IMG/VR virus record: IMGVR_UViG_3300001102_000004 | Coordinates: 1-33,746 of that record | Source of the DNA: a virus | DNA: 33,746 bases | Strand: one strand, 5' to 3' | Shown: piece after piece, positions 1 through 33,746 of the stretch | How the letters are laid out: each line of letters opens with the position of its first letter | Position numbering within the stretch: position 1 is the stretch's first letter | Made by a program: the position numbers and the translations under genes | The notes under the pieces: model-generated | What the model saw: only the letters and a program-made list of their open reading frames with translations | Databases searched by the model: none | Told to the model about the DNA's origin: nothing

Positions 1-49
1 CCGCTAGTAATGGCATTCTATAAATTACTGACGTATCGTTATTGGCTTG
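1..49. repeat. Terminal direct repeat, copy A. Identical to 33698-33746. Most likely a circular-assembly overlap.
   Basis: The 49-nt string ccgctagtaatggcattctataaattactgacgtatcgttattggcttg is present at both window ends. One reading frame runs through the junction without interruption. Confidence 0.95.
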
Positions 50-424
50 CTTATTTTCTATAGAGTATGTGTTAAACTTTCCGTCGTTATGTAGTCCAGG
101 ATCAATTTTATTGTATTTGTTTATTACTGTATCTATATTTTCAGCTTTTAAATATTTGTAGACGCGCTTTTTATTAGTGTCCGCGCTATTTACATTTAAC
201 GTGCCGTCATTGTATAACTCTCCAGTTAAAACTGTGTCTGTGTACAATGTTGAACCTTTGGATAAAACAGGAGTTAAAAATAGGTCCTGAGACTCTACGT
301 TTAAATCTGCTTTGATACTAAGCTCTGTTTTGTCGGTTTTTTCTTTTACTAAGCTAGAACCGTAACTAACTCACATAAATGCGAATAACATCAACATTGA
401 TAGAATTGGTATTAATTTTCTCAT
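1..424 (-). CDS. Secreted/lipoprotein-like protein, 5' part. It wraps the contig junction and continues at 33697 down to 33639. It is interrupted by an in-frame TGA at 371-373.
   Basis: The ATG at 424-422 starts MRKLIPILSMLMLFAFM, a signal-peptide-like sequence, followed by TGA. The same frame then stays open for 123 codons to base 1; I checked it triplet by triplet. It is not in the ORF track because it runs off the window edge. Confidence 0.55.
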
Positions 425-428
425 ACTG

Positions 429-455
429 TAAAGATAAAAAATATACAAGCACAAA
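429..455 (-). promoter_or_regulatory. Promoter-like element, N15 class: TTTG-N15-TATCTTTA, 4 nt upstream of the ATG at 424
   Basis: The minus strand reads TTTGtgcttgtatatttttTATCTTTAcagtATG. This is the same architecture as the element upstream of the portal gene. Confidence 0.4.
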
Positions 456-483
456 AAAACCCCATCTAAATTAATAAACGGGG
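453..483 (-). terminator. Rho-independent terminator downstream of CDS 538-876
   Basis: The minus strand reads CCCCGtttattaatttagatGGGG followed by TTTTTTT. Confidence 0.6.
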
Positions 484-537
484 CTATCGAACTGAAAAGA
501 TAAGCCTATGGCGACTTAAAGAGTTTAAAGTTAATAA

Positions 538-876
538 TTATTTTTTCTTAACCTTAGTTTTTTTAGTTTCTTTTTTAACCTCTACTACTAGCTCCCCTAT
601 AATCTCCTCTGAAAGTATGGTTATTTTAGACGATACAATGTCGTATCTGTGTTTAACAGGAGTTATTTTTTCCTCGATCGCTTTAACTTCCTTGTTAATT
701 TCTTCTCTAAGCTCTTCCTTTTTCTTGTCCTTAACCTTTTGCTCTACTTTTAATTTTTCAATCTCATAGTATTGCTGTTGGCTTTTTTGGTGGACGATGT
801 TTTGCTGCTGTCTAAGCTCTGCAATTTGTCTGCCGTAATGCGATTGTACTACTACGTAGTCCTGTAATGTTCTCAT
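538..876 (-). CDS. Hypothetical coiled-coil, lysine-rich protein
   Basis: 112-aa ORF with an ATG start, co-oriented with its neighbours and flanked by hairpin terminators. The sequence is heptad-like and rich in K and E. Confidence 0.65.
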   Translation of the reverse strand: MRTLQDYVVVQSHYGRQIAELRQQQNIVHQKSQQQYYEIEKLKVEQKVKDKKKEELREEINKEVKAIEEKITPVKHRYDIVSSKITILSEEIIGELVVEVKKETKKTKVKKK

Positions 877-895
877 GTTGTTTGTTGGTTTATAT

Positions 896-921
896 AAAAG
901 GGGATGAAGCTAACCCCTTTT
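896..921 (-). terminator. Hairpin terminator, possibly bidirectional, closing the PAP2 unit
   Basis: AAAAGGGG-10 nt-CCCCTTTT. T-runs follow it on both strands. Confidence 0.5.
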
Positions 922-962
922 GGTTTTTTTGTTGATCTTAAATAGAACGAAGCCACATTTTT

Positions 963-1163
963 TTAATTTATTTTATTTATCTCCTCCAGGTATATTTTTT
1001 CCATATCTTTTAGGACCTGGTTAATTAGCTTTATTATTTTAAGTTTGTCGGGAATATCTGAGGCATAAAATACAGGTGGTACTGGTTTTTGCGTATCTAC
1101 CTCCAACGGTTTAATTATAATAAAATCTTTTAGTAGGTGTTTACTGAATTTTGTACTCTCCAA
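963..1163 (-). CDS. Hypothetical small protein (needs a TTG start)
   Basis: 66-aa ORF whose translation looks like a normal protein. Its first codon is TTG, with no in-frame ATG near the 5' end. It overlaps the PAP2 gene end by 23 nt. Confidence 0.45.
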   Translation of the reverse strand: MESTKFSKHLLKDFIIIKPLEVDTQKPVPPVFYASDIPDKLKIIKLINQVLKDMEKIYLEEINKIN

Positions 1164-1977
1164 TTACCTCAGGTTTAAAATATCTCTCCAGGCCTCCTAC
1201 TATTAAACCTCCTACATTGTCTATTGCGTGATGCACTCCTGCTAAGGTTCTACATTGCGCCCAAATATAAGCTGTATCAATTAAAACTTTAATCTGTTCC
1301 TCTGTAATTTCGGGAAATTCTTTAATAAGAGACGATATGCCACCAGCCGCAGCCCCTGCATGTCCAGCCGTAAAACTTGGATGGTTAGGGCATCCCTCAG
1401 AATAAGCTGTTAATAACGTTCCGTCTATGTCAGTTTCTTGCTCGTAAACCTCCTCGGGCCTCTCTAGGCCGTAATAATACTTAACCTCAAACGATCTAAC
1501 TAAACCTTTTTGTATTCCGTCAGTTATTTGCTCTTGTACTTGTGGTAGAGACTCTAAAAAATTAATATGGTCTGCTGTGTGGGTTCTAACATTCGCTCCT
1601 TGTGATAATAACCATTTGTGAGCTGCAAAAGGCATGTCTGTAGGTAAATCCATGTGGACCACGTTTGCTAACCCTTTTGGGTCGTCAAAGCTTAACCCCT
1701 CGTTTTTCAAAGGTTGTGTAATTTCCTCAGGGAAAACTCCGTTATAAGGATAATATTTTTCAAAAAACCATCTTGGGAAAATACCCTTTTCAACTTCATG
1801 CCTTACCTGCTGTACTTCTCTCAAACTTTCGTACTTTTTAAAACTCCCTGGTATCTTTACGTTGTGATGGTAACCTACCTTAGGGTTAACTAACCTAGAG
1901 TCTGTTATAGAGTCTAAGTTTTGCTGGTCTACTGGGTATATTAATTCGTTTCCGTTTGCTCCTTTTTTGAAAAACAT
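1141..1977 (-). CDS. PAP2-superfamily enzyme (acid phosphatase / vanadium-dependent haloperoxidase-like)
   Basis: All three PAP2 motifs occur in order: KYYYGLERP (K-x6-RP), HPSFTAGHA (PSGH-type) and CRTLAGVHHAID (R-x5-H-x3-D). I see no signal peptide or TM segment. Confidence 0.8.
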   Translation of the reverse strand: MFFKKGANGNELIYPVDQQNLDSITDSRLVNPKVGYHHNVKIPGSFKKYESLREVQQVRHEVEKGIFPRWFFEKYYPYNGVFPEEITQPLKNEGLSFDDPKGLANVVHMDLPTDMPFAAHKWLLSQGANVRTHTADHINFLESLPQVQEQITDGIQKGLVRSFEVKYYYGLERPEEVYEQETDIDGTLLTAYSEGCPNHPSFTAGHAGAAAGGISSLIKEFPEITEEQIKVLIDTAYIWAQCRTLAGVHHAIDNVGGLIVGGLERYFKPEVIGEYKIQ

Positions 1978-1998
1978 ATTTTTTAAATTTTGTTAATA

Positions 1999-2006
1999 CA
2001 AATATA
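1999..2006 (-). promoter_or_regulatory. Bacteroidota-type -7 box (TATATTTG) in the 30-nt gap upstream of the PAP2 gene
   Basis: Perfect TAnnTTTG, 21 nt before the ATG at 1977. The upstream element is only a weak TTTA at N21. Confidence 0.35.
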
Positions 2007-2007
2007 G

Positions 2008-2385
2008 TTAAAATTTCGGGTAATTATTAAAGTATTCTTTTTCTAGGTCGTCAATCTCAAAATTAAATTCATTTTTAAAAATTATTTTTTGGTGATTGTT
2101 AATCATTCTGTCAACTTCTATAAGTTTTTTTAGTATAACCTCTAATGGTTTTTCTACGTTTTCGTAGTAATCCCTACACATATCTCTAACTTTTTTAGGG
2201 TAATCCATGCAGTTTATAGATTGTTTTACGTTTAGATGCCTATTTACTGTGGCTCCTTTTGATTTTTCCCTAAGCCTGTGTATATCTCCTAGCATTTTTT
2301 TTCCTGATATTCTTATTCTTTTTAGCTCAAATTGTAAAATCCTCCTCTCCTTGTACTCCCATACATCTTTATATTTTACACTCAT
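2008..2385 (-). CDS. Hypothetical protein
   Basis: 125-aa ORF with an ATGA overlap to the upstream gene. Confidence 0.65.
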   Translation of the reverse strand: MSVKYKDVWEYKERRILQFELKRIRISGKKMLGDIHRLREKSKGATVNRHLNVKQSINCMDYPKKVRDMCRDYYENVEKPLEVILKKLIEVDRMINNHQKIIFKNEFNFEIDDLEKEYFNNYPKF

Positions 2386-2816
2386 ACGTTAGAGCTTTTT
2401 TTACTTTGTTCGTATTCTTTTTTTAGGCAGCTTATCCTTTGACTTACCGCGTCGTCAACTTTGTTGACAGATTGAAAAAGTAATTTTATTCTTTGGTATT
2501 CACTTTCGGCATTAACTCTGTTTCTTGTCTCCTCCTCTATTGCTATTGTTGCTTTAGTTTCCGCCTCTCCTATTTTGGAACCATCTTTTATGTAGTTGTT
2601 TTTTGATATGGCCTGGTTAATTTTCTGTTTCATGTATGAAATACCAAAACGGTTATGCGATTTAGCTAGTTCTGATGATAAAAAAGCGTTGTGAGTTACT
2701 AACTGGTCTCTAAAACTTAGAAGAGTTGTTATACTCATTGTTTCGCTATCGCTGTAATATGTTTCTATCATTTCTTGCAGCGTTTTCTCTACTTCTTTTG
2801 TGTTTGAAAAACTCAT
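2382..2816 (-). CDS. Hypothetical protein
   Basis: 144-aa ORF that ends in TGA inside an ATGA overlap. Confidence 0.65.
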   Translation of the reverse strand: MSFSNTKEVEKTLQEMIETYYSDSETMSITTLLSFRDQLVTHNAFLSSELAKSHNRFGISYMKQKINQAISKNNYIKDGSKIGEAETKATIAIEEETRNRVNAESEYQRIKLLFQSVNKVDDAVSQRISCLKKEYEQSKKSSNV

Positions 2817-2822
2817 ATTTTT

Positions 2823-3155
2823 TTATTTTTGATATTCACAAATTTTAAAATTAATAAACTCATCACCTTTTTTAACATCTGTTTTAAACATTGCTAAACA
2901 ATATATTTGATTATCGTTAAACTGGTATTTTTCCTGCAGAACATCTATAAAAGGTTTTGCTACATTATCTATGTCAGCTCCTTTATTGCTAAGTCCTGCC
3001 TCAATCATTAACATTAATCTCTCTTTAGGAGTGTTAATATTATTAGGTAAAATAAAAAGTAAATCACGTCTATATTTTTTGTATTTGTCTGTTTTAAACC
3101 TGCGTCCTTTCCATGCTTCGTTAACGCTCATGGGTTTTATATCTAATCTATACAT
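2823..3155 (-). CDS. rusA: RusA-family Holliday junction resolvase
   Basis: MSVNEAW...R near the N-terminus, plus GADIDNVAKPFIDVL and NDNQI. These match the RusA acidic catalytic pattern (D-x-D-N..K...D.L ... D/N-D-x-Q-I). The 110-aa size also fits. Confidence 0.7.
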   Translation of the reverse strand: MYRLDIKPMSVNEAWKGRRFKTDKYKKYRRDLLFILPNNINTPKERLMLMIEAGLSNKGADIDNVAKPFIDVLQEKYQFNDNQIYCLAMFKTDVKKGDEFINFKICEYQK

Positions 3156-3262
3156 GTTAAATGAATTATTATTATAGCTATTCCTGCAGAAACTAAAAAA
3201 GCTCCCACCATTCCAATTATTAATCCTACTTTAAAACTATACTCGTCAATGTTAAACTTCAT
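3143..3262 (-). CDS. Possible 39-aa membrane peptide (below the ORF-track cutoff)
   Basis: Hand translation gives MKFNIDEYSFKVGLIIGMVGAFLVSAGIAIIIIHLTCID. It fills the otherwise empty 3156-3251 gap and overlaps both neighbours. Confidence 0.35.
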   Translation of the reverse strand: MKFNIDEYSFKVGLIIGMVGAFLVSAGIAIIIIHLTCID

Positions 3263-3449
3263 AAGCTGCTAATATTTTTATTATTCTTTTGTAATAAGGC
3301 ATAAAACCTTTATTTCCTGGTTGTCCTTTTAAAAATGATAAGTGAGTGTTTATTGTTGTCTTTGGGTTTTTTATTTTCTCGTTCCCGTTAATAACTAAAA
3401 CTTTGTCGTTTTTTACCTTTTTAATTCTGTTAATTAATCTAGGGTCCAT
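3252..3449 (-). CDS. Hypothetical small basic protein (start moved to MDPRL)
   Basis: The track ORF is 3252-3497. The ATG at 3449 reduces the overlap with the upstream gene from 64 nt to 16 nt. Confidence 0.5.
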   Translation of the reverse strand: MDPRLINRIKKVKNDKVLVINGNEKIKNPKTTINTHLSFLKGQPGNKGFMPYYKRIIKILAAYEV

Positions 3450-4144
3450 AATCCCTCCTTTTTCCTGTTTTCTATTTCTTTTATTATGGGGCCGCAAAAC
3501 TCCTCGTATCTTACCACATTAGTTTTCCAGTAATCAACTATTGATACCAACTGAAAGTCTTTAAAAGTTGGCGCGTAATCCTCATAGTATTTTAATTGGT
3601 CCTCAAATGATGGCTTTTTTAACTGATCCATAGGAGGTGTTTTTTCCTTTCTTTTTATTTGAGCCTTTATTTTACTCCAATCAATTTTATTTGAATCGTC
3701 TAATATTGGCTCAGGTGTTTTATCCATAGCGTTTAACTTAACCTTTTGTTTGTGCTTAACCCTTTCTCTAAAGTCGGCTTTTAAATCTAAATATTTAGGA
3801 ATCCAGGTATTTAATATAATTGAATTGTCAAACCTCAGCTTATCAAATTTTGAGCTTAAAAGTCCAGTCCTACCCATTTTAAGCATGTTTGCTATATCTT
3901 CTATGTTTTCTGTTCTATGTATATCTATAACGTCAAAAGCTAACATTGTCGCCTGATCTATTCCGTATGTTGAAGAGAAATTTTTAGCTGTTCTCATTAA
4001 CATAAATACAATAGATTTTACTATAGTTTTTTCATCTTTTTTTATCAGGCTAGCTATACTGGTTCCGTTATAAGCAGACTCTATAGTTAGTTTTCTCTCT
4101 ATTAGCGATAGCTCAAAGTCATTTGTTTTAGCTATACAGCTCAT
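3434..4144 (-). CDS. Hypothetical protein in the replication module (an alternative start at 4210 is possible)
   Basis: The track ORF is 3434-4210. The start at 4144 (MSCIAK) limits the overlap with the upstream gene to 17 nt. Confidence 0.6.
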   Translation of the reverse strand: MSCIAKTNDFELSLIERKLTIESAYNGTSIASLIKKDEKTIVKSIVFMLMRTAKNFSSTYGIDQATMLAFDVIDIHRTENIEDIANMLKMGRTGLLSSKFDKLRFDNSIILNTWIPKYLDLKADFRERVKHKQKVKLNAMDKTPEPILDDSNKIDWSKIKAQIKRKEKTPPMDQLKKPSFEDQLKYYEDYAPTFKDFQLVSIVDYWKTNVVRYEEFCGPIIKEIENRKKEGLWTLD

Positions 4145-4907
4145 CAATGCTGTTGTTAATTTCTGTGGCTGTGTCGTTATTTGATTGTGTTTTTTTGTTC
4201 CCTGTTCCATTTCTTTTAGATTGTGCGTAAAGCGTTGTAAATTGTTTTCTTAGTTTCTCGGGTGATTGTATGTTAGGCTTCCAAAAATCGCTAACCTGTA
4301 AAAACTTATATACAGCTGTCATTTGATCCCTAGTTATACCATCCCTCTCAATCATTAACCTAATACAGTCTATCCATTTTTTCGCGGCCCCCTGGTTTAA
4401 TTTTTTTAAAGGAGCGTTTATGTCTGTTAAATTCTTTTTTATTAATTGGTAAAAAGCATCTGCAGCTAAATAATAATCTTTAAATTTTTTCGGAACTTGT
4501 GATATGTTAATATCACTTATTGTTATTTTATTATCTATTACATTATCATTAACAGTTACATTATCATTAACAGTTACATTATCATTATCAGGTTTTCTAG
4601 GTTCTAAATTAACCTGCTGGGTTTTTTGGGTTTCTTTAGGATTGTTTTTTATCCTAGGCCTACCTCCTTTTTTACCGTTTAATCTACTCCTTTCCGCTCT
4701 GTCTTTAAACTTTAGTAAATCTCTTTTAAGTTGCTGTTTTATAGGGGTAAAAGCTAAGTTTATAATAAGGTCGTCTGTCGCTGGGTTTTCGTCGTTCACA
4801 TACTTAAATATATGCTTTATTAACTCTCCTGCTTTTTCGTTAGGTAATTGTTCGAATAGTTCTTTTTGGTCTGCGTAGAGTAAAAAACCCTTTTTGTTTT
4901 CAGCCAT
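4128..4907 (-). CDS. Putative replication initiator/organiser (DUF6291-like N-terminus) with an internal DNVTVN repeat linker
   Basis: MAENKKGFLLYADQKELFEQLPNEKAGELIKHIF followed by a basic GKKGGRPR stretch, as I recall from phage replication organisers. The track ORF extends to a GTG at 4970 through dyad-rich sequence, so I prefer the ATG at 4907. Confidence 0.55.
   Translation of the reverse strand: MAENKKGFLLYADQKELFEQLPNEKAGELIKHIFKYVNDENPATDDLIINLAFTPIKQQLKRDLLKFKDRAERSRLNGKKGGRPRIKNNPKETQKTQQVNLEPRKPDNDNVTVNDNVTVNDNVIDNKITISDINISQVPKKFKDYYLAADAFYQLIKKNLTDINAPLKKLNQGAAKKWIDCIRLMIERDGITRDQMTAVYKFLQVSDFWKPNIQSPEKLRKQFTTLYAQSKRNGTGNKKTQSNNDTATEINNSIDELYS
4499..4516. repeat. 7-bp perfect inverted repeat (GTGATAT gtta ATATCAC) next to the iterons
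   Basis: Read directly from the sequence. Confidence 0.8.
4551..4598. repeat. Tandem 18-bp repeat, acattatcattaacagtt, about 2.7 copies. Iteron-like and located inside the replication gene.
   Basis: Units at 4551-4568 and 4569-4586 are identical. 4587-4598 is a partial third copy. Confidence 0.9.
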
Positions 4908-5022
4908 AATTTTAATTTTTGTGCATAAAAAAACCTTATCAGGATCAGCTATAAGTGGAACACGCATCACCCAATAAGGTAAAAAAATCTTTTCGTTTAA
5001 CCTGTTCCACTAGGTCAACAAT
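4908..5022 (-). promoter_or_regulatory. Dyad-rich leader or regulatory region upstream of the replication gene
   Basis: GTGGAACA (4955-4962) and TGTTCCAC (5003-5010) form an 8-bp inverted repeat. CCTTAT/ATAAGG (4934-4939 and 4974-4979) is followed on the minus strand by T7. Confidence 0.35.
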
Positions 5023-5053
5023 TAAATATACTTATTTTGGTTTTAATTCCAAA
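5023..5053 (-). promoter_or_regulatory. Candidate host-type promoter: TTTG-N19-TATATTTA
   Basis: The minus strand reads TTTGgaattaaaaccaaaataagTATATTTA. The spacing is canonical, but the last box base is A rather than G. Confidence 0.35.
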
Positions 5054-5403
5054 ATTATCTCACATAATCTAGGGTTAATTTCCAAAAAATACGGAGCCTT
5101 TTTTATCCATTTATTATATACTTTTATTCTGTAGTTTTTCCTTGTCTTTTTCTGTTCGTCAGGGTTGGTTACTATTTCAAAAAAAGAATATCTGCCTCCT
5201 TTGTCTATTTTTTTAATTAATCCTAACTCCTCTAAATCTGAAAGTCTACCACCCCAAATAGACGTGTTAGGTCCTAGAAAAAAAGTTAGTTTCTCAAAGG
5301 TATTATGCCCCTCCTTTATCAGGTTGTAAACCTGTTGTTTTTGAGTAGTATACAGGCCCTCCTCTATATTTTTTATATGGGTTCTTGTTTTTGGAGTTAA
5401 CAT
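5032..5403 (-). CDS. Putative winged-helix DNA-binding protein
   Basis: 123-aa ORF. QKQQVYNLIKEGHNTFEKL...LSDLEELGLIKKIDKGGRYSFFEI looks like an HTH followed by a beta wing. Confidence 0.45.
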   Translation of the reverse strand: MLTPKTRTHIKNIEEGLYTTQKQQVYNLIKEGHNTFEKLTFFLGPNTSIWGGRLSDLEELGLIKKIDKGGRYSFFEIVTNPDEQKKTRKNYRIKVYNKWIKKAPYFLEINPRLCEIILELKPK

Positions 5404-5407
5404 ATTT

Positions 5408-5818
5408 TTAGTTTTTAGTAAATGATAGTGAGCTACTTCTTTTTTTCTCTACTGGCTTTGGTTGAATAACCCCGTCCTCATCCCAAACCTCCTCAGTTCG
5501 TAACCTAGTTTCTAATGCTTTCAATTCATTGTTTAACTTAACCCACATAGGGCAGTTTTTATAGTCGTAATATTTACCCCCTTTTTTAACGCTAATTGAG
5601 TGCCCAGCTACTGCGTATTTTTCTCCTTTTTCTGAAAGTGTTTTTTTAATAGAGTCCTTAATTATTGGCTCCACTTTTTTAAAGTTTTTCTCAAATATTT
5701 TAATTAAAGCGAATAACTCAAACTCGTTAATATTACCCCCCTCCTGCAGCTCGTTTTTAATACTGTCAAAGGTCATGCTTATATTAGATACTGTTAAATT
5801 TACGTTTTGTAGTTTCAT
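5408..5818 (-). CDS. Hypothetical protein
   Basis: 136-aa ORF, tightly packed against its neighbours. Confidence 0.65.
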   Translation of the reverse strand: MKLQNVNLTVSNISMTFDSIKNELQEGGNINEFELFALIKIFEKNFKKVEPIIKDSIKKTLSEKGEKYAVAGHSISVKKGGKYYDYKNCPMWVKLNNELKALETRLRTEEVWDEDGVIQPKPVEKKRSSSLSFTKN

Positions 5819-5819
5819 C

Positions 5820-6383
5820 TTATTTGTTTTTTAAAGTTTCGGTTAATACTATTTTTTGCTCATCTGTTAAAGCCCTTTTAGTTAAAGCTAAATTAATATC
5901 CTCTTTTGTTCCTTTTTCTATTAAGTACTTCATTCCTGAGTCGTCAATAGGTTTTTTTGTTGCCTTTTGTTTTTTGCCTGTATTTTGTAACGAGCTTATA
6001 TTTTTAGCTTTGTTTATTTCGTCTACACTAGCTATACTATCTACTAGGCCTATTCCAGCCATTGCGCAAGCTCTTCCTATTGCGGATGTTTCGCAGTTCT
6101 CCAGCGCGCTTGTTTTGTTAATGTAGCCGTCCCCTATAATTTCCTGGGCCGTTCCATGATAAACCCTCTTTAAAGGGCCTAAAGTCTCTGCGTATGGATT
6201 ATCTACAGAGTGTATTATTAATTCAGCTTTAACTATAAACATTTTCAGGTCCTCTATAAACTCGTAATTTGTTGTTATTGAGTAATCGAAATTATTAGCT
6301 AAAAATATTATACGCTCGTGTACTTGCGTGTATTTTTTCCCTTTAATGTCTACGCTTTTTAATATTTCAGTTCTTTTTTTCAT
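5820..6383 (-). CDS. Putative Rad52/Sak-like single-strand annealing protein
   Basis: KTSALENCETSAIGRACAMAGIGL resembles the conserved Rad52-type A.T.A.(K/G)RA...GIG helix. It lies in a recombination module together with RusA. Confidence 0.45.
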   Translation of the reverse strand: MKKRTEILKSVDIKGKKYTQVHERIIFLANNFDYSITTNYEFIEDLKMFIVKAELIIHSVDNPYAETLGPLKRVYHGTAQEIIGDGYINKTSALENCETSAIGRACAMAGIGLVDSIASVDEINKAKNISSLQNTGKKQKATKKPIDDSGMKYLIEKGTKEDINLALTKRALTDEQKIVLTETLKNK

Positions 6384-6384
6384 G

Positions 6385-6597
6385 TTAAAATAATTTATTA
6401 GGTTCTGTTAATAATGCTCTGCAGATTTTTCTTATATCATCTGCGTAAAATTTTCCGCTGCCTTTTATTAATTGGCTTATTTTACTGCTTGGATTTTCTA
6501 ACTCAGGGTAAACTATGCGGCCTAAATCTTTTAGAGTTATCTTTTTATGGGCCTCGTTATATTCTTCTAGTGCTTTTTTAATTTTAAGTCCTGCCAT
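6385..6597 (-). CDS. XRE/Cro-like helix-turn-helix regulator
   Basis: 70 aa. ITLKDLGRIVYPELENPSSKISQLIKG fits an HTH. It follows a dyad-rich intergenic region. Confidence 0.5.
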   Translation of the reverse strand: MAGLKIKKALEEYNEAHKKITLKDLGRIVYPELENPSSKISQLIKGSGKFYADDIRKICRALLTEPNKLF

Positions 6598-6743
6598 TTT
6601 AATTGTTTAATTTATAATAATATGATTTTTCTACCCAAAATTTTCTAGTCTCCCATAGTATTAAAAAATGGCTTTGGGTTTTTGCCATAATTATACCTTT
6701 AAGGCATGCCCGAAATATATCAGGCATAACCATTAATTTTTTT
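6598..6743 (-). promoter_or_regulatory. 146-nt intergenic region with two hairpins (6706-6727; 6663-6688 plus a T5 run) and repeated ATGCC/GGCAT half-sites
   Basis: On the minus strand ATGCCTGA-tatatt-TCGGGCAT forms an 8-bp stem with one G.U pair. ATGGC-11 nt-GCCAT is followed by TTTTT. Confidence 0.4.
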
Positions 6744-7076
6744 TTAGTCTCCATAGTTACGGTGTTTTTTAGATGAGTAAAATTGTAAAATAGCTTGATT
6801 ACCTACGTCTACTCTGTTTAAGTATTTTTGTGTAGGGTTTTTTGGTTCAAAATAACCAAAATCGTTTAAGTACATTTGCTGATCGTCATACCTAGCTATA
6901 AAGTCGTCCGCCCATTTTTTAGCGTCCTCTATATTGTTAATATCTGTACTTGTACTGTTTGGCGATGAAGATGATACCACGCGTATTTTTTTTGCTTTGT
7001 GGTAGTCTGTTTCGCTATCTACTAATTCTTTTCTAGTTTTAAATTTTAGTAGCTTGTGTAATTGTGATGCTAACAT
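6744..7076 (-). CDS. Hypothetical protein, first gene downstream of the early promoter
   Basis: 110-aa ORF, 26 nt downstream of a perfect promoter. Confidence 0.65.
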   Translation of the reverse strand: MLASQLHKLLKFKTRKELVDSETDYHKAKKIRVVSSSSPNSTSTDINNIEDAKKWADDFIARYDDQQMYLNDFGYFEPKNPTQKYLNRVDVGNQAILQFYSSKKHRNYGD

Positions 7077-7102
7077 GATATAAGTTTTTCAGTTCGTCTA
7101 TA

Positions 7103-7133
7103 CAAACATAAACAAATATTTCGAATACACAAA
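7103..7133 (-). promoter_or_regulatory. Canonical Bacteroidota sigma-A promoter: TTTG-N19-TATGTTTG
   Basis: The minus strand reads TTTGtgtattcgaaatatttgttTATGTTTG. Both boxes are perfect, the spacer is 19 nt, and it lies in a 99-nt gap. Confidence 0.65.
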
Positions 7134-7175
7134 ATTTATTTTGATTATTTGAAACTTATTTCAATTATTAAGTAA

Positions 7176-7415
7176 TTAAACTGAAAAGCTTTTAATCTCA
7201 GAGCCTAATAATCCCCTGTGGTTTATTAAATTTTCTAGCTTTGTCTCCTGAGTTTTTAATGTTGATTTTAAAACTCTAATCTCTCCCAGGTCATTTATAA
7301 ACGTTTTGCTTTTAATGCTTAAATCCTGCTCCTTTTCTTTTATTCTAGCTCTTAAAACTATTATAGATGTTCTTAAATTTTCTTTTATTGTTGTTGTACT
7401 TTTATACATAGGCAT
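7176..7415 (-). CDS. Hypothetical coiled-coil protein (start moved to MPMYK)
   Basis: The track ORF extends to 7460, but its first 15 codons run through a terminator hairpin. Confidence 0.5.
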   Translation of the reverse strand: MPMYKSTTTIKENLRTSIIVLRARIKEKEQDLSIKSKTFINDLGEIRVLKSTLKTQETKLENLINHRGLLGSEIKSFSV

Positions 7416-7439
7416 AAAAAAAGGGGATAAAATACCCCC
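7416..7439 (-). terminator. Rho-independent terminator at the end of the lysis/late block
   Basis: The minus strand reads GGGGGtattttatCCCC followed by TTTTTTT. Confidence 0.6.
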
Positions 7440-7461
7440 TATTGTTAATTGAATCTCCATA

Positions 7462-7650
7462 TTATTTAGCTCTTTTTCTTTTCTCCTTGAATAGTTTAAT
7501 TAAAATCTTAACTACTTCCCAAAGTCCAGTCCAAAAATATCTACTATGTATAAACTTACCTGTGTTCTCTCCTCCAATTATATTGGATAAAGATTTTATT
7601 TTACCGTCTAACTGCTTATCGGTTAAATTATTTATTTCTTTTTTAGTCAT
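7462..7650 (-). CDS. Hypothetical small protein in the lysis cassette
   Basis: 62-aa ORF with a hydrophobic WTGLWEVVKILIKLF segment and a basic tail. Confidence 0.5.
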   Translation of the reverse strand: MTKKEINNLTDKQLDGKIKSLSNIIGGENTGKFIHSRYFWTGLWEVVKILIKLFKEKRKRAK

Positions 7651-7861
7651 TTCTTTGATCTGTTTTATCGTTATTTAAAACAAATTGACCACCTCCAGCA
7701 ACTTTATTAGGTACGGACCTATCTAAAACTATAGCTAAAAAATTTAGTATACTATGGCTTTTTAAAGTTGGTTTAACTCTTACTGCTAGCTCATATATGC
7801 TAAATAAAATAATTATTATTAAATCCCAGTTACTAGATAAAAATTTAACTATGTTCTCCAT
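7643..7861 (-). CDS. Holin-like small membrane protein
   Basis: 72 aa with two hydrophobic stretches (LIIIILFSIYELAV and ILNFLAIVL). It lies immediately downstream of the endolysin gene. Confidence 0.5.
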   Translation of the reverse strand: MENIVKFLSSNWDLIIIILFSIYELAVRVKPTLKSHSILNFLAIVLDRSVPNKVAGGGQFVLNNDKTDQRND

Positions 7862-8334
7862 GTTAAAAGGTTTTTGATTTTATCAAATATAACAAATTTA
7901 AAATTATATTTAGTAGAGTTATCCCATTTAACAAAATATCCTCTGCTGTCATAATGAACAAATGTATTATATAAACCTAAACCTCCTTTATCTATTACCC
8001 CTATATCTATTAAAAATTTAATGTCTGCAGCTAATTGTTTCGTGGTAATAACAGATTGTTTTAAATCTGTTGCTACAGCTCTTTTATGGTAGCTGCCCTT
8101 TGCTGTTTTATATCCCCTAGACGGCAAAACTACATCGTTGTAATTTGCAGTCCTGTAGCCGCTAGATATTCTTATAGATATTTGTTTACCGTATTTATTA
8201 CTTATAAAGTCTCTAATAACTTGTAAGTTATGTAGGTGTCTTAATGCTTGTGGCTTTAATTTTTCAGGTACAGGAGTCCTGTTTTTATCGTTGCAAGCCA
8301 TTTCATAAAGCTTAAAGTTTTTTTCGCCTCCCAT
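7849..8334 (-). CDS. Endolysin, peptidase M15-type (zinc D-Ala-D-Ala carboxypeptidase fold)
   Basis: SGYRTANYN ... SYHKRAVATD ... GGLGLYNTFVHYD matches the SxHxxGxAxD / H-x-D zinc-ligand pattern. Confidence 0.7.
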   Translation of the reverse strand: MGGEKNFKLYEMACNDKNRTPVPEKLKPQALRHLHNLQVIRDFISNKYGKQISIRISSGYRTANYNDVVLPSRGYKTAKGSYHKRAVATDLKQSVITTKQLAADIKFLIDIGVIDKGGLGLYNTFVHYDSRGYFVKWDNSTKYNFKFVIFDKIKNLLTWRT

Positions 8335-9182
8335 TATTTAGATGTGTTACAGTTTATTTTTCTATTAGATCGGTCTGCCTCTTCGAAATTAAGCAGCCAA
8401 AACTTCTTTTTACTATTAAAAAAGCTAGACAATTCAGCTGCAGTTATATTTAAAAAGGGTTTTATTTCGCAGCTTAAAACGTCTGCTGTTAACTTAATCC
8501 TGTCAGCATGGGCCAAAAGGTTTTTAATTTCCTCGTTAATATCATTGTCTTTTATCTGCAGCTCATAGTTACAAATAACCTCCGAGCTTTGTTTAGTTAG
8601 TTTTAAATTTTTGTTTAAATAAAATTCATTATTTATAGTAGGTGTAACCTCTCTAGTTATACCGTCAACCCTAAAACTGTAATAGTCATTACAGAAAAAA
8701 GCACCGTTTTTTAATTCTCCGTCTATCCAAAACTCTATTTTAACTGTGCCCTGCGCTAAACATTCATCGAAAAAACAAGCGTTAAAGAAAATACTTTTTT
8801 CGTTTTCTACTCCTAATACTTTTGTGCATATTTTAACCTCGTAAGGCCCCTCTCCTAGATCATTAATTATATTATTCCAGTTTATGCAGTAGTAATACCT
8901 TAAACCGTCTATTTTTATAGTCGAATAATTAGAGCCGTCTAAAATTGTTTCAGCTCCATTTTTTATTAACTTAACATCTATCGTGTCCGCTTCAATTTGT
9001 TTGTATACGGTAAAACAGTACTCATCATTGCTAAATACTTTTTGGTAAAAGTCACAGCATGTAAAGCAGTCTAAGCATTTAGCCTCCTCCTGGTTAGGTT
9101 TGCATACAACGCTAACACATTTAGAAGTTAAAGCGTAACCTTTATTATAGGTCTCGTTTGTTTCTAAAAACTCCTTAATCAA
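8334..9182 (-). CDS. Hypothetical cysteine-rich protein in the tail/baseplate-distal region
   Basis: 282-aa ORF with a TAATG junction to the endolysin gene. It contains a CLDCFTCC cluster. Confidence 0.65.
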   Translation of the reverse strand: MIKEFLETNETYNKGYALTSKCVSVVCKPNQEEAKCLDCFTCCDFYQKVFSNDEYCFTVYKQIEADTIDVKLIKNGAETILDGSNYSTIKIDGLRYYYCINWNNIINDLGEGPYEVKICTKVLGVENEKSIFFNACFFDECLAQGTVKIEFWIDGELKNGAFFCNDYYSFRVDGITREVTPTINNEFYLNKNLKLTKQSSEVICNYELQIKDNDINEEIKNLLAHADRIKLTADVLSCEIKPFLNITAAELSSFFNSKKKFWLLNFEEADRSNRKINCNTSK

Positions 9183-9408
9183 TTTTATCGTTTTTTTCTA
9201 AATATAAATTAAGTTCCTGTAGGGCTTTGTCTTGCTGTATATTTAATCTGTCAAAATCTTTAGCTATCTCTTTAATTTCTTCCTGTATTGTTCTCATTTC
9301 TTCTATTTGATAATTTAACTTATCATTAAAAGAATCTTTTTTAATGTAGTCGTGTTTAGTCCTAAAGGATAAAAACAACAAAGAGGATAGTATAACTATT
9401 TTTTTCAT
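9175..9408 (-). CDS. Small protein with an N-terminal signal-like segment and a coiled-coil
   Basis: Starts MKKIVILSSLLFLSF and continues with a heptad-like sequence. Confidence 0.55.
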   Translation of the reverse strand: MKKIVILSSLLFLSFRTKHDYIKKDSFNDKLNYQIEEMRTIQEEIKEIAKDFDRLNIQQDKALQELNLYLEKNDKID

Positions 9409-9764
9409 TATTCAGTTTTTAACTTTTCTATTACAGTTTGTAAATATTGCTGCTTTTCTATTGAGGAATTTCTTTTTTTTCTTATTTCCTCCAGGTCCTT
9501 TTTAATGCCGTTGTTGTTTTCTTTTATTTGTTTAATAACATCCGTATAAATTCCTGTTATCTGCGTCCTGTTTTCTCTACTTAAATTAAAGTAATCCTGC
9601 CTAAGTTCCATTAATTCCGTTCTGCAATCTCTATACTTTTCATCTTCCGATTTTTCGTTAGATTTATAAAGATAAATTACAGCACTAGATAGCGAGCCTA
9701 TACCTATTATTAATAAGGCTAGGCTCAATTTTCTAGGGGTTAAATTTATTAGATTATTCCACAT
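9408..9764 (-). CDS. Type-II membrane coiled-coil protein (i-spanin-like topology)
   Basis: The N-terminal TM segment LSLALLIIGIGSLSSAVIYLY is followed by a long coiled-coil. Confidence 0.5.
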   Translation of the reverse strand: MWNNLINLTPRKLSLALLIIGIGSLSSAVIYLYKSNEKSEDEKYRDCRTELMELRQDYFNLSRENRTQITGIYTDVIKQIKENNNGIKKDLEEIRKKRNSSIEKQQYLQTVIEKLKTE

Positions 9765-9983
9765 TTACAAAACTTCATAATCTCCGTCGTTAACTATAAA
9801 ACCTTTAAGTATTTTAGTTAACTCCTTTGAGTTTGTTACTTTTTTAACTTTTAATGTCAAGTTGTATTTAGCAAAAAAATGTTTAAAGCTTTTAATTTTA
9901 ACTTTAACCTCTGTTTTTGATAAAACACCCTCTTTAGTTTCTTCTATAATAAGGGTGCTCCTGTTTTTTAAGTATTTTTTCAT
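9765..9983 (-). CDS. Hypothetical small protein (ATG at 9983 inside a TAATG junction)
   Basis: The track starts at a TTG at 9989. An ATG two codons downstream overlaps the upstream stop. Confidence 0.55.
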   Translation of the reverse strand: MKKYLKNRSTLIIEETKEGVLSKTEVKVKIKSFKHFFAKYNLTLKVKKVTNSKELTKILKGFIVNDGDYEVL

Positions 9984-11839
9984 TACCAAATATAATTTAA
10001 TTCTACATCAAACTCGAAATATTTTTGGCTAGGGGATGAAACTAAATTTACAGTTTCAAACCTAACTCTTTTCCTAACACCAATAGTGTCAAGAGGTACA
10101 CTTTCCCATTCTACGTTACCGTCAGATTGTACAAAAGTATTATTTAATAAAACACCATCTACATAAACATCAACGTCAGGCATTTCAGAGTTTGCCGTAT
10201 CTATAAAGTGTGCTCCCCTTAAAATAAAATCCTGAAAAGCTATAGACGGTAAATTATCCTCGCTAAATGGCTGCATTGTGTCGTATATCTCTCCGTTTCC
10301 TAACTTTCTGTTGTTTACAAAATAAGTACCTAGCGAGCTATTAGCTGAATCTATACACATGTTAGACTCTGCGCTCATTTGGTTGTCAAAATCAGCGTTA
10401 AACGTATATTCGCTGCCTGTGTTTAAAGCACCTGATACAAATGTTTGCTGGTAATCTCCCCATGTATTATTAAAATCGTTTGGTATAACTCCGTTACTTA
10501 TTAAAGTTCCGTTTTCTCTAACCTCAAATAATGTAGTTTCATTGTATTTAAACTCTTCCTGTCCTCCGTCATAAACGTTGTATAAGTCTAAACCTATAGC
10601 TGCTGTGTTTATGTCTCCAAAAATATTAGCTTCAATTTGATTTACAGCCCTCATAAACGAAGCGTCGTTATCAGGGTTTACATTTTGTAATCCGCTATTT
10701 GAGCTTGTAGCGCATATAATAAGCTGTACTATTGTAGCTGCAGAATCCCAAGAGGAACCGTTAAAGCTACCATCGCTATAAGTTCTATTATTATCTGTGG
10801 CCCAGCTAGGTTTATTAAAGTTAATAAAACCTCCGTCTGTAATAGTTCCACTCATATATGAAGTAAATGAAGTATTTAAAGAGGCGTCTAAACTAGAGCT
10901 TGAAAAATTACTAATATCATCGCCTACTACACCTGTTAAAACTTCTAACAAAGTAATACTTGTAGCGTCATATATTTTAAATTCTACAGTATCTCCGTTT
11001 TGCAACGGTGTTGCGTCGTCACTCTCCCTTAAATCTACTGACATTTGCAAAGGACCATTTATAAAGTCTCCTCCCTGGTCAAATATTCTAGCTATAGGGT
11101 TTGTAAAAATAACACCTCCTGTAGTTGTTTTGTTTATAACTGGACTTTGTGCCGACTCGTTACCCGAGGTGTCAACTGCGCTAACAGATATGTCGTAAGA
11201 CTGTCCAGGGTTTAAACCTGTTATAGTCGTCGTATTGCTAGGCTCGAAAACCTGAGTAAATAAAACTCCGTCTAAATAAACATTATAGTAGTCTACTTGC
11301 ACGTCGTCTGTTGAATTATCAAACTGTATAGATATGCTATTGTCGTCGCATGCAGTAGGTATTAAATTCAAAGGTACGCTAGGAGCTGTTACGTCTCCTC
11401 CTGTTGAACTTGAAAAACAAACCTCTTGCTCTCCTGCTATGTTTTCTCCGCATCTAGGGTGTACTACTCTAATACACATTTTTAAATCTGAAAACCCTGG
11501 GTTTTGAGCTAACCAATTATTTTGGTCAAAAAATACACTATCTCCTGCTGTTGCGGTTCCTGTTAAATATGCAGCATTATCTATATACCATTGGTCTAAA
11601 CCTCCTGGGTAGTTTGTTTCCGTAGGCCTGTTAATGTCGTCTCCAATATCGTATCTATTAGTAAATATATTGTCTCCGTTAGAATCCTTTAGACTAAGGA
11701 AAAAATGCCCCTCTGTTATTGGGTCTCCTGCTGCATCTAGTAAGCCTAGCTGCACGTTATAAGTTCCGTCTGAGTTGTCTATTAAAACTGTTTCGCATGT
11801 CGGCCTGCCGTTTAAGCAAACGCAAATATTTTCTGCCAT
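9983..11839 (-). CDS. Tail fibre / receptor-binding protein with a fibronectin type III domain
   Basis: 618 aa. The FN3-like segment APSVPLNL...YNVYLDG...LNPGQSYDISVSAVDTSGNES maps to about 11123-11386. The gene has its own promoter-like element. Confidence 0.7.
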   Translation of the reverse strand: MAENICVCLNGRPTCETVLIDNSDGTYNVQLGLLDAAGDPITEGHFFLSLKDSNGDNIFTNRYDIGDDINRPTETNYPGGLDQWYIDNAAYLTGTATAGDSVFFDQNNWLAQNPGFSDLKMCIRVVHPRCGENIAGEQEVCFSSSTGGDVTAPSVPLNLIPTACDDNSISIQFDNSTDDVQVDYYNVYLDGVLFTQVFEPSNTTTITGLNPGQSYDISVSAVDTSGNESAQSPVINKTTTGGVIFTNPIARIFDQGGDFINGPLQMSVDLRESDDATPLQNGDTVEFKIYDATSITLLEVLTGVVGDDISNFSSSSLDASLNTSFTSYMSGTITDGGFINFNKPSWATDNNRTYSDGSFNGSSWDSAATIVQLIICATSSNSGLQNVNPDNDASFMRAVNQIEANIFGDINTAAIGLDLYNVYDGGQEEFKYNETTLFEVRENGTLISNGVIPNDFNNTWGDYQQTFVSGALNTGSEYTFNADFDNQMSAESNMCIDSANSSLGTYFVNNRKLGNGEIYDTMQPFSEDNLPSIAFQDFILRGAHFIDTANSEMPDVDVYVDGVLLNNTFVQSDGNVEWESVPLDTIGVRKRVRFETVNLVSSPSQKYFEFDVELNYIW

Positions 11840-11870
11840 TTATTTAAAAATTATAAAATTGTTACTATTA

Positions 11871-11897
11871 CAAATTTAAGCTATTATTTAATACAAA
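11871..11897 (-). promoter_or_regulatory. Promoter-like element, N15 class: TTTG-N15-TAAATTTG, then TAATAGTAA, 31 nt before the ATG
   Basis: Its 18-nt core TTAAATTTGTAATAGTAA (11862-11879) is identical to 22612-22629. Confidence 0.55.
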
Positions 11898-14800
11898 TTA
11901 TGGAACAAACAAAGTACACTCCCCAAAATCATTACTGCATTCGTTTATAGCTGTTAATTTTAACGTTAAAGACGTTTGAAAGTCTGGAAAGTCATTTATT
12001 AAATTAATAAAATCTATAGTTATAACTCCTCCCGTAGTGTTTAGCGGTGTTGTTGTTATTCCAAAATAAGGCTGTAAATCAGTCCAAGTATAAGATACAC
12101 CAGGTAAGTCTGTTCCTGGTACGGTTACTGGGTTAGCTCCCGAATTAAAATTAGATCCAAATACTATAACTCCTAAATCATCTAAAACCTCTATGTTGTA
12201 GTTTGTCGGAGTGTCTCCTAAATTACCCCAGTTAAAATCAGCGAAATTAGGGCCTTGTCCGCTAGCTACACATCCAGTAGATAACTCTACCTCTTCACAT
12301 ACGTTTCCTATCTCCAAATCTCCACAGTCAGTATTTAAACATATAGATAAATAAGATGTGTTTAAAGCTGTTAAAAAACCTCCAGGAAATTTAGCACTTA
12401 AAGCTGGGTCGTTGTTTATACCTGTAACATCAAAAACTAATTTACCAAAAAAGGAGATATTAGTAGTTAATTCATTAATATAAGGTTGTATATCTGACCA
12501 TAAACATAATGCTCCTGGGTTCTGACTTGCTGGGTTTTCTAAAACAGGGTTTTGCCATTTATTAAAAGTTGCATCTATAACTAAATCTCCTACGCTGTTT
12601 TTTATTTTAAATCTCAAAGGCTCATCTATAACCTGGTTAAAAGAGTAGCATTGAGAATAACCTTGGTTAGAATTACTTAAAGTTAAAACCTCGTTAATTA
12701 AACCGCCCTCAGGTGTAGTACATTCTGAAAAACCTAAATCTAAATACGAACATTCGTTACCGTAGTGCAATAAAGCTACAGAATTTACTAAAGGCTGTGT
12801 GAAAAATTCGCCTTGAAATTTAGGGCCTAAAACAGGGTCGTTGTTTATACCGTCTCTGTCAAATAATATAATTCCACTCGGCCCAACTAAAGTGGTTGTA
12901 GGTGTTATAATAAAGGGTTGTAAGTCTGACCATTGACAAAGCGCGTTAGGGTTTTCTGATACTGGGTTGTCGTTTTTCGGGTCGTCTCCAATATTAAAAA
13001 AAGCATTAAAAACTAACTCCTGGTTAGAGTTTACAAAGCTAAATCCTATAGGGTTTTCTACATTATTTAAGTTGTAAACTAAATCTATTGTAGGTGATAC
13101 AATGGAGTCTAAATTAAAGTTAAAATTTCCTGTTACTGGCACACAAGCTATCTCTCCTTTTTTAGTTCCTAGCCTCGCACTTATTTTATACTCGTTTGGC
13201 TTACTTATATTTGATCCGTTTATAACAGTTTCTAAACAAAAAACTCCTGGCGACGGGTTAGTTAAAACTGAATTACTTTTGAATATATTTAAAATGTTTT
13301 CTTTTTTGCTGCTGTTTTCTTCTATTGTTGTTTTTCCTATTGAGTTTTTAGGCTCTACTCTAAACATTCCCCAAACATCGTTAATAGTAGCCTGGCTATT
13401 TAAGTTTGTAAAAGTTACTTTTATATTAGTGTCCTCTCCGTCAAATAAAACACCGTCAACAATTAAACCATCATTGTCAGTTATAACATATTCTTTAGTC
13501 CATTCCTCCGAATCTTCATATCCGCAAACGTTAAACTCAGGACTATAAAAACTGTAAGGTGTAACTATACCGTCTGCGTCTGAAATTTCAAAACATATAA
13601 CAGTCCTTATACCATATCCGTTTTTTAAGTTATAGTTAGATACATCCTGGTTTAATCCGTTGTTTGGTTCGTTGTTGTCATAAAAAACCGTGTTAGCTCC
13701 TGGTAAAGCGTTCCATTCCTGCCAACATAACTGTATAGGAGTACATAAAGTATATCCAAATAAACTACGCTCTCCTGTAAATCCATTTGTAGTTAAAATG
13801 TTATTGTTAAAACTATCTGACGATGGTATTAACAAAGACTCAGAAAAATTAACCTCTAATTGTTGAGTGTTAAGTCCATTTTCAGGCACTATAGTTTGAC
13901 CTGTCAATGGAATATTTTTAGTTGTAAAAACAAACTCGTCTCCTGTGTTAGGGTTGTAAGCTAATGTTTTAACCTGTATACTTTCTATTAACGCTCCTTT
14001 TTCTAGGTCCAAACAAAAATCCGTACATTTTAAAATATTATCCTCTATAAAACCTGAATATGTATCACACCCATCACCCTCTAAGTCGTCGCAATGTCCG
14101 TAAAACTTCATTTTTTTAACCTGTATTAAACCAGGTACACAAGCATCATAAATAAAGCTTTTAACATCTGCTAAAATCATTGTTTTATCACTTGTGGCTG
14201 TAGGACCTCCATTTGAAACGTCAAAAGCTAACATATAGCAATCATCGCCATTTATATTTTTTGGAAAGTTTACATTAATGCATATCTCTAATGTCTCATT
14301 GTCAATAAGATTGTAACTATAGTTGTTAAAAACTCCATTTTCTCCAGTAGTGGATGAGCTGCCTATATCCTCTATGCCGCAATCATAACAAAAATTTTCA
14401 TTAAAACAAGTAGTAGTGTTGCTGTATTCGTCTACAGTAGGCAACAAAGATATGTAGGCTCCAAATGATGCCCCAGCACTAAAGCTACCTGACGCGCTTT
14501 TTATTATAGCTCTAACCTTTGTATCCTCGTTAGCTAATAAGCATTCTACCTGGTCTCCTACTTCATTTAAATACTCTATAGTTTCTACAGAATACTCTGT
14601 GGTATTGTTTAAAGATTGATTAAACCAAACTACATTGCCTTGTTGGCTTACATGTTCGCATATTTTAGCGCAATTAGGGTCCGTTAGTTTATTTCTAAAC
14701 TCCGCACTAAACACATAATTTATAGAGTTTGTTCCGTTAAACAAGTCAGGAGGTATTCCCATTTGTAAATTTTCTTTTTCTCCGTCCTGATAGTAAGGTG

Positions 14801-15461
14801 TTACGGTAAACTCGTGGCATATTTTAAAATTCTGTATCTCCCCTTTAGAACCTCCAGTTTGCAGTTTCTCTACTGTTGTTTTTCCAGTTTGCCAACTACA
14901 AATAGGTCCAACCTTGTTTAGTGTTATTTCCCCTCCAGCCTGCACTCCCGATGTTGAGTATGCTTGCTCGTTTCCGTCAATCCAAAAATAGTTAGATGGT
15001 GCCCCATTTTCTATTAATCCGAATTTGTATACTAATCCGTCTAGTGGTGTAGTTCCTATTATTTTTAAAAAAGAAGTGTCTTTATAACTTCCGCTAGGAA
15101 CTATAACGTTATCTACTACTGCGTCAATAACCATGTTTTCAGAATTTACAGAGCTAACTGTATATGGTCCTGTTACACCTGAGTTTGTTTGTAAGCAAAC
15201 CTCGTCACCTATACAAAAATCGTCGTCTAAAAAGCTCCCAAAATTCCTACTTATAAAAGTTTTACCTGCGTTTACATTTACAGTAAAACATAAAGTAGAT
15301 GTACTTATAGAATCCCAAAAAATAGCTACTTCAAACTCAGCCTTTACCCTGTTCATAGGTGACGCTAATATATGGCTATTAAAGTCTGTTAAATTTTCTG
15401 TAAAATCTTTACCGTTTATATGGTCCAGGTAAAATTTACTGCTCGTTATTATACAACTCAT
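11898..15461 (-). CDS. Large tail fibre / host-specificity protein
   Basis: 1187-aa ORF downstream of the tape measure and the 562-aa tail protein. It is cysteine-rich and has three tandem C-terminal domain repeats. Confidence 0.7.
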   Translation of the reverse strand: MSCIITSSKFYLDHINGKDFTENLTDFNSHILASPMNRVKAEFEVAIFWDSISTSTLCFTVNVNAGKTFISRNFGSFLDDDFCIGDEVCLQTNSGVTGPYTVSSVNSENMVIDAVVDNVIVPSGSYKDTSFLKIIGTTPLDGLVYKFGLIENGAPSNYFWIDGNEQAYSTSGVQAGGEITLNKVGPICSWQTGKTTVEKLQTGGSKGEIQNFKICHEFTVTPYYQDGEKENLQMGIPPDLFNGTNSINYVFSAEFRNKLTDPNCAKICEHVSQQGNVVWFNQSLNNTTEYSVETIEYLNEVGDQVECLLANEDTKVRAIIKSASGSFSAGASFGAYISLLPTVDEYSNTTTCFNENFCYDCGIEDIGSSSTTGENGVFNNYSYNLIDNETLEICINVNFPKNINGDDCYMLAFDVSNGGPTATSDKTMILADVKSFIYDACVPGLIQVKKMKFYGHCDDLEGDGCDTYSGFIEDNILKCTDFCLDLEKGALIESIQVKTLAYNPNTGDEFVFTTKNIPLTGQTIVPENGLNTQQLEVNFSESLLIPSSDSFNNNILTTNGFTGERSLFGYTLCTPIQLCWQEWNALPGANTVFYDNNEPNNGLNQDVSNYNLKNGYGIRTVICFEISDADGIVTPYSFYSPEFNVCGYEDSEEWTKEYVITDNDGLIVDGVLFDGEDTNIKVTFTNLNSQATINDVWGMFRVEPKNSIGKTTIEENSSKKENILNIFKSNSVLTNPSPGVFCLETVINGSNISKPNEYKISARLGTKKGEIACVPVTGNFNFNLDSIVSPTIDLVYNLNNVENPIGFSFVNSNQELVFNAFFNIGDDPKNDNPVSENPNALCQWSDLQPFIITPTTTLVGPSGIILFDRDGINNDPVLGPKFQGEFFTQPLVNSVALLHYGNECSYLDLGFSECTTPEGGLINEVLTLSNSNQGYSQCYSFNQVIDEPLRFKIKNSVGDLVIDATFNKWQNPVLENPASQNPGALCLWSDIQPYINELTTNISFFGKLVFDVTGINNDPALSAKFPGGFLTALNTSYLSICLNTDCGDLEIGNVCEEVELSTGCVASGQGPNFADFNWGNLGDTPTNYNIEVLDDLGVIVFGSNFNSGANPVTVPGTDLPGVSYTWTDLQPYFGITTTPLNTTGGVITIDFINLINDFPDFQTSLTLKLTAINECSNDFGECTLFVP
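11901..13073 (-). repeat. Three tandem, diverged domain repeats of roughly 110-145 aa at the fibre C-terminus
   Basis: Recurring blocks NP..ENP...ALC.WSD(L/I)QP(F/Y)I and GINNDP. At the DNA level gggtcgttgtttatacc occurs twice, near 12408 and near 12836. Confidence 0.7.
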
Positions 15462-15675
15462 CGTCTATAATTTTTGTTAGGTCCTTTAATTTATTTGTTG
15501 CCTTGGTTATTCCTGATATTTTATTGTTCTGTACAGCTTTGTTTATGTCCTTAAATATATCTAAAACCATTTCCTGTTTATCCTCTGTTAAACTTTGTGC
15601 CGCTTTCATTGCGTGATCCGTAGCCTCTTTACCTATTCCTGATAAACTACTAAGTAATTTTTTTAAATCCGTCAT
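15436..15675 (-). CDS. Hypothetical small helical protein
   Basis: 79-aa ORF with an ATGA-type junction upstream. Confidence 0.6.
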   Translation of the reverse strand: MTDLKKLLSSLSGIGKEATDHAMKAAQSLTEDKQEMVLDIFKDINKAVQNNKISGITKATNKLKDLTKIIDDELYNNEQ

Positions 15676-17363
15676 TATTCCTGTTCTATTTCCACAATCT
15701 TTAAATTGTTAGTGTACTTCTTTTCGTAAAGATACGATATATTAGCTGTGTCCTGTGACCAGTTCCATTTAACCGCTGTAAATTCTGCCTCCATTCCTTT
15801 ACAGTCATAAAAAAATGGGTTAGATAATACTTTAAAAATATCCTCGCAGCAAAACGGTACAGTTATATTGTTAACTATACCCTCTTGTTTTTCTTCGTAA
15901 TAACTATCCGCTAAAGATTTTGCGCTCAATATATCTCTATGGTTATTTTTTATTTTTCCATCGTCTCCAATTATTAATAGTTTTGGAACGCTATGTATAG
16001 GGTTTTCTACTTTAAGCATACACAGTCTATTTGTAACTATATTTGCGTAACTTTTATTCCCTCCAAAAGCAGATACTAAAGCGTCTATTATAGATAAAAA
16101 AGATTTTAAAGCTTTTTCAACCTCAGTTAACCCTGTTTTTTTAGAGCCTAAAGCTACTGGAAATTCACAGGTATTTATTCCATTTAATAAAACTTTCTTT
16201 TTGTCTCCTATAACACAGGGTTTATATCTTTTTAAAAACGATGTTCCCCTATAGTTTAATACTGTCCATCCGTCGTTAGGGTCAGTTTGGAAAGTGTATC
16301 TATTTGTAGCTGTAAAATCTTTAGCATTTATACTGAAAAAAGGTATGTCTATATTAGGCATCACATACGTTGAGTTTTGCAGCATGCTTTTATCTTTGCT
16401 AGGCAATAATGTAGCGCACCCGTCTTTAATGTATAGGCTGGAGTCTGTTAATTTTTTTACAAGGCCCAGCATTCCTAGCGCAAAATACTGCTGCTCGTCT
16501 GCCAAAGGAACGCAGTTTACATTTGTTGGCCTAAAAATTCTATCTACTAAATTTGGCCTGGTTGGTTTGCTAGGTAAATAAACTAGGCAATCTAATAAAG
16601 GTATATTTTCCTTGAAATTATACCCGCATTCCTCTATAGCTTTTCTTAAAACTTCTCTAACCTTTAGTCCTTTATGTTTTCTTACTGGAGGGTAAATATA
16701 ATCTAATAATTGCTCAACTAAGTTAATAGTGTATATTAACATGGTCGCAAAAAAGATAGCGTTTGCAATAATCCTCAAAGCTCCACGTACTGCGTCACCC
16801 ACAGAAGATACTGCTGTTATATCTATAATAGATTTTACTAAATTATTTGCAGCCTCTATAGTTTGATATAAAGCAACAAAAGTAGAAAAACTTAAAAAAG
16901 CTAATTCTAAACCGTAATCTATTTTCTCTACTATATATGGAACCTCTACGCAGCAATCATCGTAGCTAGAGGGGTTTAAACTTCTAAGGTAATCAAAAGA
17001 CAATGAAGCTAAACACCTTTCTAAATCTTCTACGCTATCACATACTTTTACTTTCGCTACTATCTTACAATCGTCTGTTAAATTAGGTTCGTCCGAAAGG
17101 TCCACATACATTTTAAAAACATGGCTCATCCCGTTACAACTAAAAACAACGTCTAAAGGCACTCCCTCAAAAACTCCCAAACCTCCGTCGCAGCCTCCTT
17201 TATACCAATCTAAAAGTATCTGTGCAGCGTCTCCCTCAAAGCACATAGTATCAATTCCTATAGTAGGTGTAGATTTTAAAAACTCTATGTCTATTTCGGT
17301 ATCTTCCCACTCAGTTAAACCTGTAACCTGTTGACCGTTTAAAATAAAATCTATTGTAGTCAT
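15675..17363 (-). CDS. Tail-tip / distal tail structural protein (assigned by position)
   Basis: 562-aa ORF immediately after the tape measure. Confidence 0.55.
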   Translation of the reverse strand: MTTIDFILNGQQVTGLTEWEDTEIDIEFLKSTPTIGIDTMCFEGDAAQILLDWYKGGCDGGLGVFEGVPLDVVFSCNGMSHVFKMYVDLSDEPNLTDDCKIVAKVKVCDSVEDLERCLASLSFDYLRSLNPSSYDDCCVEVPYIVEKIDYGLELAFLSFSTFVALYQTIEAANNLVKSIIDITAVSSVGDAVRGALRIIANAIFFATMLIYTINLVEQLLDYIYPPVRKHKGLKVREVLRKAIEECGYNFKENIPLLDCLVYLPSKPTRPNLVDRIFRPTNVNCVPLADEQQYFALGMLGLVKKLTDSSLYIKDGCATLLPSKDKSMLQNSTYVMPNIDIPFFSINAKDFTATNRYTFQTDPNDGWTVLNYRGTSFLKRYKPCVIGDKKKVLLNGINTCEFPVALGSKKTGLTEVEKALKSFLSIIDALVSAFGGNKSYANIVTNRLCMLKVENPIHSVPKLLIIGDDGKIKNNHRDILSAKSLADSYYEEKQEGIVNNITVPFCCEDIFKVLSNPFFYDCKGMEAEFTAVKWNWSQDTANISYLYEKKYTNNLKIVEIEQE

Positions 17364-20300
17364 TTATCTAAGTTTACGTTTAATTTTAGTTATAGTTTTA
17401 TCGCTTACTATAACTTGTGTTATTATATCTCTAAGTTGGTCGTACTCATAGCCCACCTGTGGTATGTCTATTTTTGAAACGGCAGTAGTTAAAGCGTTTG
17501 TTATCCCAACCTCGTCAATAGTAACAGAATTTAAATTACTCATGTTTCCTTTAGGGCTTACTACTCCAGTATCAAAAAACCCTTTAACATATTTGTTTTT
17601 AAAATCTGACATGCTAGCACCTTTTAAACCTAAGTCCTTTGTTGTTGCAGCATCTATTACAAACTCCTTACCATGTGTAACACCTGCAATATCGTTAACT
17701 CCTACGTCTCCAGTATAACCTCCCGTTTTAAATCCGTTAAGAGAATTAATAAAAGCTAATAAAGCTGTAATACCTCCACTAGTATTACCTAAAGACTCTA
17801 AAGGGGTTTGATCGTTTTCTAAGCCGTTAATATAACTTTTTATAGCTGCGGTAGTAAGCTCTGTTATTCTCGCTCTACGCTCTTGTTTTTGCTTTTCCCT
17901 TTGCAGTTCTGCTATTTTTTTATTTTCAAACTCTAGCCTGTCTAAGTCGTCTGTAGTTTGACTATCTCCTAAAGACTCTAATTTACCTATAGCTGTTTCT
18001 CTTTGTTTAATTTCGTTGTCTACTTCGGCTATTCTTTGTTTAGCTAGTTCTTGTTGTGACTTATTAAACTCCTCTGTAGATTTTCCTACCCTATCGTAAA
18101 ACTGTTTTTGTTTTTCCTCCCTATCTAAAAGGTCCTTTTGTAACTGGTCGTTTAAAGCTTTTGCTGTGTCTATTATAACCTGGTTTGTTTTTTCGTTTTC
18201 TTCCTCTACTCCAGCTAAAACATCCGCTGCCTGCTCAGGTAACCCATCACCGTCTATAGTTAAAAGCTCTACCTGTTCTCTACCTTTACCGTCCAGTATG
18301 TCCTGTAGTCTTTTAATTTCCTCTTTTAATGTTTCAGCCTCAGAGGTTAAAGATTTAAACTTTTCTCCTAGAGCGTCGTTAGGATCGTTTAAAGCTAACT
18401 CCCTTTCCTTTCCTACCTCTTGTAATTTCTTTTTTAACTGCTCTAGCCTAGATAATCTTTTGTCGTTTGCGCTACCTCCTGATCCTTGTTTATCCGCTTC
18501 GTCTTGCGCTTTTTTCTGTTCAGCTAATATTTTAGCTTGTAATTTTTTCTCGTCCTCTATTGCTTCTTTTTCCCTGTCGGCCCTTTTCTTTTTTACAGCA
18601 TTATTAAAAGCGTCTCCTACGTCAGAGCCTGCGGTTTTAAAAGTTTCTTTTAAGTCGTCTACAGCTTTTCCTGCAGCGTCAAAATCAAAAGTTAAAGCGT
18701 TTCCAATAACTCTCCCTAAATTTTTAGTAAACTCAACTACCTGTCTGCCTATTTCAAAAATAGCCTCTTTTGTGGCCAAAAACAAAACTGGTATATCTGT
18801 TATAAAACCTCCTATAGATTTAAAACCTCTGCCTATCGCGGCTAAAACGTTTTGTAGTCTAGGACTTTCAGCTATATAGTCTCTTGTAACTTTTACTAAA
18901 CCAGTAAAAGCATCTACAATAAAGCTAATTACAGTTAAAGTAAATTTTAATGGTATTTGCAAAAACTCAAAAACCTTTGTAAGAACACCTACCGAGTCTG
19001 TCGCTTCGTCCGCTTCATCACCAAATAGGCCCAACGCTTCAAACAGCCCTACAAAAGAATCTCTAACCTCTGTTATAAATGGTTTTAAAGTGTCTATTGC
19101 TGCGTCAAAAGCTATAATTATATCGCTTATAAAATCAATAACTGGAGCTAAAAACTCTACCAGGCCATTGTCACCAGCCAACAAAGCGTCGAAAGTGTTT
19201 TTTAAACGCTGCCATGATGCGGCAAATGTCCTCGTATTTTGCTCTGCTTGTTTCTGAGCTACCCCGTTCTCATCTACTTGCTCTGTAAGCTCCCCAAAAC
19301 GGTCTATATTTTCAACTAAAACACTTGCCGCTTCTTTATTTTCTCTACCAAAAACCTTAGTTAAAGCTATTGAGTTTCCTTGTATTTTAGATAGCTCTGT
19401 TAACCTTTCTTTTAATGTTAGGTTTTTGTCAGCTAACACGTCTGTATTTACTCCTGCGGCCTGTAATTGAGCTACAGCCTCTTTAGGTAAAGCCTCTGCA
19501 GTAGACAATATAGAGAATACGTTTCTTAATTTAGTTCCTGCCTCGGCTCCCTCTAAACCTTTTTCGGCTAATAACTCTATGGCTCCTACTGACTCCTGTA
19601 GTTTTATATTTGCGCCTGACGCAGAAACACCGAATTTAACTAATGCCTCTGTAATTGCTGGAATTTCCGCAGCTCCTGCCTGTGCTCCTGCAGCAAGAAT
19701 ATCTGTAACCTTTGCTGCTTCGCTTGCGTCTTTACCGTACTGGTTTAAAACCTTTGTTAACGATCCAACGGAGCTGGATAAATCGTCTCCACTAGCTTTA
19801 CTTAATAATATGGCCTGCTTTGTAACGTCAGCTAAAGCGTCTCTGTTTTCTAATAGCTCAGGCTTTGCACTACCTACTAATTTAAAGGCCTCTACTGTAT
19901 CTTTTAATGATGTGCTTAATGTACGATCCTGTGCTATTTGTTTTGCTTGCTCTGCAAAAAATCCTAATTCCTCTCCTTGTATTCCTAGTATAGAACCTAA
20001 AGATGCTAAGGATGTTTGAAACTCAGACTGTACGGCTATAGCTCTTTTAGTTATCGCTGTTATCCCTGCTAATGCTCCAGCCGCTAAACCTACAGGGCCA
20101 AGCACTAAATTTTTAATAGCTCCTCCAACACCTCCCCAGGCACTACCGTAGTTTCCTACATTCCTTTGATATTGTCCAGCGTTAGCGTCAATTTTCTTTA
20201 AATTACCATCTAACCCTCCTATTTGTTTCTGTAGGTCCTTTGCGTTTTTGCTAGCTATACCCTCAGACGCTGCAACATCTTTGTATCTTTTCCTTAATTG

Positions 20301-20708
20301 GTTTAGCTCTATTGATAGTTTTTCGTAAGCTGTAGTAGTCTCGCTTTGTAACTTTGCCTCCTCTCTATTTATTTTGTTTTTTCTGTTTATTTCAACCCTT
20401 AAAGCTGCTACCTCTTTTGCTTCTTTACCTGTTAGATTTGTTAGCTTAGATTGTAGTTTTTCTTTTGTTCTTAAAATCTTATCCTGTTCTGATAATATTT
20501 TATTTGTTTTCTGAGACTCTTTATTAAAATCGTTTATACCTTTTGCGCTACTTAAATCAAAAGCATTTATTTTTTTTGCAGTAGCTTTTAATAAACTATT
20601 GTATTGTTGCTCTAACTGCTCTAAAACTTTTAAAAAATCTGCTGCATTTTGCGCTTCACCTCCAAATAAATTGGACTCTAATATATCCTCCTTTTTAATC
20701 TTTGCCAT
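17364..20708 (-). CDS. Tail tape measure protein
   Basis: 1114 aa with long coiled-coil regions, glycine-rich hydrophobic segments and a C-terminal GGYTGDVGVNDIAGVTHGKEFVI motif. Its position after the chaperone-slot ORFs also fits. Confidence 0.85.
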   Translation of the reverse strand: MAKIKKEDILESNLFGGEAQNAADFLKVLEQLEQQYNSLLKATAKKINAFDLSSAKGINDFNKESQKTNKILSEQDKILRTKEKLQSKLTNLTGKEAKEVAALRVEINRKNKINREEAKLQSETTTAYEKLSIELNQLRKRYKDVAASEGIASKNAKDLQKQIGGLDGNLKKIDANAGQYQRNVGNYGSAWGGVGGAIKNLVLGPVGLAAGALAGITAITKRAIAVQSEFQTSLASLGSILGIQGEELGFFAEQAKQIAQDRTLSTSLKDTVEAFKLVGSAKPELLENRDALADVTKQAILLSKASGDDLSSSVGSLTKVLNQYGKDASEAAKVTDILAAGAQAGAAEIPAITEALVKFGVSASGANIKLQESVGAIELLAEKGLEGAEAGTKLRNVFSILSTAEALPKEAVAQLQAAGVNTDVLADKNLTLKERLTELSKIQGNSIALTKVFGRENKEAASVLVENIDRFGELTEQVDENGVAQKQAEQNTRTFAASWQRLKNTFDALLAGDNGLVEFLAPVIDFISDIIIAFDAAIDTLKPFITEVRDSFVGLFEALGLFGDEADEATDSVGVLTKVFEFLQIPLKFTLTVISFIVDAFTGLVKVTRDYIAESPRLQNVLAAIGRGFKSIGGFITDIPVLFLATKEAIFEIGRQVVEFTKNLGRVIGNALTFDFDAAGKAVDDLKETFKTAGSDVGDAFNNAVKKKRADREKEAIEDEKKLQAKILAEQKKAQDEADKQGSGGSANDKRLSRLEQLKKKLQEVGKERELALNDPNDALGEKFKSLTSEAETLKEEIKRLQDILDGKGREQVELLTIDGDGLPEQAADVLAGVEEENEKTNQVIIDTAKALNDQLQKDLLDREEKQKQFYDRVGKSTEEFNKSQQELAKQRIAEVDNEIKQRETAIGKLESLGDSQTTDDLDRLEFENKKIAELQREKQKQERRARITELTTAAIKSYINGLENDQTPLESLGNTSGGITALLAFINSLNGFKTGGYTGDVGVNDIAGVTHGKEFVIDAATTKDLGLKGASMSDFKNKYVKGFFDTGVVSPKGNMSNLNSVTIDEVGITNALTTAVSKIDIPQVGYEYDQLRDIITQVIVSDKTITKIKRKLR

Positions 20709-21225
20709 TGTAGTTGTTCATTTCTTCTATTATCTTATAATAGTAAGTTGCTAATACTTCATCCTCTTTTAAGTTATACCCCATGAATTTACAAGCGTGT
20801 ATAAAACCTTTTTTTTTGTCTACCTTAATTCTAGTAAGGTCCTTAATTGCATCCTCGCAATCCTCTATAGCGTTCACGTGATACCTTTCACCAGTAGTAG
20901 CTAATTTAATTCTAGCTATAACTAGTTTTTTACTTAGCCTTAGTATTTTTTCGTATTCGTCAGATATTCCGCACTGGTCTATATATCCCTGGAAAACTTC
21001 AAGCCATGCGTTTAACAGTTGTTTCTCTGTTGGTTTTCCACTTATAACTAAGTACTCTATACTTTCCTCTAAAATTAACCAATTTTTTAAAGGTATATTT
21101 TCCCAAGTGTATAACTTAGTAGCCTCATTTTCGCTTACATTTAATTTAGGCTCCTCTAATATATTCTCTGATTTTCTTTTGTATCTCCTCGATAAAAACC
21201 CTTTTAAGTATCTCCAAACTGTCAT
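20695..21225 (-). CDS. Hypothetical protein in the tail assembly chaperone position
   Basis: 176-aa ORF directly upstream of the tape measure. It overlaps the preceding ORF by 80 nt, in the +1 frame. Confidence 0.55.
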   Translation of the reverse strand: MTVWRYLKGFLSRRYKRKSENILEEPKLNVSENEATKLYTWENIPLKNWLILEESIEYLVISGKPTEKQLLNAWLEVFQGYIDQCGISDEYEKILRLSKKLVIARIKLATTGERYHVNAIEDCEDAIKDLTRIKVDKKKGFIHACKFMGYNLKEDEVLATYYYKIIEEMNNYNGKD

Positions 21226-21613
21226 CTGTTAACCCAAGTATAAAGCGTGAAGCTATAACCTCTAAATCTGTAAAAGTATTATCTATAGTAGACTCCTTTA
21301 AAGTTTCTGCTGTTATTTCTGCATCGCCATTGTTTAAAACTGTAACTCTAAACGAGTTGTAAAATTCCCCTGTATCAAATAAATTAAAAGGGGTTCCTGC
21401 TTTTTTTCTTCCTCTAGTTAAAATCTCAGTAGCTACCGAGTAATTAGGCAAAGGAAAATTTTTACTGTCTATACCCTCTTTGAATAATTGCTTTTTAGTG
21501 TTAAGCTCTATTATCAACTTTTTTGTTCTCTCTAAATTAAAAAAAGCCACAGCCAATTTAGTATCGTTAAGATCGTTTATAAAAAAGTTTAATATTTTTT
21601 TTAGCTTATCCAT
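21146..21613 (-). CDS. Hypothetical tail-module protein (chaperone slot; DTGEFYNSF resembles HK97 gp10-like proteins)
   Basis: The start is moved to MDKLKK at 21613. The track extension to 21652 runs through a terminator hairpin. Confidence 0.55.
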   Translation of the reverse strand: MDKLKKILNFFINDLNDTKLAVAFFNLERTKKLIIELNTKKQLFKEGIDSKNFPLPNYSVATEILTRGRKKAGTPFNLFDTGEFYNSFRVTVLNNGDAEITAETLKESTIDNTFTDLEVIASRFILGLTDDSLEILKRVFIEEIQKKIREYIRGA

Positions 21614-21616
21614 AAT

Positions 21617-21648
21617 AAAAAAAAGGGGGTGACAAAAGCCAACCCCCC
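21617..21648 (-). terminator. Strong rho-independent terminator/attenuator after the major tail protein gene
   Basis: The minus strand reads GGGGGGTtggcttttgtcACCCCC followed by T8. Confidence 0.7.
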
Positions 21649-21675
21649 TCAACCAACAAATTTATTTTATTAGTA

Positions 21676-22587
21676 TTAAGGTGTAGGTAGAGTTACAGTA
21701 GTTGCACCTCCAGCGTCATAACCTTTTTTCAGTAAAGCATCCCAGTTAATAGTAACTACGTCTCCTGCATTCCCTCCAGGGATAGATATACTGTACAATC
21801 CGTCTACTTCTGTAATGGTAGGGGTTACAGCGTTACCTGCTAAAGTAACTACTAAATCTGTAGCTACTAATCCTTTGTATAAAAACTGCTTAATAGGTTT
21901 CCTTAATTTAAAGTCAAAACCTGAAACTTGCAATGTACTAACGTCAATGTCTACAGTTAAATCATTTAAAGGACAAGCACCTACCACGTCTGCGTCGTGT
22001 GTTCCTCCAAATATATATCCTACTGTACCAGTTGATTTGGTAGCCAACTCATATTTAACCTCTACTTTGTCACATGTGGAACCATCACCTTTAATGAATT
22101 TAGCGCGCACATTAGTAACTCTATATGGGTAAAGTTTATCATTGCTACACAAACCTCTAATAGTTCCGCATGCGAAAACATCATACATGTTTAAACCTCC
22201 GCAAGCTGCTAAAGCGTTAATGTTATCTCTCATTAATTCAGCTACCCCGTTTTTTTCAAAAGGAATAACAAACATTCTTTTTTCTTTTCCTGGTCGAACA
22301 AAACACTCCGAGCCGTCGTTAAACGTTTCGTAAACATCGTCCTCGTCCTCAGAAATAATATTTTTAATTTCAGGAAAAGGTCGCCATCTGCTAGGTAAAT
22401 TTACCGCGCATAAAAATTGATTTAAGCATGTCTGATCGAAAGACTTTGTTAAATCAATATGGTTCCTTTCTCCATTTTCGTTTAATTCAGGAACTAGTAT
22501 ACGTCCGTAGTCTTTTCCAACCTCGGGATAGTCGCATAACGGTAGTCCTAAGTTTCTAACCTTTGGGTCACATACACATTTTGACAT
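21676..22587 (-). CDS. Major tail protein with a C-terminal Ig-like extension
   Basis: 303 aa. It has its own promoter-like element and terminator, lies upstream of the chaperone-slot ORFs and the tape measure, and has a beta-rich C-terminus. Confidence 0.6.
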   Translation of the reverse strand: MSKCVCDPKVRNLGLPLCDYPEVGKDYGRILVPELNENGERNHIDLTKSFDQTCLNQFLCAVNLPSRWRPFPEIKNIISEDEDDVYETFNDGSECFVRPGKEKRMFVIPFEKNGVAELMRDNINALAACGGLNMYDVFACGTIRGLCSNDKLYPYRVTNVRAKFIKGDGSTCDKVEVKYELATKSTGTVGYIFGGTHDADVVGACPLNDLTVDIDVSTLQVSGFDFKLRKPIKQFLYKGLVATDLVVTLAGNAVTPTITEVDGLYSISIPGGNAGDVVTINWDALLKKGYDAGGATTVTLPTP

Positions 22588-22620
22588 TGTTATTTTTTTT
22601 AGTTTATATTATTACTATTA

Positions 22621-22647
22621 CAAATTTAACACTTATTACAACACAAA
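22621..22647 (-). promoter_or_regulatory. Promoter-like element, N15 class: TTTG-N15-TAAATTTG, then TAATAGTAA, 33 nt before the ATG
   Basis: The TAA of the box is the stop codon of the upstream gene. Its 18-nt core is identical to 11862-11879. Confidence 0.55.
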
Positions 22648-23369
22648 TTTTTTGTATTAGTGTTTTTAGTCGTGGTAAATCTAATTTCTAAATGATAGGC
22701 TCCTAAAGGCGCATTAAAAAACCATTCGGGGCACTCCTCTTTTTGGTTGTATTTAGCGAAAGCTGGGTAGTCCTTTGACCAGTATTCCTTAACCTCGTTA
22801 ACGTCTTTTGACTTTTTAAGTTTTTCTATAAAAGAATACATTAGATTATACATTGGCTGCAGATCGCATATATGGTCCTTTGTAACCGTATCTTTAAAAT
22901 TTAATGGCTGAATAAAAAACAGATTAATTTTAACGTCTCTGTCGTAGCATGCTAAATCGTCTACCTGAGTATATGCCCTTACATTTCCTGACATATATAC
23001 CATAGGGTATTTTTTACAGGATTTAATTTGATCTATTTCGTTAGATACGTAATGATGTTCTCCGCTAATAAACATAGGTGCGTCTATGCAGAATTTTAAA
23101 CAGTCTGCAGTTTCGTTTACCTCACCATTAACGTCTATGTATTCATTGTAGCTAAACCCTTTTACCTCGTAATCGTTCCCGTTAATTTGAAACTTTTTAC
23201 CACAGCAATTAAAGTACTTCCAGCAATCGTTAAGGTGTCCAGTATTACAAACGTAAAGCCTAGAAAAGTCGTTTTCTTGATCGTATTCGATTTTATTTAT
23301 AACTCCCTCATGCGATAAGCAGCCTACTAAAGGCTCTATTATTTTCGTTATGGTTTTTGGTGGTATCAT
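22626..23369 (-). CDS. Hypothetical cysteine-rich virion-module protein
   Basis: 247-aa ORF that ends ...NLCCNKC. Confidence 0.6.
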   Translation of the reverse strand: MIPPKTITKIIEPLVGCLSHEGVINKIEYDQENDFSRLYVCNTGHLNDCWKYFNCCGKKFQINGNDYEVKGFSYNEYIDVNGEVNETADCLKFCIDAPMFISGEHHYVSNEIDQIKSCKKYPMVYMSGNVRAYTQVDDLACYDRDVKINLFFIQPLNFKDTVTKDHICDLQPMYNLMYSFIEKLKKSKDVNEVKEYWSKDYPAFAKYNQKEECPEWFFNAPLGAYHLEIRFTTTKNTNTKNLCCNKC

Positions 23370-23830
23370 TTTTTACTCCATACTTTTCTACCAAAAGCTC
23401 TAACTCCTAAAAATCTAACTTTATTGTCAATGTTTTTAAGGCTAATTTTTCTAGTTCCGTTAATAGCTTTGGCCCATTTAAACATATCCTTGTCTGAGAA
23501 TTTCCTAGCAGCTTTACTGTTGCCGTTAAACCATTCTTTTGTAACGTATACGCTGTTTTGGTATAACCAGTCGTGAATTAAAGCCGATATAATAAAATCT
23601 CCATTAGGAGGTAACGCTGACCACAAAAGTCTAGGCACACTAGATAAATCCCACTCAAAACCATTTTCAATAGTTAAATTCCTACCATTGCTTAATTTAA
23701 TGGTAATTGTTTTCCTGGTCCTGTATTGCTTCCATTTACTAGAGGCTAGTATTATTTTACTGGTCCATACTGGATTATTTTTAATACTCTCCTCTCTAAT
23801 GTTTTCAATAGTGTAAATCTTATTTGCCAT
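23366..23830 (-). CDS. DUF1353-like protein
   Basis: FEWDLSSVPRLLWSALPP...ALIHDWLY matches the DUF1353 signature as I recall it (F.tDG.S.P...W ... HD.LY). Confidence 0.55.
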   Translation of the reverse strand: MANKIYTIENIREESIKNNPVWTSKIILASSKWKQYRTRKTITIKLSNGRNLTIENGFEWDLSSVPRLLWSALPPNGDFIISALIHDWLYQNSVYVTKEWFNGNSKAARKFSDKDMFKWAKAINGTRKISLKNIDNKVRFLGVRAFGRKVWSKK

Positions 23831-23842
23831 ATTCTGTTTTTT

Positions 23843-26071
23843 TTAAATTCCGCCCTGGTGCCAAGTTATAAAACCCTCTCCTGCTGCTGATGTTGTTACA
23901 ACTCTAACCCCTGCTAACTCAGGCACAAATATTTTAGAGCCTATATTAGCTCCGTCTCCTGAAAGCTCTATACCGTTAGTTGTACTTGGTGCTGTTCCGT
24001 CTAAAGTCATTCTGACATTTCCTGCTCCGTTATCGTCTATGGCCGTAATCCAACCTGGACCAGTAGCAGCTATACCTACAGGAGTTGTACCTATAAATCT
24101 AGTTATACCTGCGTTTGTTGGTACTGCTGCTATTCTTATAGCTTCTACTACCTCCGCCTGGGTTAATCCTGTGTTTGATACTGGTTCCTCCTGTATATTG
24201 TTTCCCGATGGCTGTATAGCGTCTTTATTGAATTTGTCGCAGAAAATATTATCCTCTGTAATGTCTATTACTTGTGTTTTATCTGAGTTGTAGTTAACTC
24301 CGTTCTCACACCTCCAGCCTTTTATTTCGTTTATTACTGGTCTATTTTGAAAAATCCACTCATCAGGTATATCTCTAATTACTCCGCTAACTGGGTCAAC
24401 ATATCTAAGTCTTAAACTTCCGTTCGCGCTAAAATCTTGTACATAAAATCTTACTCTATAAATTCCCTGAGGCAAAACCCCTAAGGAGTTAGAGTTAAAA
24501 TTAGCGTAAGGAAAAACCCACTTTTCAGTCATTTCATTGCCGCAATTTTCACTTATCCAAATTGATCCAGTTTCCGCAGTTCCTACGTTCTCTATTAAAT
24601 CTGCATCAAAAGGCATCATTAAATAAAAATCTAACTGGGCCTGATCTTGTCCAAAAACATTGGTTGTAGTAGCTCCGTTTATAACCTGGGCTACATCCTC
24701 TGTGTTTTGGTGCATAGGGTAACCCTCCAGGTCTGTTAAGCTAAAAGAAACTGTATACGGGTCTGATGATGAAAAACCGTTTACTGCTCCTGCTCCGTCA
24801 TTCCATAACTTCTCGTTAGCTCCGTTTGCCCCCGTAACCTCGTAATAAGTTTGCCCTATACAGGTAACTCTTTTACATTCTTTAACAACCTCTCCAGGGT
24901 TTAAGCTGTAAGCTGTTATTGATCCGTTTTCCTGGTGCTGACTTAAAACTACAGTCTCGCTTATTAGGCTTCCTGTGTTACTGTAACTCCTTTCCTTGTA
25001 CTGTCTAACAGTAGGTAGTACTTCGTCGCCGTTAGAGTCAAATACGCAAAGCCCTGTGTATTCCCAGTCGTTTCTAACTTGGTTATTTATAGCGTCCTCT
25101 ATGGTTTGAAGTTCGCTTACTATTGGTGAAGTTAAAGCCGTTATAGTTGCAGCGTCTAAAGATACTTCCCCGTCTACTGTTATAGTAGTAGCTGGGTCTG
25201 TTAACAACGTAATTAAATCTCCAAAGTTATCTACATTAACATCTAACCCGTCTAAAGCTGACGCTATAGCATTGGCTAACGCTGTGTTGTCAAATGTAAC
25301 CGTTACTGGTTGGTTAACCGTTACGGTACCAGTTACATTTATAGGTTGGTTGTTTATGTCTACGTTTAAATCTATACTCTCTAAATCTGATAAAGTTCCT
25401 GGAGAAAGTGATACGCTTAAATCTCCGTTAGTTACGTTAACGTCTATTGGCTCTCCTAATAGGTTTACATCTATACTAGGATTGTCTATAGTGGCCGTTA
25501 CATTTAAACCGTCTAAAGCTGTTGATATTTCGTTGGCTAATTCCTGTAGGTCCCCTGTAGATAGGTCCGCATTAACCGTCCATGTTCCAGACTGTACCGA
25601 GTTTACAGTAATACCAGCGTCTAATTTATCGCACACATCCTGTATGGATTGTGTTATTAAAACTGTTTGCGCTTGTATCTCTCCTGCTATTTGGTTCCCT
25701 AGGTTTGTAAATAAAGCTGAAAATGCCGCGTTTGGATTTACTGTTATCTCATTGTTTATAGATATTCCGTTATCTACAATGTCGCATATTTTTTGCTCCA
25801 ATAAAGTTAAGTCTGATCCTCCCGAAATACAGCCTGTGCATTCTGTGTACCATTCACAAAACTCCTCTTCGCTTGTAAATAAAGTTGAGCTTGTTATGTC
25901 TGTAAATGGAAAATCGTTATAACATTTATTCCCGTCTACGTAAATATCATAAAAACCCTCAGAGGCTCCTTTGTCTATTTTAACTTCACATAAAGGATGC
26001 GTATTGCACGTGTCTTTATCTGTATCTGTAATTACTAAGTAATTGTTTTTCTTTTCTAACTCTAATGCCAT
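23843..26071 (-). CDS. Large unknown virion-module protein (possible head/neck fibre)
   Basis: 742-aa ORF between the capsid and tail genes. It has repetitive (I/L)D(V/L)NV and ALDGL(N/D)V segments and a beta-rich C-terminus. Confidence 0.65.
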   Translation of the reverse strand: MALELEKKNNYLVITDTDKDTCNTHPLCEVKIDKGASEGFYDIYVDGNKCYNDFPFTDITSSTLFTSEEEFCEWYTECTGCISGGSDLTLLEQKICDIVDNGISINNEITVNPNAAFSALFTNLGNQIAGEIQAQTVLITQSIQDVCDKLDAGITVNSVQSGTWTVNADLSTGDLQELANEISTALDGLNVTATIDNPSIDVNLLGEPIDVNVTNGDLSVSLSPGTLSDLESIDLNVDINNQPINVTGTVTVNQPVTVTFDNTALANAIASALDGLDVNVDNFGDLITLLTDPATTITVDGEVSLDAATITALTSPIVSELQTIEDAINNQVRNDWEYTGLCVFDSNGDEVLPTVRQYKERSYSNTGSLISETVVLSQHQENGSITAYSLNPGEVVKECKRVTCIGQTYYEVTGANGANEKLWNDGAGAVNGFSSSDPYTVSFSLTDLEGYPMHQNTEDVAQVINGATTTNVFGQDQAQLDFYLMMPFDADLIENVGTAETGSIWISENCGNEMTEKWVFPYANFNSNSLGVLPQGIYRVRFYVQDFSANGSLRLRYVDPVSGVIRDIPDEWIFQNRPVINEIKGWRCENGVNYNSDKTQVIDITEDNIFCDKFNKDAIQPSGNNIQEEPVSNTGLTQAEVVEAIRIAAVPTNAGITRFIGTTPVGIAATGPGWITAIDDNGAGNVRMTLDGTAPSTTNGIELSGDGANIGSKIFVPELAGVRVVTTSAAGEGFITWHQGGI

Positions 26072-26084
26072 TTCTATTGTTTAT

Positions 26085-26681
26085 TTATATTGATAGTGCT
26101 GAAAATTTCATGCACTTTTCACATCCTTTGTAAATGCTTAAAGGGCTTTGGTTGCTTCCTGAGCAAGGGCATAAGTTATCCCCGTCATTTTCTATGCACC
26201 ATTGTATAGCCTTATAAGTCTCTATTGCTTTGTTATATCTCCTCTCCGCCTCTCTCTCTGCAGCGCATACGTCTGCTTGTTTTCCTTTTTGGCTTTTTTG
26301 TTTAGTAAAACCTAAAGGCTCTGCTGTGTATATCTTTTGGATCATATACTCGTAGTAGATAAACCCAGTTAACATTTTCTTTAAACCCTCGCTTTTTATT
26401 TCGCACTTTTTACAGCAATCTGTGCAGCATGATTTATTACCACTTTTGCAAAATGGATTTATTATATTTTCAAATAGCTCTACTACCTCTGTGTTTTCAG
26501 GGTCAGACTTTCTATTTTTAATATATTGACATAATTGGGCTGCTAGTTCACAGCCCAATAAGTCATTTAAATACTGCGGCTCGTATTCGTCTATATATTC
26601 TATTAGCTCCTCACCGTTGTAACAGTTTGTAGGTAAGCAATAAAATATCTTAAAGCACGAGCAATCAGTTATCCTAGCCAT
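26085..26681 (-). CDS. Extremely cysteine-rich protein in the connector position
   Basis: 198 aa with 18 Cys by hand count, including CCTDCCKKC and CPC...C..C clusters. Confidence 0.6.
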   Translation of the reverse strand: MARITDCSCFKIFYCLPTNCYNGEELIEYIDEYEPQYLNDLLGCELAAQLCQYIKNRKSDPENTEVVELFENIINPFCKSGNKSCCTDCCKKCEIKSEGLKKMLTGFIYYEYMIQKIYTAEPLGFTKQKSQKGKQADVCAAEREAERRYNKAIETYKAIQWCIENDGDNLCPCSGSNQSPLSIYKGCEKCMKFSALSI

Positions 26682-26687
26682 CCTCTA

Positions 26688-27014
26688 TTATTTAACAGAT
26701 TTAGCTACATCCTCTGTGTTTATTTCCTCAATAGTTCGCTTTACTGGAGCGTCAACTACTTTGTACTTTAAACCTCTACCTTTTAAGGATTTTTTTTGAG
26801 TTTCCTTGTTCTCTGCTGAATCTCCAGCTACTCCCTCTAATATCCATCTATGGACTCCGTAGGTTTTTCCTTTTTTGAAAAATTTAAAGTCTGCTGTTGG
26901 TTCGAACCAAACCCTATCTCTAGTGTTTAATTTTTCTCCTGCGATGTAAGTAACACCGTTAGGCTTAGCGTCTACTCTGTACTTAGAGTGATCGTATTTT
27001 TTATCTTCTGCCAT
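26688..27014 (-). CDS. Hypothetical protein downstream of the capsid gene (decoration or connector candidate)
   Basis: 108-aa ORF. Confidence 0.6.
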   Translation of the reverse strand: MAEDKKYDHSKYRVDAKPNGVTYIAGEKLNTRDRVWFEPTADFKFFKKGKTYGVHRWILEGVAGDSAENKETQKKSLKGRGLKYKVVDAPVKRTIEEINTEDVAKSVK

Positions 27015-27027
27015 TATTTATGGTTTT

Positions 27028-27050
27028 TTATAAAGGGGGAATTAACCCCC
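27028..27050 (-). terminator. Hairpin (GGGGG-6 nt-CCCCC) after the major capsid gene; weak or partial terminator
   Basis: The minus strand reads GGGGGttaattCCCCC followed by TTTATAAAAAA. Confidence 0.45.
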
Positions 27051-27069
27051 TTATTTTGTTAGTTTTTAA

Positions 27070-28293
27070 TTATTTTTCAATATCCGTTAGTACGTTATCG
27101 AACGTGTCAAACTCAAAACAAGCCTGGTGATTACACGCAATATAGAATAAAAATCTACTCTCGGCTACAAACGTTTCCACGTTATGAATAAACTGATCGT
27201 TAATTAATCCTCTACGTATAGAAAACTGCTTGTATTGAGCTAGGGTAGCTTTTTTAAAGTCTCCTAAAATATATTCGTTGTCAGCTAAACCGTAATTAAT
27301 AACTACCTCGATACCGTTAATCCTTAAAGTTCCACCTGTAAAGGTAATACCTGGATGAGTTTGGTATGTTCCATCCGCGTTTTTAGTAGACAAAAGTTTG
27401 TAGTACTTAGCACATGATACCATTACGTTATCAGGCATACAACCTTTGCAATTAGCTGAAACTATAGCAGCTTCTAAAGCATCCGCGCAATTAGGGTCTA
27501 CAATGCAACCGCTATAAGCTGGGTTTAAGTAAGTACCTGCAACATCTTTAATTTCCTCAGTAACATAAGCGTTTAACTTATCGTCATGCAAACGTCTGAA
27601 AAGCTCGTTAATCCAAGATAATACACCTGGTACATCCTCGAAAAACTCCTCACATATAACTAGATGAGCTGCTAACTTCTTAGCCTCTGCACTTTGTCTT
27701 TTTACTGAAAAATCAACGCATGGCTTTAACTCACACTCTCCAACGCAATCAAACTCCCCTGAGTCAGCTACATACTCCATCCAGTAAACATGCTTTGCAG
27801 AAACTGTTATGCGGTTTAATTTGTCTAAAATTCGAGTGTTAACTCTAACCTGGTCCACTAAACCTGGAACAAATAAAGTTTGGCCGTAACCAATACCTGT
27901 ACCTCCGTCGTCGTAAGAATTGTCCGAGCTTAATACTGCAGACTTATCTATTACTAACTCGGCATCGTACTTAGAAGTACTGTTACTTTTCCATGCCTCA
28001 ATAGGTGTAATAGTAGTTCCGTCTGCAACATATCCCTTGTCCGAGAAAGTTCTGTTGTCAGACTTAGATACTACTAACTCCTCTAATGTTAGAGTCTTTG
28101 TAGTGTTTTCCTCTTTAGCTTCTAACGCTGTAACTTTAGTTTCTAAAGCAGCATAAGAAGTGTTAAAAGAATCCATTTTACTTGTTAGCGCAGCATTCTC
28201 TAAAACCTGAGCGTCTAACTTAGCTGTTAAAGCAGTTGTAGCTAACGCTACTGCGTCGCTAATGCTTTTAGCTATTTGTTCTTCTTGTGTCAT
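27070..28293 (-). CDS. Major capsid protein (HK97-fold type) with an N-terminal coiled-coil delta/scaffold domain
   Basis: 407 aa, immediately after the prohead protease. The N-terminal 60 aa or so are Ala/Leu-rich coiled-coil. A hairpin terminator follows. Confidence 0.75.
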   Translation of the reverse strand: MTQEEQIAKSISDAVALATTALTAKLDAQVLENAALTSKMDSFNTSYAALETKVTALEAKEENTTKTLTLEELVVSKSDNRTFSDKGYVADGTTITPIEAWKSNSTSKYDAELVIDKSAVLSSDNSYDDGGTGIGYGQTLFVPGLVDQVRVNTRILDKLNRITVSAKHVYWMEYVADSGEFDCVGECELKPCVDFSVKRQSAEAKKLAAHLVICEEFFEDVPGVLSWINELFRRLHDDKLNAYVTEEIKDVAGTYLNPAYSGCIVDPNCADALEAAIVSANCKGCMPDNVMVSCAKYYKLLSTKNADGTYQTHPGITFTGGTLRINGIEVVINYGLADNEYILGDFKKATLAQYKQFSIRRGLINDQFIHNVETFVAESRFLFYIACNHQACFEFDTFDNVLTDIEK

Positions 28294-29086
28294 TTGTTTT
28301 GTTTTTAATAATTTCTATTACTTTGTTTAAATCAATTTGAGTGCCTGCTGGCGGCTCGGTTTTTTGAGTGTCTGCTGACGGCTCAATATCTTGTAGAGTA
28401 GGTGTTAGCTCGTTACTGCCCTGTAGGACCGCGCTAACCTCTATTAACTTTGCTTCATATATCGCGAAAAAATAACCTCTCTCTATAGCTCTGTCTTTGT
28501 TTCCTATAGAGTCTATATGTTTATCCCATTCTGCTTTTTCCTGCGCGTATTCCTTACCATCTGAGTTTATAGCCATCTTTAAGCTAACATAGTACATTCC
28601 TACGCTATGCTGGTTAATAGCTCCTTTGTTGTACTGGTTAAATATAAAAGGGTTGTAACTTTCCTTTATATCGCTCTCTATAATAAGGCTAACTGTATCT
28701 CCGTCTTTATCTACCCCCAATGTTCTCCAGGGAATAGCTCGCTCCTCAATATCCTGTATGTCTCCAACCTGAGCAACTAATTTAAAATCGTGGTCGTGTA
28801 AATGGAAAACCCTATCCTTTCGGTCCTTTATAGACTTACTAAAAACCTTGTCCAAATGTACATCGTCGTGCGAATCCATCCAGTTATAAGTGTTAGCGAC
28901 TATAGTAGTTAACCCAGGTGTTAGATCGTTTTTATTTACAGACTTATTTACTCCTCCACTCTCGATGTTTGATATTATACCGTCAGTAAATTTAATAGCA
29001 GATTTTTTAAAATCCATTATTTTTGTTTTCTCAGCCTTTAAATACTGGAATAACTCCGCTTTATTTTCAAAACTTGGTATAATCAT
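28268..29086 (-). CDS. Prohead maturation protease (HK97 / S78-like)
   Basis: 272 aa between portal and capsid. It has HDDVH and HLHDHD histidine clusters, and the LIEVSAVLQGSNELT block resembles the E.S.V..PAN motif. Confidence 0.65.
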   Translation of the reverse strand: MIIPSFENKAELFQYLKAEKTKIMDFKKSAIKFTDGIISNIESGGVNKSVNKNDLTPGLTTIVANTYNWMDSHDDVHLDKVFSKSIKDRKDRVFHLHDHDFKLVAQVGDIQDIEERAIPWRTLGVDKDGDTVSLIIESDIKESYNPFIFNQYNKGAINQHSVGMYYVSLKMAINSDGKEYAQEKAEWDKHIDSIGNKDRAIERGYFFAIYEAKLIEVSAVLQGSNELTPTLQDIEPSADTQKTEPPAGTQIDLNKVIEIIKNKTNDTRRTNS

Positions 29087-29175
29087 TTCTTTACTATTTT
29101 AGCTTCATTAGCTTTTTTAATCTTTGCAGAAAACTTTTTTTTAGCCTCCTCTAAAGTTGGTTTAGTTTTTTTCAT
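29083..29175 (-). CDS. Possible 30-aa lysine-rich peptide between portal and protease
   Basis: Hand translation gives MKKTKPTLEEAKKKFSAKIKKANEAKIVKK. The ATG is 4 nt after the portal stop, and its stop forms an ATGA overlap with the protease start. Confidence 0.35.
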   Translation of the reverse strand: MKKTKPTLEEAKKKFSAKIKKANEAKIVKK

Positions 29176-29179
29176 AACA

Positions 29180-30379
29180 TTACAAAGTTAAGTATTTATT
29201 TAATACGTTTTTCTTCTCCTCTTGTGTTAATAAATCGCCTGCTGCATTTAGAGCGTCAGCAACCATTTTTAACGTCTTAACGTCTTTTATTTTTTCGTCC
29301 TTAAATATTTTTAAATCAAATTCAGCTACTATTTTCTCGTCGTTTCCATCGAAAAAATGATTACTAAGTATGTTTGCTATTCTGTCTGCAGTTGGTATTA
29401 TTGAATCCTCGTAAGCTTGCTTTATAGCGTTCTTTTTATTGTTAAACGTGCTGGCTTTTTCCTGGCTAAATAGATCAGAGGATAAACCATAAGCGTCAAT
29501 AACCTTTTTTTCTGACATGCTCATTTGCTCCAATAGCTGTAGACTTTTAACGTCCTCTGTTATCTTTGTCCACTTCATCGCCTTATTAGTAAGTATTATG
29601 GACTGCTTACCATGTTTTAACCCATGTGTCTCAGCATGTTTTTTGTAAAGCTCCTTTTTTTCAGGCTCAGAAAGGCTAACAATACCTCCGCTTTGAGACT
29701 CAGGAGAAAGTATACCTCTAGCCCCCCTTTGTTGTATAAGTACGTTTATGCTCTCTAGCGAGCACATAATATTGCTAAGATGGTATTTTAAAGACGGTAG
29801 TTTTGACTGTGGTTTAATTGAGTTTTGTTGTACGCTGTCCTTTCCAAAAATAACCTGCTGCACTTTATATGTGTCCTTGCCTCCGTTAGATGATTTTACC
29901 TGGAAATTCTTAATTATACCCGATAACTCCGACTGGTCGTTGTATTTACCTGTAGGTACTATTTCGGTGTGAGCTAATGATAAAAAACTCATTGATTTAG
30001 GAGCGTTTACAAAATCACTTTTTGGAGCGTAAATTAAAAAGCCCCCGTATAAATCCCAGTTTTGAATTAGCATTTTATTAAACTCATATCCTGATAAGTA
30101 CCCATGAGGATTGTTTAGCTTCTTTATAATGTCGCTTTTATCTACTACCTGGTCTCCTTTGTAATGTACCCATTTTAAATTACAAAACATTTCTGCCCTT
30201 TTATCTAGGACCATTCTTAGTATAGGGTTTGTTTCGTATAAGTGGTAGGCATTTCCGTAAGTGCAATCTATTAAAAACGGGGTTACGTCTCCTATAGACT
30301 GAATACCAAAGTCATTATTTATAGATTGCAATATATCTCTACCTTTGTCTACTCTTTTAAATATGTCTAATAATCCCAT
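29180..30379 (-). CDS. Portal protein
   Basis: 399 aa, between the large terminase and the protease. Confidence 0.75.
   Translation of the reverse strand: MGLLDIFKRVDKGRDILQSINNDFGIQSIGDVTPFLIDCTYGNAYHLYETNPILRMVLDKRAEMFCNLKWVHYKGDQVVDKSDIIKKLNNPHGYLSGYEFNKMLIQNWDLYGGFLIYAPKSDFVNAPKSMSFLSLAHTEIVPTGKYNDQSELSGIIKNFQVKSSNGGKDTYKVQQVIFGKDSVQQNSIKPQSKLPSLKYHLSNIMCSLESINVLIQQRGARGILSPESQSGGIVSLSEPEKKELYKKHAETHGLKHGKQSIILTNKAMKWTKITEDVKSLQLLEQMSMSEKKVIDAYGLSSDLFSQEKASTFNNKKNAIKQAYEDSIIPTADRIANILSNHFFDGNDEKIVAEFDLKIFKDEKIKDVKTLKMVADALNAAGDLLTQEEKKNVLNKYLTL
29183..29209 (-). promoter_or_regulatory. Degenerate member of the N15 element family: AACG-N15-TAACTTTG, 7 nt before an ATG
   Basis: The spacer tattaaataaatact closely matches the spacer at 11879-11893 (tattaaataatagct). 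Confidence 0.3.
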
Positions 30380-30383
30380 ACTA

Positions 30384-30410
30384 CAAATTTAACCTTTTTA
30401 TAAATACAAA
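30384..30410 (-). promoter_or_regulatory. Promoter-like element, N15 class: TTTG-N15-TAAATTTG, only 4 nt before the portal ATG
   Basis: The minus strand reads TTTGtatttataaaaaggtTAAATTTGtagtATG. The spacer contains the terminase stop codon. Confidence 0.45.
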
Positions 30411-31621
30411 TGTTGGTGATAATTACCCACGATCATATCACATGCCAAAGCTACCGTATCGGGTGCGTCGTCATTTTCGTTTTTCTTTTTATCTATGTTG
30501 AAGCTTAAAAACTCTTTCATAAATTTATCGTAGTCGCTTCCTACCTCGTAGTCCTCTCTAAAATAAAAGTACTGTTTTATGTTATATGATGCGTTCATTA
30601 TCCTAGTCTCCTTATTTGTTTTGGACCATTTACCAAACATCGAGCAATTTATTTTATTTTGCAGCATATTCATAAATAATTTACCAGCTCCGTTAGTTTC
30701 TATCCAGGCCTCCCTGGTGTTATTCCTGTTGATAATATCCGCGCATTGGTCCAGGGTGTAATTATTATCTGTAGCCTTGCTCATTAAAACATCTGTAATA
30801 TAAACGTCTCTACCTATCATTTTTATTATTAATGCGCATGTTGAATCCTTACCTCCTGTGGCAACATCTATAGCACAGTAAATATGCTCTACTGAGTCGT
30901 CGTTAATATCACTTAATTTAAATCTGTTTAGGTCGTTAAAACTAAATACTGCTCCCTCCTGGTCCTCTATAAATTCTGCGTAAATCTCCTGCCTAGCTGC
31001 TTGCTCAGATATTTTACCTATCTCTCGCTCTAGTTTTTTAATCGTGTCATTGTCTAGGAACGGGTTGCAGTAGCTGTTTTTTTGGGTTCCTGAATACTCA
31101 GGGTTGCCGTTTAAAACTTCTTTCCACATTAAATAAAATCTGTGATCCTCTCCAGTTTTAGTCCTCTTACCTTTAGGTGTGCCAAAGGCTATTAGCTGAC
31201 TATCTTTATAGTCCATCATCATTGGCAGTATAGCATTAGTATACAGATAATCCTTTTTTAGAATTATACCAGCCTCGTTTAAATATATCTTTTGATAACC
31301 AAACCCCTCTATGTTTTCGGGTTTATCTGCACTCCTAAAGTCTATAAAGCCCTCCCCTATTTTTAATATTTTCTTTTGGCTATTCCATTCGTGCTCCAGC
31401 TCCTGCTCCTCTATAAATGGCAAAAAATAACGCTCGTAATACCTGTCTATATTTGAGTAAATAGTATCTACCCATAGTACAGCCTTTCCGTCTGCGCAAT
31501 CTATAACAGCGCATATGGCAGCTCCTTTGGTTTTTCCTGTACGTCTACCAGCAACTACTAATACAAATTTAGACTTTTGGGATAAAAACCATTTATTTTG
31601 CCATCTAATTAATTTTATCAT
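30398..31621 (-). CDS. terL: Terminase large subunit
   Basis: Walker A VVAGRRTGKTKG, Walker B-like KIYLNEAG, and C-terminal nuclease acidic motifs (AIDVATGGKD, WIETNGAG, DDAPD). Confidence 0.85.
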   Translation of the reverse strand: MIKLIRWQNKWFLSQKSKFVLVVAGRRTGKTKGAAICAVIDCADGKAVLWVDTIYSNIDRYYERYFLPFIEEQELEHEWNSQKKILKIGEGFIDFRSADKPENIEGFGYQKIYLNEAGIILKKDYLYTNAILPMMMDYKDSQLIAFGTPKGKRTKTGEDHRFYLMWKEVLNGNPEYSGTQKNSYCNPFLDNDTIKKLEREIGKISEQAARQEIYAEFIEDQEGAVFSFNDLNRFKLSDINDDSVEHIYCAIDVATGGKDSTCALIIKMIGRDVYITDVLMSKATDNNYTLDQCADIINRNNTREAWIETNGAGKLFMNMLQNKINCSMFGKWSKTNKETRIMNASYNIKQYFYFREDYEVGSDYDKFMKEFLSFNIDKKKNENDDAPDTVALACDMIVGNYHQHLYL

Positions 31622-31880
31622 CCTCTGTAGACTCGTCTATTATTTCAACTTGTATACGTTGTTTTTTCTCTTTGTTAACTACCATTTGTATTGGCATTCC
31701 AAAGCTATACTGAAAATATAGTTTTATGGCCCAAGGTTCTCCAGCGTTTATAGCTTTTCCAAATTCTCTTTGGGCTTGTTCGTCAAATAAAGCCAATATA
31801 CTTTTTAACTTCTGCGATACCTCGTTAGGCTTCCTGCCTGCGCCCTCTCTTTTCCCTCCGTTATTTTTTCTCCCGTCCAT
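31605..31880 (-). CDS. terS: Putative terminase small subunit
   Basis: 91 aa. GGKREGAGRKP basic/HTH N-terminus. It overlaps the terL start by 17 nt. Confidence 0.55.
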   Translation of the reverse strand: MDGRKNNGGKREGAGRKPNEVSQKLKSILALFDEQAQREFGKAINAGEPWAIKLYFQYSFGMPIQMVVNKEKKQRIQVEIIDESTEDDKIN

Positions 31881-32091
31881 CTGCCTCCAATATCCTACCG
31901 TCTAGGTACGTTAATAATTTGCTTTTGCATATAGCTATATCCTCTATTTCCTCAGGGGTTACGCAAGACGCTAAAGTATTCTCTATAACATTGAATAAAC
32001 AATTTATAGATTGAGCTTTAATAGATAGTTTAACCTTTTCAATATTACTCCAATCTCCAGGCTTAACCTCGTATTTTGATTTTTTTTCCAT
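31861..32091 (-). CDS. Hypothetical protein
   Basis: 76-aa ORF. Confidence 0.6.
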   Translation of the reverse strand: MEKKSKYEVKPGDWSNIEKVKLSIKAQSINCLFNVIENTLASCVTPEEIEDIAICKSKLLTYLDGRILEADGREKK

Positions 32092-32100
32092 TTTATTTTT

Positions 32101-32490
32101 TTAAAATTCTTTTCCTAATCCAATATCTAAAAGGTGATCCGTTAAATTAACGTACATATCTCCACCGTCTCCCGATGAAAATAAAAAATAAACCTCTGCT
32201 ATATATCTGCCGTATTTACCCCTGTAATCCTTTTTAGTTTCTATAAAAACATCCTGGCCGTCTATTAGTTTTCTAACATAGTCTCTAACCTCTATTCCTT
32301 TATTCTTTTCAGGCCCTCTAGTCTCAGGGGTGTTTATCCTAGCCAACCTTACTGGCTCACCTTTACCGTTAGGTCCTTTAATTGTTATCCCGTAACCAAG
32401 GTCTATATTTAATTTAAAGGTGTCTCCGTCGTAAACAGAAACTACTTTAGCTTTATAGCTGTACCTGTGTTTAAAATTACTGCTGTTCAT
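32101..32490 (-). CDS. Staphylococcal-nuclease (thermonuclease) fold nuclease
   Basis: VYDGDTFKL ... VRLARINTPETRGPE ... GRYIAEVY matches the SNase DGDT / R..G.D.PE pattern. Confidence 0.75.
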   Translation of the reverse strand: MNSSNFKHRYSYKAKVVSVYDGDTFKLNIDLGYGITIKGPNGKGEPVRLARINTPETRGPEKNKGIEVRDYVRKLIDGQDVFIETKKDYRGKYGRYIAEVYFLFSSGDGGDMYVNLTDHLLDIGLGKEF

Positions 32491-32626
32491 CCTCTATGCT
32501 TTTAATATCTCTGTAGATATTGTTTACATGCCCTATAAATTCTTTTAATTTAACTGTATGGTGGTGGCTAATTATAGATAAATATAGTATTAAAACAGAT
32601 TGAATTATTAAAATTGCTGTTATCAT
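32477..32626 (-). CDS. Possible 49-aa membrane peptide
   Basis: Hand translation gives MITAILIIQSVLILYLSIISHHHTVKLKEF.... It has an ATGA overlap with the upstream stop and overlaps the nuclease start. Confidence 0.4.
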   Translation of the reverse strand: MITAILIIQSVLILYLSIISHHHTVKLKEFIGHVNNIYRDIKSIEDEQQ

Positions 32627-32901
32627 TTCGTTTTTGTTATCTTGTTTTCTAGTTCTTGTATTGTTTCTTTTAAGCTCCTTATAACCTTGCGTACCGCATA
32701 ATCATTTATCCATTTAGGGTCGTCTATAAATGCTAATGTTGTAACCTCTGACCTGTTAAGGTCGTAAAGTATTCCATCTGCTGGTTGCTTAATAAATTCT
32801 TTAACGTCCACGCTATACAAGCTTCCTGATTGCATAAATAATATCTTACCCTCATTTGAAAGTTCAATTACTTTTTGTTTTATGTCCTCACTTCTTTTCA
32901 T
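32623..32901 (-). CDS. Hypothetical protein (ATG at 32901; the track begins at a GTG at 32904)
   Basis: 92-aa ORF. Confidence 0.6.
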   Translation of the reverse strand: MKRSEDIKQKVIELSNEGKILFMQSGSLYSVDVKEFIKQPADGILYDLNRSEVTTLAFIDDPKWINDYAVRKVIRSLKETIQELENKITKTK

Positions 32902-33049
32902 CACATTGGTTTAAATATTTTATATTTAAAGCTATACACTCTATTAATATTTTTATTAAAGAATATTCGTTAGCAATTGAAGAGTTATTTTTAAAATCTC
33001 CCTCGTCTATTGTTACCTCTGTGCTTTTATGCTTTACTGTTATCCTCAT
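32888..33049 (-). CDS. Possible 53-aa protein filling the 32905-33026 gap
   Basis: Hand translation gives MRITVKHKSTEVTIDEGDFKNNSS.... It overlaps both neighbours. Confidence 0.35.
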   Translation of the reverse strand: MRITVKHKSTEVTIDEGDFKNNSSIANEYSLIKILIECIALNIKYLNQCDEKK

Positions 33050-33230
33050 TTTTTTTATCTTCTAATTGTATAACTGAGTATGATTTTTTTTCGTCATTAT
33101 TAATAAAGTGTTGGCCCCTGTTAAACCCTAAGACTATAGAGTTTAAATGCTTTTTTTCTACTGGGTCTTTTGTTTTATTATAAAGGTTAGAGGCAAATAG
33201 GGCCGTTATATACATAGTTATAATTTTCAT
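33027..33230 (-). CDS. Hypothetical small protein with a signal-like N-terminus
   Basis: 67 aa, starting MKIITMYITALFASNLY. Confidence 0.55.
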   Translation of the reverse strand: MKIITMYITALFASNLYNKTKDPVEKKHLNSIVLGFNRGQHFINNDEKKSYSVIQLEDKKNEDNSKA

Positions 33231-33524
33231 CTAGCAATATTTAGTATTAGTAGTTTTTACAACTTCGTAGAACTTTATTTTAACATCGATGCAAATGTGT
33301 TTAATAAGCTTAATTATATGGTTGGGGTCGTCTGTAGTATGCGCCACTTCTATTATATCTCCCTCGTGGTCCGAGCTTCTAAAGTAAACGTGAAAATAGT
33401 TTTTATTATACTCTCCATGTACAGAGTTATAATATTTAAACATGTTGTTACGTCCTCCTGTGTAGTTTTCTGTTTCGTCAGGCATTAGCTTAATAAAGCT
33501 TTCTGCAATTTCTTTAATTTCCAT
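33231..33524 (-). CDS. Hypothetical protein, first gene after promoter 33576-33605 (start moved to MEIKE)
   Basis: The track ORF starts at 33587, abutting the terminator T-tract and running through the -7 box at 33576-33583. The ATG at 33524 lies 51 nt after the -7 box. Confidence 0.55.
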   Translation of the reverse strand: MEIKEIAESFIKLMPDETENYTGGRNNMFKYYNSVHGEYNKNYFHVYFRSSDHEGDIIEVAHTTDDPNHIIKLIKHICIDVKIKFYEVVKTTNTKYC

Positions 33525-33575
33525 ATCTTTTGTTTTAGTTCGATGATTGAAAAACTTTGATTTAATCAATCTATT

Positions 33576-33605
33576 CAAAGATAACAAAAAAAGCTCCTAT
33601 ACAAA
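33576..33605 (-). promoter_or_regulatory. Host-type promoter: TTTG-N18-TATCTTTG
   Basis: The minus strand reads TTTGtataggagctttttttgtTATCTTTGaataga. The -33 box lies in the loop of the preceding terminator. Confidence 0.5.
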
Positions 33606-33620
33606 GTAAAGGAGCTTTTA
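33585..33620 (-). terminator. Rho-independent terminator after the junction-spanning gene
   Basis: The minus strand reads AAAAGCTCCTttactttgtatAGGAGCTTTTTTT. Confidence 0.7.
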
Positions 33621-33638
33621 ATATTCTATAATTATTAT

Positions 33639-33746
33639 TTAATTATCGTACAGGAAAACTGTCTTAAACTTTCCGTCGTGATAATGTTTTTTATTTTCCG
33701 CTAGTAATGGCATTCTATAAATTACTGACGTATCGTTATTGGCTTG
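33639..33746 (-). CDS. 3' part of the junction-spanning secreted/lipoprotein-like gene (stop TAA at 33639-33641)
   Basis: The frame continues from base 1 across the circular junction: ...VIYRMPLLAENKKHYHDGKFKTVFLYDN*. Bases 33698-33746 duplicate 1-49. Confidence 0.55.
   Translation of the reverse strand, partial: QANNDTSVIYRMPLLAENKKHYHDGKFKTVFLYDN
33698..33746. repeat. Terminal direct repeat, copy B
   Basis: Exact 49-nt match to 1-49. Confidence 0.95.

Follow-up and report, generated by a model that had tools for sequence, protein, structure and literature searches.

A phage gene for a compact PAP2-family protein related to vanadium haloperoxidases

The window analyzed here, a stretch of 33,746 nucleotides, is a complete, circular, siphovirus-like phage genome of 33.7 kb that carries a gene for a 278-aa protein of the PAP2 superfamily. 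The protein is very probably an active enzyme of the PAP2/vanadium haloperoxidase (VHPO) branch working on a His-bound tetrahedral oxyanion, and its gene an accessory phage gene. Profile and fold comparisons indicate that it belongs to a compact, undescribed family, as yet without a name, on the VHPO branch of the superfamily.

The PAP2-like gene in the phage genome

The window encodes TerL, portal, major head and tape-measure proteins, which identify it as phage; these packaging and structural genes and the circular genome bear out the original prediction that the PAP2-like gene is phage encoded. The JGI contig L019 is identical to the window phage. The window phage and a second phage carrying the PAP2-like gene come from samples BBAY65 and BBAY66, and no phage genome closely related to the window phage was found in GenBank. 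The features of the gene are as follows.

1141 to 1977, minus strand: coding sequence of the PAP2/VHPO-like protein, 278 aa, a predicted compact soluble enzyme (open reading frame list, ATG start, Pfam PAP2, Foldseek)
1558 to 1977, minus strand: N-terminal ~140 aa with MxxFxKG and the VVHMD block, specific to the family and a sister family in the alignments
1648 to 1650, minus strand: Asp110 codon, invariant (146/146), aligning with the Asp of VBPO 'VH(F/Y)D'
1489 to 1491, minus strand: F163 codon, three residues N-terminal of K166; F in 133/146 homologues, W in 6
1456 to 1482, minus strand: PAP2 motif 1, K166-x6-R173-P174 (KYYYGLERP); K166 and R173 invariant, P174 in 139/146
1360 to 1383, minus strand: extended motif 2, H199-P-S-F-T-A204-G205-H206; H199 and H206 invariant, G205 in 142/146
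1219 to 1251, minus strand: PAP2 motif 3, R243-x5-H249-x3-D253; R243 and H249 invariant, D253 in 112/146

The three ordered PAP2 motifs predicted in the 278-aa open reading frame, KYYYGLERP (K166-P174), HPSFTAGHA (H199-A207) and RTLAGVHHAID (R243-D253), were all present. The predicted lack of a signal peptide or transmembrane helix was likewise confirmed, with the Kyte-Doolittle 19-residue mean peaking at 1.12, and in 128/146 homologues the protein starts directly with the conserved MxxFxKG. The gene product is evidently a cytoplasmic soluble protein of ~31 kDa, as judged from its sequence. No Pfam model covers the N-terminal ~140 aa.

A signal of recent transfer was sought in the base composition. 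The GC content of the PAP2-like gene (0.395) is the highest of the 43 open reading frames in the window (mean 0.328, sd 0.038), and its GC3 is ordinary, at 0.333.

Family membership by profile and fold

Membership in the PAP2 superfamily, which had been predicted from the motifs, was supported by a Pfam PAP2 match (E = 2.5e-5), by matches throughout the family and by a fold probability of 1.0. The search with Pfam PF01569 that had been proposed as a check gave this E value, but the score of 24.5 bits is under the cutoff of 27.2. Such a score is best read as borderline for one divergent member and not as evidence against homology; Pfam PAP2 was detected at E <= 0.01 in 101/146 family members, the best at 4.9e-13. 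A faint precomputed match to Pfam VCPO_2nd was seen in two homologues only.

The AF2 model of the 278-aa protein had a pLDDT of 95.8 and a pTM of 0.93, with K166, H206 and R243 at helix termini in its DSSP string. In the fold comparison, Foldseek matched VHPOs, acid phosphatases, PgpB and LpxE with a probability of 1.0, which corresponds to the helical PAP2 core; the top matches were vanadium bromoperoxidases (VBPOs), and the acid phosphatases were also matched. The assignment to the haloperoxidase-like branch therefore stands, since VBPOs ranked first both by sequence profile and by structure. The family profile matched VBPOs in the PDB at E = 7.5e-7 to 2e-6 and the Zobellia vanadium iodoperoxidase (VIPO) at 8e-4, and class A acid phosphatases (NSAPs) at 7e-3 or weaker; the corresponding Foldseek values were 2e-6 to 7e-5 for VBPO/VIPO and 2e-3 or weaker for acid phosphatases. 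The NSAPs were placed below every VBPO and VIPO entry in profile and fold searches alike, and the membrane PAP2 enzymes had the weakest similarity of the three groups. The EG(C/S)PxHPS(F/Y)xxGH block aligned residue for residue with VBPOs, where its motif-2 part reads HPSYGSGH or, in A. marina, HPSYGAGH.

Fifty homologues of the window protein share 36 to 56% identity with it, and at a cutoff of E<1e-30 the family numbers at least 124 clusters of 50% identity, almost all with 250 to 290 aa. Neither the protein nor its relatives had a match in PHROGs or an accepted match in NCBIfam, which has no model for the family. Giant-virus PAP2 proteins were the sole matches in the BFVD structure search. 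The view that this is not a standard phage function was upheld by the lack of a PHROG and of any tblastn match in 50,697 GenBank phages.

Conservation of the catalytic residues

The 146 aligned homologues span 23 to 58% identity, and D110, K166, R173, H199, H206, R243 and H249 are invariant in all of them. Since K166, R173, H206, R243 and H249 are among these residues, the motif triad is not a chance occurrence. These five residues appear to form a complete and conserved PAP2 oxyanion site, with H249 as the predicted covalent oxyanion ligand or nucleophile and H206 as the predicted acid/base residue of motif 2. In CiVCPO, the vanadate site consists of the ligand H496, together with K353, R360, R490 and the acid-base residue H404 (PMC10278073). 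The equivalents in the window protein, aligned to the VBPO motifs, are H249, K166, R173, R243 and H206.

The PSGH-type motif of the original prediction was retained in its Gly and His but not in its Ser: the canonical Ser position is occupied by Ala204 (of the 146 members, 117 have A, 14 have Q and 5 have S), and the Ser of 'HPS' that had been pointed to is at a different position from the PSGH Ser. Ala204 is thus the equivalent of Ser402, which forms a hydrogen bond to vanadate in VHPOs. The VBPO of A. marina (Acaryochloris), which is active and brominates (PMC11871015), also has Ala at the PSGH Ser (HPSYGAGH), indicating that Ala204 is compatible with VHPO membership. The context of motif 3 is CRTLAGVHHAID, and the residue preceding R243 is not Ser, unlike in S-R-x5-H-x3-D; the motif aligned with 'R..AGVHY..D' of VBPOs. 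The residue at i-3 before the motif-1 Lys is a determinant of halide specificity, with Trp or Phe there favoring chlorination (PMC11871015).

Flanking signals and the small open reading frame

The following features flank the PAP2-like gene.

1999 to 2006, minus strand: TATATTTG, a promoter-like box of the Bacteroidota -7 type, 22 nt upstream of the ATG
963 to 1163, minus strand: doubtful 66-aa open reading frame with a TTG start and a 23-nt overlap with the PAP2-like gene
894 to 921, minus strand: terminator-like hairpin AAAAGGGG-N10-CCCCUUUU, with an 8-bp stem and a 10-nt loop (folding and terminator scan)

The predicted 30-nt gap between the end of the upstream open reading frame (2008) and the ATG (1977) was found, with the box inside it. 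TAnnTTTG occurs 68 times in the window, compared to 51 +/- 8 expected, and 6 of the 36 minus-strand copies are within noncoding DNA, which makes up 6.8% of the window. Three further gene starts (7076, 11839 and 22587) have a comparable box 27 to 34 nt upstream, among them the start of a tail-type gene (9983 to 11839). The box alone is unremarkable.

The hairpin lies in a 264-nt spacer that separates the stop codon of the PAP2-like gene from the next gene called, which starts at 876. Its fold is modest (-10.1 kcal/mol, z = -2.65 versus shuffled sequences), with no U-run beyond the stem, and Rfam had no match in the window, this spacer included. The hairpin had been described as following the next small open reading frame; it is present at that place, but the small open reading frame is doubtful. 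The 66-aa frame had no PHROG or Pfam match and no homologue in related loci, was not called by JGI on the identical contig L019, and is probably not a gene. The proposal of a moron with its own transcription signals is consequently weak: box and hairpin are present, but similar boxes occur elsewhere, the hairpin is modest and GC3 is ordinary.

Genomic context and distribution

The PAP2-like family was found in unrelated phages and a few Bacteroidota chromosomes, with loci of GC 0.35 to 0.63. The distribution check proposed earlier showed a sporadic gene without common neighbors: none of the genes that flank it in the window recurred at other loci, and the same held for a downstream immunity or partner open reading frame. 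Among the compared loci, neighborhoods were conserved solely in L002/L017 and L004/L013, and the phage contexts L004, L006, L007, L008 and L018 all differ from each other. These comparisons indicate that the gene travels by itself, as an accessory cassette, across this set of unrelated phages and Bacteroidota chromosomes.

In the window, the PAP2-like gene is the last of the replication/recombination module, after a DnaD-like gene and RusA, and lies between RusA and the terminase. Because the lambda lysis genes occupy this position, the gene was considered as a replacement for the lysis cassette. This was ruled out by the lysis cassette at 7643 to 9764, which contains an M15 peptidase (endolysin; 7849 to 8334) and holin- and spanin-like open reading frames.

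Elsewhere, the homologue in phage L004 is surrounded by ThyX, dNMP kinase and RNR genes, and that in phage L006 has HAD/PNKP-type phosphatases nearby and a muramidase ~1 kb upstream. On the Bacteroidota contig L001, two genes for RlaP nucleotidyltransferases precede the homologue, all three pointing the same way in an operon-like row, and in the Saprospiraceae locus L011 an Amidase_3 gene comes directly after it. Bacterial homologues precede either a conserved cluster (giant DUF6603 proteins and a protein with weak resemblance to trypsin) or a lipase. P0075 and P0108 join the domain to a metzincin protease (M43 and M10, respectively); these were the sole fusion proteins examined, two of the 150 representatives listed. 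The literature search on phage PAP2 or haloperoxidase genes and on DUF6603 yielded nothing relevant.

Proposed function and alternatives

The roles suggested earlier, in phosphate, halogen or lipid-phosphate chemistry, are all candidates. The motifs do not separate phosphatase from haloperoxidase chemistry, because the catalytic residues of PAP2 phosphatases and VHPOs are identical. The catalytic center looks intact and most like that of algal bromoperoxidases, and a VHPO mechanism is, tentatively, the slight favorite for the window protein. By this mechanism, His249 would hold vanadate as the cofactor, H2O2 would convert it to peroxo-vanadate, activated by Lys166 and His206, and a halide, with Cl- less likely than Br- or I-, would be oxidized to give hypohalous acid or be passed on to a bound substrate. 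In infected cells on surfaces rich in halogen and peroxide, H2O2 might then be consumed or a target halogenated. A bolder version, which we consider rather unlikely, is that the protein represents a founding 'mini' VHPO family (~270 aa), with phages of surface-attached marine bacteria, and possibly others, making hypohalite from H2O2 and halide inside the infected cell; this might serve to dampen the oxidative burst of algae or to halogenate one particular target, possibly the nucleobases of the phage's own DNA as an antirestriction mark. Several observations speak against a haloperoxidase. The window protein has about half the length of the smallest characterized VHPO matched (the VIPO chain, 458 aa), its identity and TM values to VHPOs are low, the family loci extend over a wide range of GC content, and no phage haloperoxidase is on record in the literature searched. 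Free HOX made in the cytoplasm is toxic, cytoplasmic H2O2 is normally low, and phage phosphatases and nucleotidases are common. The row with two RlaP genes on L001 also hints at phosphate-ester chemistry.

The strongest competing explanation, quite possible but likewise short of probable, is that the protein works in the cytoplasm as a histidine phosphatase or pyrophosphatase, or perhaps as a phosphotransferase, by classical PAP2 chemistry. His249 would attack a phosphomonoester or diphosphate to give phospho-His, His206 would protonate the leaving group and water would free Pi; the substrate would likely be a soluble nucleotide or other small phosphorylated metabolite, removed or remodeled during phage replication. 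The invariance of the five catalytic residues, PAP2 as the sole Pfam match, the significant fold matches to class A acid phosphatases and LpxE/PgpB (TM 0.55 to 0.61, target-normalized) and the near-class A size agree with this explanation, as do the location at the end of the replication/recombination module, the L004, L006 and L001 neighborhoods and the phosphatase activity of apo-VHPOs. However, similarity to phosphatases is clearly below that to VBPOs in both sequence and structure, and 131/146 members have Ala or Gln in place of the Ser that PAP2 phosphatases keep in PSGH. The Asp of motif 3, the charge relay to the nucleophile, is dispensable, the invariant D110 and H199 are of VBPO type without an obvious need in a phosphatase, and the nucleotide-metabolism neighbors are inconsistent across loci.

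Chemistry of another kind on the same scaffold, or binding only, is improbable. The protein would then be a vanadate-independent isomerase like NapH3, a VHPO homologue catalyzing a rearrangement that was among the fold matches, or a binder of oxyanions or phosphoproteins with the role of an effector or toxin partner of degradative enzymes. The metzincin fusions and the trypsin-like, DUF6603 or lipase neighbors in bacteria fit this reading, but such fusions are rare, and the full K, R, H, R, H set is invariant even among homologues of 23% identity, as expected if catalysis on oxyanions has been kept. It is more improbable still that the protein is a lysis or envelope helper that acts from the cytoplasmic face on lipid-linked phosphates (undecaprenyl phosphate or diphosphate, lipid I/II or lipid A precursors) and so starves wall synthesis or remodels the envelope. 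Two homologues weakly resembled NCBIfam undecaprenyl-diphosphatases (E = 0.02 to 0.1, far below the cutoff), LpxE and PgpB were fold matches, and a muramidase or Amidase_3 gene is close by in L006 and L011. Lysins were associated in only these 2 of about 12 contexts, however, and the protein has neither a transmembrane helix nor an amphipathic anchor. Moreover, the window phage has its lysis cassette elsewhere, and the membrane PAP2 enzymes were the least similar group.

Implications

If the window protein is a haloperoxidase, it would rank as the smallest on record and the first encoded by a virus; the minimal VHPO scaffold would be halved in size, which would be useful for biocatalysis, and halogen and peroxide chemistry would join the processes that phages reprogram. 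If it is a phosphatase, it would represent a new type of cytoplasmic PAP2 enzyme, taken up repeatedly by unrelated phages and with a substrate worth finding. Either way, a large nameless family emerges, with a bacterial sister group and diatom relatives. The compact family fills a gap between acid phosphatases and VHPOs and, for this reason, offers a tractable system for finding which residues turn a PAP2 site that hydrolyzes phosphate esters into one that catalyzes with vanadate.

Comparison with known systems

The VBPOs of red and brown algae and cyanobacteria are the best profile and fold matches (Corallina 1qhb/1up8/8vgx, Ascophyllum 1qi9 and Acaryochloris 5lpc/8q21). They have in common with the window protein the K/R/H/R/H vanadate-binding set, the EG(S/C)PxHPS(Y/F)xxGH block with its extra His (H199), the 'RPE' after motif 1 and the 'VHxD' Asp; the A. 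nodosum VBPO also has an aromatic residue at i-3 of the motif-1 Lys. A search of the PDB with a motif-1-only subprofile gave spurious matches only and was dropped, and the mapping was taken from the sister-family profile. In this mapping, 'AFxxK...RPEE' of the sister-family alignment pairs with 'SSWYQK..ARPE' of the A. nodosum VBPO, placing F163 on Trp338 (i-3) and H199 on the HPSY histidine, and D110 corresponds to D131 of P0163 and to the Asp of 'DLATWVHFD' in Corallina and 'DLATYVHYD' in A. marina. These alignments, of moderate confidence, suggest that D110, F163 and H199 form a second shell of the VBPO type.

The window protein differs from VBPOs in length (278 versus 556 to 666 aa) and in lacking their long insertion between motifs 1 and 2 and their second helical bundle. 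VHPOs are built from two helical bundles (450 to 670 aa), whereas the window protein is a single PAP2 core with a family-specific N terminus, whose first ~95 residues (FxKG...YP, before VHxD) have no counterpart in VBPOs in the alignments. The overall identity to VHPOs is low, 17 to 19%, with TM of about 0.47 to 0.55; for VBPOs, the values are 17 to 19% and 0.44 to 0.49 (query-normalized). Unlike VBPOs, the window protein is phage borne.

The VIPO of Zobellia galactanivorans (4cit/4usz) belongs to the same branch and comes from a bacterium (Flavobacteriia). Its profile match spans the three motifs (query 140 to 252 versus residues 303 to 429, E = 8e-4), and its 458-aa chain gave the highest query-normalized TM, 0.55, at 15 to 17% identity.

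The class A acid phosphatases (E. blattae 1d2t, Salmonella PhoN 2a96 and PhoC) share the five catalytic residues and the helical core and are similar in size (217 to 261 aa), with TM of 0.55 to 0.61 when normalized to the target. The Ser of PSGH is retained in these enzymes, and the HPS-His, RPE and VHxD blocks are missing. These phosphatases are periplasmic and bear signal peptides; unlike such secreted or periplasmic NSAPs, the window protein has no hydrophobic N terminus.

Another relative is the sister family with the 'HPxxPAMH' motif (P0163, P0175, P0187 and others), nameless and uncharacterized proteins of 310 to 430 aa. It is homologous to the compact family over 252 columns, including FxKG and VHxD (hhalign E = 6e-54), and its profile matches VBPOs at 2e-13. 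The sister family differs in a 30- to 50-residue insertion between motifs 1 and 2, in Met for Gly before the motif-2 His and in frequent long N-terminal extensions. Diatom proteins named 'phosphatidic acid phosphatase type 2/haloperoxidase' (Seminavis, Nitzschia) are further relatives and are considered here together with this sister family.

The PAP2 gene product and its family

The protein under study is encoded at the distal end of the replication/recombination module, and a 264-nt spacer separates its gene from the packaging genes, which come next around the circle. The three PAP2 motifs noted in the original prediction were confirmed in canonical order.

Coordinates of the PAP2 gene and of the motifs in its product
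1141..1977 (-): PAP2 gene, ATG start, 278 aa (ORF list)
K166-P174: motif 1, KYYYGLERP
H199-A207: motif 2, HPSFTAGHA
R243-D253: motif 3, RTLAGVHHAID

The predicted lack of a signal peptide and transmembrane (TM) helices was also borne out, as the protein has no hydrophobic N-terminus or TM-like segment (highest 19-residue hydropathy mean, 1.12). Its sole library match was Pfam PAP2 over residues 165-263 (E = 2.5e-5), at 24.5 bits against a cut-off of 27.2 bits. PHROGs and NCBIfam gave no match, nor did a tblastn search of 50,697 GenBank phage records. Large protein collections contained 50 full-length homologues (36-56% identity, 260-290 aa), all unnamed and metagenomic. An exhaustive profile search detected 1406 representatives with E < 1e-3, of which 388 had E < 1e-10 and 124 had E < 1e-30; their length was nearly always 250-290 aa, and we refer to the protein's own family as the compact family. 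Pfam PAP2 was matched by 101 of 146 aligned members (best E = 4.9e-13). The earlier assignment to the PAP2 superfamily is correct and is sharpened here. The conserved MxxFxKG stands at the very start of 128 of the 146 sequences, indicating that the family is not Sec-secreted.

The phage genome and its putative transcription signals

All genes of the window lie on the minus strand, and their PHROG matches follow a siphovirus-type layout in which the lysis cassette, an M15 peptidase with holin-like and spanin-like small ORFs, comes after the tail genes.

Main features of the phage genome
30398-31621 (-): large terminase (TerL), PHROG match
29180-30379 (-): portal, PHROG match
27070-28293 (-): major head protein, PHROG match
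17364-20708 (-): tape-measure protein, PHROG match
7643-9764 (-): lysis cassette
9175-9408 and 9408-9764 (-): TM/coiled-coil spanin-like ORFs, lysis cassette
7849-8334 (-): Peptidase_M15_3 endolysin, lysis cassette
7643-7861 (-): holin-like ORF, 72 aa, lysis cassette
4128-4970 (-): DnaD/replication-O-like protein, PHROG match
2823-3155 (-): RusA-like resolvase, PHROG match
1-49 and 33698-33746: direct terminal repeat, 49 bp, at the window ends

An independent 12-kb JGI contig, 99.99% identical, spans the junction of positions 1 and 33746. Together with the terminal repeat, this indicates that the window represents the complete phage genome (~33.7 kb), either circular or circularly permuted. 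The relatives of TerL and of the capsid protein are all distant (25-37% identity); among them are phages of the marine Flavobacteriaceae Leeuwenhoekiella, Tenacibaculum, Cellulophaga and Olleya. Judged from these sequences, a Flavobacteriia host is plausible. Two large proteins of the distal tail module, at 11898-15461 (1187 aa) and 9983-11839 (618 aa), both (-), matched PHROGs only weakly or matched PHROGs of unknown function; encoded after the tape-measure gene, they are by position candidate host-recognition proteins.

The original prediction placed the PAP2 gene in a moron-like unit with its own promoter and terminator. Both signals were located: the box TATATTTG at 2006-1999 lies within the 30-nt gap between the upstream ORF, which ends at 2008, and the PAP2 gene, and a terminator scan picked the same hairpin, AAAAGGGG-N10-CCCCUUUU, at ~921-894. 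The box could well be a genuine promoter element. The window has 68 copies of TAnnTTTG (51 +/- 8 expected), and six of the 36 on the minus strand are within non-coding DNA (6.8%). Boxes also stand 27-34 nt upstream of the gene starts 7076, 11839 and 22587, and genes downstream of the intergenic boxes include tail-type and portal genes.

TAnnTTTG boxes in other short intergenic gaps
7103-7110 (-)
11871-11878 (-)
21657-21664 (-)
22621-22628 (-)
30384-30391 (-)

This distribution hints at use of Bacteroidota-type promoters throughout the phage, and the box does not set the PAP2 gene apart. The hairpin (-10.1 kcal/mol, z = -2.65 versus shuffles) has no U-tail beyond its stem and is a plausible terminator; the 66-aa ORF between it and the PAP2 gene is probably not a gene. 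A stronger, terminator-like hairpin at 458-485 (-), with 11 pairs followed by a T-run, comes after a 112-aa coiled-coil ORF (538-876) and may mark the real end of an early/middle transcription unit. The PAP2 gene has the highest GC content of the 43 ORFs (0.395; mean, 0.328). Since its GC3 is ordinary (0.333), amino-acid composition, and not foreign origin, may account for the excess.

Distribution and gene neighborhoods

None of the genes next to the window copy was found again at the other homologue loci compared, indicating that the PAP2 gene moves as a self-sufficient single-gene cassette. An accessory, horizontally mobile character is well supported; transcription from signals of its own does not have such support. 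Only five close loci turned up among 185,579 species genomes scanned, and locus GC spans 0.35-0.63.

Loci carrying homologues
L004/L005: 63-kb phage; TerL, ThyX, dNMP kinase and RNR around the homologue
L006: 62-kb phage; muramidase ~1 kb upstream
L007: 57-kb phage; homologue between Mu-F/head genes and the tape-measure gene
L008/L010: 63-kb phage; SU10-type portal and tail-like proteins
L018: phage-like block; large unannotated genes
L001: Bacteroidota chromosome; homologue after two RlaP nucleotidyltransferase genes
L002/L003/L017: bacterial chromosome; homologue 5' of a conserved cluster of a weak trypsin-like protein, DUF6603 and giant proteins
L011: Saprospiraceae MAG; homologue adjoins an Amidase_3 gene
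L012: Saprospiraceae MAG; homologue near a lipase and a TIR protein

In L001 (8165-10867, +), the RlaP (PF10127) genes and the homologue form a tight, co-directional, operon-like row. The cluster 3' of the homologue (L002, 10001-20858; L017, 6167-17042, +) comprises a small ORF, a weak trypsin-like protein of ~480 aa, a DUF6603 protein of ~1135 aa (63% identical between L002 and L017) and proteins of ~1150 and ~1830 aa; nothing on DUF6603 was found in the literature. In L012 (5751-7933), the homologue adjoins a Lipase_3/DUF6792 protein and another that carries a CAP12/Pycsar-type TIR domain, and this neighborhood may be a defence or conflict island. The 63-kb phage of L004 (12847-13335, -) and L005 (11040-11528, -) encodes a 162-aa protein whose Pfam IF3_N and IF3_C matches suggest that the phage carries a homologue of translation initiation factor 3.

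Fusions are rare. Two independent ones place the domain behind metzincin metalloproteases: P0075 (705 aa; lipoprotein signal, Peptidase_M43, TM segment, PAP2-family domain) and P0108 (446 aa; Peptidase_M10 (matrixin), Pro-rich linker, PAP2-family domain).

The superfamily and catalytic logic of the protein are already known. What appears to be new is a compact architecture of ~270 aa that includes a distinct, conserved N-terminal region. It also appears new that a family without a name is this large, that it is scattered sporadically over unrelated phages and that neither PHROGs nor NCBIfam nor any GenBank phage record searched contains it.

Conserved residues and candidate activities

Exactly seven columns are invariant in the 146 members, down to 23% identity: D110, K166, R173, H199, H206, R243 and H249. 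Five of them form the PAP2/vanadium haloperoxidase (VHPO) oxyanion site, whose equivalents in CiVCPO are Lys353, Arg360, His404, Arg490 and His496 (PMC10278073). Motif-3 Asp253 is present in only 112 members. F163, at i-3 of the motif-1 Lys, is Phe in 133 and Trp in 6, and the canonical PSGH serine position is Ala204 (Ala in 117, Gln in 14, Ser in 5). The product is a soluble PAP2-core protein without a signal peptide and with a confidently predicted fold; it has a complete, strictly conserved oxyanion-binding site and second-shell residues of the vanadium bromoperoxidase (VBPO) type.

His249 would form the covalent bond to a tetrahedral oxyanion, with His206 as acid/base. Because VHPOs and PAP2 phosphatases share this site, the chemistry is set by which oxyanion is bound, and sequence cannot decide it. 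Vanadate-dependent halide oxidation is quite possible, and we favor it tentatively, since all features separating the compact family from generic PAP2 proteins point to VBPOs (HPS-His, RPE, the Asp of VHxD, an aromatic residue at i-3 and Ala where Ser is canonical) and two of these extra residues are invariant. Two carrier phages stem from samples BBAY65 and BBAY66, which adds a presumed macroalgal link to the haloperoxidase reading; we take the prefix to denote the Botany Bay macroalgal-surface project. That project is attested (PMC5389517).

Phosphoester hydrolysis is also possible, if somewhat more doubtful. It would suit the protein's size and cytoplasmic location, the neighboring replication and nucleotide-metabolism genes in some phages and the RlaP operon of one bacterial locus; moreover, free HOX in the cytoplasm would be toxic, and a literature search found no precedent for a phage haloperoxidase. 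Use of the PAP2 scaffold in a non-canonical or non-catalytic role is unlikely. A lipid-carrier phosphatase aiding lysis is very unlikely, as the protein lacks a membrane anchor and the lysis cassette of the phage is separate.

Comparison with vanadium haloperoxidases

The family profile best matched VBPOs of Corallina, Acaryochloris and Ascophyllum (E = 7.5e-7 to 1.4e-4), followed by the Zobellia iodoperoxidase (VIPO; 8e-4), class A acid phosphatases (>= 7e-3) and LpxE (0.03). An AlphaFold2 model made from the family alignment was all-helical (pLDDT 95.8, pTM 0.93), and Foldseek against the PDB gave the same ranking: VBPO and VIPO at E = 2e-6 to 7e-5 (query-normalised TM 0.44-0.55), PhoN-type acid phosphatases from 2e-3 (target-normalised TM 0.55-0.61), and PgpB, LpxE and NapH-type enzymes lower. 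In BFVD, no phage counterpart was found, only giant-virus PAP2 proteins.

A sister family of 310-430 aa (P0163, P0175, P0187, P0178, P0186 and P0190 in alignment A4, from a representative search) is homologous to the compact family across 252 columns (hhalign E = 6e-54), the N-terminal blocks among them, and matches VBPOs at E = 2e-13. Its motif HPxxPAMH has Met in place of the Gly before the catalytic His, motifs 1 and 2 are separated by an insertion, and the N-terminus of some members is extended by a long stretch, apparently of low complexity. Many diatom proteins (Seminavis, Nitzschia, MMETSP) are among the wider relatives; UniRef gives them, as a putative function, the name 'phosphatidic acid phosphatase type 2/haloperoxidase'. 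The sister-family alignments were used to map window residues onto VBPOs.

Correspondence between family motifs, VBPOs and window residues
A..VHxD: Corallina DLATWVHFD, A. marina DLATYVHYD; D110
AFxxK......RPEE: A. nodosum SSWYQKWQVHRFARPE; F163 = Trp338, K166 = Lys341
YPEGxPxHPxxPA(G/M)H: VBPO FPEGSPMHPSYGAGH / EGSPFHPSYGSGH; H199, H206
RTxAGVHYxxDN: VBPO R..AGVHYF.D; R243, H249

Halide specificity is known to depend on the residue at i-3, where Phe/Trp substitutions raise chlorination; red-algal and cyanobacterial VBPOs have Arg there, and CiVCPO and AnVBPO have Trp (PMC11871015). The VBPO of A. marina, an active brominating enzyme, has Ala at the PSGH serine position, as does the window protein, indicating that the Ser-to-Ala change is compatible with VHPO activity.

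Follow-up and report, generated by a model that had tools for sequence, protein, structure and literature searches.

Gene content of the phage genome

The window, i.e. the whole stretch of DNA analysed in this study (33,746 nt, with a G+C content of 34%), ends in a 49-nt direct repeat (33698-33746) of its positions 1-49, and it is therefore a circular assembly, of which 33,697 nt are unique. All of its long ORFs are carried by the minus strand. Family searches identified on this strand genes for (i) the large terminase (30398-31621), (ii) the portal protein (29180-30379), (iii) the major capsid protein (27070-28293), (iv) a pair of tail chaperones (21146-21652 and 20695-21225), (v) the tape measure protein (17364-20708), (vi) an FN3-domain protein (fibre; 9983-11839), (vii) an endolysin (7849-8334), (viii) an O-like/DnaD-like replication protein (4128-4970) and (ix) RusA (2823-3155). 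The labels portal, large terminase, capsid and FN3 domain, which had been given in the initial annotation, were thus confirmed. The 303-aa product of the gene at 21676-22587 (minus strand) had been called the major tail protein; its position in the gene order agrees with this label, and it is kept here as putative, given that the protein matches no family and has no homologue in IMG/VR or in a set of 5.8 billion proteins.

A comparison of 12 kb of the window with GenBank phages revealed no near-identical match. The nearest cultured relatives, with approximately 25% protein identity, are phages of Flavobacterium, Cellulophaga, Olleya, Leeuwenhoekiella and Tenacibaculum, and relatives of the portal protein are encoded on a contig binned in a Flavobacterium MAG as well as in an Allomuricauda genome. 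Because of these relationships, a Flavobacteriia-type host is likely for this phage.

Five promoter-like elements in the virion gene module

Inspection of the minus (coding) strand confirmed the position and sequence of five promoter-like elements, which the initial annotation had described as a family with a fixed 15-nt spacer. Three of them share the form TTTG-N15-TAAATTTG and precede the FN3 fibre gene (11871-11897), the putative major tail protein gene (22621-22647) and the portal gene (30384-30410). The fourth (TTTG-N15-TATCTTTA; 429-455) is found before an ORF at the circular junction, and the fifth (AACG-N15-TAACTTTG; 29183-29209) at the end of the portal gene. The description therefore applies in full to three clean TTTG-N15 sites, while one of the other two lacks TTTG and the other has its TTTG on the T-run of a terminator. 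Each of the five is located on the coding strand upstream of a gene, at most 33 nt from the start codon, and the family occupies the few intergenic gaps of the structural module or the ends of its genes.

The putative portal promoter consists of TTTG (30407-30410) and the box TAAATTTG (30384-30391), which is followed by tagt and the ATG at 30379; its TTTG and the first 9 nt of the spacer are at the same time the last codons and the stop codon of the large terminase gene. In the putative promoter at the portal gene end, which belongs to the direct repeat D1, AACG stands in place of TTTG, and the box TAACTTTG (29183-29190) is immediately followed by the portal stop codon TAA. This site would direct transcription of a 30-aa ORF (29083-29175), a scaffold/protease-like gene (28268-29086) and the capsid gene. 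The unit would be ended by a terminator-like hairpin located after the capsid gene (27030-27052, minus strand; GGGGG-loop-CCCCC, -12.4 kcal/mol, with a weak T-run).

The putative tail-protein promoter contains TTTG at 22644-22647 and TAAATTTG at 22621-22628, with a predicted start at about 22616 and the ATG at 22587. The TAA of its box is the stop codon of the gene at 22626-23369. Together with an intrinsic terminator situated after the putative tail-protein gene (21620-21650, minus strand; an interrupted stem of 9 + 3 bp, a 4-nt loop and T8, -18.2 kcal/mol), it brackets a single gene in a promoter-gene-terminator unit. The putative fibre promoter (TTTG at 11894-11897, box TAAATTTG at 11871-11878) is wholly intergenic, its TTTG adjoining the stop codon of the gene at 11898-15461. 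The fibre and tail sites are situated 31 and 33 nt from their ATGs (at 11839 and 22587, respectively) and share, as had been reported, an identical 18-mer, TTAAATTTGTAATAGTAA (11862-11879 and 22612-22629).

The weakest member is the site of the junction ORF, with TTTG at 452-455, the box TATCTTTA at 429-436, cagt and the ATG at 424. Its TTTG coincides with the final bases of the T-run that belongs to an intrinsic terminator (458-485, minus strand; 11-bp stem, -14.8 kcal/mol), and its box ends in A, not G. The ORF had been annotated as a junction-spanning secreted protein gene. It does begin with a signal-peptide-like sequence, but an in-frame TGA (371-373) interrupts it after 17 codons. From the ATG at 424 it encodes MRKLIPILSMLMLFAFM, then comes the TGA, and beyond it the frame continues without a stop for about 140 codons, crossing the circular junction to position 33639 (minus strand). 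The TGA stands where the Cys of a lipoprotein could be, and it could be a sequencing error, the mark of a pseudogene or a recoded stop codon.

We also evaluated the family against the background of the genome. A loose form of the N15 pattern gave 6 matches on both strands versus 1.33 expected, and at least 6 were reached in none of 100 shuffled sequences, which places the N15 arrangement above background. For the minus strand alone, at least four N15 matches were obtained in 0 of 1000 Markov simulations (p of about 0.017 after correction for 20 spacers). This count is weak by itself, because the antisense strand reaches five matches at N17 by chance. These plus-strand TTTG-N17-TAnnTTT[AG] matches (2460-2488, 2803-2831, 5984-6012, 6673-6701 and 24825-24853) are probably coincidental on a T-rich strand; antisense promoters are also conceivable.

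Stronger evidence comes from the placement and coherence of the sites. TTTG is present at exactly N15 in three of the six TAAATTTG boxes of the coding strand, compared with about 0.02 expected by arithmetic from base composition. All of the minus-strand N15 sites lie at most 40 nt upstream of a start codon, a placement shared by 6% of the genome. When matrices built from four sites were used to find the fifth, each left-out site ranked 4-6 among 67,394 positions (429-455: 7.0 bits, rank 6), and an unbiased repeat search returned the family as the top direct repeats of the genome, D1 and D9. Repeat search, matrix ranks and the related phages described below agree on a coherent, conserved promoter-like family before late (virion) genes, as the initial annotation had proposed. 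A possible sixth, weaker member (7888-7919, minus strand; 13 bits) is situated in the lysis region, upstream of a 72-aa gene (7643-7861); its box TAAATTTG (7893-7900) has no upstream TTTG.

Predicted -7 boxes, transcription starts and leaderless mRNAs

Bayley et al. in 2000 and Chen et al. in 2007 reportedly described the promoters of the primary sigma factor of Bacteroidota (sigma-A, or sigma-ABfr) as composed of a -33 element, TTTG, and a -7 element, TAnnTTTG, for which the latter authors are said to give an optimum spacing of 19 bp. The -7 element (TAnnTTTG, or TAHHTTTG) is present in the phage family as TAAATTTG in three sites and TAACTTTG in one, so that four of the five boxes have the consensus form TA(A)(A/C)TTTG. 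The variant box TATCTTTA of the fifth site (429-455) is also that of the mapped ogt1 promoter of F. psychrophilum. A scan of the window for promoters of the sigma-70 type, which is irrelevant for this type of host, showed no enrichment.

In F. johnsoniae, the -7 box extends from -12 to -5, with transcription beginning 4-5 nt downstream (PMC6847099). As a reference sample we used 23 TSS-mapped sigma-A promoters of F. psychrophilum (Table S2 of PMC9723704), in 16 of which the start is the fifth nucleotide after the box. Leaders predicted on this basis are 26 nt long at the fibre site and 28 nt at the tail-protein site, i.e. within the range of the reported median leader lengths (24-33 nt). At the portal (TAAATTTG-tagt-ATG) and 429-455 (TATCTTTA-cagt-ATG) sites, the predicted start is the A of the ATG; since exactly 4 nt separate the box from the ATG, neither the portal gene nor the junction ORF would have a leader on its mRNA. 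For the 30-aa ORF at 29083-29175, which begins 7 nt after the box of the portal-end site, a leader of about 3 nt is predicted. The starts predicted for the five sites are 11866, 22616, 30379, about 29178 and 424. At three sites, therefore, the start codon is at the predicted start or at most 3 nt from it, and the mRNAs would be leaderless or nearly so.

The same layout of -7 box, 4 nt and ATG occurs in the F. psychrophilum genes holB (TATATTTG-caat-ATG) and ogt1 (TATCTTTA-aatt-ATG), for which the mapped 5'UTR is 0 (Table S2, PMC9723704); the ogt1 box is identical to that at 429-436. These are host genes with mapped starts, whereas the phage starts are predicted. Another reading, in which the upstream TTTG would close a tandem second -7 box, was ruled out by the preceding bases, as they contain no TA at the right place.

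The five elements are very probably real promoters. We infer their promoter activity, transcription starts and sigma-A dependence from sequence, and their late timing from gene content alone.

The upstream element and its spacing

In four of the sites the upstream TTTG is separated from the box by 15 nt, and the fifth lacks TTG; a TTTG or TTG placed about 19 nt (18-21 nt) upstream, as in the host-type -33 arrangement, is thus not present in the family. This does not exclude the elements from the sigma-A promoters, since the -33 element has been reported as dispensable or undetectable in flavobacteria: it "could not be identified" in F. johnsoniae (PMC6847099), and in F. psychrophilum it was found in only one sub-class of promoters, where its presence "is dispensable" (PMC9723704, supplementary information). 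In B. thetaiotaomicron the -33 box is variably spaced (PMC7366714).

The departure from the host-type spacing that had been noted in the initial annotation is evident in the F. psychrophilum sample, where TTG occurs at N18-21 in five of the 23 promoters and at N15 in none, and most contain no TTG at all. These promoters are T-rich from -36 to -32 and A-rich from -31 to -28, with G at -28 in one of 23; G occupies -28 in all five phage sites. The three clean sites contain the heptamer TTTGT(A/G)T at -31 to -25. The portal-end site does not contain it, and the TTTG of 429-455 is explained by the terminator T-run. This heptamer, the sequence of the phage's own -33-type element, is placed 3-4 bp nearer the box, and it can be regarded as a real, lineage-specific conserved element.

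Only 11 copies of TTTGT(A/G)T occur on the coding strand of the phage. Three are those of the N15 elements, three are the TTTG of the -7 box itself, and two are placed at N18 or N19 in two further promoter candidates, which we used for comparison. One of these (33576-33605, minus strand; TTTGTAT-N18-TATCTTTG) follows a terminator and heads the module of small genes upstream of the terminase genes, and the other (7103-7133, minus strand; TTTGTGT-N19-TATGTTTG) lies in a 99-nt gap heading the module with the HTH-like and replication genes. The canonical N18/N19 spacing thus heads non-structural (early-region) modules, and the N15 spacing is found within the virion module. One heptamer at two spacings is the pattern that best fits the earlier idea of a distinct promoter class.

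By the spacing limits of sigma-70-type promoters, a TTTG at N15 is 4 bp too close to the box, beyond the usual contact of region 4. Any function it has would therefore be that of a site near -30 or of a deliberate mis-spacing, if it has one at all; TTTGTRT could modulate promoter strength, serve as a handle for regulation or be a relic. A search of IMG/VR for TTTG-N11..23-TTAAATTTGTAAT gave, among the matches listed, a flat histogram of spacer lengths in unrelated AT-rich viruses.

Conservation in related phages

The closest relatives of the phage are two Logan contigs, L001 (52% identity of the terminase and 41% of the portal protein) and L166 (55% and 40%, respectively). A matrix derived from the window was applied to two sets of contigs, the first portal-related (about 0.6 Mb) and the second terminase-related (97 kb). 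The two best matches were the orthologous positions upstream of the portal gene and at its end, in L001 in the first scan and in L166 in the second, and the other related contigs (about 0.7 Mb) contained no matches to the matrix.

The putative portal promoter of the window has TTTG, the 15-nt spacer TATTTATAAAAAGGT, the box TAAATTTG and tagt-ATG. Its counterpart in L001 reads ATTG, TATTTATAATTTATC (15 nt), TATTTTTG and taat-ATG, and that in L166 TTTG, TATGTATAAAATTAA (15 nt), TACTTTTG and taat-ATG. The 6 nt between the terminase stop codon and the portal box are wholly different in sequence in the three phages, yet constant in length. A box is likewise situated at the very end of the portal gene in all three (in L166, TAAATTTG followed by taat and ATG); this portal-end member has no TTTG in any of them, yet it is equally conserved. 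The motif scan in related phages that had been suggested therefore finds the N15 arrangement at the portal gene of two relatives, in a narrow lineage. The family, the positions of its members and their conservation in L001 and L166 are observed directly, as is the difference from the promoters of the host genus.

Scans of IMG/VR and of metagenome and genome collections with a portal profile revealed only distant relatives (25-33% identity), none of which has the full motif. A -7 box usually precedes the portal gene in these relatives, where TTG either is absent or occurs at N13, N14 or N20, and there is no box before the tail-protein gene at the position that it has in the window. A putative promoter after the terminase gene is thus widespread in this group of phages, and the N15 arrangement appears confined to a narrow lineage.

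The end of the terminase gene deserves separate mention. The C-terminal Leu-Tyr is encoded as TTG-TAT in five phages (window, 30401-30412; L001, 4612-4620; L166, 2562-2573; L167; L168); the residue before it is His (CAY) in four of them and Lys (AAA) in L001, and the preceding 15 residues have diverged. TTG is a rare Leu codon, accounting for 8.6% in the window and 9-17% across the phages of this comparison. The conserved TTG-TAT points to an unexplained constraint at the nucleotide level. As an argument for the N15 TTG of the portal promoter it is weakened by L167 and L168: both keep CAY-TTG-TAT with the box 37-38 nt away, and the portal-site TTG may therefore be held for another reason.

Probable mode of recognition and alternative explanations

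It is probable that the elements represent a known type of Bacteroidota promoter family, with a lineage-specific upstream element at a non-canonical spacing. They would be internal promoters of the virion gene module of a Flavobacteriia-type siphovirus, at which the host RNA polymerase holoenzyme would read a near-consensus sigma-A -7 element (extended consensus TTAAATTTGTAAT, -13 to -1). This would add transcription before the portal gene, the scaffold-capsid unit, the tail-tube gene and the fibre gene, with intrinsic terminators closing the scaffold-capsid and tail-tube units; promoter-gene-terminator units are the usual way to boost abundant virion proteins.

The phage elements share with the sigma-A promoters of Bacteroidota (PMC6847099; PMC9723704; PMC7366714) the -7 box, its distance from the start codon, AT-rich spacers and an optional upstream TTTG. 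They differ in the distance of this TTTG from the box, 15 nt instead of about 19 (18-21), and in an extended, unusually uniform box (TTAAATTTGTAAT). A phage promoter read by host polymerase without a phage factor has a possible parallel in P_BfP1E6 of a Bacteroides phage, a likeness proposed here and one that involves a different host order; according to bioRxiv 10.1101/2025.03.18.644028, which cites Whitaker et al. (2017), it gives strong constitutive expression in uninfected cells.

The suggestion that the recognition mechanism would be new is not upheld. The block that dominates and is best conserved has the form of a canonical -7 box for sigma-A, and this, together with the reported dispensability of the -33 box in flavobacteria, makes a new mechanism unnecessary; the strong activity of the Bacteroides phage promoter in uninfected cells points the same way. 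What weighs against the preferred host-type reading is the exact N15 TTTG of three sites, which no promoter of the host-genus sample has and which unaided recognition by sigma-A leaves unexplained. Strict late timing also fits poorly, since -7 boxes of the consensus form would be active as soon as infection begins, and some of the conservation may be driven by proteins, because parts of four sites overlap coding sequence.

The N15 spacing can also be read as the mark of a separately regulated class, in which TTTGTRT near -30 would be read by an unrecognised phage protein or a remodelled sigma-A or, alternatively, in which mis-spacing would keep the promoters weak until a phage factor acts. The architecture would parallel that of the middle promoters of T4, which combine a good sigma-70 -10 element with a MotA box at -30 replacing the -35 element, and which are read through sigma appropriation by AsiA and MotA. 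The layout of the phage elements is comparable, with a good proximal element, a conserved box near -30 and no normally spaced distal element; the sequence of the box is unrelated. The exact N15 of the three clean sites, the TTG or TTTG at N15 in the portal promoters of L001 and L166, the N18/N19 copies in two non-structural candidates (two spacing classes in one genome), the rarity of G at -28 in host-genus promoters and the restriction to a narrow lineage, with no matrix matches in about 0.7 Mb of other related contigs, all argue in this direction. Nevertheless, we regard a separately regulated class as unlikely. The earlier statement that no sigma factor or activator gene is recognisable held in a similarity-based scan of all ORFs with Pfam and PHROGs, which detected no homologue of MotA or AsiA, no analogous activator or co-activator family and no sigma domain. 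A late promoter dependent on a phage sigma factor, of the T4 gp55 or SPO1 gp34 type, is likewise not indicated, as the proximal element is the host consensus. The only lead to a regulator is a weak HTH-repressor-like match (E = 4e-4) of the 70-aa product of 6385-6597. Nothing convincing was found as a regulator common to the three motif-carrying phages, which have no small protein in common: a 91-aa protein encoded beside the terminase gene is found in L166 only, and a PAP2-like protein is otherwise all that is shared. In addition, the equally conserved portal-end promoter does without TTTG in three phages, consensus -7 boxes should need no help, and the sample is limited to 3-4 sites. The more specific proposal, that N15 TTTGTRT marks a temporally distinct class switched on by an unrecognised small phage protein acting at or beside sigma-A at about -30, is unlikely. 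Of the distinct phage promoter class suggested in the initial annotation, the coherent family with its two spacings stands, while the host-type -7 boxes and the portal-end member without TTTG speak against it.

Inherited baggage is a further explanation for the upstream TTTG: an ancestral promoter cassette would have been copied around the genome, with a TTTG that has no function of its own. Similarity does extend over about 40 nt and includes the spacer (76% and 71% identity for D1, 79% for D9), the fibre and tail sites share their 18-mer, the portal-site TTG belongs to terminase codons conserved even where no box stands at N15, and the TTTG of 429-455 is a terminator T-run. This is hard to reconcile with an intact TTTGT in the three clean sites beside spacers whose identity has fallen to about 50-60%, with the block-like conservation (two blocks at a fixed distance), or with the 6-nt length before the portal box, kept across three genomes whose proteins are only 40-55% identical, and we consider it distinctly improbable. 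It is very improbable that the elements are not promoters at all and owe their similarity to coding constraint where genes end or to some other signal in DNA or RNA. Four of the five sites do extend into the 3' end of the preceding gene, as such a constraint would have it, but the fibre site is wholly intergenic, the boxes fit a consensus established by experiment and are correctly spaced from start codons, the rare Leu codon TTG (8.6%) is used inside the boxes, and searches of the window for Rfam families and tRNAs found none.

We judge the elements to be, as far as their sequences tell, internal late promoters of the ordinary host type that carry in addition a lineage-specific upstream element. 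In the literature searched, there was no account of promoters or gene timing for Flavobacteriia phages, nor of such a promoter class in Bacteroidota phages. The phage offers a compact, testable set of putative promoters, in which the -7 boxes are strong matches to the consensus and one upstream heptamer occurs in two spacing classes in a single genome. Leaderless mRNAs are predicted for the portal gene and junction ORF, and a near-leaderless mRNA for the conserved micro-ORF. If the short spacing is regulatory, it would show how a small phage in which no regulator is recognisable times its late genes, in a phylum whose sigma factor is unusual, and activator-dependent reading, if true, would be the first sigma-appropriation-like or activator-dependent late class described for a Bacteroidota phage. 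If it is not, the elements would still have a use in Flavobacterium genetics, as short promoter parts of high strength, and as marks in the annotation of related viral contigs.

Additional features of the phage group

A lysine-rich ORF (30-54 aa) is always present between the portal and scaffold/protease genes in this group of phages (window, 29083-29175; L166, 3805-3969; L167, 5555-5686; L168, 4349-4468; L169, 8643-8753; L170, 10230-10352; L171, 12466-12582). In the window and L166 it starts at most 7 nt from the -7 box, and its mRNA would be leaderless or nearly so. The PAP2-like membrane protein, an unusual phage cargo, is encoded only in the three phages with an N15 portal promoter (window, 1141-1977; L001, 1682-2695; L166, 11-598).

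The overlap of the tail-chaperone ORFs contains a GGGTTTT slippery heptamer (about 21195-21201, minus strand), a candidate site of programmed frameshifting. Finally, three tandem 18-nt units similar to ATTAACAGTTACATTATC are located at 4530-4591, within the replication initiator gene (4128-4970); they look iteron-like and may mark an origin of replication.
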